64,000 nt of DNA from a virus (IMGVR_UViG_2784746785_000001:1-64000), one strand, 5' to 3'; numbered from the stretch's first letter, positions 1 through 64,000 are shown. Numbers and translations: made by a program. Notes: generated by a model not told the origin, from the sequence alone.

Positions 1-420
1 TCACTGCACCTCGCTTTCTATCAGACTGTACAGGTATTCTGCCTGTTGCTTCGGATCGTCATAGATCGATTCGGGAGCGGAGAGTTTGAAGCGAGTCGGC
101 GGCTTTCGCGTATCCGGCGGCTGCTTCTTTCTGTTCGTCCGTCCGAGCTTCTCTGCTCGACGCTGGCGCTCCGCCTGTGCCTTGTTATAGGTTTGCTGGT
201 CGATGATGGCGGGGTAGTAGTCGTCTCCGAGGAAATGCCTGTTTTCGAGCAGGCGCTTTGCTGAGCCATGCCAGGTCTCGATTCCTGCTTCGTGCGCTGC
301 CTTGGCAAGGGCCATGCCGTCAAGATAGTTCTTATAGAGCTTCCGTATCTGTTTGGCTTTATCCTCGTCTATGACTGCCTTGCCGTTTTCGATTCTGTAT
401 CCGTATGGAGTATGTCCTAT
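1..420 (-). CDS. Small recombinase-domain protein of the serine-recombinase cassette
   Basis: The ORF 1..315 extends in frame to ATA at 420, giving (I)GHTPYGYRIENGKAVIDED..., a recombinase-domain N-terminus. It lies 6 nt after the stop of the large recombinase. Confidence 0.7.
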   Translation of the reverse strand: MGHTPYGYRIENGKAVIDEDKAKQIRKLYKNYLDGMALAKAAHEAGIETWHGSAKRLLENRHFLGDDYYPAIIDQQTYNKAQAERQRRAEKLGRTNRKKQPPDTRKPPTRFKLSAPESIYDDPKQQAEYLYSLIESEVQ

Positions 421-426
421 GGTTTT

Positions 427-1986
427 TCACATCCTTTCCGTGAGCGTGAGCCCGCACTTGAGCTTGAACGCCGCCTCGTGTCGTGAGTGGATGACGATAC
501 GTTCAACGAACCGTGTGAAAATCCGGTCGTCGAAAGCCTCCAGCATTTTGCTTTTTTCGACGAAATGCAGAAGGTCCTTCGTTTGCATCAAAGCTGCGGT
601 TTCACTGCTTGTCGTGTTTTTCAAGGCGTCTATCTGTTTCCGGACGCCGTCAGCCTGTGAGAGGAGCTCAGAGGTCTGCTGGCTGTAGATTACCTGGTCG
701 ATGAATCCCTGTGCCATGAGCTTCGTCAGCGTTTTGCGCTTGTCGGCGTTCTCGGCGAGTTTTGTTTCGAGCTGCTGTATGCGGATGAGCGTCTGACTTG
801 TCGAATTCTGCTTCAGGCTCTCCGCATAGGGCTTAAGGATCAGCCGGTGCGCGAAGATGAGCTTGTTCATCATGGTTGTGAATGCAAGCTTGAGATCATT
901 GTCCCTGATGAAGAGCATGGAGCACCGGTCCTTGTCGGCAAGGTGCGTTTTGCAGCTCCATGCCGCGTAGCTTCCGTCCGTGGTGTAGTTGATTCGCCGT
1001 TTGAAGGCAGCACCGCACTCGCCGCAGATGATTCTGCCAGAGAAAGCGTAGCGGTTCTGATACTTTTCATTGCCTTTGCTGATGTTCTTCTCATTAGCTC
1101 GCTGGGAGATAAGCTTCTGCGCTGCTTCCCAGTCCTTGCGGCTGATGATTGGTTCGTGATGGTTCTGCTGCAGGTACTGTGTCTGCTCGCCGTGGTTTAG
1201 GTGACGCTTGTAGGCTGAATCGGACCATGTTTTCTGGTAGAGGCAGTCTCCGCAGTATTTCTCGTTTGCTAGCATTCCGCGTATCCCTGACGGGCTCCAG
1301 TGCCCTCCGCGCTTCGTCGGGATTTGCTCCCGGTTAAGCTCCGCGGCAATGGTAGCGATTCCCTTCCCGGAGAGTGCTTCAGAGAAGATTCGGCGGACAA
1401 TCTCCGCCTGCTTAGGGTTGATGGTCATTGTTTCGCCGTCCCAGTTGTACCCGTATGGCGGGTAGCTGATCTTGAAGGTCCCGTTTTCAAATCGCTTCTT
1501 GATGCTCCATTTGCTGTTCAAGCTTATGGAAAGGGATTCGTCTGCTGCCATGCTCGAGAGAATGGATAGGAAGAGCTCGCTCTCCATCGAACCGGTGTTG
1601 ATGTTCTCCTTCTCAAACCAGACGGGAATGTTCAGCTCAAGGAGCTTTCTGACGAGCGCAAGACAGTCCGTGGTGTTCCGGGAGAAGCGGCTAATGCTCT
1701 TGGTGATGATCATGTCGATCTTCCCAGCTCTGCAGTCCTGTATGAGCCGTTTGAGCTCCGGACGATGGGCTTTGTCAGTGCCGCTGATGCCCTCGTCGTA
1801 ATAGACTCCGGCAAACTGCCAGTCATTGCGCGAAGTGATGTAGTTTTCATAATGCGTTTTCTGGGTTTCAAGGCTCTCAAGCTGCTCATCCGAGTCTGTA
1901 GATACGCGGCAGTAGGCGGCAACTTTTAGCTTTTTTGACTTGTTTTTTTTAATGCTTGTCTGTTCTATTTTCGTTACTTTCCGCAT
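427..1986 (-). CDS. Large serine recombinase (integrase)
   Basis: Catalytic motif VAAYCRVST, TKSISRFSRN, recombinase domain PPYGY, and Zn ribbon CGECG...C followed by a coiled coil; 519 aa. Confidence 0.95.
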   Translation of the reverse strand: MRKVTKIEQTSIKKNKSKKLKVAAYCRVSTDSDEQLESLETQKTHYENYITSRNDWQFAGVYYDEGISGTDKAHRPELKRLIQDCRAGKIDMIITKSISRFSRNTTDCLALVRKLLELNIPVWFEKENINTGSMESELFLSILSSMAADESLSISLNSKWSIKKRFENGTFKISYPPYGYNWDGETMTINPKQAEIVRRIFSEALSGKGIATIAAELNREQIPTKRGGHWSPSGIRGMLANEKYCGDCLYQKTWSDSAYKRHLNHGEQTQYLQQNHHEPIISRKDWEAAQKLISQRANEKNISKGNEKYQNRYAFSGRIICGECGAAFKRRINYTTDGSYAAWSCKTHLADKDRCSMLFIRDNDLKLAFTTMMNKLIFAHRLILKPYAESLKQNSTSQTLIRIQQLETKLAENADKRKTLTKLMAQGFIDQVIYSQQTSELLSQADGVRKQIDALKNTTSSETAALMQTKDLLHFVEKSKMLEAFDDRIFTRFVERIVIHSRHEAAFKLKCGLTLTERM

Positions 1987-2010
1987 TGGTTTTCCTCCTT
2001 GTCAGTGTCC

Positions 2011-2042
2011 ATACATCACTCTGTTTCGGACACATAGCAAGT
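2011..2042 (-). promoter_or_regulatory. Motif B copy 1 (CTTGCTA-N12-AGAGTGAT), promoter-like, upstream of the large recombinase
   Basis: The same bipartite motif with identical spacing occurs at 21541, 22152 and 23456. Confidence 0.55.
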
Positions 2043-2228
2043 GATTTTCGGATATATTTCCACGAACAGGGGAGAGAATGTTTTGCGATTGATGTTGCAT
2101 AATTTGTTGAATTCCTCACCGGAAATCAAGCCTGAATCAAGCATGTTTTTGGCGATTCTCTGCGCCCGCTGATAATCGAGATCGCTGCGGATACGCTCAT
2201 CTGTGTAGTAGTTATTTTCCTTCGTCAT
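2016..2228 (-). CDS. SHOCT-like small protein preceding the recombinases
   Basis: MTKENNYYTDERIRSDLDY...MLDSGLISGEEFNKL (SHOCT-like). GGAGG RBS before ATG 2228. Confidence 0.6.
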   Translation of the reverse strand: MTKENNYYTDERIRSDLDYQRAQRIAKNMLDSGLISGEEFNKLCNINRKTFSPLFVEIYPKITCYVSETE

Positions 2229-2248
2229 GATGTTTCTCCTCCTGCTTT

Positions 2249-2279
2249 CCACTGGAGGCGGGAGGCTCGTTTTGACGAA
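2249..2279 (-). promoter_or_regulatory. Motif A copy 1 (TTCGTCAAAA-N11-CCTCCAGTGG)
   Basis: Exact 10-N11-10 match to the copies at 32608-32638 and 37143-37173. Lies just upstream of the SHOCT gene. Confidence 0.6.
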
Positions 2280-2288
2280 GCAGAGACG

Positions 2289-2332
2289 AAAAAAAGCCCA
2301 CTGTCAATCCAAATAAAGGAAAGCCAGTGGGC
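2289..2332 (-). terminator. Intrinsic terminator after the endolysin
   Basis: GCCCACTG/CAGTGGGC stem followed by a T7 tract on the minus strand. Confidence 0.6.
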
Positions 2333-2349
2333 CAGAGAAGGGGATGTGG

Positions 2350-3306
2350 TTATTTCACGCGAATCTTCCATCCGACCTGGATGAGGTTCACGTTTTTTAT
2401 AAGCGAGGAGTTCAGCTTCTGGATCGCGGACACGGTCGTTCCATACTTCTTGGCGATGCCGGAGAGCGTGTCACCGCGCTGGACTGTGTAGTAGATGGCA
2501 GTGGATTTTTTAGAGGATGTACCGAGCTTTTCGTTGACCTTCGCCTGTACAGTATTGTAGTCATATCCTGCGGCTGTCAGACGTTTTTTACGGTCAGCTC
2601 CGTTGCCCCATTTACCGGCGATGATCTCGGAGGCAATCTCATCCACGGATTTCTTTACGGTCGTTGTTGATGTATTGGCAGTAGCGCTTTTGCCATAGCC
2701 GTTGAATCCGCCGTTCTTAATTGTGCTCGGGAAGTCGATGTAGGAGTAGTTCATGTCGACATTCCCGCTGATGCCGTTTACTTTTCCTTTGGACGAATAT
2801 TGCCAGACACCGTAAGCGCTGGGATACGAGCATTTGCTCGCCCACTGCGCCACCCATACGGTGAACCGCTTCTTCACGGCATCTGTCACCACGGAGTTCA
2901 GACTCGAAAGCGAGGTGTAGAATCCGGCGTAATAGCCGCGGCTCTCCAACTCCGTGCAGAATGCTGTGGTAAGCGATGAGCAGAAATTCCGTCCGCGCGC
3001 GAGCTGTGACTTCTCCTCAATGTCGAAGTAGACCGGGTAGTCGATCTGTTTGCCGGACAGGACAGATGCGCAGGATTTCGCTTCCTGCTTCGCACCGTCA
3101 GCGGATGTAGCATATGAATACCAATACGCGCCGACGTGAAGTCCTGCAGCTTTCGCCTTGCTGTAGTTCGTTTCGAAGTATTTGTCTTTGTTGCCGTTTC
3201 CGTATCCAGCGCGGATGATCACGAAGTCAATGCCAGACGCTTTGACCATGTTAAAGTCGATGCTGTTTCCCTGCCAGACGGATACGTCGATTCCCTTGTA
3301 TGCCAT
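2350..3306 (-). CDS. Endolysin: GH25 muramidase + Cpl-7 (CW_7) + LysM
   Basis: [22 protein letters not shown] (GH25); [16 protein letters not shown] (Cpl-7); [13 protein letters not shown] (LysM). Confidence 0.93.
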
Positions 3307-3719
3307 TACTGTTCCTCCTTGTCGTTTCTGTCGTGAAGCTGTTCGAGCACGTCCTTGAGCTTGCCTGGTATCGGCAGTCCGAGGTGCGCAGCGTTTTCTG
3401 TTAAACTGAGTCCTTCATTGCTGATGTAGAAGAAAATGATCGCTGTTCTCAGCACGCCCTCGTGACCGAGCACGTGGATGTCGAGGATGTTGGCGATTCC
3501 GACCAGAATGAAGATTAGTACCTTGCGGAAGATTCCTTTGAAGCCGACTGCACTCGACAGTTTCTTGTCCGCGATAGCGCAGAGCACGCCGGTGATGTAA
3601 TCGCAGACCACAAAGATGATGAGCGCGATGAGCAGCCCGTCGCAGCCTCCTAAGAAGTAGCCGAGCCACCCTCCGATGGCTGCGAAAATGAGCTGTATAG
3701 TGTTCCAGAATTCCTTCAT
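3306..3719 (-). CDS. Phage holin (toxin secretion/phage lysis holin family)
   Basis: Hydrophobic helices, DYITG and NEGLSLTEN motifs; abuts the endolysin. Confidence 0.9.
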
Positions 3720-3806
3720 TGATAAGTCCCTCCTTTGATTTTGAGCAAAAAGAAAGGCCGCCTGCGAGATTGCAGACAGCCTTGGAAAACTGTGTGATTT
3801 ATGAAG

Positions 3807-6287
3807 TTATGAGGTGTTCGTCTGTTTCGGCAAAGCCTCCCACAATCGGAGATCCTCCTGCCCGAGCGACCAGATCGCAATGCCGCGCAAGTTCCAGTGG
3901 TAGGCGGCCTGGTTTGCCCAGTAGACGAGAGAGTCCACATCCTGATAGTAGAGGATGGAGAACCCGTCCGCGTCTCCGAGGAACAGCCGCGAAATCCAGA
4001 TGTCGATGTCCTTCGGCGTGACCGTAATCGTGTAGTCCTTCCCACATTTGAGGTCGAGCTGCGCCGAGTGGTAGAACTCGTAGTCCATCGAGATGGAATC
4101 AGAGCGGGTTTCGGATTCCTCGATGTCGCTTGTCAGCGTGAATACCTGAAATTCATCATCCCAGGTGACATTGCTCCGGCTGATCTTCCCGTACTGCGTG
4201 ACGCTGCCGTCCGGGAAGGTTACGTCGAACCGTTCATATGGCTCATACGTCCATGCGTCGCCCATGCGGAGAAGCTCGCAGATAGTCCTCTGGTCAGACC
4301 GGTAGCCCGCGGTTCCTCCGGTGAATCCGCTGACGGTCGCCGTGAACCGGAGCGTGTTGGATGCACCGGAATAGACGCGAACCGTGCTGCCGCGAATCCG
4401 CATCTCGATGGTGTAGGTCGTCGGGTCGGTGCGAAGAGTTGCGGTTGGTGTCTGCGCAATGGACTGAGAGTAGCTTCCGAGTTTCGTGCCTCCGCTCCAT
4501 AGCTCTACGGCTTGACTGTCGTAGTTCAGGCAACAGAATAGATTTCCGCAGAAGATTCCCGCTTTGCCGGTGCTGCCGGACGGAAACGCAAGACGTGCTC
4601 TCAAGTGGATGTCCTTGAATCCGTCATAGTTCCACGCAAATTGGCCGCTGCCGTCGAGCTGCGAATACACTCTGGATTCGGAGTATTCATCCGACCGCCA
4701 GACCTTCCAAGAGCCGGACAACGTCTGCCAGTAGTTCGTCTCGAGCATGCCGTAGTCCTCGAAGTCCTCGTACCAGATGAGCGCGGAGTCGGGCTTGCGG
4801 CGCAGGACTTCTGTCGTGAGCTTGAAGCCCTTATCCGGCTGGCATTCGTTTCCGTCCACGTCTATGAAGTGGCGCGGAGACAGGGTAAACGAAGCTGATC
4901 CGGCGGACGGTTTCTCACTGAATGCCGAGCAGACGCGGAACCCGTAGAACTGCACACCTTTCACATCGACCGATACCGTAACGGTGTGCATCCCGGCAGA
5001 TAGCGAAATGCCATCTACAAGCGATGCCCAGAAGGTGCTCCTCCAGTACGGCCACCAGAGCCGCGATTCGGTGAAGTGCTTCTGTGTCTCGTCAATGCTG
5101 ATATAGATACCGTTCTTGTCCCAGAAGGGATAGCAGAGCCTCACAGCGATGTCGTATGTTCCGGCGCTTGATACGGAGAAGCTGTATGTCGCTTCTCCCT
5201 CGTCACCCATGACTGCGATACCGTTCTCCGAAGAGACGATACCGGTGTAGTTGTCCGGCGTGCCATCATGATCCACATAGACCGTTCCAAACGAGGTCTT
5301 CTGTGTTTTGCTGTAGGCAGTGAGGTACCTTCGCCGGTTGTAGGTTCCGGTCATCAGCGGGTACTCGTAGCTTGAAGCGTCCTGACCTTCCGCAAAATCG
5401 TAGACCTGCGGGAACGCATATGGTACCTTGTTGTAGTCATCCCAGTACGCCAAAATCGGGATGAACGGCTGAGGCGGCTTGTCGTCCGTGAAGTTGTACT
5501 TGCCCGTTACCCAGTTCTTGGCGGCGTAGTAGGTGTTCGAAGTTCCGCGATAGGTTTTCCCAAGATTCTCCGGCGTATCGTAGATCTGCCAGTTCCAGCC
5601 GTATGCCGGAAGTCCCATGAACACCTTCTCAGGCGTCATCGCGGTAACGGCGTAATCATAGATTCCGTCGAGCCAATCCTTGGGTGACACTGGTCCGGGA
5701 GCACTTCCTGCCCACGCCATTCCATAGCTCATGATCGCCGCCGTATCGCAGTATGGATTTAGGTCAGCATAGACGCACCAGTTCTCGCCGCCGACCGACC
5801 CGTTGACGGAGTCCATTCCGGGAAGGCAGATATTGACCTTTTTCGTGCTGTCATAATTCTTGACCGTGTTCCAGATGTTCTTGAACATGGCGGTCGACTT
5901 GGCGTGCGTTGAGTAATCGCCGCCGCGCTCGAGGTCGATGTCGACGCCTGCGCACCACGGATACTTCTCCATGATCCGCAGCAGCTCGCTCAGGAACTTG
6001 TCCTGCGCTCCGTCTGTATTCTCGCGAAGAGCAGTAAATACACTCGATGTTCCGTCATTGCGGACAGTGAGGAGCCACGTGATATGCGGATACTTATTGA
6101 TGTAGGTCAGCATATCGGATATTGCCACGCCGGTTTCGGTAATCGTCCCGGTCGCGTCGACCTTAAAAGAAAAGAGACCTACCTGAGAGAGGCGGTCTCC
6201 GTAATTCTTCAATGCGGTGTACATGCGGGCGTTTCCCATGAACGTCCAGACCATGCACTTGCGGCCTTTGAGAATATCCCTGTTCAT
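3807..6287 (-). CDS. Tail-region glycoside hydrolase family 18 protein with inserted beta-sandwich domains
   Basis: Catalytic DxDxE motif (GVDIDLE), IMSYG, GLPAYG and C-terminal GIAIWSLGQED; 826 aa. Confidence 0.8.
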   Translation of the reverse strand: MNRDILKGRKCMVWTFMGNARMYTALKNYGDRLSQVGLFSFKVDATGTITETGVAISDMLTYINKYPHITWLLTVRNDGTSSVFTALRENTDGAQDKFLSELLRIMEKYPWCAGVDIDLERGGDYSTHAKSTAMFKNIWNTVKNYDSTKKVNICLPGMDSVNGSVGGENWCVYADLNPYCDTAAIMSYGMAWAGSAPGPVSPKDWLDGIYDYAVTAMTPEKVFMGLPAYGWNWQIYDTPENLGKTYRGTSNTYYAAKNWVTGKYNFTDDKPPQPFIPILAYWDDYNKVPYAFPQVYDFAEGQDASSYEYPLMTGTYNRRRYLTAYSKTQKTSFGTVYVDHDGTPDNYTGIVSSENGIAVMGDEGEATYSFSVSSAGTYDIAVRLCYPFWDKNGIYISIDETQKHFTESRLWWPYWRSTFWASLVDGISLSAGMHTVTVSVDVKGVQFYGFRVCSAFSEKPSAGSASFTLSPRHFIDVDGNECQPDKGFKLTTEVLRRKPDSALIWYEDFEDYGMLETNYWQTLSGSWKVWRSDEYSESRVYSQLDGSGQFAWNYDGFKDIHLRARLAFPSGSTGKAGIFCGNLFCCLNYDSQAVELWSGGTKLGSYSQSIAQTPTATLRTDPTTYTIEMRIRGSTVRVYSGASNTLRFTATVSGFTGGTAGYRSDQRTICELLRMGDAWTYEPYERFDVTFPDGSVTQYGKISRSNVTWDDEFQVFTLTSDIEESETRSDSISMDYEFYHSAQLDLKCGKDYTITVTPKDIDIWISRLFLGDADGFSILYYQDVDSLVYWANQAAYHWNLRGIAIWSLGQEDLRLWEALPKQTNTS

Positions 6288-6865
6288 ATCACATCACCAT
6301 CCTCCATCTCCTGAAACTCCACATACAGCTTTGCCGATTTCTTCTCCTCGACAGTGACCGGGTGCTTGCTGTCGCCTGCGGCGGAATATTGAAAGAATCC
6401 GTCCTTGGCGGTTGCGGAGCCGTTCTTCAGGCATTCGCGGCTTGACGCGAGAAGGGATAATTCATCACCCGCGCTTGCAGCATCCGTAAAGATCGCTTTG
6501 TGCGCTCCCGCGCCGAGGCCAAGCGAAACGCTGCCTGCTTTCATGTCCTGATTCGGATAGACCTTCCAGTCAAGTCCAGTTGAGGTCTTGCCGAGATTGA
6601 AGATGATGCAGGTCGCGCTGCCACGGACGATGCCATTGAAGAAGCGCTTTCCGGTGATGGCATATTCGTCGCCGGTCGCATACTTCTTTAGCATTGTCTC
6701 TGTGTTGATTACGTAGCCTGAGAGCATCGCGGTTTCCTGCAGCATGAGGTCGGTGAACCAGACGGTCCCGGTACAGTCTGTGACGGTTGGTTTTACGGTG
6801 ATGCTGACGATCCGCTTTTTTTCCTTCTTGTTGATTGTCTCTGTAAAGCGTGTGAATATCGGCAT
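6284..6865 (-). CDS. Minor tail-region protein
   Basis: Coupled to its neighbours. The N-terminus shares a VTDCTGT-containing segment with the 64-aa ORF. Confidence 0.65.
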   Translation of the reverse strand: MPIFTRFTETINKKEKKRIVSITVKPTVTDCTGTVWFTDLMLQETAMLSGYVINTETMLKKYATGDEYAITGKRFFNGIVRGSATCIIFNLGKTSTGLDWKVYPNQDMKAGSVSLGLGAGAHKAIFTDAASAGDELSLLASSRECLKNGSATAKDGFFQYSAAGDSKHPVTVEEKKSAKLYVEFQEMEDGDVI

Positions 6866-6867
6866 AA

Positions 6868-7062
6868 TCAGTCACCGTCCTGCGTCCATTGAATCTCTGA
6901 AACATGTCCCACCCAGCCGGTCGCAATGGAACCGCCCTGAAGGAACATGTCGGTTATATAGATTGTTCCGGTGCAGTCGGTCACGCAGACGCGAATGCGG
7001 ATTTTTTTCACGCGCCCATTTTGCGGAGAAACTGCCTGCGCCATATGTGTAAATGAAGCCAT
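6868..7062 (-). CDS. Small tail-region protein (beta-sandwich fragment)
   Basis: Own GGAGG RBS; RVCVTDCTGTIYITDMFLQ segment. Confidence 0.6.
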   Translation of the reverse strand: MASFTHMAQAVSPQNGRVKKIRIRVCVTDCTGTIYITDMFLQGGSIATGWVGHVSEIQWTQDGD

Positions 7063-7073
7063 TGCACGCCTCC

Positions 7074-8447
7074 TTAAATCAGGTCAATGAACCGCGTCTC
7101 GGTGGTTCCGTCCTCGTACTCAAAGGTAATTTCCACACCGACCTGTCCGTTGTCGCCCATCTTGAGATCGTCGGACGCGATCTGACAGGAAAAGGTATAG
7201 CTATCGCGGTTCGCCGGAGTGATGGTCTGCGTCAGACTCTTCGTCGTATTCAGAGCACCTTCACATTTAAAGGACGCCGTGCCGGATACGCCGTTCTCTG
7301 CATCGACCTCAAAGCCGGAGTTTTCCCAGTAATTGAGTCCGCTGTCTGCTCGTGAGTTGCGCAGATGGTTGAACGGCACGAGGTCTTTCATTTCCTGACT
7401 ATCGACGAGGTTCGCACCGGAAAGCATGTCAGCGGCAGCGTCCCATTGCGAAGAGGAATCGCCGAGTTCGCGGAGCGTGGTGGACAGCTCCAGAACTGTA
7501 TTCCATGGTTCCAAGAGGTTATACTCGCGCCTGACGATTCGTGTCTTGACGCTGATGTTCAGTTCATCGTCCCTGACCGTCACGATGTCGCCGAGCTTCC
7601 AGCTTTCATGCTCATAGCCGGTCAGCACGGACAGATCCATTGCGTTCAGAACATAGGAAATTCTCGGTGTGGCATAGTCGGCGAGACGCATCTCGGCGTA
7701 TTCCAGCATCTGGTACGGATTGGTGAAATTCGAGCAGTCGAGCGTCGAGACGCGGATTTCATTGGTGTAGGTCGTGTCCTCGACATATTCCTTGCCTTCG
7801 TTGATGGACGCGAACGTCATGCCATCCTTGCCGTAGGCGTAGAGCCGGGTAATCAGGCTCTGCGTGTCGATCACGCGTTTGATGGACTTCATGTTCTTCT
7901 TGTAGCAGAACAATGCACCCGAGTCCGTGCCGCTGAAGGTCAGCAGGCTTACGGTCTTGTTCGCGTTGTCGAAGATCAGGTCGCCGCCGTGCAGATCCTG
8001 AACTTTGCGCAGAATCGCGAGCGCGTTTTTCTCCTGACAGGTCCAGGTGCGTTTGGTTTGCTTGTTGACGGTCCCGACCGTCCATCCAGTGTCATGTAGC
8101 GCGTATGCCATTGGCACGTCGGCGGTGTCCGCGTTGAAGGTGATCTCGGCTTTCTTTGTCGAGAATCCCAGGTCATAGAACGCCGCCTCGGCGTAGACCG
8201 AGGTTATGGCTGTGCCTTGCTCGTTTTTTTCATCGGTGATTGTACGGATGCGGTATGCGTCATCGCCGACCTTGACCTGCTTTTCGTTCTCCAGATATTT
8301 GCGTTTCTCGTCACGGAAGGGCAGGCTGAATTCGAGCGTGTCGATGCCGTTGATCTCGCCCGTGATAATCACGTCGTAGGCGTTTTCCAGCACGGCTTCC
8401 AGTTCGCCGTTCAGATCAAGAACGGCTAGTTGTTTTTTCTCAGCCAC
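7074..8447 (-). CDS. Tail spike/Tal-like phage minor structural (prophage endopeptidase-tail family) protein
   Basis: Located after Dit; TRLYAYGKDG motif; C-terminal NHLRNS...W CBM-like start. Confidence 0.8.
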   Translation of the reverse strand: MAEKKQLAVLDLNGELEAVLENAYDVIITGEINGIDTLEFSLPFRDEKRKYLENEKQVKVGDDAYRIRTITDEKNEQGTAITSVYAEAAFYDLGFSTKKAEITFNADTADVPMAYALHDTGWTVGTVNKQTKRTWTCQEKNALAILRKVQDLHGGDLIFDNANKTVSLLTFSGTDSGALFCYKKNMKSIKRVIDTQSLITRLYAYGKDGMTFASINEGKEYVEDTTYTNEIRVSTLDCSNFTNPYQMLEYAEMRLADYATPRISYVLNAMDLSVLTGYEHESWKLGDIVTVRDDELNISVKTRIVRREYNLLEPWNTVLELSTTLRELGDSSSQWDAAADMLSGANLVDSQEMKDLVPFNHLRNSRADSGLNYWENSGFEVDAENGVSGTASFKCEGALNTTKSLTQTITPANRDSYTFSCQIASDDLKMGDNGQVGVEITFEYEDGTTETRFIDLI

Positions 8448-8451
8448 AGGA

Positions 8452-10356
8452 TCACCTCCATCTGCTGCGGGCCTGAATGGTCAGTTTCTTGAACGCGGAC
8501 TCTCTGGGCGTCGAGAGTGTGATGCTTTTTACCATTGGCGTTACCGATGAATCCGTTGTGGCAAGCGTCACACGGAATTTGATGTATTTCGCAGAATCCG
8601 ACTGCACCGTATTGTCCGCGCCGGGAGTCGCCCAGTCGCTCCACGTCGATAAGTCACCCGAGGTGGAGGTCTCAACGGAGACGCTTGTACCGGCCGGCTT
8701 ATCGGCAGTCAGGGAAAGATAGCATTTTCCCACTATACCGTATTCCACGGCGGCGGTTGTGAGGTATCCGCTCGTCGCGTAGGCGGAGTCCGTTGCTTTG
8801 AGTGTCACGGCGTCCTCTGTCATCAGTCCGTCCACGTCTGCCGTCGAGTCCGCCGCATTTGCCGTCAGGGACTTCTGAAACCAGAGGGCGATGTCGTCCG
8901 CTGTTAAATCCGACTCACAGTTCAGGAACCAGTCGTCGAAGTTACCCGCATACCAGTATGTCTCGGCGTGCATTCCCCAGATCAGGTCGGCTGTACAGGA
9001 TCGGTTGAGGTCACCTGTGAAGCTGACCGCATCGGATATCCAGATTTCGCCGGTGCTCCGGCATTCAAGCACATACTGTGCTGTCCTGTCGTCCGGCTTG
9101 ATCACCGCCACTATGAAGTACCACAGGCCGTTTGTTAGCGTGAAGCTCGGCGTGAAATCCTCATCGAGGATCAGTGTTCCGGAGGAATTGTAGAGCATCA
9201 GGCGCGGATTGCCGGAATGCAGTGATAGGTAGAATATCGGGTTGCCGGTTCCCTGGCGGGTATTGAGCAGCGGGCAGAAAGTATTTCCGACCGAGTATGT
9301 TGTGGACATGAACCATCCGCCGACTACTATCGTCTTGCCGATATTCGAAAACAGCGTGCCGTCGTTGCTGACTTTCAGATACGTCTGCTCGGTCGAGGGA
9401 TTGTTGATGTTCATGCGGAACGACCTGCCAAGGTGGCCTGCCTGCAGGGAAGCCGTAGTGCCGCTCCATCCACTGATGGATGCCTTTCTGTCTTTGCCGG
9501 AGGAGTCCGCAAGGCATGTGTCGGAATCCGGCGCGGATTCATTGAACCGCCACAGACCATCCGCTCCCCATGACGCGGGAACCTGCCCGGTGAACTTGTT
9601 CTGCGAGTTCAGCGTCTGAACCGTCGTCTCCGTAGTGCTGTCGGCTTCAATTGTGATCGTGTTCGCGCCGACCTTGAGCGCCGGGAAGTCAAGGCTTTCT
9701 AGAAGCGGCAGGCCGTTGCGAAGCGTATTGCCGTCAGAATCCGTGACCTTCGCAGTCATGAGCGAGGAATCAATCACCAGAATCTCATTCTTGGAGAGTG
9801 CACCGTCAATCTTCAGGCTGCTGCCGTTGGTCGTGACGACCGCATTCTTGCCTTTGGCAAGGTCCGCCGTAAGTGAATAGACCGGCAGGGAATCGGCATT
9901 GCCGAGTGTCCGGTTCAGCGAGAACGTCCCGGCCTCGGTGATTTCAAACGTCTCGTCGTTTTCGGCGTAGGCGTATGGATCGGGACAGAGGAACGTCAGA
10001 TCGAAGGTGCAGGAGTTCCGTACGACCTTGTCAAACGAGAATCCGCTCTCGAGTCTCGCACGGTGCACGCGGTTCGGCTCCTTGTCCAGTATCAGATCGC
10101 ACAGCCCGATGTCCGGATTAAGCCACGCGATGATCTCGTCCTTGCGGGCGAGAAAATCCTCATCGGATTTTCCAGGAGGGATGAAACAGGATATTTCGAT
10201 CTTGCGCTCGCCGATGGTCTCGCCAAAGTCGAATACGCCCTCGCGTCCGGGAACGGTGATCGTGTTGTTGGTGAAGTCCGGCATTCTGATTTCCTTTGTC
10301 ATTCTGGTCGCCAAGCCGAAGCTCTGGCTCGTTCTGCCGTTGAATTTGAATCCCAT
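8452..10356 (-). CDS. Distal tail protein (evolved Dit) with LamG/ConA-like insertion
   Basis: MGFKFNG...FDLTFLCPDPYAY Dit N-terminus; LamG-like LWRFNE...WYFIVAV...GNFDD; terminal RSRWR; follows the TMP. Confidence 0.8.
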   Translation of the reverse strand: MGFKFNGRTSQSFGLATRMTKEIRMPDFTNNTITVPGREGVFDFGETIGERKIEISCFIPPGKSDEDFLARKDEIIAWLNPDIGLCDLILDKEPNRVHRARLESGFSFDKVVRNSCTFDLTFLCPDPYAYAENDETFEITEAGTFSLNRTLGNADSLPVYSLTADLAKGKNAVVTTNGSSLKIDGALSKNEILVIDSSLMTAKVTDSDGNTLRNGLPLLESLDFPALKVGANTITIEADSTTETTVQTLNSQNKFTGQVPASWGADGLWRFNESAPDSDTCLADSSGKDRKASISGWSGTTASLQAGHLGRSFRMNINNPSTEQTYLKVSNDGTLFSNIGKTIVVGGWFMSTTYSVGNTFCPLLNTRQGTGNPIFYLSLHSGNPRLMLYNSSGTLILDEDFTPSFTLTNGLWYFIVAVIKPDDRTAQYVLECRSTGEIWISDAVSFTGDLNRSCTADLIWGMHAETYWYAGNFDDWFLNCESDLTADDIALWFQKSLTANAADSTADVDGLMTEDAVTLKATDSAYATSGYLTTAAVEYGIVGKCYLSLTADKPAGTSVSVETSTSGDLSTWSDWATPGADNTVQSDSAKYIKFRVTLATTDSSVTPMVKSITLSTPRESAFKKLTIQARSRWR

Positions 10357-13211
10357 TAGATCACCGATCCTTTCGCGCGGCGGCTGCCGACAAGCAGGGT
10401 GTTGAGCTGCTGCGAGATTTTGCGTATGTCGTCGTCGCTGCGCACGCTCATGGTTTCGATATTGATCAGTGGGCCATTGTATCCGGCGGTTTCGCTGACG
10501 GCTTCCCGTATCATGTTTTTAAGACTGTTCACGCCGACCACGGCTTCGTCGCCAGCTTCGCCTCCTCCGAGGAGCGTTCCCCCGGACTGCCCGAAGATGG
10601 TCGCGTCCTTGAGGATCATGCCGCCGTTCATCGCTTTCTTGTACCAGGAGACAGAGAAATGCGGAATGCTCGGCGGATTCAGACTGAACGAACCGGAAAT
10701 CGAGAAGTGCGGGAGCTTGATTTTCGGCAGGCTCCACTTGAAGTTGAACACGCCTTTCAGCTTGTTCACGACGCCGGAGACAAAGCTCCAGATGTTATTG
10801 AACACCGATGTGAACGTTGATTTGATGCCGTTCAGGATTCCACTGATCGTGCTTTTGATAGCATTGAAGGCGGAGGTAATCCCGGACTTCATCGTGTTCA
10901 CGACGCTCATCACGGCTGATTTAATGCCGTTCCATACCGAGGTCGCGACGGATTTAATTCCGTTGAACACGGTCGAGGTGATGGCCTTTATTCCGTTCCA
11001 AGCGGTCGTGACGGCGATCTTGATACCGTTGCAGACTGTCGTAATCGCGGTTTTGATGGCATTCCAGACGGTTGTGACGACAGTCTGAATGGCTGTGCAT
11101 ACCGTCGAAATCACAGTCTTTATTGCGTTCCATATCGTGTTCACCACAGTCTGGATAGCTGTAAGAACGGTGGTAATGACCGTCTTGTAGATATTGAAGT
11201 AGGCTGTGACGACAGTCTGTATCGCCGTAAAAATTGTGGTGAAGAATGTCTTGATGCCATTCCACACAGTCTGAATCACCGTGCTGATGGTGTTCATCAC
11301 CGTTGTAACGATGCTCTGTATTCCGTTCCACGCGCCGGACAGGAAGCTACTGATGCCGTTCATCGCGGAGGTGAACACGCCACTGATGGCAGTCCAGATG
11401 GTTGTGAAGAAGTCCTTGATCGCTGTCCAGACGGTTATCGCGACTTCCTTGATGTTGTCCCAGAGGTTGATCCAGAAATTGCGGAAACTCTCGCAGTTGT
11501 TCCACAGGTAAATAAAGGCCGCGACGAGCAGTCCAATTGCTGTAATGATGAGACCTATTGGATTCGCCGCTATTGCCGCGTTGAGCGCAGTCATGCCACC
11601 TTTAACTATATTGATTGCAGATACGATCTTCGGCGCAAGCGTCATCAATGCCCCGACTCCTGTCGCCATCTTTCCAATGACGATCAGCACAGGACCGATG
11701 GCCGCCACGATTGCGGTGATGGCCAGGATCATTTTCTGCATCGCCGGGTCCATGTTCATGATAGCGTTCATTACGTCGATGATCTTCTCCATCAGGCTCA
11801 GGAACGCCGGTGCGACTGCCTGACCGATGGTAACCGTCAGCACATCGAAGGTGGACTTGAGCTGCTCGATTGTACCGCCGGTGCCGCTCATCAGGGCGTT
11901 CGACATGTTCTCCGCCGAGCCGCCGCAGTCGTCGAGCGCGTCGCGGAGAGACGACACCTCAGACGGTGAGGTCTGGATCAGCGTCAGCCACTTGGACATC
12001 TGTTCCTTGCCAAAGATATTAGCGGCGGCTTCCAGCTTTTCCTGATCGGTCAGACCGGAGAACGCAGAGTTCAGATTTGCCAGCACGGTCGGCATGTCCT
12101 TGAGCGTGCCGTTTTCATTGAAGATGGCGTAGGTCTGTCCGGTGGAAAGCCCGAGCTGATCCATTGCCGTCGCGCCTTCCTTGGCGGGAGAAGCGAGACG
12201 TGCGAGTCCTGTTTTCAGAGCGTTCGCACCTTCAGAACCGGAAATGCCCGCGTTTCCGAACACGTCAGTAATCGTCGCGAGATCCTTCACATCCCATCCG
12301 ACGGTCTTGCAGATAGGCCCTGCAACGGACATTGCCTCGAAAAGCTCCGAGGTCGTGGTGTTCGCCTGTGCCTGCGCCTTGGCGAGAACGTCCGCGTAGT
12401 TTGCCGCTTCAGAGGAGTCCGCACCGAACATCTTCATGGCGTTGCCAAGTCCAGATGTGGTTTCGGAAAGATCCGTGCCAGTACCCGCGGCAAGGTTCAT
12501 CGCCGGAGTCAGCATGTCGGTTGCTTCTTTTGCCGTGAAGCCCTGACGCGCGAAGTTCAAGGTGGCGTCGGCTGCGTCCTGCATGCCGTAGACAGATTCC
12601 TTCGCGGAGGTCCCGATCTGGTCCCATAGTCCCTCGAAGTCCTCGACAGAGTTCGCTGTGTCGCCCATCGTCTGTTTGACGAGGTTGAACTGCTTGTCCA
12701 CGTCGCCGTAGGCAGTGACTGCCGCTGTCGCTCCGGCCACAACGGGAGCAGTGAAGCCCATCGTCATTTTTGTTCCAGCACTGGAAAGGCTCTCGCCGAC
12801 GGATTTGACCTTCTCACCGGCTGCCGCAATCTTCTGTGCGGAGACGGAGCCGAAGTTCTCATATTCCTTGGTCAGGCTTTTGAGGTCTTGCTCGGTTTCG
12901 ACGATTTCTCGCTGAAGCGCATCGTACTGGCTCTGGCTCATGTCGCCGTTTGCAAGAGCCTGATCTGCCTGTTTTGCTGCTTCCTTGAGCGCTTCAAGCC
13001 GCTCCTTAGTTGCGGCAATTTCAGTTTGAAGTCCTTTCTGCTTCTGGGAGAGGAGTTCCGTATTGCCAGGATCGAGCTTCAGGAGCTTGTTGACGTCCCG
13101 CAGGCTTTTCTGCGTATTGCTGATCTGCTTGTCGACCGATTTGAGCGATTCGGTCAGCTTAGTGGTGTCGCCGCCGATCTCGACGGTGATGCCTTTGATT
13201 CTATTCGCCAT
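10356..13211 (-). CDS. Tape measure protein (TP901-like core)
   Basis: [17 protein letters not shown]-terminus, Ala/Thr-rich helical core, Trp/Phe-periodic repeats; 951 aa. Confidence 0.93.
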
Positions 13212-13229
13212 GCGGATTCCTCCTCCCTA

Positions 13230-13394
13230 TTAAAATCTATCCATCATTTCCTGTGTCGCGATTTCCGGGTAGTCCCAGTCGTCGTTGCTCATTTCGGCGT
13301 ACATGTCGTTGACGGTGCCGATGGTCAGCAGGTCAAGCTCCGAGACATGCAGTCCGATCTGCACGCAGCGCAAAAGAAAGAGCGGGGTAGTCAT
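13230..13394 (-). CDS. Tail assembly chaperone downstream (gpT-like) segment
   Basis: MTTPLFLLRCVQIGL...DRF, read manually (below the ORF-track cutoff). Lies in the -1 frame of the upstream chaperone. Confidence 0.75.
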   Translation of the reverse strand: MTTPLFLLRCVQIGLHVSELDLLTIGTVNDMYAEMSNDDWDYPEIATQEMMDRF

Positions 13395-13768
13395 TTCCCG
13401 CTCTGTCGCGCGATGTTTTTTTTAGCGGATACCTGCTGCTCGGTATTGATGCCCCACAGCTCGATAATCTGCGGCAGCACCTCGTAAATCGAGAACGTGT
13501 TGAAGCCGTCCAGCCATTCCTCCGGCGTATCCGGAACGGCTGCATCCGCGTGCTTTGCCATCAGCCATGCGATGTTCTCGAACAGCTCCAGCGAGAATGT
13601 ATCCAGACTGGAATTTTCCGAGTCGTTCTCGCTGATGCCTTTCTGAAGCTCATTCAGGTCGCGGTAGATGTCTCGGTGGAACTTGTTTCTGTAGAGGCGT
13701 GGAATCGCAGCCGATGCTCTGAATGTCACTGGCTGCCCGTCAATCGTGATAGTTTTCGTCACTGCCAT
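13391..13768 (-). CDS. Tail assembly chaperone (gpG-like)
   Basis: Between MTP and TMP; ends in the slippery run GCT AAA AAA AAC. Confidence 0.85.
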   Translation of the reverse strand: MAVTKTITIDGQPVTFRASAAIPRLYRNKFHRDIYRDLNELQKGISENDSENSSLDTFSLELFENIAWLMAKHADAAVPDTPEEWLDGFNTFSIYEVLPQIIELWGINTEQQVSAKKNIARQSGK

Positions 13769-13771
13769 CGT

Positions 13772-14395
13772 TTACTCCTCCTCTGTCGAATAGCTCATGT
13801 TTGCCTTTTCGCCGGACGAGGTGGTCGTGGTGTCGCTTGGCTCGTAGACTTTGTCGTACCAGGCGTTGTAAACCGCGTCCGTGGTGTTCGTGCCGGTCTT
13901 GACCTTCACGAGTCCAGAAGGCAGCGGCGATACGGTGATGGAAAGCGTGTCCGTCTGTACCTCGGTCGAGTCTTCCTTGGTCTGACCTGAAACGGACGGT
14001 CTCGTCGCGGAGCAGTAGTACATACAGTGGCGGATCTTTCGCTGGTCGCCGGAAAATTCGAATAGCAGCGCGAAATGCTCCGGCTCCACATCCTTGTTCT
14101 CGGCAATCACGCCGTTCGCGTCCTCGGTCTCGTGCATCACGTCGGTGAGGAAGCTTTCCGGGATGAGTGCCAGCTCAAAGTCGCCGGAATATCCGTTGTT
14201 GTTGCTGACCATGTAATAAACCGTGTCGTCGGCGTAGAACGGCTCGTTGTCGCCCTCGGCGTCAAGGGAAAGACTGACCGCGCCGGGCATCGCCACAGGC
14301 GTGCCGAATGTCACCGTTCCATCCTCGGCAAGCGTCGCGATCGCGTAGTGGCAGTTCTTCAGGCCAAACTTGACCTTGTTCTTCTTATTAGCCAT
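13772..14395 (-). CDS. Major tail protein (phi13-like family)
   Basis: NKVKFGLKNCHYA, FYADD-like EPFYADD motif; position in the tail operon. Confidence 0.9.
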   Translation of the reverse strand: MANKKNKVKFGLKNCHYAIATLAEDGTVTFGTPVAMPGAVSLSLDAEGDNEPFYADDTVYYMVSNNNGYSGDFELALIPESFLTDVMHETEDANGVIAENKDVEPEHFALLFEFSGDQRKIRHCMYYCSATRPSVSGQTKEDSTEVQTDTLSITVSPLPSGLVKVKTGTNTTDAVYNAWYDKVYEPSDTTTTSSGEKANMSYSTEEE

Positions 14396-14400
14396 ATTCT

Positions 14401-14736
14401 TTAACCTCCAATAATCTGTGTTTGGTAGAGAACCTCGTACATCTTCTCGTCCTCGATCCAGACCTCCGACTTCTCATACGGCAATTCGTGAGAGGTGAGA
14501 ATGTCCTCGATTTTCGATTCAGTGTCCGGGTCCTTTTTGTCTGTGTAAAGCTCGATGTTCAGCTCGTCGACCTTCTGCCAGACCACGTTGTCCGCGAAAA
14601 TGTTGTCCGTTCCCGGAAACAGGAAGCAGATGAACGGCGGGTCCGGAGACTCGCCCTCGGCAAAGTGGTCGTAGGCGACGGGAAGTCCGGCTTCCTCGAG
14701 CATGGTTACGATCTCGTCATAGTTCATAGGCGTCAT
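14401..14736 (-). CDS. Tail terminator/completion protein
   Basis: Synteny; YDHFAEGESPDPPFI...IELYTDKKD. Confidence 0.7.
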   Translation of the reverse strand: MTPMNYDEIVTMLEEAGLPVAYDHFAEGESPDPPFICFLFPGTDNIFADNVVWQKVDELNIELYTDKKDPDTESKIEDILTSHELPYEKSEVWIEDEKMYEVLYQTQIIGG

Positions 14737-15113
14737 CCTTTCAGTTTGGATTCAATCTCGCGCACCAGCTTCTCATTGCCTGCCTGCTCGGCAGGAGCGA
14801 TATGCGGTCTTGCGGCCACACGGCCTCCGCCGCGCTTGGCGTGACCATGCTCCAGAAGGTGCGCAATCTGATAGCGGTTCCGCGAATGAACCACCATGTC
14901 GATGGAGTCCGCACTTTCGCTGACGGTCTTGACCGACCATGACTTCTTGTACTTGCCGGTACGCACAGGAGCGTTCGCCTGAATATCCTTGCGGACGGAT
15001 TTCGCCGTATCCCTGACCGCATCCTTCATGTCGTCGGCGGCAAGGTCGGCGTATTCCTGCAGGCCCTTCATCACGGCGTCACGCAGGCCGTCAATTGATA
15101 CCTTCTCGTTCAT
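14733..15113 (-). CDS. HK97 gp10-like tail component
   Basis: APVRTGKY...HLLEHGH...ARPHIAPA. Start MNEKVSID at 15113; the ORF-track extension is a shadow of the upstream gene. Confidence 0.85.
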   Translation of the reverse strand: MNEKVSIDGLRDAVMKGLQEYADLAADDMKDAVRDTAKSVRKDIQANAPVRTGKYKKSWSVKTVSESADSIDMVVHSRNRYQIAHLLEHGHAKRGGGRVAARPHIAPAEQAGNEKLVREIESKLKG

Positions 15114-15448
15114 GTCGTTTTCTCCAATGCGCAGTTGAATTTCAGCGTGTTCTTCTTGTAGCCCATCGGGTTCACATAGGTGATGTTGTACGTTTTGCCT
15201 TCCGCGAGAATCCGGTACTTCGTGGAGACGACCTCGGCAAGCTCGGAGCACCAGCGGCAGGTGAAGTTCAGCGATTCCTCCGAGTTGATCACCTCGCCGG
15301 AAGTCTCCGAACCGTAGGAGTCCGTACCGACCGTCGCCCAGCACTTGAAGTAGTCTGTCCACGACGCCGTATGGTTTCCGTACTTGTCCGTGGTTATTTC
15401 ATTCTTCTGGAATGTGACCGGCACACGCATATTGGCGATCTTCATCAA
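15110..15448 (-). CDS. Head closure/head-tail adaptor
   Basis: Synteny; beta-rich W...FTCRW...YNITYV pattern. Confidence 0.8.
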   Translation of the reverse strand: MMKIANMRVPVTFQKNEITTDKYGNHTASWTDYFKCWATVGTDSYGSETSGEVINSEESLNFTCRWCSELAEVVSTKYRILAEGKTYNITYVNPMGYKKNTLKFNCALEKTT

Positions 15449-15732
15449 AATCCCTCCTTGCGCACGCCGAACAGAAGCGCCCGGAGCGTCAGATTCAGCT
15501 GATTGTGGTCAGCGTCCTCGCGGTGCTCGTACAGGTACGCCACGGTGTAGAGAATGGCAATGCGCATGCGGATGAGGATTTTCTCCTCGCTTGCCTCCCA
15601 TTCCTCGTCAGAGTAGCGGGCGATGTCCTGAACGGTCGCGGTGGCCGATGTTATGAGATTCTGGATCAGCTCGTCCTCATCGGAAGAACTAACTCGCAGA
15701 TAGGTTTTTGCTTCCTCAAGCGTTACTTCCAT
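15445..15732 (-). CDS. Head-tail connector (gp6-like)
   Basis: VTLEEAKTYLRV...AILYTVAYLYEHRE; GGAGG RBS before ATG 15732. Confidence 0.88.
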   Translation of the reverse strand: MEVTLEEAKTYLRVSSSDEDELIQNLITSATATVQDIARYSDEEWEASEEKILIRMRIAILYTVAYLYEHREDADHNQLNLTLRALLFGVRKEGF

Positions 15733-15800
15733 GAGACACCTCCAATAAAAGTGAAGCGGACACCCGTAATGGATGCCCGCCCACAACAAAGCGAAATCAA

Positions 15801-17006
15801 TCAGCCCGCCGCCTTGACGGAAAGACCGCGCACGGCTTCCGGCAGGATCAGCTTGCCATCTACGCGCTCAGACGCGAGGAATCCGATCTGGCCGTTCGCC
15901 GCGTAGAGCTCCGACAGGCGCTTGAAGGAGCGTCCCTGACGGTCGGCAATCCAGTAATAGGAGAAGTCTCCGAACAGGATCGGCACATTTCCGGCTGCCA
16001 GCTCCGGCGCGTAGATGCTCGTGTGGTACGGACGGTTCAGGATGGTATCCGGCTGACCGGCTACGACGCTCGGCTGCCAGATGTAGTTTCCGTTGCCGTC
16101 CTTGATCTTGCGCAGCGCCTTGACGGTGGAGTCGTTCAGAATCCACACAGCGCGGTTGCGGTAGACCGAACGCAGGGAGTGGAACACGTCCATGATCTGG
16201 TCGAAGGTGAGGTTCGTGTTCGCGATCTCCGTGGTCGCGCCATCGGTCGCCTTGACCTTGGTGAAGACGCCCTCAGGCTTCTTCTGGCCGTCGCCGACGA
16301 GGAACGCCTCCTCCTCGGCGGCACCGATGCGCCGCGCGAACTCGGTGGAGATGTAGCTCTCGAGGTCGAAGACGGAGTCGTTCATCAGCTCCTCGGATAC
16401 CTTGATCGCCGTTCCCAGCTTGTACGCGGAAAGCGTGATCTGGTCGAAGGTGTCGTCGGATTCCGGATAGAGCCCATTCTCCTCCATCCAGCTTGCCGTT
16501 CCGTGAGATGCGACAATCGGAATCGTGTGCGTTCCGCTGTCGGTCTGAATGACGTGCGCGAGACTTCTGAAGAAGTTCTCGTCGGTCAGCGCCTGCACCA
16601 GCTGATGCTCGTACTCATCCGGTACGAGGTACCCGCCGTTCGCGTCAGTGCCGACTTCGAGTACATTCTGTACGTCGTACCAGTTGCGCTTGCGGATCGA
16701 ATCCCAGAAGGCGGTCTTGTACGCCTTGGAAGCAATGCCGGGCTTGTCGTCCGGTTCGTCCTTGGCACCGGGCTTGCCGGTGAGCGGTGCGGATGTCGGC
16801 GCGGAGAGCATCTTGTCGATCTGCTCCTGTCGCTGCAGGCGCTCGATGTCGTGCGTCAGATCGGTGACTTCCTTTTCCATCTTGTCGTAGGTGGCGGCGT
16901 CCTCCGCGGATACGTTGCCGCCGTTATCGGAGTGGGTGTCGAGAAAGTTCTTAGCCGCGTCCCACGCCTTGGCGCGTCTGTCCATGAGTTCCATAATCTT
17001 GGTCAT
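15801..17006 (-). CDS. Major capsid protein (HK97 fold, with delta domain)
   Basis: GGYLVPDE, SEELMNDS, ILFGDFSYY, ERVDGK motifs. Confidence 0.95.
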   Translation of the reverse strand: MTKIMELMDRRAKAWDAAKNFLDTHSDNGGNVSAEDAATYDKMEKEVTDLTHDIERLQRQEQIDKMLSAPTSAPLTGKPGAKDEPDDKPGIASKAYKTAFWDSIRKRNWYDVQNVLEVGTDANGGYLVPDEYEHQLVQALTDENFFRSLAHVIQTDSGTHTIPIVASHGTASWMEENGLYPESDDTFDQITLSAYKLGTAIKVSEELMNDSVFDLESYISTEFARRIGAAEEEAFLVGDGQKKPEGVFTKVKATDGATTEIANTNLTFDQIMDVFHSLRSVYRNRAVWILNDSTVKALRKIKDGNGNYIWQPSVVAGQPDTILNRPYHTSIYAPELAAGNVPILFGDFSYYWIADRQGRSFKRLSELYAANGQIGFLASERVDGKLILPEAVRGLSVKAAG

Positions 17007-17025
17007 AATCGTTATCCTCCATTCA

Positions 17026-17772
17026 TTAGTGGCTGAGAAGCGAGAGCCGCTTCTCAAGATCTGCGACCTTCACGGTCTGTGTCTTTATTTCGGGTTTGCG
17101 TTTCGGTATCAGCTTCGAGAGCAGGGAATCCGTGACGGCTTTCCGGGAGAAAAGCATCTCGACTTCGCCGTCATCAGGCTCGTCGCCCTCGGTGCTTTCG
17201 TCGGGCTCGGTTCCGTCCGCGAACAGGATCTCGTCGGCGAATCCGAGCTTCTTGGCTTCCTTAGCGTTCATCCAGGTCTCAGCGTCCATGAGCTTGCTGA
17301 TCTTGTTCCGGGAGAGACCGGACTTGATCTCGTAGGCGTTCATGATGGATTCCTTGACCTCGGACAGCATGTCGATGGCTTTCTGCATTTCTTCCGAATC
17401 GCCGATTGCGATGGTCGCGGGATTATGCACCATCAGCATCGCGACCGGACTCATGCAGACCTTCGTTCCCGCCATTGCGATGACGCTTGCCGCCGAAGCC
17501 GCGAGCGCGTCGATCTTGACGGTCACCTCATACGGGTAGTCCATCAGCATGTTGTAGATCTGCGCCGCCGCGAAGACGTCGCCGCCGGGCGAATTGATCC
17601 AGAGCGTGATGTTGCCTTTTCCGCTGTTCAGCTCGTCCTTGAAGACCTGCGGCGTGACTTCGTCGCCGTACCAGGTCTCATCGGATATTTCCCCGTCGAG
17701 GTAGAGCGTGCGGTCGCTGCCGAAGCTGTCCGGCGTTTCGTTTCTGGTCCATCGCCAGAATTTTCTTGTCAT
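17026..17772 (-). CDS. ClpP-like head maturation protease
   Basis: INSPGGDVF, ALAASAASVIAMAG, MVHNP, ETWMNAKEA. Confidence 0.93.
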   Translation of the reverse strand: MTRKFWRWTRNETPDSFGSDRTLYLDGEISDETWYGDEVTPQVFKDELNSGKGNITLWINSPGGDVFAAAQIYNMLMDYPYEVTVKIDALAASAASVIAMAGTKVCMSPVAMLMVHNPATIAIGDSEEMQKAIDMLSEVKESIMNAYEIKSGLSRNKISKLMDAETWMNAKEAKKLGFADEILFADGTEPDESTEGDEPDDGEVEMLFSRKAVTDSLLSKLIPKRKPEIKTQTVKVADLEKRLSLLSH

Positions 17773-19118
17773 AGGGGCTTCCTCCTTTCCCGGAGCCGGT
17801 CACCGGACTCCGACTGTTCCTGTGATTCTTCCGATTTCTCGGTCGATTCTTGTTCTTCATTGGGTTGTTCCTCCGTTTCTGTTGAAGCTGATGCTGCGAA
17901 GATTCCGGCATCCTCGAGCTTGGTCATGTTGCCGTTGATGAGATACAGGTCGCCGCCCTTGTTCTCCGGAATGCGGTCGAGATTTTCAAGCTCGCGTATG
18001 TCGTTTGCCGACATCCATCCGTTCTGCCTTGCAGTGGCGTAGCCGTTCATGCGGCTCTGATAGTCGCCTCTGAGCAGACCGTCCACGTTGAACTTGAAGA
18101 AGTAGTCCTTCTTCTCCTCGGGACGGAGCAGTGCTCTGCGCATCGACTGTTCCCAGCGGGATACCCACGGGTCGAGCGTGTACTTTACGAATTCCAGCGA
18201 CTGCTGCTCGATATTCGAGTAGCTCGATTTATCGAGGTCACCGATCATGTGCGGCGGGATACGGAATATTCTCGCGATCTCGTCTATCTGGAACTTGCGC
18301 GTCTCAAGGAACTGCGCCTGCTCCGGGCTGATGCTGATTGGCGTGTATTTCATGCCTTCTTCGAGCACTGCGACCTTGTTGGAATTGGCAGAGCCGCCGA
18401 AGGCTGAGTTCCAGCTTTCACGGACTCGCTCCGGATCTTTGACCACGCCGGGATGCTCCAGAATGCCGCCCGGCGTCGCGCCATTGGCAAAGAACTTACT
18501 GCCGTACTCCTCGGTGGCAATGGCAAGCCCTATGGCGTTCTTGGCCATCGCAATCGGCGAGTAGCCGACTAAGCCGTCGAAGCCGAGACCGGGAATATGC
18601 AGCACATCCATCGGAGACAGCCTTACCAGACTGCCTTTCATGGTGTGCGCCTCGTCTGTCGAGGTCTGGTATTCGTAGTAGAGCTGCCCGTTTTCGTCGC
18701 GATCGACCGTCATGCGGTTCGGCATCAGCGGATAGAGGGCCACGACGTCGCCCTTGCCGTTTCGGATGATCTGCGCGTAGGCGTTGCCCCACAGGAGCAG
18801 GTGCGTCATAAGCGTCTCCCGGAACACGAACGACGTCATCTCAGGATTCGGCTCGTCGTGCAGAAGCTCATAGAGCGGATGGTCGATGGCTTTTTCCTTC
18901 GAGCCGTTCTCTGCGTATCTGTACAAATGCAATGGAAGCCCGGCTATCGCCTCGGACAGAATCCGGACGCAAGAGTAGACCGCCGTCATCTGCATGGCGG
19001 ATCGCTCCGTCACGGCTTTGCCGCTTGTCGTTCCTCCGAAGAAGAAGCGGTACGAGCTGCCCGCTGTGCTGTCCTTGGGAGCGTCGCGCCCTCGAAACCA
19101 TCTGTTGAATATGCTCAT
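17769..19118 (-). CDS. Portal protein (HK97 family)
   Basis: AVYSCVRILSEAIA, LLWGNAY, EIARIFRIPP; acidic C-terminal tail. Confidence 0.95.
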   Translation of the reverse strand: MSIFNRWFRGRDAPKDSTAGSSYRFFFGGTTSGKAVTERSAMQMTAVYSCVRILSEAIAGLPLHLYRYAENGSKEKAIDHPLYELLHDEPNPEMTSFVFRETLMTHLLLWGNAYAQIIRNGKGDVVALYPLMPNRMTVDRDENGQLYYEYQTSTDEAHTMKGSLVRLSPMDVLHIPGLGFDGLVGYSPIAMAKNAIGLAIATEEYGSKFFANGATPGGILEHPGVVKDPERVRESWNSAFGGSANSNKVAVLEEGMKYTPISISPEQAQFLETRKFQIDEIARIFRIPPHMIGDLDKSSYSNIEQQSLEFVKYTLDPWVSRWEQSMRRALLRPEEKKDYFFKFNVDGLLRGDYQSRMNGYATARQNGWMSANDIRELENLDRIPENKGGDLYLINGNMTKLEDAGIFAASASTETEEQPNEEQESTEKSEESQEQSESGDRLRERRKPL

Positions 19119-19200
19119 TGCCACACCTCCATTTGATTAAGGGCCTCCCGCAGCAGCAGGAAGCCCAATAGTGAAATCAGAATCATTCATTTGTCCTCAT

Positions 19201-20808
19201 TCAGATAAAAAGAATGCCTCTCGAATCGTAAACGGAGGCAGCATTGTCATTGCCCATTCGTATCGCCCTGTCGAGCGCCATGATCGTGGCGATTGCGCCG
19301 TCGATCTTCTCCGTGGATTTCTCCTTGTCGGCCTTAATGTTGCCCGCCGGATCGGTTCGGATGAAGATGTTGTCCATCATCCAGCGGAGCACCGGATGGC
19401 CTCCATGTGCTATTCGTTTCTCCAAGACCAGCTTCATCAGCTCCTTGGTCGGCGGAGACATGTCCTTGAAGCCCTGTCCGAAGGGAACGACGGTGAAGCC
19501 CATGCCCTCGAGATTCTGCACCATCTGGACGGCTCCCCAGCGGTCGAATGCGATCTCGCGGATGTTGAACCGTTCGCCGAGGTTCTCGATGAACTTTTCG
19601 ATGTATCCGTAGTGGATGACATTGCCCTCGGTCGTTTCGAGGACGCCTTGTTTCTGCCAGAGGTCGTAGGGAACGTGATCGCGCCGGACGCGCAAATCCA
19701 ATGTGCCCTCCGGCACCCAGAAGTATGGGAGAACCACATATTTGTCGTCCTCATCCTGCGGCGGGAAGACCAGCACGAACGCTGTAATATCCGTCGTGGA
19801 TGACAGGTCGAGTCCGCCGTAGCAGACGCGGCCTTCCAAATCGTCCTCATCCACCGGGAATGCGCAGGCATCCCATTTGTCCATTGGCATCCACCTGACA
19901 GACTGTTTCACCCACTGGTTCAGGCGAAGCTGCCGGAATGCGTTCTCCTCACCGGGATTCTGCTTTGCCGATTCGCACGCGGCTTTGACCTTGTCGATGC
20001 CGACCGTGATACCAAGGCTCGGATTGGCTTTCTTCCAGACCTTCGGGTCGGTCCAGTCCTCGGACTCGTCCGCTCCGAAGATGACCGGGTAGAAGGTCGG
20101 ATCGTGCTTCCTGCCGTTCATGATGTCGAGCGCTTTCTGGTGCTGCTCATAGCAGATCGACTGCGTATCATTCCCGGCAGTCGTGATCAGGAAGAACAGC
20201 GGCTGCATCCGCGCGTCGCCGGAGCCCTTGGTCATAACATCAAAGAGCTTCCGGTTCGGCTGCGTGTGCAGCTCGTCAAAGATCACGCCATGCGTATTGA
20301 ATCCATGCTTGTTTGCCACATCGGCGGAGAGCACCTGGTAGAAGCTGTGCGTCGGCAGGTATTCGAGCCGCTTCTGCGATTCGAGGATCTTCACGCGCTT
20401 TGAGAGTGCCGGGCAGAAGCGCACCATATCGACTGCCACGTCAAAGACGATCTTGGCCTGATTCCTGTCAGCCGCGCAGCCGTACACCTCGGCACGCTCC
20501 TCGCCGTCTCCGCAGGTGAGCAGCAGCGCGATCGCAGCGGCAAGCTCCGACTTGCCTTGCTTCTTCGGAATCTCGACGTAGGCGGTGTTGAACTGCCGGT
20601 AGCCGTTCTCCTTAATCACGCCGAACAGGTCGCGGACGATCTGCTCCTGCCAGTCGATCAGCTCGAAGGGCTTTCCGGCCCAGGTTCCCTTGGTATGGCA
20701 GAGCTGCTCGATGAACAGGCAGGCGTAGTCGGCAAGATTCTCGTCGTAATGGGAGGTCTTCTCCATGAACCGCGTGACCTTGTATTTCTTCAGTTTCCGT
20801 ACTGCCAA
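19201..20808 (-). CDS. terL: Terminase large subunit
   Basis: Walker A IPKKQGKSE, DELH, nuclease GLDLSS...KIDG. Probable TTG start at 20808. Confidence 0.93.
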   Translation of the reverse strand: MAVRKLKKYKVTRFMEKTSHYDENLADYACLFIEQLCHTKGTWAGKPFELIDWQEQIVRDLFGVIKENGYRQFNTAYVEIPKKQGKSELAAAIALLLTCGDGEERAEVYGCAADRNQAKIVFDVAVDMVRFCPALSKRVKILESQKRLEYLPTHSFYQVLSADVANKHGFNTHGVIFDELHTQPNRKLFDVMTKGSGDARMQPLFFLITTAGNDTQSICYEQHQKALDIMNGRKHDPTFYPVIFGADESEDWTDPKVWKKANPSLGITVGIDKVKAACESAKQNPGEENAFRQLRLNQWVKQSVRWMPMDKWDACAFPVDEDDLEGRVCYGGLDLSSTTDITAFVLVFPPQDEDDKYVVLPYFWVPEGTLDLRVRRDHVPYDLWQKQGVLETTEGNVIHYGYIEKFIENLGERFNIREIAFDRWGAVQMVQNLEGMGFTVVPFGQGFKDMSPPTKELMKLVLEKRIAHGGHPVLRWMMDNIFIRTDPAGNIKADKEKSTEKIDGAIATIMALDRAIRMGNDNAASVYDSRGILFI

Positions 20809-20841
20809 TGGAAAATCACTCCCTTCATGGCATAAAAATAA

Positions 20842-20856
20842 CCGCATCGCTGCGGC
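20842..20856 (-). terminator. Short terminator after the moron cluster
   Basis: CCGCA/TGCGG hairpin followed by TTATTTTT on the minus strand. Confidence 0.4.
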
Positions 20857-20924
20857 TTCTATCAGTACGAGAGCGAGAGCCCGGTTGGGCTCTGCTTTCG
20901 GAATATTCAAATTCAGGTTGATGC

Positions 20925-21152
20925 TTAGTTGTACTGCTTCATGAGTACCGCGTAGGCAAGCTGACTGGCTTCGTCCTCGGGCTCGATGTCCCATCCGCGG
21001 TCGTAGTTGAGTGTGACCTTGCCGCCGACACGCAGTTCCATCTTGGAAATGCGTCCGCCGTCGATTCCGTAATCCTCGGAAGGCTCCGGGTAGTGCTTTA
21101 CCCAGTACTTTACAACCGCTCCTTCGATGAGCAGTGATCCTTTTTCCCACAT
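20925..21152 (-). CDS. Hypothetical protein (moron cluster)
   Basis: MWEKGSLL...GIDGGRISK...NYDRGWDIEP; GGAGG RBS. Confidence 0.7.
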   Translation of the reverse strand: MWEKGSLLIEGAVVKYWVKHYPEPSEDYGIDGGRISKMELRVGGKVTLNYDRGWDIEPEDEASQLAYAVLMKQYN

Positions 21153-21166
21153 TGTCTTGTCCTCCT

Positions 21167-21493
21167 TCAGGCTTTTCTGACTTCGACCAGCCATCCGGTA
21201 GTCGGGTGCTGTTCGCCGGTTTCCTTTTCCGTTACCATCCAGTCTTCGTCGATGAAGCAAAGGTGCTTTCCGACCTTGATGAAGCGGATGCTCTCGAATC
21301 CGGGAATGTTGCAGCGGATGACCTTTGCGCTGCGACTTTCTCCGTCGTAGCTTTTGCCGTCCCAGCCGTTGAAGGTGAAGCGGATGCTTTCCTTTGTCTT
21401 TGTGAAGGCTTCCTCGAAATCCTCCCGGCTGATGCTGGTGTTGTAATCTCCAAGTGTGAAGTGGCTTCTGAGTTCGTCGTAAATGTTTGTCAT
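21167..21493 (-). CDS. Hypothetical protein (moron cluster)
   Basis: GGAGG RBS before MTNIYDEL; preceded by motif B. Confidence 0.65.
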   Translation of the reverse strand: MTNIYDELRSHFTLGDYNTSISREDFEEAFTKTKESIRFTFNGWDGKSYDGESRSAKVIRCNIPGFESIRFIKVGKHLCFIDEDWMVTEKETGEQHPTTGWLVEVRKA

Positions 21494-21540
21494 GGTGGTT
21501 TCCTCCGTTTGCTTTGTTTTCCCTTTCGGTGTGTACATAT

Positions 21541-21567
21541 ATCACTCTGAACGGCCTTTATAGCAAG
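21541..21567 (-). promoter_or_regulatory. Motif B copy 2
   Basis: CTTGCTA-N12-AGAGTGAT, followed by a CCGAAAGG mini-hairpin. Confidence 0.55.
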
Positions 21568-21629
21568 TCGTTTCCGGAGAATATATGTGACAATCTTCAG
21601 GGCAGTTTCGGCGGAGAAAATTGTATAGT

Positions 21630-22097
21630 TTACAGCTCGAATTCGATGCCGTTCTTGCGTTCCGGCTCCTTGCTGCCGAAGCGGTGGTTGTCCACTCTGG
21701 TGACGGTCTTGAGTCCGTTCATCCGGCAGCCGAATGCCGTCAGTCCATAGATGCCGTCCATCAGGCCGGTGCTCTGGTCGGTCACCACAATCGCGGTGAT
21801 TCCGGCTTCCCGGAGCGTCCTGACGAAATCCTCAAGCTCGTAGTCCCAGGGCAGGTCGTCGGCCTCGAAGGCGTCCGCGCCGTTCCTGAGGCTCCGGTCG
21901 TAAAGGACCAGCGCCTTGTTCTGACCGGCGGTGAAGGGGTACGGAAATTCCTCTTTCTCGCGCCTGTCAAAGGCTTTCACGCTGTCCCAGTCGTCCGCGG
22001 CGATCATCGTGTCGCGTTCCTTTTCACGGATGGCCTGCGCCTCGTTGTAGGCGATCGCTGTGTCTCTCATCTGTTCGAAGTATGTGTTCTTTTCCAT
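21630..22097 (-). CDS. Hypothetical protein (moron cluster)
   Basis: 155 aa, GGAGG RBS, preceded by motif B. Confidence 0.7.
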   Translation of the reverse strand: MEKNTYFEQMRDTAIAYNEAQAIREKERDTMIAADDWDSVKAFDRREKEEFPYPFTAGQNKALVLYDRSLRNGADAFEADDLPWDYELEDFVRTLREAGITAIVVTDQSTGLMDGIYGLTAFGCRMNGLKTVTRVDNHRFGSKEPERKNGIEFEL

Positions 22098-22151
22098 CGT
22101 GTTTTCCTCCTGATTTTCGCTTGTTTTCTGTGCCTTTCGGCATGTATATAC

Positions 22152-22178
22152 ATCACTCTTTCGAGGGGATATAGCAAG
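22152..22178 (-). promoter_or_regulatory. Motif B copy 3
   Basis: Same motif and spacing, followed by a GCCGAAAGGC hairpin. Confidence 0.55.
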
Positions 22179-22220
22179 TCAATTCGGCCAGATAAATTGA
22201 TAACTTTCTGTGCCTGAAAA

Positions 22221-22406
22221 TCAGGATTCCTGCGTTTCGCCGGTCATGATGAAATGCACGTATTCTTTGCGATGCTCTTCGATGAAGATCACCAGCTCGT
22301 AGTAGTTCCGGTCGAAGGCGAGGCGCTGCACGTAGGGCAGGTCGAACATGTTCGCCAGCCCGGTGTCGCGGATCGCGAGGATCTGCTCTTTGACCTTCTC
22401 ATCCAT
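22221..22406 (-). CDS. DUF5049-like small protein
   Basis: MDEKVKEQILAIRDTGLANMFD...YVHFIMTG. Confidence 0.75.
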   Translation of the reverse strand: MDEKVKEQILAIRDTGLANMFDLPYVQRLAFDRNYYELVIFIEEHRKEYVHFIMTGETQES

Positions 22407-22407
22407 G

Positions 22408-22632
22408 TCAGTCCACCACCTTCCGCACGATGTCTTCGCCGTAGATCACGTTGAGTCCGCTGCCGTTGTCCCAGTGGACCAGCAGGCTGCCGGTGTCGTC
22501 GATGCCGTAGACGGTTCCGCGGGTTCCGGCAGGCGGTGCCTGAATGTCGTCCATTTGGACGAGCTCCACGCGCGTGCCATTCGGGTAGGTTTCCTTGAGC
22601 CTCTTGAGCTGTTCCGGTCTGATTATCCTCAT
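22408..22632 (-). CDS. DUF4314-like protein
   Basis: YPNGTRVELVQMDD...GTRGTV...DDTG...WDNGSGL. Confidence 0.8.
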   Translation of the reverse strand: MRIIRPEQLKRLKETYPNGTRVELVQMDDIQAPPAGTRGTVYGIDDTGSLLVHWDNGSGLNVIYGEDIVRKVVD

Positions 22633-23393
22633 GCCTGCACCTCCTCGGTATCCGTAGCTTCCGCAGCAGGTTCTTCGGTGGCTTCTTTCTTGGGAGCGCC
22701 GTTCTTCCAGCTTGAGTTGCCCTCAAGGTTCTGGAGCAGGATCTTGCGTTCCTGTTTGTATTCGCTGCCGATGAATCCAAGGCGGAGCAGGAAGCAGCGG
22801 AATGCGTATTTCTCGTTGGTGACCGGCGTTTCGGTCGAGCTCGCGCGTTTCAGTTCCTTGGAAAGCTTGCAGAGCTGGGCGATGAACATCGTGTACGCTC
22901 TGGTTTCCTCCGGCGTGGGCAGTTCCTTGAACCAGGGGAAGGCGATCTTGTCGTCCCTAATCTCGAACCGAAGGTCGTCGATGCCGAGCGCCTTCTTGAT
23001 GAGCGTTCCCTTGGCTTCGAGGATGTTGGTCAATGTTCCGACCGCAACCTTGTCGAGCGGAAGCTCAACCGTCAGGCCCGCTTCGTTGCCCTGTGGCGCG
23101 TCCTGTTCGCTTGTTTCCGGCTCTTCGGATACTTCTCCGGCTTCGGCTTCAGCCGTTTCCTGCAGCTCGGGCTCGAATCCCGCGGCAGCGATGGCTTCGA
23201 GAACCTTCTCGACCTCCTCGGAATCCGCCATGTCGTCGAACTCGAGCGTGCCGTCCTTGGTGACGGTGAAATAGTCGATCTCGTAGTTGCAGGTCGGCAT
23301 GAATTTGTATTCTGCCTTGGCTCCGGTGGTGTCGGAGATGACCTTGACCAGTTCTTTCCTCTGTGCTCCTGTTACGTTGTAGTTGATTCGCAT
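22629..23393 (-). CDS. Phage 'virulence-related' family protein
   Basis: RKELVKVIS...NEKYAFRCFLLRLGFIG..YK..RKILL.NL.GNSSW; start MRINYN. Confidence 0.75.
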   Translation of the reverse strand: MRINYNVTGAQRKELVKVISDTTGAKAEYKFMPTCNYEIDYFTVTKDGTLEFDDMADSEEVEKVLEAIAAAGFEPELQETAEAEAGEVSEEPETSEQDAPQGNEAGLTVELPLDKVAVGTLTNILEAKGTLIKKALGIDDLRFEIRDDKIAFPWFKELPTPEETRAYTMFIAQLCKLSKELKRASSTETPVTNEKYAFRCFLLRLGFIGSEYKQERKILLQNLEGNSSWKNGAPKKEATEEPAAEATDTEEVQA

Positions 23394-23455
23394 TGTGTTT
23401 ACCTCCTTGGTATGCGTCTGTCCGGAAGGCCCTGTGCCTTTCGGCATGTCTATAC

Positions 23456-23482
23456 ATCACTCTGAAGGCCTGTAATAGCAAG
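23456..23482 (-). promoter_or_regulatory. Motif B copy 4
   Basis: Same motif and spacing, followed by a GCCGAAAGGC hairpin. Confidence 0.55.
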
Positions 23483-23557
23483 CGAATCTGCGATATTTTT
23501 CTGGTAGAAAATCTTCTGATTATCCGGCTCTGAAACTGTGCTTAGTACACAAAGGGA

Positions 23558-24817
23558 TCACTCGCCGTCCGGCAGCTCGACCTCCTTCACAAGGTCGGAG
23601 TACATGAGTTTCTTGCCGTCGCGGACGACATGCACGTTCCCGGAATCGCCGGTGTCCTCGACGTAGCGTCGGAGGATGACGGAGGCGTATTTCGGATCAA
23701 GCTCGCACATATAGCAGGTGCGGTTGAGCTGCTCGCAGGCCATGAGCGTGGAACCGGAGCCGCCGAAAGTGTCGATGACGATGGCGTTCTCCTGCGTGGA
23801 GTTCTGGATCGGATAGCCGAGCAGGTCGAGAGGCTTGCTGGTCGGATGATCCTTGTTGCGCTTGGGTTTGTCGAAGTTCCATATGGTGGTTTCCGCGCGT
23901 CCTGCGTACCACGGATGCTTGCCGTTCTGGAGGAATCCATAGAGCACGGGCTCATGCTGCCACTGGTAATCGGAGCGACCGAGTACGAGGCTGTTCTTCA
24001 CCCAGATGCACACGCCTGCGAGATGGAATCCAGCGTCGACGAAAGCACGCCGGAAGGTCAGGCCCTCGGTGTCCGCATGGAAGCAGTATGCCGCGCCGCC
24101 TTTCTCCAGATGGTCGGCCATGTTCTTGAATGCGGAGAGCAGGAAGTTGTAGAATTCCTCGCCCTTGAGGCTGTCGTTCTGGATCGTCAGGCCATCGGAT
24201 GCCTTGAAGGAAACGCCGTACGGCGGGTCCGTGAGTACGAGGTTCGCTCGCTTGCCGTCCATGAGTGTATCTACATCTTCAGCGCTGGTGGCGTCGCCAC
24301 ACATCAGCCTGTGCCGTCCGACCGCCCAGATGTCGTCGCGCTCCACGAAGGAGGCCTTCTCAAGTGCAGCGGACAGGTCGAAGTCGTCATCCTCGATGTC
24401 CTTGTCGGATTCTCCTTTCAGCAGCTTCTCAAGTTCCTTGTCGTCGAATCCGAGCAGGGAGAGGTCGAAGGCGTTCTCCTGCAAATCGGAGAGTTCGACG
24501 GAAAGCATCTCCTCATCCCAACCGGCGTTCAGCGCGAGCTGATTGTCGGCGAGGATGTAGGCGCGTTTCTGCGCGTCGGTCAGATCCTCGGCGAATACGC
24601 AAGGGACGGTCTTGTACCCTTCCTCTCGTGCAGCAGCAATCCGTCCGTGGCCGACGAGGATGTTGTAATCCTGATCGATGACCGCAGGGCTTACGAATCC
24701 GAACTCCCGGAGGGAGGAGCGGAGCTGCGCGATCTGTTCTTTACTATGTGTCCGGGCGTTCCGGGCATATGGCACCAGATTGTCAATCGGTACCTGTTCA
24801 AGTCTTTGTGTGTTCAT
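23558..24817 (-). CDS. ParB-N domain + N4/N6 DNA methyltransferase
   Basis: YARNARTH ParB-like N-terminus; LTDPPY; HPTSKP; IDTFGGSGST. Confidence 0.92.
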   Translation of the reverse strand: MNTQRLEQVPIDNLVPYARNARTHSKEQIAQLRSSLREFGFVSPAVIDQDYNILVGHGRIAAAREEGYKTVPCVFAEDLTDAQKRAYILADNQLALNAGWDEEMLSVELSDLQENAFDLSLLGFDDKELEKLLKGESDKDIEDDDFDLSAALEKASFVERDDIWAVGRHRLMCGDATSAEDVDTLMDGKRANLVLTDPPYGVSFKASDGLTIQNDSLKGEEFYNFLLSAFKNMADHLEKGGAAYCFHADTEGLTFRRAFVDAGFHLAGVCIWVKNSLVLGRSDYQWQHEPVLYGFLQNGKHPWYAGRAETTIWNFDKPKRNKDHPTSKPLDLLGYPIQNSTQENAIVIDTFGGSGSTLMACEQLNRTCYMCELDPKYASVILRRYVEDTGDSGNVHVVRDGKKLMYSDLVKEVELPDGE

Positions 24818-25369
24818 TTACATTCCCTTTCTGGCACGAAGCAGTCTCTCCATCACGTCGTCCTGCGGATTCGCGCCGCCATACTCGGTGGAGCAGTTCT
24901 CCTTCACGATCTGGAAGATCTCGTCCCACAGGCGGTTCGCCTGATTCATGTAGTTGATGCCGATATTGATGAACGGCGACGGGATCGGCTTTCCGGTCGT
25001 CGGATGCTTGCTCAAATATCCGAGCTTGGTCGTCATTTCCTCGCACTGAATCCATCTCGCGGAGCACATCGCATACCGTTCCAGCAGCTGCGGTGATACG
25101 GCTTTTGCGACGCCGAGCTTGTCGAGCCATTCCCAAGTCTCGCGGTAGATGTCGGCGGCCTCCAGAGTGGAGCCGTCATGCTGCCGAGCCGAGAGGAACT
25201 CGTGCGGTTCCGGCATGTCCTCGCCCTCGGTGTCTGGGATGTCGAGCACTTCGAGCTTTCGTCCGCCCGGATTCCCGTTTTCGTATTTCTCCTTGACGGC
25301 GGTTTTCTTCCGGCCAGCGCCGGGACGTCTGCCGCCGCGACCGCCAGTGTTATTCGATTTTGTAGGCAT
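24818..25369 (-). CDS. terS: Terminase small subunit (P27 family)
   Basis: GGRRPGAGRKK N-terminus; HPTTGKPIPSPF; DDVMERLL. Confidence 0.85.
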   Translation of the reverse strand: MPTKSNNTGGRGGRRPGAGRKKTAVKEKYENGNPGGRKLEVLDIPDTEGEDMPEPHEFLSARQHDGSTLEAADIYRETWEWLDKLGVAKAVSPQLLERYAMCSARWIQCEEMTTKLGYLSKHPTTGKPIPSPFINIGINYMNQANRLWDEIFQIVKENCSTEYGGANPQDDVMERLLRARKGM

Positions 25370-25429
25370 TTCGTCACCGCCTTTCTCGCATGTACGCGCG
25401 TAATAGATAAGGAGCCGGGTTATTACCCG

Positions 25430-25510
25430 TTTGATTTCGCTTTTTTCGTACAGAAAGCCCCGCGCCGTTTTCCGGGAGGCCGCCTCGCAGAGATTTCGAC
25501 CGCCCCTACC
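25430..25510 (-). other. Probable cos/packaging region
   Basis: GC-rich non-coding segment between HNH and terS (GAAAACGGCGCGGGG on the minus strand). This is the position of cos in HNH-TerS HK97-type phages. Confidence 0.4.
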
Positions 25511-25859
25511 GGTCGCCGCGTTCCCTGTGGATCTTCTCGTGGCACGACCTGCAGAGGCTCATGAGGTTGCTCTCGTCGTTCGTCCCGCCTTCCGACAGCG
25601 GAACGATGTGGTGGACTTCCTCGACCGCAACGTATCGTCCCCGCTTAAGGCACATCTCGCACAAGGGATGCTTGTGAACGTAACGGTCGCGGATGCGTTT
25701 CCAATGCCTGCCGTAACGCTTGCCGGTGGAGTAGCCGCGCGTGAACGTCTCGTAGTGCTTCTCCATCAAGGCTTTGTGCTCCGGGCAGTACTGTTCGCCG
25801 TCGTCGCAGAGGTTCGGGCATCCGGGATAGCGGCAGGGCCGATTTGGTTTCATTGGCAT
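25506..25859 (-). CDS. Packaging-associated HNH endonuclease
   Basis: HPLCEMC...EEVHHIVPLSEGGT...NLMSLCRSCH. Confidence 0.9.
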   Translation of the reverse strand: MPMKPNRPCRYPGCPNLCDDGEQYCPEHKALMEKHYETFTRGYSTGKRYGRHWKRIRDRYVHKHPLCEMCLKRGRYVAVEEVHHIVPLSEGGTNDESNLMSLCRSCHEKIHRERGDR

Positions 25860-25888
25860 AGGCGCTGCCTCCTTTCCGGGCATGAGAA

Positions 25889-25922
25889 AAGCCCCGGCAG
25901 GAGATTGCTCCCGTCGAGGCTT
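25889..25922 (-). terminator. Terminator-like hairpin in the late leader
   Basis: 15-bp stem (one mismatch, two G-U pairs), 4-nt loop, followed by TTCT. Confidence 0.45.
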
Positions 25923-25944
25923 CTGGTTCTTCTTATGGTTTTCG

Positions 25945-26010
25945 CTATTGTAAGGATAACACAGAAGGCGTCTGCCATTCTGTGCCAAAGTGTGCCAAAC
26001 CGTGCCAACT
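25945..26010 (-). promoter_or_regulatory. Late promoter region: 4 x 10-bp TGCCA repeats + extended -10
   Basis: tctgccattc/tgtgccaaag/tgtgccaaac/cgtgccaact at 25971-26010. TGTTATCCT/TACAAT lie downstream on the minus strand. Confidence 0.55.
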
Positions 26011-26013
26011 TTT

Positions 26014-26427
26014 CTAATCCGGCATTGTGAAGTTCTGAAGTGCCGATCCGTGGATGCGGTGTACGGTGCGGAGGCTGACGTTCAGCATGCTGGCGATCTC
26101 CTCCCATGTGCAGTTGTCGATGTACCGGTAGCGGAGAACCAGCTGCTCCTCGGGATCAGCCAGCAGGTCGATACGCGCGTTGATCTCGTCCCGCAGCGTA
26201 ATGAGCTGCGCCACCTTCTTCTCCACGTCGGCCTGTATCTCGTCGATCTTGTGGAGGCAGGTGACGAAGTGCGCGTCGCTTGGCGTGTTCGGGTTCCTCG
26301 GCATGCCGTCGTAGCGCATGCCGCTGACGCTGGTGGACATTTCCCTCCAGTAGTCGATCTCCCGGAGCCGCGAGTGGATCAGCGCATCCAGGTGCTTGGC
26401 CTGATTCAGATATTGCTTCGGAGTCAT
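26014..26427 (-). CDS. Late transcriptional activator (ArpU/RinA/DUF1492-like, sigma-r4 HTH)
   Basis: MTPKQYLNQA...LRYRYIDNCTWEEIASMLNVSLRTVHRIH. Confidence 0.85.
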   Translation of the reverse strand: MTPKQYLNQAKHLDALIHSRLREIDYWREMSTSVSGMRYDGMPRNPNTPSDAHFVTCLHKIDEIQADVEKKVAQLITLRDEINARIDLLADPEEQLVLRYRYIDNCTWEEIASMLNVSLRTVHRIHGSALQNFTMPD

Positions 26428-26645
26428 CTCATCACCTCCTCGTTGAGCTTTCTTATCAGCATCTCGCCGTCAACCGTCGTCAGCGCCTGATACCACTGAG
26501 AGCGGAAGAACCGTTCGATTGATTCCTTCTCCGTTTGAGCGGCCTTGTTCCGCGGGTTCATGCGCAGGGCCTTCAGTGCTGTCCGGTAGTCGCGGACAGC
26601 CTGCAGGATGACGGCGTTGGCGAGATTCTCGTAGGGGTCGTTCAT
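26424..26645 (-). CDS. Conserved phage hypothetical protein
   Basis: MNDPYENLANAVILQAVRDY...FFRSQWY; ATGA coupling on both sides. Confidence 0.75.
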   Translation of the reverse strand: MNDPYENLANAVILQAVRDYRTALKALRMNPRNKAAQTEKESIERFFRSQWYQALTTVDGEMLIRKLNEEVMR

Positions 26646-27994
26646 CGCATCACCGCCTTCACCGCAGCGATAAGCGCTGACTGCGTCTTGTCCTTGCGTT
26701 TCAAGGCGTTGAGGATCTGCCCGTCGATGGTGCTCGCAGTGACGATGTGCTGGATGACGACGGTCCGGCTTTTCTGGCCTTGCCGCCAGAGCCTTGCGTT
26801 CGTCTGCTGGTAGAGCTCCAATGACCACGTGAGGCCGAACCAGACAAGCGTCGATCCGCCGGACTGCAGGTTGAGCCCGTGACCGGCGGAGGCCGGGTGG
26901 ATGACTGCTACAGGAATATTGCCCGCATTCCAGTCATCGATGTCCTGCGACGACTTGATCTCCCGGACGTCGAACCATCTGCGGATTCTCTCCAGATCGT
27001 GCCGGAACCAGTAGGCGACAAGCAGCGGCTTCCCGTTCGCGGCCTCGATGATGTCCTCCAAGGCGTCGAGCTTCCGGTCATGGAATTCGATGATCTTCCC
27101 GTCGTCGGAGTAGATCGCGCCGTTTGCAAGCTGAGAGAGCTTCCCGGTAAGCGTTGCCGCGTTCGCTGCGGTGATCTCGTCGCCGTGAAGTTCCAGCACC
27201 AGATCGTTCTTCAGCTCCTCGTACCGTTTGCGCTCCTCGGCGGACAGCTGCACCTCGTACTGCGTGGAGATGAGCTCCGGCATCTTCAGATGATCGGTCG
27301 ACTTCATGGAAATCGTGATATCCGAGATTTTCCGGTAGATCGCGTCCTCTGCATACGGCAGCGGCTTGTAGGAGTAGATGATCTCGCCGTTGCGCTTGTC
27401 GGGCATGAAGTAGGCCGTCCGGTACTGGGTGATGAAGCGTCCGAGGCGCTGTCCCTGATCGAGGGCCTTGAACTCCGCCCACAGATCCATGAGACCGTTG
27501 CTCGATGGCGTTCCGGTGAGTCCGATGATCCGCTTCACCTTCGGCCTGACCTTCATCAGGGCGCGGAACCGCTTTGACTTGTGGTTCTTGAAGGAGGAGA
27601 GCTCGTCCAATACCACCATGTCGTAGGTGAAGGGAATGCCGGAGTCGTCGATCAGCCATCCGAGGTTCTCCCGGTTGATGATCGTGACATCCGCGCCCTG
27701 CAGGAGAGCCGCTTTCCGTTCGCGTGAGTTTCCGACTGCGACGGCGTAGGTGAGGCCGGAAAGGTGCTCCCATTTCCGTATCTCCGCGGGCCATGTGTCA
27801 CGGGCGACTCTGAGAGGCGCGACCACGAGAATCCGGTGAACCTCGAAGCTGTCGAACAGGAGGTCAACGGCGGCGGTCAGCGTGATGATTGTTTTTCCAA
27901 GTCCGCAATCAAGGAAGATGGCGGCTGTTTCGTGCGTCTCGATATACGAGACGCAGTATTGCTGGTAGTAATGAAGGTCACTCAGTTTCGGCAT
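26642..27994 (-). CDS. SNF2-family helicase
   Basis: LDCGLGKT, DELSSFK, LTGTP, HGLNLQ, QTNARLWRQGQ. Confidence 0.93.
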   Translation of the reverse strand: MPKLSDLHYYQQYCVSYIETHETAAIFLDCGLGKTIITLTAAVDLLFDSFEVHRILVVAPLRVARDTWPAEIRKWEHLSGLTYAVAVGNSRERKAALLQGADVTIINRENLGWLIDDSGIPFTYDMVVLDELSSFKNHKSKRFRALMKVRPKVKRIIGLTGTPSSNGLMDLWAEFKALDQGQRLGRFITQYRTAYFMPDKRNGEIIYSYKPLPYAEDAIYRKISDITISMKSTDHLKMPELISTQYEVQLSAEERKRYEELKNDLVLELHGDEITAANAATLTGKLSQLANGAIYSDDGKIIEFHDRKLDALEDIIEAANGKPLLVAYWFRHDLERIRRWFDVREIKSSQDIDDWNAGNIPVAVIHPASAGHGLNLQSGGSTLVWFGLTWSLELYQQTNARLWRQGQKSRTVVIQHIVTASTIDGQILNALKRKDKTQSALIAAVKAVMR

Positions 27995-28490
27995 TTTCTT
28001 CGGCCTCCATTTCTTTTATCTGCTTGATGAACCATCTCAATTCGCTGTGGTGGTGAGCGTGTGCACTTTGCGACGGAAAAACGACCAGATTCTCGGGAGA
28101 ATTGTTGTATCGGTTTCCGTCACGATGGTGTACGACTTCTCCGGGCATCAATGACCTTCCAAGCATCTGTTCAGCTACGACGCGATGTGCGGCGAGTCCA
28201 TGGATTTTGGAATAACCGTCGCATCTGCCTTTTCCGAGGCGGGATTCTCTGAGTTTCTCCTTGGTCTCAGGCGTCATACGATCCGGGTTGAGTTCCTCGT
28301 TTAGCTTTGTTATGTGCTGGCTTATGTTAGTGAAGTCCTTGAGGCTGGCATAGCCGTCTGGGTTCTTCGCTTTGCTGCTGAAATCCGCGAGGCATTGTCT
28401 GCTGCAGAAGTGGTGCTTCTTGCCTTTAAGCTGGGCTGAATCTCGGAAGAATTCACGTCCGCACCAATCACAGACTATTTTCAATTTCAT
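27978..28490 (-). CDS. Free-standing HNH (homing-type) endonuclease with N-terminal Zn finger
   Basis: CDWC...FCSRQC; AHRVVAEQMLGR...VVHHRDGNRYNN...NL. Confidence 0.85.
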   Translation of the reverse strand: MKLKIVCDWCGREFFRDSAQLKGKKHHFCSRQCLADFSSKAKNPDGYASLKDFTNISQHITKLNEELNPDRMTPETKEKLRESRLGKGRCDGYSKIHGLAAHRVVAEQMLGRSLMPGEVVHHRDGNRYNNSPENLVVFPSQSAHAHHHSELRWFIKQIKEMEAEENAETE

Positions 28491-28755
28491 CTATCACACC
28501 TCCGATCTGTTCTGGATTGTCGATGACATAGACGCGGAATCCGAGTTTCCGCAGGAGTCGGTGCCGTGCATATTGCAGTCTTCTTGGCTTCTTTCCGGGT
28601 GCCTTGAGCTCTGCGAAGGCGATGCGTGCGCCGGGCAGCAGGATGATCCGGTCCGGCATCCCGTCGAAGCCGGGTGAGACGAACTTCGGCGCGATGCCGC
28701 CGCGGCGCTTCACCTCGCTGGCGAGTTTCTGCTCGATCTGCTTTTCACTTCTCAT
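28468..28755 (-). CDS. VRR-NUC domain nuclease
   Basis: EKQIEQKL...KFVSPG..GMPDRI...FAELKAPG. Confidence 0.9.
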   Translation of the reverse strand: MRSEKQIEQKLASEVKRRGGIAPKFVSPGFDGMPDRIILLPGARIAFAELKAPGKKPRRLQYARHRLLRKLGFRVYVIDNPEQIGGVIDEIENSL

Positions 28756-29309
28756 GGTTTCGCCTCCGGAACCTGGTCGGCCAGGTTGAATGCGGCGTAG
28801 GCTGCGGAGAGGAAGTCGGTGATCGGCTTTCCCTTGTATGTCCAGACGCACTGGCCGTTGTATTTGACGCCGAGGCGCTCCGGGTTGTGGCGGCTGCGCC
28901 CGATGAGGATCTGCTCTCCGTGGTAGGTGAGACTCCAGCCGTTTGTCGTCCTTGTCCATTTGCGTCTGGGGAAGCTGCGTTTCCGCTTGGAGCGGTTCCG
29001 TATCAGGCGTTCGCGGTTCTTGGCGGCGAGGATGTCGCCTTCCATGACTCCGGCGCAGATGCAGCCGACGGATACATCCTCGAAGTAGTCCGGGTGCGTC
29101 ATGACGTGAACGTAGCGGACCTTGGTGCAGCCGCACAGCTCGCATGCGTGGAGCGGTGCGTTCCAGTCGTCATCACGTACGTCGTAGATCTCCTTGCATG
29201 TCCATCCGGAGAACGGTGCTCCCCAGCTGCGTAGTGTCTTCTGGCAGCGGGCGAGATAGCTTTTGTCCTTTAGGCCGTCAATGCCTAAGACTTGTCCTGA
29301 ATTGTTCAT
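28752..29309 (-). CDS. Hypothetical Cys-rich (CxxC...H...CxC) protein
   Basis: 185 aa, GGAGG RBS, ATGA-coupled to VRR-NUC. Confidence 0.7.
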   Translation of the reverse strand: MNNSGQVLGIDGLKDKSYLARCQKTLRSWGAPFSGWTCKEIYDVRDDDWNAPLHACELCGCTKVRYVHVMTHPDYFEDVSVGCICAGVMEGDILAAKNRERLIRNRSKRKRSFPRRKWTRTTNGWSLTYHGEQILIGRSRHNPERLGVKYNGQCVWTYKGKPITDFLSAAYAAFNLADQVPEAKP

Positions 29310-29339
29310 GGTGTTAAAACCTCCGTGCTTTCAACGTTT

Positions 29340-29553
29340 TTGAGGCTTTGTCCCTTTTGTCGCTTTTGTCCCTCTATCCGTATTTCCATATGGTTTTGTA
29401 GAAGAATTGATAATAAATAAATAAGTCTTTTTTGCTTTTTATAGGGGTTCGGACAAAAGGGACAAAACCCTGAAAGCCGCATGGATGCTGATGTTTTCGT
29501 GTCCCTGAACCTGTCCTGAAGGTCAGGACAGGCATAGGACGAAATGACAAAAC
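29340..29553. other. Putative phage replication origin (iterons flanking an AT-rich core)
   Basis: Perfect 15-bp inverted repeat TTTGTCCCTTTTGTC (29347-29361) / GACAAAAGGGACAAA (29452-29466) around an AT-rich spacer, plus further TGTC/GACA units. Confidence 0.55.
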
Positions 29554-31806
29554 TCACTTGTGCTCCTTCAGCCACGGATTGACGGCATACTTGGGAAGCG
29601 GCGGTCTGCCGGTCCCGGATGCCTTCTGCGGCCTCTGCGCGATGTATCCGTAGTCCTCAAGGAAGTCGAGAACCGGCTGGATGCTCTCCACGGTCTTGAA
29701 GGTCCGGCACATACGCATGGCGTCACGCCGGTCGAAGTGGTCGATGTTCCGCTCCTTGAGCTTCTGGAGGATCATGTCGGCGTTCTTGTACATCGCATCC
29801 TCGGGAAGAACGGAGTAGGCGGCCTGCGCGTGGTTCAGGAAGTACCTGCCAAGCCGGATCGCATTCTGCATGGTCTCGCCCGATACGGTGAGTGCGCTGT
29901 GGACGTCGAGGAAGTCGTGGCTCTGATAGGTGGCTGCCCGGCAGAGGAGCCCGGCGATGCGCAGCACGTTGCCGACGAGCTTTCCAGCCCAGTCGGCCAT
30001 CTCCGCATAGCCGGTGGTGAGCTTGGGCTCCAGCCAGTTGGCGAAGGCTTCAAGCTCGCGGTCGGCTTCCGGGCTGAGCGTGATGGTCTGCGGCTTCTCC
30101 GGGTACTCGTCGTCCAGCAGGTTTACGACCAGACGCTCATAGGCGCGGTAGATACTGTCGGTCACGGCCTCGCTCCGGTAGCGCCTGCTTCCCACACTGG
30201 AGACGGGCATGCTGTAGAGGAACCTCGCGGTGAGCCCTCGTCCGCGGAAGGTCGTGTTGCTGAGGACCGCGGAGACGACGTTCGGCTGCGCCATCAGGAG
30301 GATGGTGAGCGCCGGGTCCATGATGCTTTCACTGTCACGCCCGATACGGTCGACGCGGATCGTGTCTCCCGAGTAGCCCTTGAGCATGACGTCGATGTTC
30401 ACGTTCCGCGTGTAGATGCCGGAGAGCGTGTCGAAGATGCCGCCCTCACTGGAGATCAGCGAGGCGTGGCCGTGGTTGCTGGCGATGACGGAGACGAGCT
30501 TCTCGGTCGTAATATCATCCACATACAATTGCAGCGGATTCACTTCCTCGAAGTCGGCGACCTCCTGCGCGATGCGCTCAAGCTCCTCCGGATCGGCGTT
30601 GCCCTTGGCGACCTTCTCCTCGAGGGCCTTCTGCCTGCGCTCCAGCACGCGCTTCTGCATGCGTCCCGCCTCGACGGCAGCGGCGTTGGTCTTGTTGTAT
30701 TCGACCTCGTAGTCGTTGACCGGCTGCAGCATCAGATGCAATACCGACGACTTCCTCTCGGACGGCGGTGCGATGACGATCACGTAGGTGTTGAGCGGCT
30801 CCACCCAGTCGGACTTGCCCTGAATCCGGTACTTCTTCTGAAGACAGGTCGACAGGACGCTGATTGCAATGCTGCCTGCCATGTCGACGCTGGTCTGCGT
30901 GCTCTCCGCGACAGCACGAACATAGTCGGCTATCGCCTGCGGGAGTGCGTCGACCGGGAAGGGCGCCATCGTGTACCGTGAGAACGGCAGCGGCTCGCTC
31001 CATCCGGTGTCCGGATTGTTGTACTCCTGCGGGCTCACGTAGCCGGGCTGGCTTGCGATCTTCGCATAGTATTTCTGTGCGCTTCTCCAGATGTGGTTCA
31101 GCTCCTCCGTGGAGAGCGGCGGCTGGCATTTCTCCGCTTCCGTGAAATACGCGTTCTTGGATTCCTCTGAATCGCCATAGCGTTTCATGGAGCGTACTGC
31201 CCAGTGGAACATCGTGTTGTTCCGGCTGCCCTCCGGAATCGTGGCCTGCTTCTCGTAGCCGCCCGGCATGTCCCTGTCGAACTCGTCGCCGAACAGGAAG
31301 TCCGTGAGCGTCTTGCCTCCGGGATGGAACTCGACCTCCGGGTTCCTTGTCCCGTAGAGGAAGCGTGCCGCGTCGAGCGCGTTCGCATCCAGGTAGGGGA
31401 AGATTTCGTGCAGGAGCTGTTTCAATGCGACGTACGCCTCGTAGTCGGTCATCGGATCGATCTGGAAGAACAGGTGGAACCGCGGCCTTGCGGATTTCCC
31501 GTCCTTGGGCCGCATGTTGTGGCGGCTGTAGTGGACGGCGAAGAAGACGCCGGGCAGTGCCTTCTGAATATCCGCAGGCGTCTTCCAGTCACGCTTGCTG
31601 TCGGAGTGGTCGTTGTCACAGTCGACCGGCAGGCAGTCCGAGGAGATGAAGTTGTCGTTGCCGCGATAGTTGTTCCTGTACTTGGCGCACACGTGGTCGT
31701 GCGAGACGGCTCTTTTGAAGCTCGCCTCGTCGGCGACCTCGATTGGGTGCGGGTAGACGCAGTTGGATTCTTGCTGGTAGGCGTCAGATGTATAGATGGT
31801 GAACAT
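29554..31806 (-). CDS. Primase-like protein + PriCT + DUF3987 (YfjI-like) helicase domain
   Basis: VDCDNDH...SRHN...RFHLFF; IPEGSRNNTMF (PriCT); APPSERKSS, DDITTEKL, RGRGLTARF (DUF3987). Confidence 0.8.
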   Translation of the reverse strand: MFTIYTSDAYQQESNCVYPHPIEVADEASFKRAVSHDHVCAKYRNNYRGNDNFISSDCLPVDCDNDHSDSKRDWKTPADIQKALPGVFFAVHYSRHNMRPKDGKSARPRFHLFFQIDPMTDYEAYVALKQLLHEIFPYLDANALDAARFLYGTRNPEVEFHPGGKTLTDFLFGDEFDRDMPGGYEKQATIPEGSRNNTMFHWAVRSMKRYGDSEESKNAYFTEAEKCQPPLSTEELNHIWRSAQKYYAKIASQPGYVSPQEYNNPDTGWSEPLPFSRYTMAPFPVDALPQAIADYVRAVAESTQTSVDMAGSIAISVLSTCLQKKYRIQGKSDWVEPLNTYVIVIAPPSERKSSVLHLMLQPVNDYEVEYNKTNAAAVEAGRMQKRVLERRQKALEEKVAKGNADPEELERIAQEVADFEEVNPLQLYVDDITTEKLVSVIASNHGHASLISSEGGIFDTLSGIYTRNVNIDVMLKGYSGDTIRVDRIGRDSESIMDPALTILLMAQPNVVSAVLSNTTFRGRGLTARFLYSMPVSSVGSRRYRSEAVTDSIYRAYERLVVNLLDDEYPEKPQTITLSPEADRELEAFANWLEPKLTTGYAEMADWAGKLVGNVLRIAGLLCRAATYQSHDFLDVHSALTVSGETMQNAIRLGRYFLNHAQAAYSVLPEDAMYKNADMILQKLKERNIDHFDRRDAMRMCRTFKTVESIQPVLDFLEDYGYIAQRPQKASGTGRPPLPKYAVNPWLKEHK

Positions 31807-32135
31807 CAGTCGTACACCTCCTTCGATTCTTCCTCCAGCACCTGTACGATGAACTTTAGGGCCATGATCATGGTTTCAAGCTCGCAGTCACCGCCGAGGG
31901 TAACCTCGAAGCCGCCGTTCCCGTACCTGTCCTGGATCGGGTTCACACGGATATCCGTGCCGCCGAGATCTGTGACACGGAAGAAGGTGCGTCCGCCGTG
32001 ACCGGTGTCGCCTCCCATATATCCGGTTGTTCCGGCCTCGGCCTCCAGCACGTTCGCGCTTTCGATCTCGCGGCTGTAGGTGGTGATGCTGGTTCCGTCG
32101 TAGAGCGTCCGCCTGTTTTCATTGATTGCATGCAT
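31806..32135 (-). CDS. Hypothetical protein
   Basis: GGDTGHGGRT motif; GGAGG RBS before MHAINE. Confidence 0.65.
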   Translation of the reverse strand: MHAINENRRTLYDGTSITTYSREIESANVLEAEAGTTGYMGGDTGHGGRTFFRVTDLGGTDIRVNPIQDRYGNGGFEVTLGGDCELETMIMALKFIVQVLEEESKEVYD

Positions 32136-32137
32136 GG

Positions 32138-32554
32138 TTAGACCTCCTTTAAATTCTCTGTGAAATAGCGCAGTCGGTATCCCTTCCAGCGGGCGTGTTT
32201 GATTTCCGTCGTCATACCACGCGATATGCGGTTTCCGAACACCCAGACCTCGGCACACTTGCTCATGAGCGCGTTCCCAAAGAAGAGTCCGAGCTTGCGC
32301 TCCGTTGGATCGCTGTCGTCAAGGAACTGCGGGAACAGCAGGTGCGGCGCAATCGGGATGTATCCCTGATCGACCACGAAACGGCAGTAGCGCCTTGCCG
32401 CCTCCACGTTTTTCTGGATGTTGCCCGTATATGGTGAGCAGACATAGACGATGGGACGGAAAGCCCGGAGCGCCTTCTTTTCCTCGAGCTCGATACGGCT
32501 CAAGGCCTCGCAGCATGTCGGGTCCGGATAGCCCTCAAAATTCCTGTAATCCAA
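32138..32554 (-). CDS. DUF4406-like (nucleoside deoxyribosyltransferase-like fold) protein
   Basis: VYVCSPY...PIAPHLLFPQF...CAEVWVFG..IS.GM..EI; probable TTG start. Confidence 0.7.
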   Translation of the reverse strand: MDYRNFEGYPDPTCCEALSRIELEEKKALRAFRPIVYVCSPYTGNIQKNVEAARRYCRFVVDQGYIPIAPHLLFPQFLDDSDPTERKLGLFFGNALMSKCAEVWVFGNRISRGMTTEIKHARWKGYRLRYFTENLKEV

Positions 32555-32607
32555 ACCGGTATCCTCCTTTCCGGCAGGCAATAGAAAAAGCGGCCTGCCT
32601 CTACTTC

Positions 32608-32638
32608 CCACTGGAGGAGACAGACCGCTTTTGACGAA
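32608..32638 (-). promoter_or_regulatory. Motif A copy 2, overlapping a hairpin after polA
   Basis: TTCGTCAAAA-N11-CCTCCAGTGG; AAAAGCGG/CCGCTTTT inverted repeat at 32586-32632. Confidence 0.6.
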
Positions 32639-32644
32639 ACAGAT

Positions 32645-34642
32645 TCAGTTTTTCTTATAGAAATCGCAGACGTACCCGTCTGCACGCAGCACCAGACCAT
32701 CCGCCCAAGAAGGGGCGCGTCCCATCTGCTCGCACAATGCGTCGAGCGAGACGCGCGGATCGGCTTCGATGACAAGCTCGTCATGGATATGCATGCAGAT
32801 AGCGCAATGCCGGAGCGTCTTCATCGAATTGCACAGGATGTCGCGGGAGGTGGCCTGCACGATGTTCTCCACAAACTTCGGACCGTACGATTCGAGGCGC
32901 TCCCATTTCTTCGTGCCACCCACGCCCTCGTAGGTGATGCACTCGCTGCCGAAACGGTTCATGCCGACCTTTGGCTTCACATACGCGAGGCTCCGTCCGG
33001 ACGGCAGGGTGATGAACAGCATCCCGGACTGCCAGAAGAAGGTGAGCTTCCCAAGCCGGGTGGTGCGGTGGTTTTTCACGGCCTGCATGACGGCCTTGTC
33101 GACGTCCCACCAGAAGCGGACGATCTGCTGGTTTGCATCCCGCCACGAGGACACGATGTCCGGAAGTTCATCCTCGGAAAGTCCCATCTCGAGAGCGCCC
33201 ATCGCCTTCAATGCGCCTGTCGAGCCGCCGTAGCCGCATGCCAGTTCAGCGATCTTACCCTTGGCGCGGAGCTCACCATTCACGCCGTGTTTGACGACCG
33301 GCTTGTGGAACATGCGGCTTGCTGTACTGCAGTAGATGTCCTCGCCGTTTGCGAATGCGTCGGATTTCCATTGCTCGCCTGCGTACCATGCGATGACTCT
33401 GGCTTCGATGGCGGAGAAGTCCGCCACATAGAACCGGCAGCCGTCCTGAGGTATGAACGCCGTGCGGATGAGCTGGCTAAGCGTATCCGGCACATCCTCG
33501 TAGATCATCTTTAAGGCTTCGTATTCGCCGGACTTCACAAGCGCCCGCGCAGCATCCAGGTCAGGCAGATGGTTCTGCGGCAGATTCTGCAATTGGATGA
33601 GTCTCCCGGCCCAGCGCCCGGTGCGGTTTGCGCCGTAGAACATGAACATGCCTCGCGCACGGCTGTCGGAGCATACGGCACGCTGCATTGTCTGGTATTT
33701 CTTCACGCTGGATTTCGCAAGCTGCTGCCGAAGTTCCAGCACCTCCGCAAGCTCAGGAGGAGCGGTCTTGAGCAGTGCGGCGACGGCTTTCTTGCCGAGG
33801 CTGTTGACCTCCATGCCGTTGTCGGAGAGCCACCGCTTCATCTGTTGGACGCTGTTCGGATTCTCCAAGTCCGTCAATTTCTGCATCTTCTCTGTGAGCT
33901 CGCTGCGGGAGCGGGTGTCCATGTCGAGGGCCTTTTCCACGAGATCCATGTCGATGCGCACGCCGCGGTCGTTGATCTTCTGATCGATGTGGTACTCATT
34001 CCACACGAAGTCCGGCACAGGAAAATTCCGGAGTCGCTTCTGGATCAACATCTCGACTTCGACATCTCGCTTGTTGTATCTCTTGAACGTTGCCCACTTG
34101 GCTGGATCATCGGAGGGCCGATTACGTGTCCTGCCGCCGTTTGCCTTGGTAGGTGCGCAGGGGACGGAGAAGTAACGAATCAGTGCCTTTCCCTCGTCCA
34201 TCTTCTGGTCTTCGAGATTTAGGACTGCGCCGACTCCCTTTAGGGAGAGTGGGAGCCCCATTGTTGCTGCCCACACCATCGAGCAGCGCCAGCCCTGCGG
34301 ATTCAGGAACCGGGCAGGCTCGGTCGACAGTGGATGCTTGTCGTGGAACGGATCAAGGCTTCGGCCCAGGTCACGCAGGTAGCGTGACAGGCAGACGCGT
34401 TCGAAGTTCGCGTTAAAGGCCCACTTGAGAACCGTGTCGTCGGTCAGGGCGTCCAGAATGTCCTCCGGGATCTGTTCACCGCAGGAAAGGTCGATGACCT
34501 GCACCGGTCCGTCGTCAACGCTGTAGCCGAACAGGAGAATTTCAAAGGAAGGCGACTCTGAATACTTGTATACGCCGCATTTGCCAAGACCGATGTCGGA
34601 AAACGTCTCGATGTCTATGCTGATTGTCTTCACATTTTTCAC
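32645..34642 (-). CDS. Phage DNA polymerase, family A
   Basis: 3'-5' exonuclease IDIET; RTGRW; motif A ADFSAIEAR; motif B KIAELACGYG; motif C HIHDE. Confidence 0.95.
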   Translation of the reverse strand: MKNVKTISIDIETFSDIGLGKCGVYKYSESPSFEILLFGYSVDDGPVQVIDLSCGEQIPEDILDALTDDTVLKWAFNANFERVCLSRYLRDLGRSLDPFHDKHPLSTEPARFLNPQGWRCSMVWAATMGLPLSLKGVGAVLNLEDQKMDEGKALIRYFSVPCAPTKANGGRTRNRPSDDPAKWATFKRYNKRDVEVEMLIQKRLRNFPVPDFVWNEYHIDQKINDRGVRIDMDLVEKALDMDTRSRSELTEKMQKLTDLENPNSVQQMKRWLSDNGMEVNSLGKKAVAALLKTAPPELAEVLELRQQLAKSSVKKYQTMQRAVCSDSRARGMFMFYGANRTGRWAGRLIQLQNLPQNHLPDLDAARALVKSGEYEALKMIYEDVPDTLSQLIRTAFIPQDGCRFYVADFSAIEARVIAWYAGEQWKSDAFANGEDIYCSTASRMFHKPVVKHGVNGELRAKGKIAELACGYGGSTGALKAMGALEMGLSEDELPDIVSSWRDANQQIVRFWWDVDKAVMQAVKNHRTTRLGKLTFFWQSGMLFITLPSGRSLAYVKPKVGMNRFGSECITYEGVGGTKKWERLESYGPKFVENIVQATSRDILCNSMKTLRHCAICMHIHDELVIEADPRVSLDALCEQMGRAPSWADGLVLRADGYVCDFYKKN

Positions 34643-34710
34643 CTCAATTCACGAATAAGGCGGCAGAGAGATAGGTCCCTGCCGCCCGCAATACTTGTAT
34701 GGTTTATGGC

Positions 34711-34908
34711 TTAGCCGCGATGCGCTTCAAGCTCCTTCATGCGGCGCTCGTGGTACTCCTTGTCACGCTCTTCCTGACGGAGCTTGAGCTCCTTGTCCTC
34801 ACGGTAGGAGCGGGCGCTCGTGACCGAGATGATGATCAGGAGCGCGATGCCGCTGAGACCGAGCAGGTCGTAGATGATGTAGAGAATCATGTTCATAATG
34901 GTTTCCAT
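34711..34908 (-). CDS. Small membrane-anchored hypothetical protein
   Basis: N-terminal hydrophobic helix and charged tail; GGAGG RBS. Confidence 0.65.
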   Translation of the reverse strand: METIMNMILYIIYDLLGLSGIALLIIISVTSARSYREDKELKLRQEERDKEYHERRMKELEAHRG

Positions 34909-34920
34909 TGGTTTGCCTCC

Positions 34921-35499
34921 TTAGTTCAGGAAATCGTCGTCGCTGTCGGTTGCAAAGTCCGCGAAGTCGGATTCAGCGCTGGCCTTGCTGCCGAGCGGTT
35001 CGCCGTCACGGATCTTCTGCAGGTTGTTCAGCCCGCAGGCGATACCGCGGTTGCCGGAGCTGTTGAACGCGTAGAACGTGATGCTGGCTCTGCCGTACAC
35101 GCCGGAGTACACCTCGCTGCGGCTCATGATCGGGTTGAGATCCGCGTCCACGATGCCGGGAGCAGTCGTGGCGTTTGCGTTCACGAAGTAGGCGTTACGG
35201 TATGCCTCGTCGTCCGGGCGCTCCACATCGCCGTCACGAAGCGGCATCTTGATTGCGGAAAGGGCTGGCACAGACTTGCTGTTGCCCTTGAGCTTGGCTT
35301 CGCCCTCCTTGTAGGCCGCTTCGATGGCTGCCTTGATCTTGGCGACGGTCACGGTGTCGGATTTCGGGATGATGAGCGATACCGAGTACTTTGGCGTGCC
35401 ACCGTTGATGGACTTGGGCTCCCACACGTTGGCGTAGGACCAGCGGGTGTTCACACCGGTGATGACCTTCATAGGATTGTGCATGGTTGTTTTACTCAT
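34921..35499 (-). CDS. DUF2815 single-stranded DNA-binding protein (T7 gp2.5-like)
   Basis: RWSYANVWEP, PLRDGD, YSGVYGR, acidic C-terminal tail. Confidence 0.9.
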   Translation of the reverse strand: MSKTTMHNPMKVITGVNTRWSYANVWEPKSINGGTPKYSVSLIIPKSDTVTVAKIKAAIEAAYKEGEAKLKGNSKSVPALSAIKMPLRDGDVERPDDEAYRNAYFVNANATTAPGIVDADLNPIMSRSEVYSGVYGRASITFYAFNSSGNRGIACGLNNLQKIRDGEPLGSKASAESDFADFATDSDDDFLN

Positions 35500-36634
35500 G
35501 ATCTTTTACCTCCATAAAATCGTTTTTGGCTGTATTCATCGCCGGACGCTTGTCTGAGTCCGGGACGAGGGTTGGTTTGCCCTGCGGCTTTTCGATGTAA
35601 GCCGACAGGAGTTCGTTGAACCGGTTCTTACCGAGGAACTTCTGCATGGCGGTGATGCTCAGTAGCTTTTGCTCGTACGGGTCGAATCCGGCGTTCTCGA
35701 CTGCCGTTGCGACGGCGGTTTCATTGGTGTATTTGCGGACAGACCTGCCTTCGACGAGCTTGAAGCCGTGCCACTTTTTTCCGGAGAGTGCCTGCTGGAG
35801 CGCGTACTCCTTGATGTCGGACGCCCACAAGACCAACTCGTCCACCTGGGAGAGGATGGTTTCGATCTCCGCGTCGGAGAGCTCAGGCGGCAGCTTAAAC
35901 TCGTACTGTGCGAGCTTCAGGTTCTCCTCGGCTCGCTTCCGGCAGATGGTCTTCGCCTTGCAGAACCGGCACCACGGGCCACAGGAGAATTCTCCATTGC
36001 CATTCCACGCCAGCTCCGCTGTGGGCTTCAGAACCTCGTTGGCCCATGCAAGCAGGTCCTTCTTGCTGATCTGCCATTCACTGATGTTCTGCCGCCTTGG
36101 CTGGTAGATGGTCATGCTGACCGTGTCGATGTCGTAGATATCGTCGAACAATTCGAGAGCACCGAGACTGTAGCAGGCCATCTGAGGATTGCGTTCCGCC
36201 GAGACCTCGACGCCCAGACCGTATTTCAGATCGATGATCCGGAGCGTGCCATCCGCGATGATCAAGGCGTCGGCGGTGCCGAAGCCCTGCTTCACCCAGT
36301 GAGAGAAGTTCACACGCTGTTCAACCAGAACAACCGGATCAGCGCATGTCTGCTTCGCATCCTCTACCTGCTCCAGCACGTAGGCGACATAGCCTTCCGT
36401 GGCCTCCTCCATCTCCTCGTTGTAGTAGTCGAGGCTCTCGGTCGGATCCTCCGCCGGGTAGCCGAGCGCCTTGCGGAGCTTGAATTCGGCAAGCGCGTGA
36501 GCGCAGGTGCCTTCGGCGGCGTAGCTGCTGCCTTCATCCTTGAATCCCTCGCTTAAGCGTACGGAAGGCGGGCAGTGAATCCACCTGTCCGAGCTCGATG
36601 CGGAGAGGACCGCGTGCTGTCTTTCAGAATTCAT
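35492..36634 (-). CDS. DUF2800 PD-(D/E)XK (Cas4-like) nuclease
   Basis: HAVLSASSSDRWIHC, GTADA...IIDLKYG, CxxCRFC. Confidence 0.9.
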   Translation of the reverse strand: MNSERQHAVLSASSSDRWIHCPPSVRLSEGFKDEGSSYAAEGTCAHALAEFKLRKALGYPAEDPTESLDYYNEEMEEATEGYVAYVLEQVEDAKQTCADPVVLVEQRVNFSHWVKQGFGTADALIIADGTLRIIDLKYGLGVEVSAERNPQMACYSLGALELFDDIYDIDTVSMTIYQPRRQNISEWQISKKDLLAWANEVLKPTAELAWNGNGEFSCGPWCRFCKAKTICRKRAEENLKLAQYEFKLPPELSDAEIETILSQVDELVLWASDIKEYALQQALSGKKWHGFKLVEGRSVRKYTNETAVATAVENAGFDPYEQKLLSITAMQKFLGKNRFNELLSAYIEKPQGKPTLVPDSDKRPAMNTAKNDFMEVKDHE

Positions 36635-36953
36635 TGAGTCCCTCCACATCGAAGAGCAGGGCCTCGTAGTCGTTCGGATCGACAGCCGACAGCTTGCTCG
36701 CACCGTACTTGTGGAGCAGCTCGCGGATCTGTGCCGTATAACCTGCGCGGGACCGTTCGGCAAGCACCTTCCGCACATCCTCCAGCTTCAGCTCCTTCTT
36801 CTCAGACTCAGCCTGCGGAGCTTCCGGCTCGGGAGCAGGTTCCTCCGTGGTGCCGGAGAACTGCTTGTAGAGCCAGTCGGCTGCATCATTGATAGCAGCG
36901 GCTGCATCGCGCAGGTCTTTGATGGTCTGATCCATGTCTGCCATTTTTGACAT
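36624..36953 (-). CDS. Conserved phage replication-module protein
   Basis: LEDVRKVLAERSRAG...LLHKYGASKLSAVDP; GGAGG RBS. Confidence 0.75.
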   Translation of the reverse strand: MSKMADMDQTIKDLRDAAAAINDAADWLYKQFSGTTEEPAPEPEAPQAESEKKELKLEDVRKVLAERSRAGYTAQIRELLHKYGASKLSAVDPNDYEALLFDVEGLNEF

Positions 36954-37095
36954 TCTGTTTTCCTCCTTCCATTGATTTGCTTTCTGCTGCAAGAACACTC
37001 AGGTTCCTTGCTAGTCTTGCGGATACATGGCTTATCGCGATAAGAACTGCGATGGTTTCCGTGTCCGCGGGACTCCTGTTGCGCGTCTTGTTCAT
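36886..37095 (-). CDS. Small hypothetical protein
   Basis: GGAGG RBS before MNKTRN; directly follows motif A copy 3; overlaps the next gene. Confidence 0.5.
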   Translation of the reverse strand: MNKTRNRSPADTETIAVLIAISHVSARLARNLSVLAAESKSMEGGKQNVKNGRHGSDHQRPARCSRCYQ

Positions 37096-37142
37096 GGCGT
37101 CTGCCTCCTTTCCGGAGCAGATTTCTGTGCTCCTTACACTTC

Positions 37143-37173
37143 CCACTGGAGGCAGGGCACGCGTTTTGACGAA
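37143..37173 (-). promoter_or_regulatory. Motif A copy 3, at the head of the replication operon
   Basis: TTCGTCAAAA-N11-CCTCCAGTGG just downstream of the sigma-like gene. Confidence 0.6.
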
Positions 37174-37236
37174 GACGGAGGGAAGAAATTCTGAAAAAGC
37201 TCCGACCGCCATTTCAGGCAGCCGGAGCCGTGGGCT

Positions 37237-37761
37237 TTAGAACCAGTCCGGGAACTGTTCGGACATCGCTTCGGGGAACTCCTCACAAAGTTTCTCCCTG
37301 GCTTTTTCCAAACGGGACCGGAAAGTCGTCCGCTTGATGCCGATGATGTCAGCGATGGCTTCATCGGAGAGACCGTCCTCGCGGAGCTTGCCGATCTGGA
37401 TGGCTTCCGGCATGAGCTCCTGCAGACGCTTGAGCAACTGGGCGAGCTCGGCTTCATCGGCGAGCACCTCCTCGATGAGCGGCGCGTCGTCCGGCACGTA
37501 GTCGCCGAGCGTTCCCCCGCCGTCAGGCAGAGGATCATCAAGGGAGACGGTCGTGCTGTTGTGGAATTCGCAGTCCGGGCAGTTGCCGTCGCACAGCCAC
37601 CATTTGCTGCGCGGACAGAAGCATTCGCCTCGATACTGCATGCGCTTCCTGAGCGCTGTGCGCCAGCGGTCATACTCGCGGTACTGGTCCTCCGGGACCT
37701 CGTACCAGGTGCGAGTGGTCTTGTCGTAGATGCGTTTACTCTGGTTGTCATTGGTTTTCAT
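37237..37761 (-). CDS. Sigma-70 region-4 (ECF-like) phage transcriptional regulator with Cys cluster
   Basis: CFCP...CDGNCPDCEF; VSLD; C-terminal HTH LSDEAIADIIGIKRTTFRSRLEKA. Confidence 0.8.
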   Translation of the reverse strand: MKTNDNQSKRIYDKTTRTWYEVPEDQYREYDRWRTALRKRMQYRGECFCPRSKWWLCDGNCPDCEFHNSTTVSLDDPLPDGGGTLGDYVPDDAPLIEEVLADEAELAQLLKRLQELMPEAIQIGKLREDGLSDEAIADIIGIKRTTFRSRLEKAREKLCEEFPEAMSEQFPDWF

Positions 37762-37802
37762 GTGCGATACCTCCGTTCGCTTCTCCCGAACCGGAGGCCG
37801 CA

Positions 37803-37980
37803 CAAAAAAAGCGTGGCAGGCCAGACGGAACGGGAATTCAACTCGTTTCGTTCGGCCAGCCACGCTCGTAGACTGGTTTCTTATTCACTTGTGACCGCTA
37901 TGGCAGCTCGAGCCACCTCTGTGCACCGGGGTGAACCGCCATGACGGTGAGCCTTTTAACGCCATACTCAGGGCAATGCA
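37803..37980 (-). ncRNA. Candidate structured leader RNA (pseudoknot + terminator) upstream of the sigma-like gene
   Basis: GCC-CTGAGTAT-GGC...GCTCA H-type pseudoknot at 37945-37976; long AGCGTGGC/GCCACGCT stem followed by T7 at 37803-37866. Confidence 0.35.
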
Positions 37981-37990
37981 AATTACCTAA

Positions 37991-38185
37991 TTAGCGAAGA
38001 TCCGCCTCTATGGCGTAAAGCTCGCTGAATACGTCCGGCAGATCCGCCGGATCAAGATCCTCGGCGCCATGAGCGCCGTAACGCTGGAATACGGAATCAA
38101 TAACCTCTGGCCCGATTTCAGAGGAGATAATGGAAGCTGACTCCTCGATGCTATTGATGTAGTCCTGTTTACTAATGCTTGACAT
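37991..38185 (-). CDS. Small hypothetical early protein
   Basis: 64 aa, GGAG RBS, first gene of the leftward operon. Confidence 0.6.
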   Translation of the reverse strand: MSSISKQDYINSIEESASIISSEIGPEVIDSVFQRYGAHGAEDLDPADLPDVFSELYAIEADLR

Positions 38186-38332
38186 ACTTTGTCTCCTTGT
38201 TTTGCTGGCTCCTCTTCCAGAGAAGGAGACCTGTTTTTTGCTTTGCGAGGCGCCTCACTGGATAGCGACTGATCGGTTCGCCTTTTGACTCCTCACGCTT
38301 TCTTGTTTGTGTCCTTAACGCAAACATTTAGT

Positions 38333-38361
38333 TTGACTTTTGAACGTCATCGTGCTATACT
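38333..38361 (+). promoter_or_regulatory. Sigma-A promoter for the Lamassu operon
   Basis: TTGACT-17 bp-TATACT with extended -10 TG. Confidence 0.75.
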
Positions 38362-38446
38362 TATTTGGTAGTCTTATGCATGGCACGACTCCGTCTCTGA
38401 AGTCGCTTTTAATATACGAAATCGGATTTTTGACCTGGGGATAGTT

Positions 38447-38476
38447 TGGTACGGCATGGTACGGCGTGGTACGAAA
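38447..38476 (+). repeat. 3 x 10-bp tandem repeat (TGGTACGGCA/TGGTACGGCG/TGGTACGAAA), operator-like
   Basis: Read directly; sits between the promoter and the RBS of the first cargo gene. Confidence 0.6.
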
Positions 38477-38489
38477 GTTGTGAGGAGGG

Positions 38490-39629
38490 ATGGCATTGGA
38501 ATTCAAAACCTTGTTCCAGATTTTGAAGAAGCATCTGGCTGATGGCTACGATGTACCTCATTTCTTTCGTGATCTTATGGCTATGTTGACAGAGGTTACT
38601 GAGGAGGAATGGGGAACTTCAAAAGATCCTTCCCAAGCGGGGAGAGATAAGTCTTTGCGCAGTTACGCAAAGCGCGGGCTACCTAAGAAGCTGGCACAAA
38701 CAATCGTCTATAGACTTACTCCAGAGAATGTGGTTGATAGCATCAACAGCCATGGTGAAACGCAGCGGCGATTACTTGCGGAAGATTTGGAAGGATATGA
38801 TCCCGATATAAACGCCGATAATGTTGCCGAGAAAGTTGCGGCTTGGCTGGTGGAAATAGTTCAGGTCTCTGCTGGACTTGTCCCACAGGACGAACTGACA
38901 AAGCAGAAACAGCAGCAGCTTGACGCACAGCTAAAAAGCAAATATGGCGACTACCTGCTTGCCGAAGAGGAAAACCATTGTGCGTTCCCCGGCTGCGGGC
39001 GCGAACTTGTGCTGACTAAGGACGGCAGAATCTCCTACGCATATGAGGTAAGTCTGATTGATAAAGTTGCACCGGCAGTTCCCGACAATCTTCTGGCGAT
39101 GTGTCCGCAGTGCCATGCAACCTATCTGCTTGATTCCAACAAGAAGCTATGCAAGGAACTTCAGGAGACAAAAAAGGTACTGGCAACGCATAGACAGAAT
39201 GTGCACATGCTTGATGACCTTCCCTTGGAAAAAGGAATCGTCAGCGTGATAACGAGAATCGCCAAACTGAATGAAAAGGATCTTGCAGATGCGTCGCTTG
39301 ATCCAAAGGAGATAAAGCAGAAGCTCGATCCGACAAAGGACACAGCCATCTACTATGCGGTGAACAATTACGTCGGCGTTTACTTTGTACGAATCAGAGA
39401 AATTATGATGAATCTTGATAAGCGCAGCGTCATTGACTACGAGGAAATCCAAGATCAGATGCATGCGCTGTACCGCCGCTTGAAGAAGGCGAAGAAAACT
39501 CGCCTTGAAATATTCAACGAGATAACGAACAAGGTACATCGCGTCTCGCTGCAGGATGAAATCTACTGCCAGATCGTGGTTGCCTACTTCGTTCAAAGCT
39601 GTGAGGTGTTCGATGCAATTACCGAATAA
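38490..39629 (+). CDS. lmuA: Lamassu/ABC-three-component effector (LmuA-like) with degenerate HNH-like Zn knuckle and CTD
   Basis: CAFPGC...NLLAMCPQCH; C-terminal YFVQSCEVF; first gene of a three-gene overlapping operon. Confidence 0.7.
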   Translation: MALEFKTLFQILKKHLADGYDVPHFFRDLMAMLTEVTEEEWGTSKDPSQAGRDKSLRSYAKRGLPKKLAQTIVYRLTPENVVDSINSHGETQRRLLAEDLEGYDPDINADNVAEKVAAWLVEIVQVSAGLVPQDELTKQKQQQLDAQLKSKYGDYLLAEEENHCAFPGCGRELVLTKDGRISYAYEVSLIDKVAPAVPDNLLAMCPQCHATYLLDSNKKLCKELQETKKVLATHRQNVHMLDDLPLEKGIVSVITRIAKLNEKDLADASLDPKEIKQKLDPTKDTAIYYAVNNYVGVYFVRIREIMMNLDKRSVIDYEEIQDQMHALYRRLKKAKKTRLEIFNEITNKVHRVSLQDEIYCQIVVAYFVQSCEVFDAITE

Positions 39630-39843
39630 GCTTTATTCATATGAAGAAAGCACCCTGGCATTGTTGCCGAGGGTGCTGAACGAACTGAAAAACGGGTCAG
39701 TTTCTGCGGGAGAGCTGTATCTATCGCTGAAGCATAGCCTGAAGGATCCTACGGATTTTCTATCCGCAATGGACTGCCTCTACGCTTTGCGGGCAATAGA
39801 CATGAGCGATGACGGGGAGGTTTCCATATGCTTAAAGAAATGA
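39613..39843 (+). CDS. lmuC: ABC-three-component middle component (LmuC-like)
   Basis: LPNKLYSYEES...AMDCLYALRAI; 76 aa, overlapping both neighbours. Confidence 0.7.
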   Translation: MQLPNKLYSYEESTLALLPRVLNELKNGSVSAGELYLSLKHSLKDPTDFLSAMDCLYALRAIDMSDDGEVSICLKK

Positions 39844-41480
39844 GATCCCCGGCCTTCAGAATAGATGGTGAGGAGAGACCGCCGATAACTTTTCACGAGG
39901 GATTAAATGTTGTCCTTGGAATGGGAAACGGCAAGAATTCAATAGGAAAGTCCTCTGCAATGCAGGCTATCGACTTTGTGTTCGGTGGAAGCACCTATGT
40001 CAAAGGCGACGGCGTAAAGCATGTGGGGCACCATACGATTTTCTTCACGTTTGAATTTGACGGGCAGGAATACCGCTTTGCAAGAAATACCGGTGATCCG
40101 GATATTATTCAGGTGTGTACAGACGGATATGCCTTGACCGGAGAGACGAAGGGGAAAAGCGAATTTGTTGAGTGGCTTAAAGGAAAATATGACCTTGACT
40201 ATCCCGGCTTGTCTTTCCGTTCTACACTGAGCAGTTTTTTCCGGATGCATGGGAAAAGCAATGTGAGCGCCCAGGAGACTCCACTGTATGGTGTGCGCGG
40301 GGACAGCATGCAGAAATCATTGGACCGGCTTGTCAAGTTGTTCAATCGATATAAGGACATTGAGGCTTCCAACGCCAATCTGAGGGAACAGGACGATAAG
40401 CTCACCGCATACAAGGCTGCACGGAAGTATCAGTTTGTCTCCGATCTCGTTGGCGGCGACAAGCAATATGAAGCGAATTCCGCCAAGATCCGCTCTCTGC
40501 AGGTGGAACTTGATAATCTCACTTCCGAGCAAGTGGAGGTGCATTCTGAAGAGGATATCGAAAAGCAGCAGAAGAAGGCCGAGCTTCGTGGACGAAAGCT
40601 TAAAATCGAGACGCAGATCGAGGCAAAGCAACGTCGATTGAATCTGCTGGATATGAGCCTTGAGTATGGCCTGTATCCGACACAGGCTGATCTGAAATCC
40701 CTGCAGGAGTTCTTTCCTGACGTGAATATCCGGAAGCTTTACGAGGTGGAGAACTATCATCAAAAGCTCGCCAGGATTCTCGATGACCAGTTTGAAAGCG
40801 AAAAACAGGCTGTTCTTCTTGAGATCGCGGATTTGGTAGGACAGAGAAAAGATGTCAGTGAGCAGATAAAGGCACTCGGATTTGTGGGAAACATTTCCAA
40901 GGAGTTCCTTGACAGGCATTCAGAGTTAAAGGGAACCATTGATGCGTTGAAAGCACAGAACGAGTCATATTTGACACTTCGAGATTTGAAGGAGGCAAAA
41001 AAACTCGCGAATGATCAACTGAAAAATGCCATCCGGCAGGTCCTAACTGATATCGAGCAGACCATCAATGCAAAGATGGCCGAATACAACAGCACGTTGT
41101 ATTCAGAACACCATAACCCGCCAAAGCTGACGATTAAGGAATACAATAGTTTCACGTTTGAAACTAAGGGAGACGACGGAACGGCAGCGGCTTACAAGGG
41201 AATGATCATATATGATCTTGCGATTTTGAACACTACTGGCCTTCCAGCAATCGCACATGATTCTTTGCTCTATGGTGATTTGAGTTTTGAACTGGTAGAG
41301 GGAATCATGAAGCTGTACATGCAGAATAAAAAACAGGTGTTCATTTCATTTGACAAGCAGGAGGCACATACTCCTGAAACGCAGCGGATACTTGAAGACC
41401 ATACAGTCATAAGGTTATCTGATGGAACCGGAAAGCTATATGGACAGTCATGGGATACAGAGACAGAGGATGAGTCATGA
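39828..41480 (+). CDS. lmuB: SMC-like ABC ATPase (DUF2326; LmuB-like)
   Basis: Walker A NSIGKSS, short coiled coil, degenerate signature/Walker B DDGTAAAY...IAHDS. Confidence 0.8.
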   Translation: MLKEMRSPAFRIDGEERPPITFHEGLNVVLGMGNGKNSIGKSSAMQAIDFVFGGSTYVKGDGVKHVGHHTIFFTFEFDGQEYRFARNTGDPDIIQVCTDGYALTGETKGKSEFVEWLKGKYDLDYPGLSFRSTLSSFFRMHGKSNVSAQETPLYGVRGDSMQKSLDRLVKLFNRYKDIEASNANLREQDDKLTAYKAARKYQFVSDLVGGDKQYEANSAKIRSLQVELDNLTSEQVEVHSEEDIEKQQKKAELRGRKLKIETQIEAKQRRLNLLDMSLEYGLYPTQADLKSLQEFFPDVNIRKLYEVENYHQKLARILDDQFESEKQAVLLEIADLVGQRKDVSEQIKALGFVGNISKEFLDRHSELKGTIDALKAQNESYLTLRDLKEAKKLANDQLKNAIRQVLTDIEQTINAKMAEYNSTLYSEHHNPPKLTIKEYNSFTFETKGDDGTAAAYKGMIIYDLAILNTTGLPAIAHDSLLYGDLSFELVEGIMKLYMQNKKQVFISFDKQEAHTPETQRILEDHTVIRLSDGTGKLYGQSWDTETEDES

Positions 41481-41761
41481 AGAGAAAAATGAGCTATAAG
41501 AAACTGTGGAAGTTGCTGATTGACAGAGATATGAAAAAAACAGACCTCAGAACAGGAGCGGGTATCAGTTCGTCTTCCCTCGCTAAGCTCAGCAAGGACG
41601 AAAATGTCACGACAGATGTTTTGCTGCGGATATGTGACTCGTTGGATGTAGATTTGAATGATATAGCAGAAACTGTGCCTGAAGGTGAAACAGTTGTAGA
41701 AGTAAGAGCTGAGAAACGCAGGCGAACGGCAACAAAACAACATAGGATTGAAAGAACCTGA
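41477..41761 (+). CDS. Cro/C1-type HTH (HTH_26) regulator
   Basis: SYKKLWKLLIDRDMKKTDL...LAKL...VTTDVLLRIC. Confidence 0.9.
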   Translation: MKRKMSYKKLWKLLIDRDMKKTDLRTGAGISSSSLAKLSKDENVTTDVLLRICDSLDVDLNDIAETVPEGETVVEVRAEKRRRTATKQHRIERT

Positions 41762-41860
41762 TGAGGATATGATAGAGATTTAAATTCGCAGGCACAAAAG
41801 GACTTATAAATAAGCTTTCTAATTTAAGCTGATATTACATAGAGAAGAGGATACTTGCAG

Positions 41861-44800
41861 ATGCTTAATAGGGAAATTCCCTTTAGACCAAAGCTTGAGG
41901 GCGATTTTCGAATTCGGTTTTACAATGCTGTATCAAGCATTACTGAACAGACTTCGCTTTTTGAAATCGAGCAAATAGCCAACGATGAAATAAGGTGGGT
42001 GCAGGATGAGTGCACCTATAATTTGGAGCAAAGAAAAAAATATAGAGCGATATGGATGCTTTTCCGCGATTTAACGAGAGCATCCTGGAAAGCGTGCTAC
42101 CGAGATGGCGTTTTATATATGAGCTTACCTAGCCTGAATGGGGCCAATTTCCACGACAGCTCATCTCCTGAGGTAAAAAGCTTATTGAGGAAATGGATGA
42201 GCGAAAGCCGCCACGAGCGCTTGGTTTCATACACTGATTTTATTCAACGGATGGAGCGCAAGAATTCAAGCGGGCATAGCATAGATGAACTTATTGCTGA
42301 TGGACAAGAATTAAGCAATAGACTAAGGAAAGCAAAAGATGGCGCTATTGATATTTCTGAGGCAGTAAAACCGTATTTACAGCTAGTAGTTGAAAATGAA
42401 AGAGATGAGTATACAGGCATAAAGACATCTGAGATATGGAGATATTTTCGCCTTACGTGGTCAACCCCTGCAGAAACCACGCCTGGAAGAACTATGCAAT
42501 ATCTTATTAGAGACGCAGCTCATCCCATGCATGCAGTTATGGGTATTGCTTCTCTTGAAAACTGTGCAGTTCAGATTACATGCCGCGATGATTTCATTGG
42601 CTGGAATCAGAAGGCTTTTATTGATCGAATCACAAAGCTGAACTCCGAACAGGCACGTGCTGAATTTGACAGACTTTTGAATTACATAGAAGTTGGCATT
42701 TCAGGGATTGATTATGAGGAACTTTGTACACAGGCAACTGTAGATAATCCGACGGATGAGGATATACAGCAACTGCTCGATATTGCCACAAGTGCTGAGC
42801 AGCGTAGGCAGGAGTTACTAAAAAAAGGTGTAATTGACGGTATAGATGAGGAAGATAAAAGCGATCTAGGGAGCATTTCAAAAGAAACCGAGGATGCGCT
42901 TTACAGAAGAAAAAGAGCGGAGCAGTTAGGACGGCTTTTGATGGCAAAAAAAGAGCTTTTAGCTGTTTATAGGTCTGAGGATTTTAATTCGATTTGGGTA
43001 GAGTTCTGTAATAGCGAGGTAGGAAATTCCTCTATAAGAACAGCTTTGGTTGCTCAAAAGACTCAACATATCGGGTCAAGCTTAATGGAACTGAATGTTT
43101 GCGGTGCTATACCACCATATAATGAAATCCTTGGAGGAAAGCTTGTCGCGCTACTGGCATTATCTCCGCAGGTAATACACGATTATAAGGAACGCTATTC
43201 AAATAAGGCTAGTATGATTGCAAGCCGACTTAAAGGTGAGGATGTCGTTCGCCCTGCTGATTTGGTGTATGTGGGAACTACATCCTTGTACTATGTTGGC
43301 TCAAGTCAATATAACAGATTAAAAATACCTGGAAGCATATTTAATGACGACTATGATGTTGTATGGAAAAAGCTTGGTATGACAATTGGCTATGGCACAA
43401 TGCATATTAGTAAGGCCACAACCCTTAGCCTTACTGAGGCAACAAGCGAAGGCTTTACTCGTATTAACCATGTATTTGGTGAAGGCGCAAGTCCTAAGAT
43501 GCGTCTTTTGACGATGGCCATCCGTGAGTTACTAGAGTCAACAAATGAGGACTCAAAGGATTTTTCAAAGCATGCCATGTCTCGAATTGTTTATGGTGCT
43601 TGTTTAGCCAAAAATACAGTGCAGTACTTAATGGGTGAAGCAGATAAACCTGATTATTACACTGATGTATCAAAATATCAGGAAGGGACACAAAAAATAA
43701 TAGATTACTGGACAAATCGATGGTTGAAAAGCAGATTGAATTTTGAACCGATTTACCAGAGAATCCGCGATTTTGATAAGAAGAACCTGATGGTTGGATA
43801 TCAGATTAATGACGATGAAAGATGGAAATTCGAGAAACTCGAGGAGGTGCCACAAATGCCAGCTAATGATGAGAATAAGGTTGGGCTGCAGTTTGTCCGT
43901 GATTTCTATAGAGGAATGAGCGCCTATGCGGATCATATCGCCCCAAAACTCCTCACGGGAATTCATCTAAAGACAAAATTAGATGATGCTGTCCTTAATG
44001 CGGCAAGGTCTGGAAAAGACGTTGTTCTCACTGGGAATCCAGGAGATGGAAAAACGCACATTATCCGCATGCTGAAGGATCAGCTAGAAAAACTGGCTGT
44101 TCCGATGGTAATCGAGCTTGATGCGAGTACTCTATCTGACGAAGAAATATATTCTCATTGGGAGCAGGCTCATAAGGATGGCAAGGCGTTTATCATAGCA
44201 ATAAATGCCGCAGTTCTTTATTCGGTTTATAAAAGCCATCCTGCGTTTGGATCTGTTAAAAATGCATATGGACAAATGGCGGATGCGATAGTCTTTCACA
44301 AAAAAGATATTGATACTAGCTCGCTTGTCGTATTTGATCTTAGTAAACGAGAGGCGCTCACGCCTGAAATACTTAGTCAGGCCATCCTTAAAATGACTGA
44401 TGAAAGCCACTATAGTGAGTGCAGGTCCTGTCCACTAAGATCAAACTGTGTGGTGCATAAAAACCGAGCGCTGCTGAGAAATGATCTTTTCCAGCAAAGG
44501 CTTGGCTTAGTATTAGAGCGAGTGTCGCTCAGAGGATATCATGCAACTATTAGAGAAATTCAAAGCTTCATTTCTTATTTGATTTTCGGTGATAGAAGTT
44601 GTAAGCAACTGAACCAGACTGCAGGGAACAGTGAATACGACCTTGTTAACCTCATATATTCAGGTAAAGGCGCGTTGTTTGACGAGATTGGAAAAGCTAT
44701 CGATCCTGTCAATATTTCTCATCCTATTTGGGATGAGAGGATACTACTAAACGACATTGATTCAAACTCATGGATTGAAGGCTTTGAGGTTCCGGCAGAG

Positions 44801-45451
44801 GCCATTGCCTATGATAATGAAGACCTTTTCAATCTTAGGAAAAGACAGTTCTTCTTTTTCAATCAGTATGGGGAGGATCTGCTTTCTATTCTTGATGATG
44901 ATATATCCAGATTCAGGACTTTTCTTCAGCAAGATGATGGAAAGATAATCAAGGAGTTAATAGGGAAACTTAATAGCTTTTTTGGAGCGACTAACGCTTC
45001 TAATTCGCGGTTACAAATATGGACGGGACATCGATACAACAATGAACCAAGAAAGGTACTTATCTCAGTTGGAACTGTAAAGAAAAGTGAATTAAGCATT
45101 GGCCATCCCAGACTTCTGTCGAGTATGCAGGAAGGAATTGATATGCTTCCTAATTATATTCGATTGGAGAAGAAGTCCTCTCCTAATACCTTTCTAAAGG
45201 TGGATTTTGAGATGTACCTTTTGCTTAATGAGGCTCAAAGAGGTGTCCCTGTTTTGTTTACGGAATCTGATCTAGTAAAGAAGGTATGGCGGTTTATCGA
45301 ACAACTACAGTCATATAGTAGTATTGATGATGAAGATATAGTTGATATTGGCCTGATGGATGTTCAGAACAAGAAAACCATTATGGTGAGCCTTGACAGG
45401 GAAGATAATAAATATTCATCGATTGAAAGCGAAAAAACAAGGGAGGCATAA
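41861..45451 (+). CDS. DUF4338/DruA-like domain fused to a DptF(DndF)-like P-loop ATPase
   Basis: N-part: WRYFRLTWS, GRTMQYLIRD...VMGI, ELNVCGAIPPYNEILGGKLVA, TTSLY...SQYNRL (DruA-like). C-part from M at 43856: VVLTGNPGDGKTH, IIAIN, CPL..C, NRALL, TIREIQSFISYLI (DptF-like). Confidence 0.7.
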   Translation: MLNREIPFRPKLEGDFRIRFYNAVSSITEQTSLFEIEQIANDEIRWVQDECTYNLEQRKKYRAIWMLFRDLTRASWKACYRDGVLYMSLPSLNGANFHDSSSPEVKSLLRKWMSESRHERLVSYTDFIQRMERKNSSGHSIDELIADGQELSNRLRKAKDGAIDISEAVKPYLQLVVENERDEYTGIKTSEIWRYFRLTWSTPAETTPGRTMQYLIRDAAHPMHAVMGIASLENCAVQITCRDDFIGWNQKAFIDRITKLNSEQARAEFDRLLNYIEVGISGIDYEELCTQATVDNPTDEDIQQLLDIATSAEQRRQELLKKGVIDGIDEEDKSDLGSISKETEDALYRRKRAEQLGRLLMAKKELLAVYRSEDFNSIWVEFCNSEVGNSSIRTALVAQKTQHIGSSLMELNVCGAIPPYNEILGGKLVALLALSPQVIHDYKERYSNKASMIASRLKGEDVVRPADLVYVGTTSLYYVGSSQYNRLKIPGSIFNDDYDVVWKKLGMTIGYGTMHISKATTLSLTEATSEGFTRINHVFGEGASPKMRLLTMAIRELLESTNEDSKDFSKHAMSRIVYGACLAKNTVQYLMGEADKPDYYTDVSKYQEGTQKIIDYWTNRWLKSRLNFEPIYQRIRDFDKKNLMVGYQINDDERWKFEKLEEVPQMPANDENKVGLQFVRDFYRGMSAYADHIAPKLLTGIHLKTKLDDAVLNAARSGKDVVLTGNPGDGKTHIIRMLKDQLEKLAVPMVIELDASTLSDEEIYSHWEQAHKDGKAFIIAINAAVLYSVYKSHPAFGSVKNAYGQMADAIVFHKKDIDTSSLVVFDLSKREALTPEILSQAILKMTDESHYSECRSCPLRSNCVVHKNRALLRNDLFQQRLGLVLERVSLRGYHATIREIQSFISYLIFGDRSCKQLNQTAGNSEYDLVNLIYSGKGALFDEIGKAIDPVNISHPIWDERILLNDIDSNSWIEGFEVPAEAIAYDNEDLFNLRKRQFFFFNQYGEDLLSILDDDISRFRTFLQQDDGKIIKELIGKLNSFFGATNASNSRLQIWTGHRYNNEPRKVLISVGTVKKSELSIGHPRLLSSMQEGIDMLPNYIRLEKKSSPNTFLKVDFEMYLLLNEAQRGVPVLFTESDLVKKVWRFIEQLQSYSSIDDEDIVDIGLMDVQNKKTIMVSLDREDNKYSSIESEKTREA

Positions 45452-45456
45452 CTGTA

Positions 45457-46950
45457 ATGGAAAGAATATACCTACGCGAAGCACGTGGAGATGTTGATAA
45501 AAAATATGTTGGATTTACTCCCAATGGGTCTGCAGTTAAGCCGGTCCATATTGCGGGAGGGTCTCTACGCTGTATCTACGGTAAATACAATCGCACGCGA
45601 AATATAAAGAAAATGGCACTTGTTTCTGATGCGAAGGGTAATGTGCCTTCTGGGAATGACGCTGATACGATTTATCAGGAGTTAGAGAATAAGGAATTAA
45701 TTGAAGATAACGTTACAGAAAACTCAGTCGAATCTATGCGAAATGAAATGCAAAGACTGCTTTCTGTAGATAGAGGTGTTTATGTCGTTAAAGGATTGAA
45801 GGATGGGATGATTTCTTACTCTGCTGGTTCAAAATACTTTTTGACTAGTAAGGCGATGTATGAGGATGCTGGAGAATTTATGGGAAGCATCGTTAGAGCC
45901 TATTGTCCTGACCTTGCGGAGTATATAAGTGAACTTCTTGATAAAGGAACAGATGCAATTACTCTGTTATTTCAACCTGTTCTTGAGGCTGACATGGAGG
46001 AATTCACTGACCAGAATCAATATGAGGATATCCCTGCGTTTCAGAGCATGAATGACCAAATGAAAAGGTTTACCACCGGCATTGCTGAAGCCGGTTCATG
46101 CCTGTTGGACAATCTGCGGCATCATCCGAATCCCTTGACACAACTGAGGCTTTTTAACTTTTTTTGCATCTTTAACTTGATTAGATATATGGCCCTGCTA
46201 GAAGCCTTTTATTGTGGTGAGTCCGTTAGACCAATCCTTCTTGATTTTAGCGGTAAAAGTCAAAGCTTTAGCAGCGTTGCTCGTGCCTCAGAGATGTCTT
46301 ATACGCAAATGTATAAATCCATCAACAGATTTTATGCGTGGGGCTATGCAAAATGGCTTGAAGACGACAAGGGATATACAAAGGACGATCTCTTAAACTC
46401 CGAAACTCCAGCATATGAGGAAGGTAAAAAGGTATCGAAAACGAGCAAGGAGGAATTAGATGCCTTGTGGACGCTTGCAAAGGAACGAGCGAGTACCCTT
46501 GATGGGGAGGAAATGTATACAGCGTTTGGCGAGACAATGTATGACATGCTTGCGCTGGAGGCCTCTTCACATCCGGTTAATTATTTGAGAGCACTCGGTA
46601 ACTTATCAGGGATTCTTTACCCGCCTGACAAATTCCATCCGAATAAGCGCTTTGTTGTTTCGCAGGATATCTTAGAGATGCTCCTGAGGAGTTGCGTTAA
46701 ATCAAGTGAAGTAATAAGTGGTCAGGATATCAGAAAACGTCTATGGGACCGCTTTGGCATTATTATAGGCGGCGGACAATTTGAAATGACGACTCTTCAC
46801 CAGAGTGGCATGATCCTTCAGATCGACGAAGATGCTCTAGAAGATAATTTCTCTGCCTTTGCATCTGTTCTTGAGTCAATGGATTTTGCAGAAATCATGG
46901 CAGATGGCATTTTGCAGATCAGATTAGGAGGCACTGAAAATGATAGATAA
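45457..46950 (+). CDS. DptG(DndG)-like protein
   Basis: 497 aa, between the DptF-like and DptH-like genes. C-terminal winged-helix-like segment GILYPP...DILEMLL...LWDRFGIIIG...EIMADG recalls the DptG C-terminus. Weak by-eye similarity only. Confidence 0.5.
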   Translation: MERIYLREARGDVDKKYVGFTPNGSAVKPVHIAGGSLRCIYGKYNRTRNIKKMALVSDAKGNVPSGNDADTIYQELENKELIEDNVTENSVESMRNEMQRLLSVDRGVYVVKGLKDGMISYSAGSKYFLTSKAMYEDAGEFMGSIVRAYCPDLAEYISELLDKGTDAITLLFQPVLEADMEEFTDQNQYEDIPAFQSMNDQMKRFTTGIAEAGSCLLDNLRHHPNPLTQLRLFNFFCIFNLIRYMALLEAFYCGESVRPILLDFSGKSQSFSSVARASEMSYTQMYKSINRFYAWGYAKWLEDDKGYTKDDLLNSETPAYEEGKKVSKTSKEELDALWTLAKERASTLDGEEMYTAFGETMYDMLALEASSHPVNYLRALGNLSGILYPPDKFHPNKRFVVSQDILEMLLRSCVKSSEVISGQDIRKRLWDRFGIIIGGGQFEMTTLHQSGMILQIDEDALEDNFSAFASVLESMDFAEIMADGILQIRLGGTENDR

Positions 46951-49900
46951 GCAAGAACTTGTTATAGAACTTCTCGGTCAGCACCTGGCGGCATTAAAGG
47001 TTGGCATCATTATTAAAGGGGTAGATGGAATCTCTCCTGAATCAATAATTGCTGGCCTAGCATCAGATAGTCAGCACTTATATGGAGCAGCTATAGGATA
47101 CGATGGGGTAAAGGAGCATGCAGAGAAGAACTACGATATTACAGATTCTATAGAAAAGGCAGTTCTATGGAGGAGTATTCCGGAGTGTGCGGGGCGCATA
47201 GTCGTTTTTATAAAAACAGATACTGACAAGCTTCATTCTCTGTCAGAATTTGAAAATATAAGTACAAGAGACATCTCTCGCTATTTACTTGAGAAGCAGG
47301 TAAACAGCAACAATAACACCCCTACAAATAATTTTTGGTCAGCTTTAGAAAAAACCTCTGACTACTACACATTCGAAGCTGTTGAAGATTTTGTTAATGC
47401 AGTCGCGAGAAGTAAAAGGCCTGAGGACGCAATACCTAAAAACATGTGGCGATTAAACTTGCTTGAGGATAATGACATCCTTGGCACGAAGAGTAAGCCA
47501 GAGGATCGCCTTGCTCAAAATCGAGATATGATTTTTGCTATTGGGCAGCTAAGTGAAGATTCAAGAAAAAAGCTTAGCCGTTCGCTCGTTCGCTCGAAGG
47601 CAAAGGACAAGGCTCGCTTGCAAGCAGCTTATCGTAGCTTACAGAATTTTTACAAGTATGGTAATCAGGATACATTAAAGGATCTTGACCTTACTACTGT
47701 TCAAGAGCTCTTTTCCGCCTCACAGAAGAAGGAGAAAGTGAAGAAGAAGGAGACACCTAATCCAACCGATGGTCCGGATTCTGACGAGCCAGATTCCAAT
47801 ACTCCTATTCGTCCTAAGGAACTTGATAGGTTGGTTTCTGATGCCATCGTTTTTGGCGATGATGAGGAACAAAGGGATATAAGCAATCTTCTAGAGGAGT
47901 TGGATAAGCATTACGATACTGAGACTGAGGAAAATGATGATTCAATTCCTCCTATCGGGGGTATTTTCGAAGATCGTAGTATCGCTCTTGATACGCATCA
48001 GACAGATTTAAGGAAACTCGTTGGTAAGTTCTGCGGCCTAAATTCATGGGGCGGCATCATGGAGACAGACGAAAGTGTCCTGAAGGATGCTATTTCCGCA
48101 GATATTAACGCTCTACATATATTCGACCCTGAGAGTAAAGATGCTGTCATTTCGTTTGTAGGAGGCATAGACGGAAATCAGCCTTTATTTGATTTTATTA
48201 AGCAGTTTGATGAGCAATTTGACAGCAAAGGTCTGGAGACTCTTGAGAGATTCACTCCAATAATTGACAATCTTAAGATTGCAAGAAAAAGCCTTCTTAC
48301 ACATCTTGACCTGATTATGTATCATCCAGTTCTTTTGTTTGGCGCATCTGAAAAGAGCAAGAATGATCTCATTGAATATATTCAGGCCTGGGAGCGGCTA
48401 TATCACGCTTTCTGCAACAATGAACCTACCATGAGGCAGATAAGTCCGGGCGGAACAAGTTTTATTGCAAGAGCGATATTGCTATTAGACATACTATACG
48501 TAAAAACTCCAAAGGAATGGAAGGGTATTTTATTGCCGCTTCATCCTATTTATTTGTGGCGGTATTATGAGGTCTTCAGGACACTCCCCAATAAAAAAGC
48601 CACACTTGCGGAAGAGGATAAGGAAGCACTAGCAAAGGTCCTAACTCAATTGCCACAGGTTTTAAGTTTTATTGTTGCTAATAATCTCGTGACAAATACT
48701 TCTGAGGATCGTATTCTGCCCTGCTCTGGTAGTATTGAAATGCTACCAACGTTTGAAAACAAGACGAACCGCTACCTGGGAAATGATGGGACAGAATCGA
48801 TAGAGGAAATTCTTACAAGATGGATTGGATTCGCTCCATATACAAGAAACGAAATCAGAATTTGCTCTGTTGATGCGCCGGACTTGATTGGAATAATCCG
48901 TCAGGTCAAGCATTTTATGGATAAAAATGAAGTAAAAAGAGTCGTTTATGATGTTTACCTTACGAGAAATCAAAATGGAAACACCGAGCTTTCAAAGCTT
49001 GATTATTCTGGCAAGGACTACGAAATAGGTGAATTTATAAGAAATGATCGAATTGCAATTAGCATACATAATTGCAAGGATTCTACCGAAGTTAAAGTGG
49101 CATTAGAGTTTAGGCCGGTACATGTGGCTTTTTACTTTGATCAATCCTCGTATTCCATCGAGTATGGCCCGAATAGTCACAACCTGTATATTAATCCGCT
49201 TGTTATCACCTATGAGTATGACTTTGATGAGATTCAGCATAAAGGAACAATCTTCCCTTCATCTGAGTCTGAATCTGGACTTATAGGAGACTATAACAAG
49301 CTATTAAGGTCAGCGGACATTATAAGTAACAATATGAATCCGAGGACAACATATAATGGAAATGCAGACATGACTGCTGTTGTTTCTACCATAAAGGATG
49401 CGCAGACCCAATGGCTCGTTGTAGCGGATAGAGATACAAATAACTATCAGCCTCAGTCCGCTATTCCTATTGGTGAGATGCAGTACGACAAGCGAATGGT
49501 TAATGCTTGGGCGGCAGACAATTCAAGAATAATTACGCAGTATTTGGATCTTCTTCGAGGCTATAACCTCTATCCTAAGAAGGACACACTTGTTGATATA
49601 TTGCGTCAATTTGGACATATTGCTTCGAACGGGTTGATTAGCATACCGAGGTTCGGCGCTGATACGCAGGCAATAGACAATAAGAAGAAGGGTTTAATAG
49701 GAACACTTTTTGCAGCGTCCTGGTATATGAAAAAGTATGATGACGCCCTTGTTGCATCATTAGATGACGATAAGGCTCGCCTTTGGCTGCAAGATAGCAA
49801 ATATGGAAATGAAAGAGCTGACCTTGTAGGTCTTCATTATGATGCGGTTGAAAACAAGCTTTATGTTGAGCCCATTGAGGTCAAGACTAGAGATGAATCT

Positions 49901-51721
49901 CCAGATGCGACAATAACTAGAGATGAGGCCGATTCCAAGCACTTTAACATCTCAGGTCATGCCGCAGAGCAGATAGCGTCTATGGTTGAGCTGTTGCGGG
50001 AAATTTTCTACTCGGATAAAAACTCAATGGATATGTTTACCTCTGCGCGGAGAGAGGTTTTGAAGTATCAAATTGTTTCTGAGTGCTTCAGAAATGTGCA
50101 TGATTCTGATTGGCAAAAGAGATGGTATCTAATCTTGAAAAAGGCCTTCGGTAGTGGCGAAAGCGAAGGACTTAAGATTGAAGTTTCTGGAATTCTTCTT
50201 CATATAAAGTTGAACGAGGCCTCTGGAGGCGAACATATACCATGTAAGAATCCTGATTACGACGATTGCTCAATAGATTACTGGAAATTAACGGCAAAGG
50301 AAATACAACACGATATCCTTGGCGAGGAAACCAAAATAAAGGAATCAATTACTCCGGATTTTGACAATTCTGAGGAATCTGATAAGGAAACTGAATCTAG
50401 TGATGACGCCTTTATTGATACTGACATAGAGGTAGCGAAGGACGAAATGGTGCCTGACAATAATGCAGTAGGACTGTATTCTAGGGATTTTTCTGATCAT
50501 GGTCAAAAAGTACCGATGGTTGCTGAGGGGAATCCAAGCAGTGCAAGCATTCTCAGAGATTCTGGTCCTACACCATATGAGACTAAAAAAAATGCTGAGA
50601 AGGAAAATAATGGTGTCAGCCGCTCCGAGATAGATCGGTTGGTTAAGGATTTTAGGCGCTCGTGTGGTGACTATCATGTTACGCTTAAGGAATGCAATGC
50701 AGAGGATACTGTTGTTGGCCCAAGCGTTATAAGGTTGAAATTCAAGCTTGGGCGAGGACAGGCCCTGCAGGGACTGCAAAGTCATCTCGAAGACATTGGC
50801 AGAGAAATGAAGAGGACAGGCGTAATTATTCAACAGGTGCCAAATTCTGATGAGCTCTTATTGGATGTGCCGAGGCTTAAACGAGAAAAGGTACTGTTTA
50901 GGGATGTGATTGGCTCATTACCAAAGGTCACTTCACCTGAGCAGTTGTATTTCCCGTTAGGAAGAACTCCTAATGGTACGGATCTTTTTGAGGATCTTGG
51001 AGAGATGCCACATATGCTTGTGGGAGGAAGTACTGGCTCTGGTAAATCAGTATTCCTTTTCTCAATGCTTGCCGCGATGCTGATGACTCATCCTCGAAAA
51101 GAAGACTTGCAATTAATTCTTTCTTCAGCAAAGCTGGAGGATTTCATCCATTTTGCTGGGCTTCCCCATTTATACTCTGGCAGTATTATTTCAGATGCTG
51201 AGGAGGCCACCCGCGTAATAAAAGAGGTGGTTTATGAAGAGTCTGAGCGCAGAGGGAAGCTATTAGCTGATGCAAGAGTTGCTAACATTATAGAATACAA
51301 CAAAATTGCAACTGAGAAACTTGCTCCAATTGTTGTTGTAATAGATGAGTTCGCGGATTTGGCGGACCAATTAGAAACAAAGAAGGAGCAGAATGCTTTT
51401 TATAAGCCTGTACAGCGCATAGCGCAGGCTGGCAGGAGCAGAGGAATTCATCTCGTTATATGTACGCAGAGGCCAGAAGCTAAACTGGTTCCTTCAACGA
51501 CAAAAGCTCAATTGAATGGCCGAGTTGCGTTGCGTGTAAATGATGCCATTTCTTCTAGAATGATTATTGAGGAGCCTGATGCCCAGTATCTACAGAAGCA
51601 TGGAGACATGATATATAGAAATGGTGATGTTATAGAAAGAGCCCAGGGATATTTAATCGAAATCCCTGAGTTGGACGAAATAGTTCAAAACGTAATAGAC
51701 GGGAAGTATTTGAAGAGGTGA
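46940..51721 (+). CDS. DptH(DndH)-like large protein: PD-(D/E)XK nuclease motif + C-terminal FtsK/SpoIIIE ATPase
   Basis: RADL...PIEVKT nuclease motif (~49811-49890); PHMLVGGSTGSGKS, VVIDEFADL, GIHLVICTQRP, RVALRV (FtsK); 1593 aa. Confidence 0.7.
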   Translation: MIDKQELVIELLGQHLAALKVGIIIKGVDGISPESIIAGLASDSQHLYGAAIGYDGVKEHAEKNYDITDSIEKAVLWRSIPECAGRIVVFIKTDTDKLHSLSEFENISTRDISRYLLEKQVNSNNNTPTNNFWSALEKTSDYYTFEAVEDFVNAVARSKRPEDAIPKNMWRLNLLEDNDILGTKSKPEDRLAQNRDMIFAIGQLSEDSRKKLSRSLVRSKAKDKARLQAAYRSLQNFYKYGNQDTLKDLDLTTVQELFSASQKKEKVKKKETPNPTDGPDSDEPDSNTPIRPKELDRLVSDAIVFGDDEEQRDISNLLEELDKHYDTETEENDDSIPPIGGIFEDRSIALDTHQTDLRKLVGKFCGLNSWGGIMETDESVLKDAISADINALHIFDPESKDAVISFVGGIDGNQPLFDFIKQFDEQFDSKGLETLERFTPIIDNLKIARKSLLTHLDLIMYHPVLLFGASEKSKNDLIEYIQAWERLYHAFCNNEPTMRQISPGGTSFIARAILLLDILYVKTPKEWKGILLPLHPIYLWRYYEVFRTLPNKKATLAEEDKEALAKVLTQLPQVLSFIVANNLVTNTSEDRILPCSGSIEMLPTFENKTNRYLGNDGTESIEEILTRWIGFAPYTRNEIRICSVDAPDLIGIIRQVKHFMDKNEVKRVVYDVYLTRNQNGNTELSKLDYSGKDYEIGEFIRNDRIAISIHNCKDSTEVKVALEFRPVHVAFYFDQSSYSIEYGPNSHNLYINPLVITYEYDFDEIQHKGTIFPSSESESGLIGDYNKLLRSADIISNNMNPRTTYNGNADMTAVVSTIKDAQTQWLVVADRDTNNYQPQSAIPIGEMQYDKRMVNAWAADNSRIITQYLDLLRGYNLYPKKDTLVDILRQFGHIASNGLISIPRFGADTQAIDNKKKGLIGTLFAASWYMKKYDDALVASLDDDKARLWLQDSKYGNERADLVGLHYDAVENKLYVEPIEVKTRDESPDATITRDEADSKHFNISGHAAEQIASMVELLREIFYSDKNSMDMFTSARREVLKYQIVSECFRNVHDSDWQKRWYLILKKAFGSGESEGLKIEVSGILLHIKLNEASGGEHIPCKNPDYDDCSIDYWKLTAKEIQHDILGEETKIKESITPDFDNSEESDKETESSDDAFIDTDIEVAKDEMVPDNNAVGLYSRDFSDHGQKVPMVAEGNPSSASILRDSGPTPYETKKNAEKENNGVSRSEIDRLVKDFRRSCGDYHVTLKECNAEDTVVGPSVIRLKFKLGRGQALQGLQSHLEDIGREMKRTGVIIQQVPNSDELLLDVPRLKREKVLFRDVIGSLPKVTSPEQLYFPLGRTPNGTDLFEDLGEMPHMLVGGSTGSGKSVFLFSMLAAMLMTHPRKEDLQLILSSAKLEDFIHFAGLPHLYSGSIISDAEEATRVIKEVVYEESERRGKLLADARVANIIEYNKIATEKLAPIVVVIDEFADLADQLETKKEQNAFYKPVQRIAQAGRSRGIHLVICTQRPEAKLVPSTTKAQLNGRVALRVNDAISSRMIIEEPDAQYLQKHGDMIYRNGDVIERAQGYLIEIPELDEIVQNVIDGKYLKR

Positions 51722-51727
51722 TTACTG

Positions 51728-52408
51728 ATGTCTGAGCCGGAGGTTAAATATGGCATATTTAAGACAGAAATCAAAAACCGTTTTCTGTGCACTGTGAATG
51801 TCGACGGGATAGACACACTATGCTATATTCCCTCCTCCTGCAGATTAAGTAACTTTATTAATATGAAAGGCCGAATGGTTTTGCTGTTGCCTATAAAGAA
51901 AGAAAATGCACGGACGAAATATTCCGTGTATGCCATTCAGTACAGACGAGGCTTTGTACCCGTAAGCTTGTCGAGTGTTAATCAAGTTATAAAAAACGAG
52001 CTTAATAGAAGAATTTTCTCTTTCTTGGGTAGCAGAAAACAAGTTTTTGGTGAAAAAAGCATTGATGGTTATAAGAGCGATCTTTATATAGAAGATAGCG
52101 ATACAGTCGTTGAAATTAAAAGCATTCTTTCTTTTGGCAAGGAAGCTTTGTTTCCAACCGTATCCTCAGAGCGGGCTAATCACCAGTTAGAGAATATCAG
52201 GGAACTTCTTCTGAATGGACATAAAGTATGCTATATGTTTATTTCTATGTATGGAGGTACAAAGCAGATAACCGTTAATGAGGAGCAAACAGAATACTTT
52301 TCTCTTTTTAGGAAATGTATAGAGGTAGGCATGACGGTTCGTGGTTTTTCCTTATATATGGATAATGGCGTGCCAAAGGTGAAGGCAACAGTCAAATGCA
52401 TCTTTTAA
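51728..52408 (+). CDS. sfsA: SfsA-family PD-(D/E)XK nuclease-like protein
   Basis: NRFLCTV...CYIPSSCRL, KSDL...VVEIKS, FPTVSSERA..QL. Confidence 0.75.
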   Translation: MSEPEVKYGIFKTEIKNRFLCTVNVDGIDTLCYIPSSCRLSNFINMKGRMVLLLPIKKENARTKYSVYAIQYRRGFVPVSLSSVNQVIKNELNRRIFSFLGSRKQVFGEKSIDGYKSDLYIEDSDTVVEIKSILSFGKEALFPTVSSERANHQLENIRELLLNGHKVCYMFISMYGGTKQITVNEEQTEYFSLFRKCIEVGMTVRGFSLYMDNGVPKVKATVKCIF

Positions 52409-52558
52409 AACCCGTTCATTTGAATTAAACCTTTCAACGATAGCCATACTTTTCAACAATTGCAGATTGGGGGTGTCGCTTTTGACTACAGCTACCGCAG
52501 CAGCATATGAATACAGAACCAGAAGTGCACTCCCGCACCATGCCCTGAAACGCAGAAA

Positions 52559-52586
52559 AGCCCAGAAACTGCGCGGTTTCTGGGCT
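52559..52586. repeat. Perfect 11-bp inverted repeat (terminator or element-end hairpin)
   Basis: AGCCCAGAAAC-TGCGCG-GTTTCTGGGCT. Confidence 0.5.
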
Positions 52587-53033
52587 AAAAGTACATACGG
52601 GCATTGTATCAAAGATTACGTCTTGTTAGATACGGCACGAGTGTCGGAATTAGATGTCATGCATAGGAATCTTTTAACGATGGATGCGCAGAACCGCTGA
52701 AAGAATGCTGGTCGGACATTCATGGCGATTGAAAAACCGGACATTGAAGGTATGTTAGAACTAATTTGGTAGGGAAAGTAACAACCCGAGAAGCAATAAG
52801 AAAAGCAACTTGATCGCTGACCGACCAAGTCGATGACAGATAGGGTTGAGATCGTAATGACGCGGCGCCGAACTGCAGGAGAGCAGGTTGAGACGATGGC
52901 CTCCCTCCTGCCCGCAGTATTATAGGTAGAAAAAGCCTTTGGATAAATTTCCGCAAACGCCGAGCACCTGTAAAAACGCCGCTTTTCGGCTTTGAGCAGT
53001 TCCCGCAAACGGACGGAAATGTGTCCAAAATCC

Positions 53034-53100
53034 AGACATCAAGGTGCTTTTCTCAAGCCATGTGGAGACGGTAGTATTGATGTCTAAGATGAAATGATAA
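53034..53100 (+). other. att-like site (probable attR) containing the 3' end of rlmD/rumA
   Basis: AGACATCAA (53034-53042) / TTGATGTCT (53077-53085) inverted repeat centred on CA at 53059-53060. From there the frame reads HVETVVLMSKMK-stop-stop, whereas the upstream codons are not RlmD-like. Confidence 0.75.
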
Positions 53101-53333
53101 GGTGTGAAAAAGGCTTGATTTCAGGTCTTTTTTGCTATCGAGATTATGGAAACATTCAATCAAAGGCCTTAACATAACGCTCTGCGGAAACAGTGCAACG
53201 AAGACTTGCCTGAAAAAGTGTGTATAGTTTAGACGCCGATTTAGATGTCGGGCATTAAAACAGTGGTTTAGATGTCAGAGAGAGTTTAGGTAGCGGATTG
53301 AATGTCGATGGAGAGAAAGGAGATAATTTGCGA

Positions 53334-54320
53334 ATGGAAAGAAATTTACTCGTAGGTAACGGTATTAATATTCAGTTTGGCGGAAAAGATGTATATTCTG
53401 GCTGTGCAACAATGAATAGAGTAGTTGAAAATATAAAGGCCGGAAAATATACAGCACTAGCGGAAAATTCATTATCGACAGAAGAACAGCTTGAATTTTT
53501 AGAGGGACTGGTAAATGTTATTAATCAAATCAGAGGAAAAAAACTCAGAGGTAATGCTGAAGGTTTGTTTATGGTAATGGAATTAGATAGAATTTCAAGA
53601 ACATATCCAGAAAGAAGTAATGTGCTGTCTGTCTTTTTAGAGGATTACTTTTTGGCTTTTGAGATATTTAATAATGGATTTAGAGCAGAAGATGGAGAGG
53701 AACAGAGTGAAAAATTCAGAAAAATAGGATTTGCTTTTCTTCGCCAAATGATAGTTGATGGCATATATAATAACGGTGAAATCAACAATGTGTATAAAAA
53801 TTTTTATCCAGGGATGAATAAGTACCTCAATCGATTCAGTAATATCTTCACAACAAATTACGATTATAACTTGGAAAGTACGTTAGGCAGTTCAGAGCGA
53901 ATATGTCATCTTCATGGGGAGTTTTCAAAATTAGCACCAGAGTACAGTAATACCAGTTTATACTACCAGGAGCATAAACAGGAGTGCAAAAAATTGATAT
54001 CTAATATGATTCATGGGATGGAACAATGCTATAGTGATGCAGTTATGAGTTGGTCTTGGCTTGATAAGTATGGAGAATTGATTGAGTCTGAAACAAAGTA
54101 TAAAGAATCTCTGTTTAAATCGATAGGTGGACAGTTGGAAGTAGTTGGACTTGCACCAGCAAATGATGAGCACCTGTTTTTACTTATTAGCACCAATCCT
54201 AAAATTAAATCAGTTGTATATTACTATCATAATGATGAAGAGAGAAACGAATTGCCACACCACATTAAAAAGCCTGTAACATATAAAAAAGCAGAAAAAC
54301 TATGGGATTCGCTGAAATGA
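53334..54320 (+). CDS. SIR2-like/AbiH-like protein
   Basis: LLVGNG, IFTTNYD, CHLHG, VVGLAPANDEH: the motif order of SIR2_2-type folds. Confidence 0.6.
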   Translation: MERNLLVGNGINIQFGGKDVYSGCATMNRVVENIKAGKYTALAENSLSTEEQLEFLEGLVNVINQIRGKKLRGNAEGLFMVMELDRISRTYPERSNVLSVFLEDYFLAFEIFNNGFRAEDGEEQSEKFRKIGFAFLRQMIVDGIYNNGEINNVYKNFYPGMNKYLNRFSNIFTTNYDYNLESTLGSSERICHLHGEFSKLAPEYSNTSLYYQEHKQECKKLISNMIHGMEQCYSDAVMSWSWLDKYGELIESETKYKESLFKSIGGQLEVVGLAPANDEHLFLLISTNPKIKSVVYYYHNDEERNELPHHIKKPVTYKKAEKLWDSLK

Positions 54321-54395
54321 TATTTTTTGAAAAAATACTTGACAGGGACAAAGTCCCTACTTGCTAAGATAGGTCTTGAAAGGAGGTCGAAGTAT

Positions 54396-55082
54396 ATGAG
54401 ACCAAAAGAAATTCAAGAAAAACTCAATATCGATGGTGACAGAATTAAGCTGTTTAAGAGGGAGGGAATCTTCACACCGGAGAATCCACCATCTGGAAAT
54501 CGAAGCACCAATTATACAGATGCAGATTGTGAGCATTTACGATTGCTTGTAGTGCTTACTAAATCTGGGCTTACATGCAGCGATATCAGAAAGTTGCAAG
54601 AAGGTGAATGCACTTTAGAAGAAGCAATAAAAATCAGAAAGAATAATATTGATGCTGAGATAAAGAGAAAGCAAAATGCATTGATTTTGCTTTCAGAACT
54701 TCTTGCTGATAAGGTGGAATTTGAAACATTCGAAACAGACCATTATTGGAATGTTATTGCGGCGAGAGAAGCAGAGGGCGAGGAATTCATCAATACAGAA
54801 GATATGTATGGCTATCGTGCGGTATCGTTAATTCGCAGTATCAAATGCCCTTATTGCGGTGAGGAACATGAAGTGGATTTAGAAGATTACATGTATGACG
54901 AGAGCAGTTATGAGAAAGAGAATGGAATGGGACCAGATGTAGTCTATAGCTTTAATTCCGAGGATGGTTATGAATGTCATGAATGTGGTAGAATTATACA
55001 AATCGAAGGTTGGATTCGAGAATACCCTGAAGGGGCATACGATTCGGAAGATATCAATGTAGTCGAAGGAGAGAAGGATTAG
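54396..55082 (+). CDS. MerR-family HTH regulator with C-terminal Zn ribbon
   Basis: IKLFKREGIFTP...NRSTNYT..D...L; CPYC...CHEC; AGGAGG RBS. Confidence 0.75.
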   Translation: MRPKEIQEKLNIDGDRIKLFKREGIFTPENPPSGNRSTNYTDADCEHLRLLVVLTKSGLTCSDIRKLQEGECTLEEAIKIRKNNIDAEIKRKQNALILLSELLADKVEFETFETDHYWNVIAAREAEGEEFINTEDMYGYRAVSLIRSIKCPYCGEEHEVDLEDYMYDESSYEKENGMGPDVVYSFNSEDGYECHECGRIIQIEGWIREYPEGAYDSEDINVVEGEKD

Positions 55083-55359
55083 TGCAACTTACAACTGCAT
55101 CGAATAATAAGGCATCTTCATTGATACGAATGTTCTTCGAAAATTCCAGAATCATGTCTTCCAGCAAAGCAGAATCTGGGCTTTGAATTTTTGAATATGT
55201 AAGATTTAGAGCATACGGATGCTCTGTAATATACGAATAAGCCGCTTCCCACATGGGATGGTAGCAAACATTGTAAATAAACTGTTCGATCTCGTTATTA
55301 TACGTGCTCAACTTGTACAGCCTTCCTTCCCTGAAAACCGGTGTAATTGATAATTTCAT
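55054..55359 (-). CDS. Hypothetical protein
   Basis: 101-aa ORF filling the gap between MerR and HTH; no recognisable motif; weak RBS. Confidence 0.45.
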   Translation of the reverse strand: MKLSITPVFREGRLYKLSTYNNEIEQFIYNVCYHPMWEAAYSYITEHPYALNLTYSKIQSPDSALLEDMILEFSKNIRINEDALLFDAVVSCTNPSLLRLH

Positions 55360-55389
55360 ATTATAGCAGAATTGTGTTGTGCATTCAAT

Positions 55390-55437
55390 AGAATAAAAAG
55401 AAAATTCTTCTATTCATGAAGAATTACTCTTTATTCT
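55390..55437. promoter_or_regulatory. Imperfect inverted repeat (operator-like) upstream of the HTH gene
   Basis: AGAATAAA..AATTCTTC / GAAGAATT..TTTATTCT. Confidence 0.45.
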
Positions 55438-55508
55438 GAAACGAGAAGATGATACACTATACTCATGCTGCGGTAATATCTGTTTTTGAAAATCGAGAGG
55501 TGACCACC

Positions 55509-55730
55509 ATGGAAGTTAGTTATAAAAAATTATGGAAAATTTTGATCGACAAAGACATGAAAAAGAAAGACTTACAGGCAGCTGCTGGAATGAGCTGGGC
55601 TTCAGTTACAAAGCTTTCAAAGGGAGAGACTGTAAGCATGGAAGTGTTGATGAAGGTGTGCAAGGCACTTGACTGTAATATAGGAGATATTATGGATTTT
55701 ATCCCCACAGATGGAGATAGCAAAGCTTGA
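55509..55730 (+). CDS. Cro/C1-type HTH (HTH_26) controller-like regulator
   Basis: SYKKLWKILIDKDMKKKDL; paralogue of 41477..41761. Confidence 0.9.
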   Translation: MEVSYKKLWKILIDKDMKKKDLQAAAGMSWASVTKLSKGETVSMEVLMKVCKALDCNIGDIMDFIPTDGDSKA

Positions 55731-55741
55731 GGGGTGAGAAT

Positions 55742-56866
55742 ATGTCAGGCAGAAGAAAAAATGTAATCAGTAAAGCCAGTCCCCATACGATAAAGAAATT
55801 TGAATTGATCGAAGAGTACATAAAATCGTGGGCGCAGAAACTTATGCTGACCGACTCGTGCAATGGTCTTATCTTTATTGATTGTATGTGCAATTGCGGT
55901 GTGTATACAAACGATGCCGGAGAAATAGTAAAGGGAACGGCACTGCGAGTTTCTGAAGCTCTGCTGAATGTTGCAAGGCTTTATCCAAATAAAACAGTAC
56001 AAGTTTATTTAAACGACAAAGATAAAAATCGAGTGGATGAGTTGGAAAAACACTTGCCACAGAATGAACGGAATTTTCAGATTGTGACGTCACGACTTGA
56101 TGCACATGAACTTTTAAGAACTATAGGGCCGCAGCTATATCAGGCCGGTCATTTACATTATTTTCTATTTTATGATCCTTACGATGCCGATATCGATTGG
56201 GAAGCGTTGCTACCATTTTTTCGCAACTGGGGCGAAGTTGTAATCAATCACATGGTTTCTGATCCGGTTAGAGCGATTACAAGTGCTAAGAAGAAAACCA
56301 CTAAAGAAAAATATGAGAATACGTATCTTGAAGATTTTGAAAAATTGGTTCCGTTTGGAAGTGACAAGGTTGCATATGAGGCAAGAGTTGAGGAGATTAT
56401 TAATTCCCTAAAGGGAACACGCAGGTACTTTGTGTCGGCATTTCCTTTCTATAACACGCAGAACTCACACATGTATAACCTGATACATTGCACAAGTAAT
56501 AAAGAAGGGTTCAAGCTATACAAGAAAAGTGCCTGGAAGGTATTTGGCAATCAGTCGTCTACCAAGAATTCTCCGGAGAGTGAGCAACTTTCTTTTGATT
56601 CTTATGGCATCATTACAAATGAAACGGATGAATCTTGCTTCCATGTTTCTGATATTTCGAGATACCTTCAGCAAAACTTCAAAGGCCGTAAACAGGTGCA
56701 GCTTACCGAAATGTGGGAACTACTGGATGATCACCCGATTTTCCCGTCAGAAGGGTATCGGAATGAGATAAAGAAGGATCTTTCTGAAAGATTTGGCGCA
56801 AAAATAGAACAGATTGTAAGCGATGAAAATGGTAAGAAAGAAACAGTCATCTTCTTCTCCTTGTAA
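55742..56866 (+). CDS. tcmP: Three-Cys-motif partner (TcmP)-like methyltransferase-fold protein 1
   Basis: HTIKKFELIEEY..SW, FIDCMCNCG, FLFYDPY, LIHCTSN..G..L.K, C-terminal wHTH-like region. Confidence 0.7.
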   Translation: MSGRRKNVISKASPHTIKKFELIEEYIKSWAQKLMLTDSCNGLIFIDCMCNCGVYTNDAGEIVKGTALRVSEALLNVARLYPNKTVQVYLNDKDKNRVDELEKHLPQNERNFQIVTSRLDAHELLRTIGPQLYQAGHLHYFLFYDPYDADIDWEALLPFFRNWGEVVINHMVSDPVRAITSAKKKTTKEKYENTYLEDFEKLVPFGSDKVAYEARVEEIINSLKGTRRYFVSAFPFYNTQNSHMYNLIHCTSNKEGFKLYKKSAWKVFGNQSSTKNSPESEQLSFDSYGIITNETDESCFHVSDISRYLQQNFKGRKQVQLTEMWELLDDHPIFPSEGYRNEIKKDLSERFGAKIEQIVSDENGKKETVIFFSL

Positions 56867-56900
56867 GGCAGAGGGCATATTAATGAGGATGGGAAAACAA

Positions 56901-57764
56901 ATGGCAACATCACAAAAATTTGGAGGCCACTGGACAGAAGAAAAACTGAATATTTTCACAAGTTATCTGGATGCATACCTCATTGCGCTACAAAATCAGA
57001 AGTTTAAGAAAATTTATATAGATGCATTTGCCGGAACAGGCGAGATTGAAACAAGTGATGGCGAACAGCACCTTGTCGGATCTGCAAAGAGGGCATTGTC
57101 AGCTGATATGAAATTCGATCATTATTACTTCATTGAAGCTGATGATCAAAAAGCGGATGAACTTCGAAATATGGTAAACACTGAGTTTCCGCTTTTAATG
57201 CGAATGGTTACGATCTACTGTGGAGATGCCAATGATAAACTTGCTCAGATCATCAACGATGTGGATTGGCGATATAACAGAGGACTCCTGTTCTTAGACC
57301 CCTATGCGACGCAGGTGAATTGGACAACTCTTGTGGATGTGTCAAGGACGCAATCTATTGATGTTTGGTACCTGTTTCCATTTTCGGTGCTGGAAAGAAT
57401 GCTGCCAAAAAACGGGAAATATGATAGATGGGAAGATTGCATAGATCGACTGCTTGGCGACTCCGGATGGCAGACAGAGTTTTACAGGAAAGATCCACAA
57501 TTAACTTTATTTGATATATTTCCTGATGAGACGACTATAAATCAGGGAGAAAGATTAGTTAAAGATGCAAATCCTGAACACGTTAAGGATTACATTATCT
57601 CTCGTCTTGAGACGATATTTCCCTGTGTGTCCAAGCACCCTCGCATATTCAGAAATGTCAAAAGGTCGCCGATGTTCCTGTTCTGCTTTGCAATTTCAAA
57701 CAAGAGCTCAGCAGCACAGAACCTTGCGCTAAAGATAGCAGATTATATACTGAAAAACAAGTAG
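56901..57764 (+). CDS. tcmP: Three-Cys-motif partner (TcmP)-like methyltransferase-fold protein 2
   Basis: FGGHWTEEKL..F..YL..Y, YIDAFAGTG, GSA, GDAN, FLDPY. Alternative starts at 56883/56889. Confidence 0.8.
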   Translation: MATSQKFGGHWTEEKLNIFTSYLDAYLIALQNQKFKKIYIDAFAGTGEIETSDGEQHLVGSAKRALSADMKFDHYYFIEADDQKADELRNMVNTEFPLLMRMVTIYCGDANDKLAQIINDVDWRYNRGLLFLDPYATQVNWTTLVDVSRTQSIDVWYLFPFSVLERMLPKNGKYDRWEDCIDRLLGDSGWQTEFYRKDPQLTLFDIFPDETTINQGERLVKDANPEHVKDYIISRLETIFPCVSKHPRIFRNVKRSPMFLFCFAISNKSSAAQNLALKIADYILKNK

Positions 57765-57780
57765 GCGGAGGAAATTTTAC

Positions 57781-58545
57781 TTGAAGACCATTATACGAAA
57801 ATCCATGCTTTATCAAACCGGGGTGGAGTATGGCGATTACACAATGAATCATGTACAGGGATGTGCACACGGATGCAGATATCCATGCTATGCATTTCTT
57901 ATGAAAAAACGGTTCGGGCAGATTAAAAATTATGAAAGCTGGATTGAACCAGCACTTGTTTCAAATACGCTTGATCTATTGGATAAAGAAATTCCACGGT
58001 TGAAAGACAAAATTCATTCTGTTCAACTTTGCTTTACGACCGATCCGTTTATGAATGGATATCCGGAAGTTTCTGAAATGAGTATAGCTGCTATTCGAAA
58101 ATTAAACGATGCAGGTATAAAATGTACAACACTTACTAAGGGACTCTTGCCAATGGAACTGGCGGAGCTTTCAAAAGAAAATGAGCATGGAATTACATTG
58201 ATTTCACTTGACGAGACATACCGTGAACAGATGGAGCCAGGAGCGACATCTTCTGTAAATCGGCTGGCTGCTCTCCGGGCACTCCATGACGCGGGGTGCA
58301 AGACCTGGGTAAGCATCGAACCTTATCCGACACCGAACATGATCGAGCAAGATCTGCATGAAATATTGGAAGCTATAGATTTTGTAGATCGAATTATTTT
58401 TGGAAGGACAAACTACAGTAAAGTCGCAAATTCTTATGAAGGACATAATCATTTTTATAATGAGTGCGCTGCAGAAGTAATTGCTTTTTGTAAAGAGCAC
58501 GGCATTGATTATCATATCAAGTCAAAGACAATAACGGAAGAATGA
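57781..58545 (+). CDS. Radical SAM protein (SPL-like), atypical Cx3Cx3C motif
   Basis: NHVQGCAHGCRYPCYA, FTTDPF, TLTKG, WVSIEP. Confidence 0.8.
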   Translation: MKTIIRKSMLYQTGVEYGDYTMNHVQGCAHGCRYPCYAFLMKKRFGQIKNYESWIEPALVSNTLDLLDKEIPRLKDKIHSVQLCFTTDPFMNGYPEVSEMSIAAIRKLNDAGIKCTTLTKGLLPMELAELSKENEHGITLISLDETYREQMEPGATSSVNRLAALRALHDAGCKTWVSIEPYPTPNMIEQDLHEILEAIDFVDRIIFGRTNYSKVANSYEGHNHFYNECAAEVIAFCKEHGIDYHIKSKTITEE

Positions 58546-58554
58546 GGTGGAACC

Positions 58555-60684
58555 ATGGCACTATTACAAGACCTGATCCAGCAGATTGATGACCCCGCAC
58601 TCCGGGAACGAATCCTGCAGGAAACGAATAAGTTACTCAAGCAGAAAAAATTCGGCCTTGTTTTTGAAGAGCATATTCCAGAGTGCACGCCTCTTTACGA
58701 CATTCCCGTAAGGAAGGGTGCTCTTGTTGCAATTAAAGGCAAGAACATTCAGCAGAGTTATATGGTGGAGTCAATTACGGGCGGTACAGCTAAATGCTAT
58801 GAAAAGGAAAGAAAAACGACGGTTGAGATCCCTGTTTCGTCTCTTGTATGTATTGCTCGATTTGGTGACCCGATTTATCCGTGTCTGAAGCCGATTGATA
58901 AGGTTGAAAATGCGCCTGATAGTGATCTCTGGCACACACTGATCGAGGCAGACAATTATCATGCGCTTCAGTTGTTGGAGTATCTCTATGCTGGAAAGGT
59001 TGATTGTATCTATATTGATCCGCCATATAATACCGGTGCTCGTGACTGGAAATATAATAACGATTATGTCGACAGCTCAGATGCCTACAGGCACAGCAAA
59101 TGGCTGTCAATGATGGAGAAACGCCTGAAGCTGGCGAAGAAACTTCTGAATCCCGAAGATTCAGTGTTAATTGTTACTATCGATGAAAAAGAGTATCTAC
59201 ATCTTGGCTGCCTACTTGAGGAAATATTTCCAGAGGCACGTATGCAGATGGTGACGTCGAGGATAAATAAAAAAGCATCTACAAGAGTGGGACAGTTTGC
59301 AAGATGTGATGAATACTTGTTCTTTCTTCAGTTTGGCTCGATGAATATACAAAAATCTAAATATTCTATGCTCGATGTTACTGATAACAGCAATCACAAT
59401 GCAAAAGAAGCGAAAACCGACACAATATGGAATAGCATGTTACGCCGAGGCTCTAATGGATCTTCTAGAAGAGAGTCGCCAAATTTGTTTTATCCAGTAT
59501 GGGTTGATGAGAAGAGAAGAAAGATAGAAGTTGTTGGCGAACCACTTCCAATTGATGTAAACAGGCATGACATCGAAAAAAAACCTCCTATTCCAGGGCT
59601 AAAGGCGGTATGGCCAATTAGAACAGATAATAGTGAAGGAAGATGGCAACTTGGATATGATACTTTGCAAAGTTATTTGAAGCAAGGAATAGCAAAATTA
59701 GGTGCATATAACAAGAAGAGAGACCAATGGGCTATCGTTTTTCTGAAAAAGAAACAGAAAGAACAATTGCGTGATGGCATTCTTATTGCAACCGGTAAAG
59801 AAGCTGACGGCTCACTTATCCTAGAATGGAATGAAGATGAGGAACAGGACAGGGAGCCAAAGACAATGTGGGTTCGCGACTGGCATGACGCCAGCACTTA
59901 TGGAACAAATCTCATAGATAAAGTAATTCCCAATAGAGACTTTCCTTTTCCAAAGTCGTTGTATGCAGTAGAAGATACTTTGCGATTTTATATTGCAGAC
60001 AAGAAAGATGCTTTGATTGTGGACTTCTTTTCGGGATCAGGAACAACACTGCATGCGGTAAATTTGCTAAATGCAGAAGATAATGGACATCGTCGGTGCA
60101 TAATGGTGACAAATAATGAAGTTTCCGACAGAGAAGCTAAATCACTGTACAAAAAAGGTCTTCATCAAGGAGACAGCGAATGGGAGAAGTTTGGAATAGC
60201 CCGTTATATTACTTGGCCCCGTACAGTCTGTACAATAGAGGGTCATGATTCGAATGGCAATCCGCTGAATGGAAATTACTTGGGCTCGGGTTTTCCAATG
60301 GCAAGTGGGTTCAAGACAAATTGTGAATACTTTAAATTAACCTTTCTCGATAAAACTTCTATCGCACTTGGTAGGCAGTTTCGAGAGCTGTTTCCAGTAC
60401 TTTGGATGAAAGGTGGAGCCATTGGAAGGTGCCCTGTGCTTGAGTCGGATGAACTCCCCAACATGCTTATCCTTTCACAAAATAAGATGGCAGTCTTGAT
60501 AGATGAGATTTATTATTCCGAATTTGACGCGGAAATGCAAAAGCATCCAGAGATCCGGACGGTCTTCATTGTAACGGATTCAGAGGTAGCATACCAGACG
60601 ATGATTCGTACATATGATGGCAAAGACTGCTACCAGCTTTATAGAGATTATCTGGATAATTTCCGGATCAATTCAGGGAGGTAA
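58555..60684 (+). CDS. mod: Type III restriction-modification methyltransferase (Mod)
   Basis: KKFGLVFEEH, LIEADNYHAL, YIDPPYNTG, FPFPKS, VDFFSGSGTT. Confidence 0.93.
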   Translation: MALLQDLIQQIDDPALRERILQETNKLLKQKKFGLVFEEHIPECTPLYDIPVRKGALVAIKGKNIQQSYMVESITGGTAKCYEKERKTTVEIPVSSLVCIARFGDPIYPCLKPIDKVENAPDSDLWHTLIEADNYHALQLLEYLYAGKVDCIYIDPPYNTGARDWKYNNDYVDSSDAYRHSKWLSMMEKRLKLAKKLLNPEDSVLIVTIDEKEYLHLGCLLEEIFPEARMQMVTSRINKKASTRVGQFARCDEYLFFLQFGSMNIQKSKYSMLDVTDNSNHNAKEAKTDTIWNSMLRRGSNGSSRRESPNLFYPVWVDEKRRKIEVVGEPLPIDVNRHDIEKKPPIPGLKAVWPIRTDNSEGRWQLGYDTLQSYLKQGIAKLGAYNKKRDQWAIVFLKKKQKEQLRDGILIATGKEADGSLILEWNEDEEQDREPKTMWVRDWHDASTYGTNLIDKVIPNRDFPFPKSLYAVEDTLRFYIADKKDALIVDFFSGSGTTLHAVNLLNAEDNGHRRCIMVTNNEVSDREAKSLYKKGLHQGDSEWEKFGIARYITWPRTVCTIEGHDSNGNPLNGNYLGSGFPMASGFKTNCEYFKLTFLDKTSIALGRQFRELFPVLWMKGGAIGRCPVLESDELPNMLILSQNKMAVLIDEIYYSEFDAEMQKHPEIRTVFIVTDSEVAYQTMIRTYDGKDCYQLYRDYLDNFRINSGR

Positions 60685-60686
60685 CC

Positions 60687-63569
60687 ATGAACGTAGAATT
60701 ATTTCCTTTTCAGAGAAAGTCGCTTCTCGATATACGCATGAAAACGGCGGAGGCTATGGGTAGTTTTCATAGAACGCATGCGCCGCAGGTTGTTTCATTC
60801 ACTGCACCGACTGGGGCCGGAAAGACAATTATTATGTCGGCTTTGATCGAGAATTTTTTTTTCGGTGACGAGAATTATGCTGAACAGCAGGACGCTATTA
60901 TCGTCTGGCTCTCTGATTCTCCGCAATTGAACGAACAATCCAAGCAGAAGATCGATTCCAAGGCAGATAAAATCAGGCTTTCACAGTGTGTTACAGTTTC
61001 CGAGGAGTCATTTGATAGAGAGGTATTTGAGAACGGACATATCTATTTTCTGAATACGCAGAAGTTGTCCGTTTCTTCCAAGCTTACGAAGAATGGAGAT
61101 GGCCGTACTTATACCATCTGGCAGACACTTGCTAATACCATTCGAGAAAAGAGCGACCGTCTGTATTTTATCATTGATGAGGCGCATCGCGGCATGCAGG
61201 GGCGAGAAGCCGGCAAAGCAACTACTATCATGCAAAAGTTCATCAAGGGCAGCGATGATGACTGTATCCCTCCGATGCCGGTTGTCATTGGCATGTCCGC
61301 CACAACTCAGAGATTCAATGCGTTGGTCGAGGGCACATCCTCTACAATACACAAAGCTATCGTCACATCTGATGAAGTTCGTGCATCAGGATTGCTAAAA
61401 GACAGAATTGTCATCACTTATCCGGAGGAAGGTGCAGTTAATAATGATATGGCGATCTTACAGGCTGCAGCGGATGATTGGAAGGAAAAATGGGAGCATT
61501 GGACGCAGTATTGCTATGAGCAGCACTATGCCTATGTGAATCCGATCCTGATTGTCCAGGTATTAAACGGAACCGGAGATAAATTGACTGATACAAATCT
61601 GGAAGATTGCATAGCCAAAATTGAAGAGCGGTCGGGTTTCAAACTGGAAAACGGTCAAGTTGTACATACATTCGGCGGCACGACGGCGTCACTTTCAATA
61701 AATGGACTTGAAGTGCGCTACGAAGAGCCATCTCGTATAGCGGAGGACAGGAACATTCGCATTGTGTTCTTTAAAGAAAACCTTTCTACAGGCTGGGATT
61801 GTCCAAGAGCTGAGACCATGATGTCATTCAAGCACGCCAGTGATGCCACATATATTGCACAGCTCCTTGGAAGAATGGTCAGGACACCGATGCAGATGCA
61901 TATTCAGGTTGATGATGTTCTGAATGATGTGCATCTCTATTTGCCGTATTTTAATGAAAATACAGTAAAAGATGTTGTAGAGGCATTACAGAGTACCGAG
62001 GGTGGGGATATACCTTCAGATATTTTTGGAGAGTCATTGTCTGGTAAGCAATTTGAGACATTGACCGTAAAGCCCAAGAAAAAGAAAATCGATATGCAGT
62101 ATCCTAGGCAGATGACACTGGATGTGTTTATGAATCAAGGAACTGAGACTCACAGTTTTGGTGAGGCAAGTTCAGCGCTGCATGAAGAAATTTATGCGAC
62201 GGGGCAAGAACAAACTTCTGATGGACTGTTACAACCCGAATCACAGCCGACAGCAATCCAACCAAAGCAGGAAGCTGAGAATGATCAGCATTCAAGTCAG
62301 AACATATCTCCTGCCGCGGTTGCCCAGGCATTAGGGAGAGCATCGGAAGACCAGGCTGCAACTACAAGTACGCAGGAAAACTCGCAGGAAGAACCAGCAG
62401 AGGATCAGTTTGACCGTGAGGCAGTCATGAAATTCATAAATGACGCAGGTCTGCTTTCTTATAACGTCAGGGCACTTAGAATCAACGATTATTTGAAATC
62501 ACTGTTCAGAATGGCACATTTGCTCAGTATATCTAATTTGCACCGCGAAGCAATCAGAGAGGTGCAGGGCGAAATTGTTCAGATGATTCACGATTACATA
62601 GGAGCCCTGAGAGTTAAGGGCAAATATGATGAGCTCGTTCAACAGGTAAAGCAGTTCAAACTTGCCACACAGATTTTTGATGCTTTTGGCGAAACCGTGG
62701 ACAACTATTCAGTGCATGATATGTTCACAACGACCGATACAGACCTTGAACGACAGTTCCAAGTTGCAGATGCAAAACTTGGACGTGAAGGTATCGGAAT
62801 GGCCTATGGAAATAAGTATATGGACATGTCTGATCTATCAGCTTTTAAGGTAGATGTAATTCTGTTTGTTGCGGATCAAGATTGTATGGACAGACTCTAC
62901 TCGTATGCAGAGAATCGCTTTCATAGCTTGAATGATGATTATCGGAGATATATTGCAACTATTGATTCAGAAAAAATTCGTCGAGAATATGACAGTATCG
63001 TTTCCGATGGCGATGTGATAAGCAAGCATAATTTCCGGCTTCCAGAGACCATCCAGGTTCCACATGAAGAAGGCGGCACAGCCTATAAGGATCACCTTTT
63101 TGTTAACGATAAAACAGGAACAGCTACGATGAAGTTAAATTCTTGGGAATCTGGTGTTATTGAGGAAGAAGAGAAAAGACCTGATTTTGTTTGTTGGATT
63201 CGCAATCCGTCCAGAGCATCATGGGCGCTTTGTATTCCATATGAAATCGATGGTGAGATTAAACCGACTTTCCCTGATTTTATTATTGTTAGAAAAGATC
63301 CAGTGTCAGAATATGTCATTGACATTCTTGAGCCGCATAATCCTGACTTTAAGGACAATCTTGGTAAGGCAAAGGGCTTCGCAGAGTACGCAAGGCAGAA
63401 TCCGGGCGTTGGAAGTATTCAACTTATTCGTATGAGCAAGGATGCAGCTGGAAAAGACCGGTTCAGGAGACTGAATATGTACAAGTCTGCAATTCGGGAT
63501 AAGGTATCACATGCGGTCAACACTGACGAGTTGGATCATATTTTTAATACCGACGGAGACTTCATGTAA
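60687..63569 (+). CDS. res: Type III restriction subunit (Res): SF2 helicase + C-terminal nuclease
   Basis: APTGAGKT, IIDEAH, LSTGWDCPRA, QLLGRMVR, FPDF...ILEPH. Confidence 0.88.
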   Translation: MNVELFPFQRKSLLDIRMKTAEAMGSFHRTHAPQVVSFTAPTGAGKTIIMSALIENFFFGDENYAEQQDAIIVWLSDSPQLNEQSKQKIDSKADKIRLSQCVTVSEESFDREVFENGHIYFLNTQKLSVSSKLTKNGDGRTYTIWQTLANTIREKSDRLYFIIDEAHRGMQGREAGKATTIMQKFIKGSDDDCIPPMPVVIGMSATTQRFNALVEGTSSTIHKAIVTSDEVRASGLLKDRIVITYPEEGAVNNDMAILQAAADDWKEKWEHWTQYCYEQHYAYVNPILIVQVLNGTGDKLTDTNLEDCIAKIEERSGFKLENGQVVHTFGGTTASLSINGLEVRYEEPSRIAEDRNIRIVFFKENLSTGWDCPRAETMMSFKHASDATYIAQLLGRMVRTPMQMHIQVDDVLNDVHLYLPYFNENTVKDVVEALQSTEGGDIPSDIFGESLSGKQFETLTVKPKKKKIDMQYPRQMTLDVFMNQGTETHSFGEASSALHEEIYATGQEQTSDGLLQPESQPTAIQPKQEAENDQHSSQNISPAAVAQALGRASEDQAATTSTQENSQEEPAEDQFDREAVMKFINDAGLLSYNVRALRINDYLKSLFRMAHLLSISNLHREAIREVQGEIVQMIHDYIGALRVKGKYDELVQQVKQFKLATQIFDAFGETVDNYSVHDMFTTTDTDLERQFQVADAKLGREGIGMAYGNKYMDMSDLSAFKVDVILFVADQDCMDRLYSYAENRFHSLNDDYRRYIATIDSEKIRREYDSIVSDGDVISKHNFRLPETIQVPHEEGGTAYKDHLFVNDKTGTATMKLNSWESGVIEEEEKRPDFVCWIRNPSRASWALCIPYEIDGEIKPTFPDFIIVRKDPVSEYVIDILEPHNPDFKDNLGKAKGFAEYARQNPGVGSIQLIRMSKDAAGKDRFRRLNMYKSAIRDKVSHAVNTDELDHIFNTDGDFM

Positions 63570-63713
63570 CCTCAATGTTTATTAACAATCTGGAGCAGAT
63601 ATTACGCAGGTTAATATAAAGACTATTTCTTGATGGATATGTACGATTCTTTAGTTATGACTTGCAATGCAAAGAAAAAGCTGTGAAATGAATCAGAACA
63701 GGAGGACATCAGC

Positions 63714-64000
63714 ATGGACGACCGTGGAGAAATAATTATATACCAGACCGAAGATGGTCTGACGAAGATAGATGTCAGTATGCAGGACGAAACGGTATGG
63801 CTGTCGCTGGAGCAGATGGCTGATTTGTTTCAACGAGATAAGTCTACCATATCCAAGCATATTAAAAACATCTTTGAGGATGGAGAATTAGTCAGAAATT
63901 CAGTTGTTGCAAATTTTGCAACAACTGCTGCGGATGGAAAAACATATCAAGTGGATTATTATAATCTCGATGTTATTATCTCCGTTGGCTATCGTGTCAA
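63714..64000 (+). CDS. rhuM: RhuM/virulence-protein family (partial, runs off the window)
   Basis: EIIIYQTEDG...ETVWLS..QMADLFQ...ISKHIKNIF..GEL...YNLDVIISVGYRV; AGGAGG RBS. Confidence 0.9.
   Translation, partial: MDDRGEIIIYQTEDGLTKIDVSMQDETVWLSLEQMADLFQRDKSTISKHIKNIFEDGELVRNSVVANFATTAADGKTYQVDYYNLDVIISVGYRV

Follow-up and report, generated by a model that had tools for sequence, protein, structure and literature searches.

Four genes at one locus raise the question of how a restriction machine of the SspFGH/DndFGH type, encoded together with DruA and with no phosphorothioate (PT) genes nearby, would tell self from foreign DNA.

Organisation of the locus

The four genes lie on the + strand at 41861-52408, packed tightly inside an AT-rich island of the window, i.e., the whole 64,000-nt stretch that was analysed. 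All ORFs read on + (41855/41861-45451, 45457-46950, 46940-51721 and 51728-52408), in agreement with the gaps of 5, -11 and 6 nt between genes 1-4 from which the initial annotation had concluded that the genes are coupled. Its remark that they are AT-rich relative to the phage is borne out by a GC content of 0.40-0.42 over genes 1-4, compared with 0.55-0.61 in the left 38 kb of the window. Gene 1 starts with the ATG at 41861, since the homologues begin with MLN... and the atlas copy starts at residue 3. The features of the locus are the following:

38490..41480, + strand, ABC-3C system (CTD11 effector, MC7, ABC ATPase/DUF2326), a neighbour (Pfam)
41477..41761, + strand, small regulator of the HTH_26 (Cro/C1) type (Pfam HTH_26, 1.7e-18)
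41861..43855, + strand, gene 1, N-terminal half, DruA (DUF4338), about aa 1-665 (PADLOC, Pfam)
43856..45451, + strand, gene 1, C-terminal half, P-loop NTPase (kinase-like) of the SspF/DndF type with a Cys-cluster lid insert (PADLOC)
45457..46950, + strand, gene 2, multi-winged-helix DNA-binding subunit of the DndG/SspG type
46940..51721, + strand, gene 3, giant subunit of the SspH/DndH type, 1593 aa
51728..52408, + strand, gene 4, SfsA-family protein, OB-fold and PD-(D/E)XK nuclease (Pfam)

The HTH gene has a 4-nt overlap with the stop of the ABC ATPase gene, and 99 nt lie between its end and the ATG of gene 1. An HTH homologue is found directly upstream of the cassette in L001-L007, L014 and G068, some of which carry no ABC-3C genes, and the HTH gene is probably the first gene of the cassette. 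The cassette consists of HTH, DruA-F, G, H and SfsA and extends from 41477 to 52408.

The window cassette sits in a run of defence systems. Among these, the genes at 38490-41480 match Pfam CTD11 (7e-35), MC7 (5e-25) and DUF2326 (5e-15), with AAA_23 also present, and their predicted products comprise the ABC ATPase, the middle component and the CTD-bearing effector of an ABC-3C system. They are located upstream of the cassette in L002, L003, L005 and L006, but are missing in G068, L014, G043 and the archaeal plasmid, and their phylogeny conflicts with that of genes 1-4. The ABC-3C genes are a separable neighbour, a separate system outside the core.

Gene 1 fuses DruA to an F subunit

The proposal that gene 1 joins DruA-type motifs to a GDGKT P-loop domain proved correct for both halves. 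Residues 43-639 match the PADLOC model DruA1 (PDLC00001, 1.2e-118), and the protein matches Pfam DruA (PF14236, 1.3e-33). The alignment of homologues contains an invariant GNAT motif-A-like block (VCGAxPPYNxxLGGKL) in the DruA half. Of the suggested kinship with DUF4338 and GNAT proteins, the former is confirmed and the latter extends to this block, but no GNAT family was matched by the DruA half at the level of sequence profiles. Searches of the atlas and of PDB profiles with the DruA half gave no match. Within the close clade the DruA core is the best conserved part of gene 1 (0.82-0.98, versus 0.60-0.77 for the F half). DruA looks enzymatic, judging from this conserved core, the motif-A-like block and the GNAT class given to the domain in PMC10853773.

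The second half (aa 693-935) matches PADLOC SspF (1e-16 to 6e-18) and DndF (1.8e-8). Its Walker A motif, G730-D-G-K-T734 (GDGKTH), is invariant, while the conserved Walker B reads IAIN, with Asn replacing Asp, and an Asn-type Walker B is a hallmark of DndF (PMC10853773). Three cysteines (C856, C859 and C865) are also conserved. With a Walker A, a Walker B Asn and a Cys-cluster insert, the predicted kinase-like P-loop NTPase fits the F subunit of SspFGH/DndFGH. The fusion is one of two arrangements; in L017, a JGI contig, G043 and archaea, DruA has a gene of its own immediately before that of F. Elsewhere DruA has other sets of partners, namely an FRG/PDC-S15 protein (G043), a GHKL ATPase (Roseivivax) and DruB-E.

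Genes 2 and 3 encode G-like and H-like subunits

Gene 2, which had been called G-like, encodes a protein with the DndG fold and belongs to the class of roughly 450-500 aa, as does the G subunit; it also has a weak partial match to MAD7 (0.002). Canonical DptG and DptH show no significant similarity in sequence to gene 2 or gene 3, and no NCBIfam dnd_assoc model matches the cassette. The domain calls made initially (DruA with an F-type P-loop, G-like, H-like nuclease-FtsK and SfsA) nevertheless hold. At the level of sequence the cassette is nearer to SspFGH than to DptFGH.

Gene 3 starts with a putative helicase-C-like domain (aa 1-114). After a conserved middle come a PD-(D/E)XK nuclease (about aa 870-1130), an acidic linker that is hypervariable (aa 1121-1240) and, at aa 1254-1581, the FtsK alpha/beta motor. 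Both elements that had been recognised in it, the D...EVK nuclease and a complete FtsK motor, are recovered. The nuclease motif D961...E980-V-K982 lies in an REase fold and is invariant across the family, and the alpha and beta parts of the motor (aa 1254-1560) match PDB 2ius (2e-38) and Pfam FtsK_SpoIIIE (3e-30). The PADLOC model SspH (PDLC02804, 8e-63) covers the last ~340 residues only, and mad8 matches part of the FtsK domain (4e-20). Gene 3 encodes an H-like subunit, having a HerA/FtsK-class ATPase at the C-terminus and, just before this motor, a PD-(D/E)XK nuclease with an intact motif. The region of aa 577-850 is highly conserved in sequence, has no Pfam or PADLOC match and is predicted with a pLDDT below 50. 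The N-terminus and the linker of H evolve fast, as expected for surfaces that contact an invader.

Distribution and linkage

The anticipated co-occurrence of the four genes was found. L001-L006 have genes 1-4 in the same order, with identities of 68-97%, and the colinearity holds, far above chance, wherever a related locus includes enough flanking sequence. DruA-F/G/H were found again at G identities of 22-38%, in G068, G295 and G043, and on haloarchaeal and Hymenobacter plasmids. Co-occurrence of DruA, F, G and H, with DruA either joined to F or in the gene just before it, spans Firmicutes, Bacteroidota and haloarchaeal plasmids, and all inspected members whose upstream flank is long enough have DruA, down to a G identity of 22%. 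The distribution is sporadic (3 of 400 genomes of the phylum, 0 of 3 of the same family), which, together with the mobile-element context, fits a defence cassette. The cassette is cargo of a mobile element.

The surroundings of individual copies vary. The carrier elements are phage-like or ICE-like, as seen in L006, where genes related to DNA pol A and DUF2800 lie upstream of the cassette, and in G043, where ArdC does so. The G068 cassette is flanked by housekeeping genes without any mobile element.

Relation to known systems

Homology was found for all parts of the cassette. SspFGH is the restriction half of SspABCD-SspFGH from Vibrio anguillarum FF-93, and sspF, sspG and sspH are each essential for its phage defence (Wang et al., 2021; PMC8092258). 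The cassette shares with it the gene order, i.e., a Walker-A NTPase, a DNA-binding protein of roughly 500 aa and a giant protein with an FtsK-like C-terminus, and SspF, SspG and SspH are the top PADLOC matches of the three genes or of their families. Unlike the Vibrio system, the cassette has a Firmicute host and no sspABCD in the locus or genome, its F bears or follows a DruA of roughly 665 aa, the set is extended by an SfsA nuclease and an HTH regulator, and the similarity of H to the SspH model is confined to the C-terminal portion.

The initial annotation knew of no described system with this composition. However, Rakesh, Aravind and Krishnan (NAR 2024; PMC10853773) had already presented DndFGH as a standalone system, in which the domains fused to the N-terminus of DndF include a GNAT domain “annotated as DUF4338 in Pfam” and some DndH variants (“clade-2”) have captured a cellular FtsK, including FtsK-alpha. 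Standalone DndFGH, DUF4338/GNAT-DndF fusions and DndH with a captured FtsK are therefore known. The DndH proteins described there begin with an inactive SWI2/SNF2-type C-domain and an HTH and carry two beta-sandwiches, two TRDs and an inactive adenine methylase mid-protein; the middle of H in the cassette gave no Pfam or PADLOC match. The main text of that paper is silent on SfsA, on the HTH gene, on a split DruA and F and on the link to Druantia. What is added here is the range of DruA/F/G/H co-occurrence, the SfsA accessory, the separability of ABC-3C, the absence of PT and DruE markers and the conserved DruA core.

Type I Druantia (DruABCDE) was reportedly described by Doron and colleagues in 2018. 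DruE, a helicase of roughly 2000 aa with an MZB/DUF1998 domain, is the core of all Druantia types. The cassette resembles type I in that a full-length DruA comes first in a large defence operon that also encodes a big DNA motor driven by ATP, but it lacks DruB, C, D and E, and its motor is an FtsK-nuclease instead of the DruE helicase. What follows DruA matches SspF/G/H and SfsA but no Dru model in PADLOC, and MZB/DUF1998 (PF09369) has no match in the window's genome, the control being positive in 8 of 14 genomes. The chimera with Druantia that had been suggested is limited to the DruA module.

A further likeness is seen with dndFGH-dndI of Salmonella enterica Cerro 87, in which an FGH operon is co-transcribed with one extra nuclease gene (PMC11662687). 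The haloarchaeal version of the cassette likewise ends with a GmrSD/DndI-type protein. The extra nuclease of the window is instead SfsA (OB and PD-(D/E)XK), not a DUF262-HNH protein, and DndI senses PT, which the window's host does not make. MADS (mad1-8), an eight-gene operon in which a methyltransferase, a kinase and MAD3/MAD4 accompany MAD7/MAD8, was considered and rejected, as only weak partial matches were obtained and the methylase, the kinase and MAD3/4 are all absent here.

Proposed mechanism and the role of DruA

In all likelihood the cassette would be a PT-independent DNA-restriction machine of the SspFGH/DndFGH family with a role in defence against phages or plasmids. For this machine we infer complex formation and a translocating-nickase activity. 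By homology, F and G would assemble with H. In DndFGH the ratio of F:G:H is 2:2:1. G would bind DNA, as would the variable domains at the N-terminus of H; the FtsK motor at the C-terminus of H would pump duplex DNA or track along it, and the PD-(D/E)XK domain of H would nick or cut the DNA as it passes. SfsA would most likely process the damaged DNA further or act as a back-up effector, while the small HTH protein would set the expression level.

SspFGH (PMC8092258) and DndFGH (PMC11662687) both damage unmarked host DNA. Since characterised FGH modules hit unmarked host DNA and DruA always accompanies this clade, DruA is the candidate discriminator. We tentatively favour a role of DruA in self/non-self discrimination, most likely by acyl-transferase-like marking of host DNA or by licensing of the complex. 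A narrower version is more doubtful, namely that DruA is a DNA-marking enzyme, a writer with an acyl-transferase fold following the logic of Mu Mom, which would replace phosphorothioation as the source of the mark read by FGH. A preprint reports that type I Druantia creates a new DNA modification signal without a methylase domain (bioRxiv 10.1101/2024.04.14.589459). Most DndFGH systems, by contrast, are uncoupled from any modification module, so that the FGH machine may need no writer (PMC10853773).

Possible, though again doubtful, is that the same machine uses DruA as a back-up, co-effector or regulator, a GNAT-type acetyltransferase acting on host or invader proteins when the main restriction is blocked; self and foreign DNA would then be told apart by G and H, through their many sensor and DNA-binding domains, and by F, through nucleotide sensing. 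The N-terminal fusions of DndF (HEPN, NERD, kinases, GNAT) were interpreted as back-up effectors, with GNAT/DUF4338 in the same position as the others, and DndFGH was argued to stand alone without any writer (PMC10853773). The several unrelated partner sets of DruA (FGH, FRG/PDC-S15, GHKL ATPase and DruB-E) and the fast evolution of the N-terminus and linker of H are also consistent with a back-up role. Phages often hijack protective writers, and no orphan DruA was present among 50,697 phage records, which favours the same reading. However, both tested FGH modules are toxic to their own host unless its DNA is marked, DruA is found with every inspected member having enough upstream flank, unlike an optional add-on, and its core is better conserved than F, an unusual trait for a back-up effector that can be swapped.

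SfsA as an accessory nuclease

Gene 4 had been recognised as a second PD-(D/E)XK protein, and indeed matches Pfam SfsA (7e-13) and SfsA_N (5e-8), with both the OB and the RE domain present. D118...E129-x-K131 is invariant among the system-linked SfsA copies at 33% identity. SfsA is placed after H in the window, L002, L003, L005, L006 and G043, the last a split-DruA version with an H that is just 26% identical, and between HTH and DruA-F in G068. This recurrence in distant versions, at differing positions, indicates that SfsA is a real accessory, and the recurrent linkage and invariant catalytic residues agree with its being, as proposed, a putative extra effector.

It is improbable that the machine comprises only DruA-F, G and H, with SfsA and the HTH gene as independent passengers of the same defence island. 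Such independence would fit the lack of SfsA in L014 (142-aa and 524-aa genes in its place) and on the archaeal plasmid (a 368-aa Zn-ribbon protein and GmrSD), its faster divergence (49-55%, versus 68-78% for genes 1-3) and the example of ABC-3C, whose stable adjacency is possible without shared history. On the other hand, SfsA is kept beside the core in three arrangements (the window clade, G068 and G043), is separated from gene 3 by 6 nt and has invariant catalytic residues. Furthermore, the copies score below the cut-off for housekeeping SfsA (TIGR00230, 67 versus 126 bits), and the Salmonella dndFGH also has an extra co-transcribed nuclease, dndI (PMC11662687).

Modification partners and mobile-element functions

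The window contains no dnd, ssp or dru partner genes, as had been noted for dndA-E and druB-E, and the genome-wide search likewise revealed no PT or DruE marker above cut-off. In the window's genome (98.9% complete) DndC, DndE, SspC, SspD and SspE have no match, and DndD has SMC-like matches below cut-off only; the negatives for DndE, SspC and one SspE search are weaker, because these gave no signal in any control genome. The pairing with PT genes (dndABCDE or sspABCD) of the classical SspFGH/DndFGH definition is thus absent from this genome, and the 2024 redefinition of DndFGH does not require it (PMC10853773). That the cassette is an ordinary PT-dependent module using dnd or ssp genes elsewhere in the host is very unlikely. 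G068 has a true DndC (572 bits) on another contig than the cassette, and the closest PADLOC models, SspF/G/H, come from PT-coupled systems, but no PT writers were found in the window's genome or G295, the PT-gene search of G043 gave a single PAPS-reductase-like match below cut-off, and none of about 15 loci examined has a PT gene near the cassette. Equally remote is a function in the DNA handling of the mobile element itself (segregation, transfer or packaging by means of the FtsK motor). FtsK-family motors serve conjugation and segregation and the cassette is carried on phage-like or ICE-like elements (L006, G043), but here the motor and an intact restriction-type nuclease form one protein, the partners are homologous to proven restriction subunits, the G068 copy lies among housekeeping genes without an element and the window copy in a defence run.

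Implications

If DruA is a DNA-marking enzyme, its activity would explain the methylase-less “m6A-like” modification of host DNA that has been reported for type I Druantia. As a portable writer, DruA would on that view serve several unrelated restriction motors, namely DruB-E, FGH, FRG proteins and GHKL ATPases. A cassette without sulfur marking genes and with DruA instead offers a handle on how self and foreign DNA are recognised.

Organization of the DruA–FGH–SfsA Cassette

The initial annotation read four adjacent genes as a chimeric defence system, in which a restriction machine resembling DndFGH (DptFGH) uses DruA (DUF4338) in place of phosphorothioate (PT) modification. Together with a preceding HTH gene, they form a cassette of five genes on one strand with a size of approximately 11 kb. 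The four genes are:

41855/41861-45451, + strand, gene 1, open reading frame (DruA-F)
45457-46950, + strand, gene 2, open reading frame (G)
46940-51721, + strand, gene 3, open reading frame (H)
51728-52408, + strand, gene 4, open reading frame (SfsA)

Both the tight spacing of these genes (5, -11, and 6 nt) and their AT-richness were borne out, with a GC content of 40-42% in a block that starts near 38 kb and includes all four, compared with 55-61% in the preceding 38 kb. Gene 1 starts with the ATG at 41861, upstream of which AGAGGA is located, and its homologues open with MLN. A promoter and terminator scan of the region returned 21 sites versus 31 expected from shuffled sequence, i.e. no excess, and the sole strong promoter-like site (38333-38361, 10 of 12 matches) lies ahead of the neighboring ABC-3C system. 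The motifs annotated in genes 1, 3, and 4 were all recovered, as matches in Pfam, PADLOC, and the PDB and as invariant residues.

Gene 1 corresponds over residues 43-639 to PADLOC DruA1 (1e-118) and also to Pfam DruA (1e-33), while the part past DruA matches SspF (1e-16 to 6e-18) and DndF (2e-8) models and contains an invariant GDGKTH. For DndF, a canonical Walker A, a Walker B with Asn for Asp and, in some proteins, a Zn insert in the lid have been described (Rakesh et al., PMC10853773); the C-terminal half of gene 1 likewise has a canonical Walker A and an IAIN Walker B (Asn for Asp), and carries a Cys cluster where the lid Zn insert of some DndF proteins sits. DUF4338 has been classed as a GNAT domain (PMC10853773), and the invariant DruA block VCGAxPPYNxxLGGKL is compatible with GNAT motif A. 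Scanned permissively against Pfam (E up to 5), the DruA core matched DruA alone and no GNAT family, an atlas search with the same core gave no usable protein match, and PDB sequence searches with genes 1 and 2 and with the gene 1 family profile yielded generic P-loop matches only. Within the close clade, conservation in gene 1 is highest in the DruA core (0.82-0.98, versus 0.60-0.77 in the F half), which speaks for an enzyme and against a variable sensor.

The DruA/F junction at residue 668 (window 43841-43860) coincides with the start of F in the split forms. Most close homologues retain the in-frame Met at this position, but P0090 has Leu there and three distant fused forms (L014, L015, and L016) lack it, so that separate translation of F is not a conserved feature.

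In gene 3, only the last ~340 residues match the SspH model (8e-63). The FtsK motor aligns to the alpha and beta domains of E. coli and Pseudomonas FtsK (2e-38), and the nuclease motif D961...E980-V-K982 is invariant. Sub-region scans of residues 1-1240 in Pfam and PADLOC gave no matches. An AF2 model of residues 1-1200, built from a shallow alignment, reached a moderate pLDDT of 63.5 and left residues 577-850 unmodelled, although these are highly conserved; a Foldseek search with this model returned weak AAA+/clamp-loader rows only. Comparison by hhalign with one canonical DptH and DptG, both from the genome G264, gave no significant result (E 0.034 and 0.38, respectively), and with DptH only the nuclease core was aligned, with D-LVG...PIEVK common to both proteins. 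The linker between nuclease and FtsK motor (residues 1121-1240, window 50300-50660) is acidic and hypervariable, with a column identity of 0.14-0.49 compared with 0.7-0.9 elsewhere in the clade, and the first 80 residues are likewise fast-evolving.

Gene 4 encodes both SfsA domains, with an invariant D118...E129-x-K131. SfsA is a widespread nuclease without a clear cellular role, which the cassette places among defence-associated effectors.

Distribution and Variants of the Cassette

More than 1,200 relatives of gene 1 were found, with 1196 aa being the usual length among the matches listed (120). Co-occurrence of the four genes extends beyond the window: in the reference genomes of the close clade, HTH, DruA-F, G, H, and SfsA are colinear with 68-97% identity, the hosts being one Peptoniphilaceae isolate and Lachnospiraceae, Anaerovoracaceae, and other Firmicutes MAGs. 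At 26-38% identity of G, the trio of DruA-F (1206-1248 aa), G, and H (1553-1566 aa, with FtsK) is retained, and at 22-23% a separate 661-aa DruA gene is located directly upstream of a 512-513-aa F. Only 3 genomes in a sample of 400 from the phylum contain the system, and none of the 3 other genomes of the host family in this sample does. One (G068) has the order HTH-SfsA-DruA-F-G-H, flanked by genes for isoleucyl-tRNA synthetase and a PLP enzyme; in another (G043), ArdC/IrrE precede DruA, F, G, H, and SfsA, after which come a second DruA and an FRG/PDC-S15 protein; the third (G295) contributes a short contig with DruA-F, G, and H. On haloarchaeal plasmids, DruA, F, and G are accompanied by a "DNA translocase FtsK," a Zn-ribbon protein of 368 aa, and a nuclease of the GmrSD type, while a Hymenobacter plasmid carries an IS-disrupted fused form. 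The comparison of these loci indicates that DruA, F, G, and H are a coherent, ancient, and mobile unit. Since its linkage outlasts changes in gene order and deep divergence, SfsA is a recurrent accessory of the cassette, and the HTH gene is its usual leader in Firmicutes.

On the Natrialbaceae plasmid NZ_CP127176.1 (L024:19796-23407), the Zn-ribbon protein (368 aa) and GmrSD (DUF262 + DUF1524) take the place of SfsA; this GmrSD architecture is shared with DndI and SspE of PT systems. The second DruA of G043 (L022:6127-11377) is full-length (683 aa, PADLOC 1e-137) and has as its partner an FRG-domain protein that matches the PADLOC candidate system PDC-S15 (2e-43), so that DruA is also associated with a non-FGH module. 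The Roseivivax plasmid NZ_CP045391.1 (L026:10040-13794) shows another partnership: the DruA gene (662 aa) and the end of a gene for a GHKL-type ATPase (HATPase_c_3, 1e-18) overlap, a second ATP-binding protein is encoded close by, and F, G, H, and DruB-E are all missing.

Neighboring Systems and the Mobile Carrier

Directly upstream of the cassette, window 38490-41480 encodes all components of an ABC-3C system, with CTD11 as the effector, MC7 as the middle component, and an ABC ATPase/DUF2326. This system is upstream in the close clade and missing elsewhere. Between the window and the Firmicutes MAG locus L006, genes 1-3 are 76-78% identical, but ABC-3C only 24-32%; between the related loci L003 and L006, ABC-3C is 59-66% identical. 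ABC-3C was therefore rejected as a component of the cassette, being missing from several loci and discordant in its history with genes 1-4. This discordance points to recombination between the two blocks, and ABC-3C is, as judged from sequence, a separable neighbor.

The block 38.3-52.7 kb is 92% identical to the locus L002, where the left-hand context differs. L006 (1-5303) contains relatives of the phage-like genes upstream of the cassette (window 31876-37242), among them those for a family A DNA polymerase and a DUF2800 nuclease, and in L003 a short stretch downstream of the cassette matches the polymerase gene. The changed context in L002 and the phage-like relatives in L006 indicate that the block is cargo on mobile elements, and the elements carrying it appear to form one related family.

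Downstream of the cassette, window 53298-55082 encodes a 340-aa protein with faint SIR2-like matches (E 0.012-0.027) and a MerR-family protein (251 aa), which may be another small defence pair of the island. In window 55449-63569, a second HTH_26 gene precedes those for two proteins without assignment (of 379 aa and 313 aa), for a protein resembling radical SAM/DUF5131, and for an N6/N4 DNA methylase of 709 aa and a ResIII helicase of 960 aa. This arrangement resembles a type III-like R-M system to which a radical-SAM module has been added.

Phosphorothioate and Druantia Genes in Host Genomes

A genome-wide search of the host (3.72 Mb, 98.9% complete) for dnd, ssp, and dru partners revealed no DndC, DndE, SspC, SspD, SspE, or MZB/DUF1998 domain, and for DndD only SMC-like matches below the cut-off. 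The DndC, SspD, and MZB searches matched control genomes, whereas those for DndE, SspC, and one for SspE matched none, making these negatives weaker. DndC and SspD are both missing from G295, the only match in G043 is PAPS-reductase-like and below the cut-off, and G068 has a true DndC on a contig other than that of the cassette. Together, these results indicate that PT in trans is not the rule.

Possible Mechanism and Role of DruA

DndF, G, and H assemble as 2:2:1 into a translocation-coupled nickase that harms cells without PT; PT on self DNA represses its ATPase (PMC11662687). By homology, the present F, G, and H would form the same kind of machine, in which DNA would be bound by G and by the fast-evolving N-terminal part of H, moved by the FtsK motor of H, and nicked or cut by its REase. 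SfsA may act as a second nuclease beside FGH, as dndI in the Salmonella dndFGHI operon.

We tentatively favor DruA as the supplier of a self mark or licence. It is the only component present in every inspected member with enough upstream flank, it is physically coupled to F, and its core is better conserved than the rest of gene 1; moreover, a new m6A-like signal was reported for cells in which type I Druantia, a system without a methylase domain, is expressed (bioRxiv 10.1101/2024.04.14.589459), cited by later preprints as a host-genome modification. Against this, most FGH loci are writer-less and equivalent fusions have been read as back-up effectors (PMC10853773), DruA is found with several types of partners, a search of 50,697 phage genomes yielded no orphan DruA, and atlas, PDB-profile, and Pfam searches gave no fold evidence for DruA.

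Relation to Known Systems

By sequence, the closest characterized system is SspFGH, and by architecture the "GNAT(DUF4338)-DndF" plus "clade-2 FtsK DndH" variant listed in PMC10853773. The motifs and the finding of the initial annotation are real and its reading is partly right, the composition being in part already described. Lacking DruB-E, the cassette is not Druantia. Identity with MADS was rejected, as was that with the BREX-related capture system (BRC, PMC12839542), which requires PglZ, ORC/Cdc6, and TGT, all absent here. Relative to the literature searched, the new elements are SfsA as a recurrent accessory, an HTH gene as leader, DruA in both split and fused form across Bacteria and Archaea, and the explicit bridge between Druantia DruA and FGH machines.

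To our knowledge, no restriction systems are less well understood than the FGH machines, and we know of no explanation for how PT-less FGH loci spare their host, nor of any activity for DruA, which is encoded first in type I Druantia. The two FGH machines studied need PT marks to spare the host (PMC11662687, PMC8092258), and most FGH loci lack PT genes (PMC10853773). The finding is real and comes with a well-defined, easily testable question: the cassette joins two puzzles, the self-sparing of PT-less FGH machines and the activity of DruA, and, being compact and having DruA fused or split, it offers a handle on the role of DruA and on the existence of a non-PT self mark or licence.
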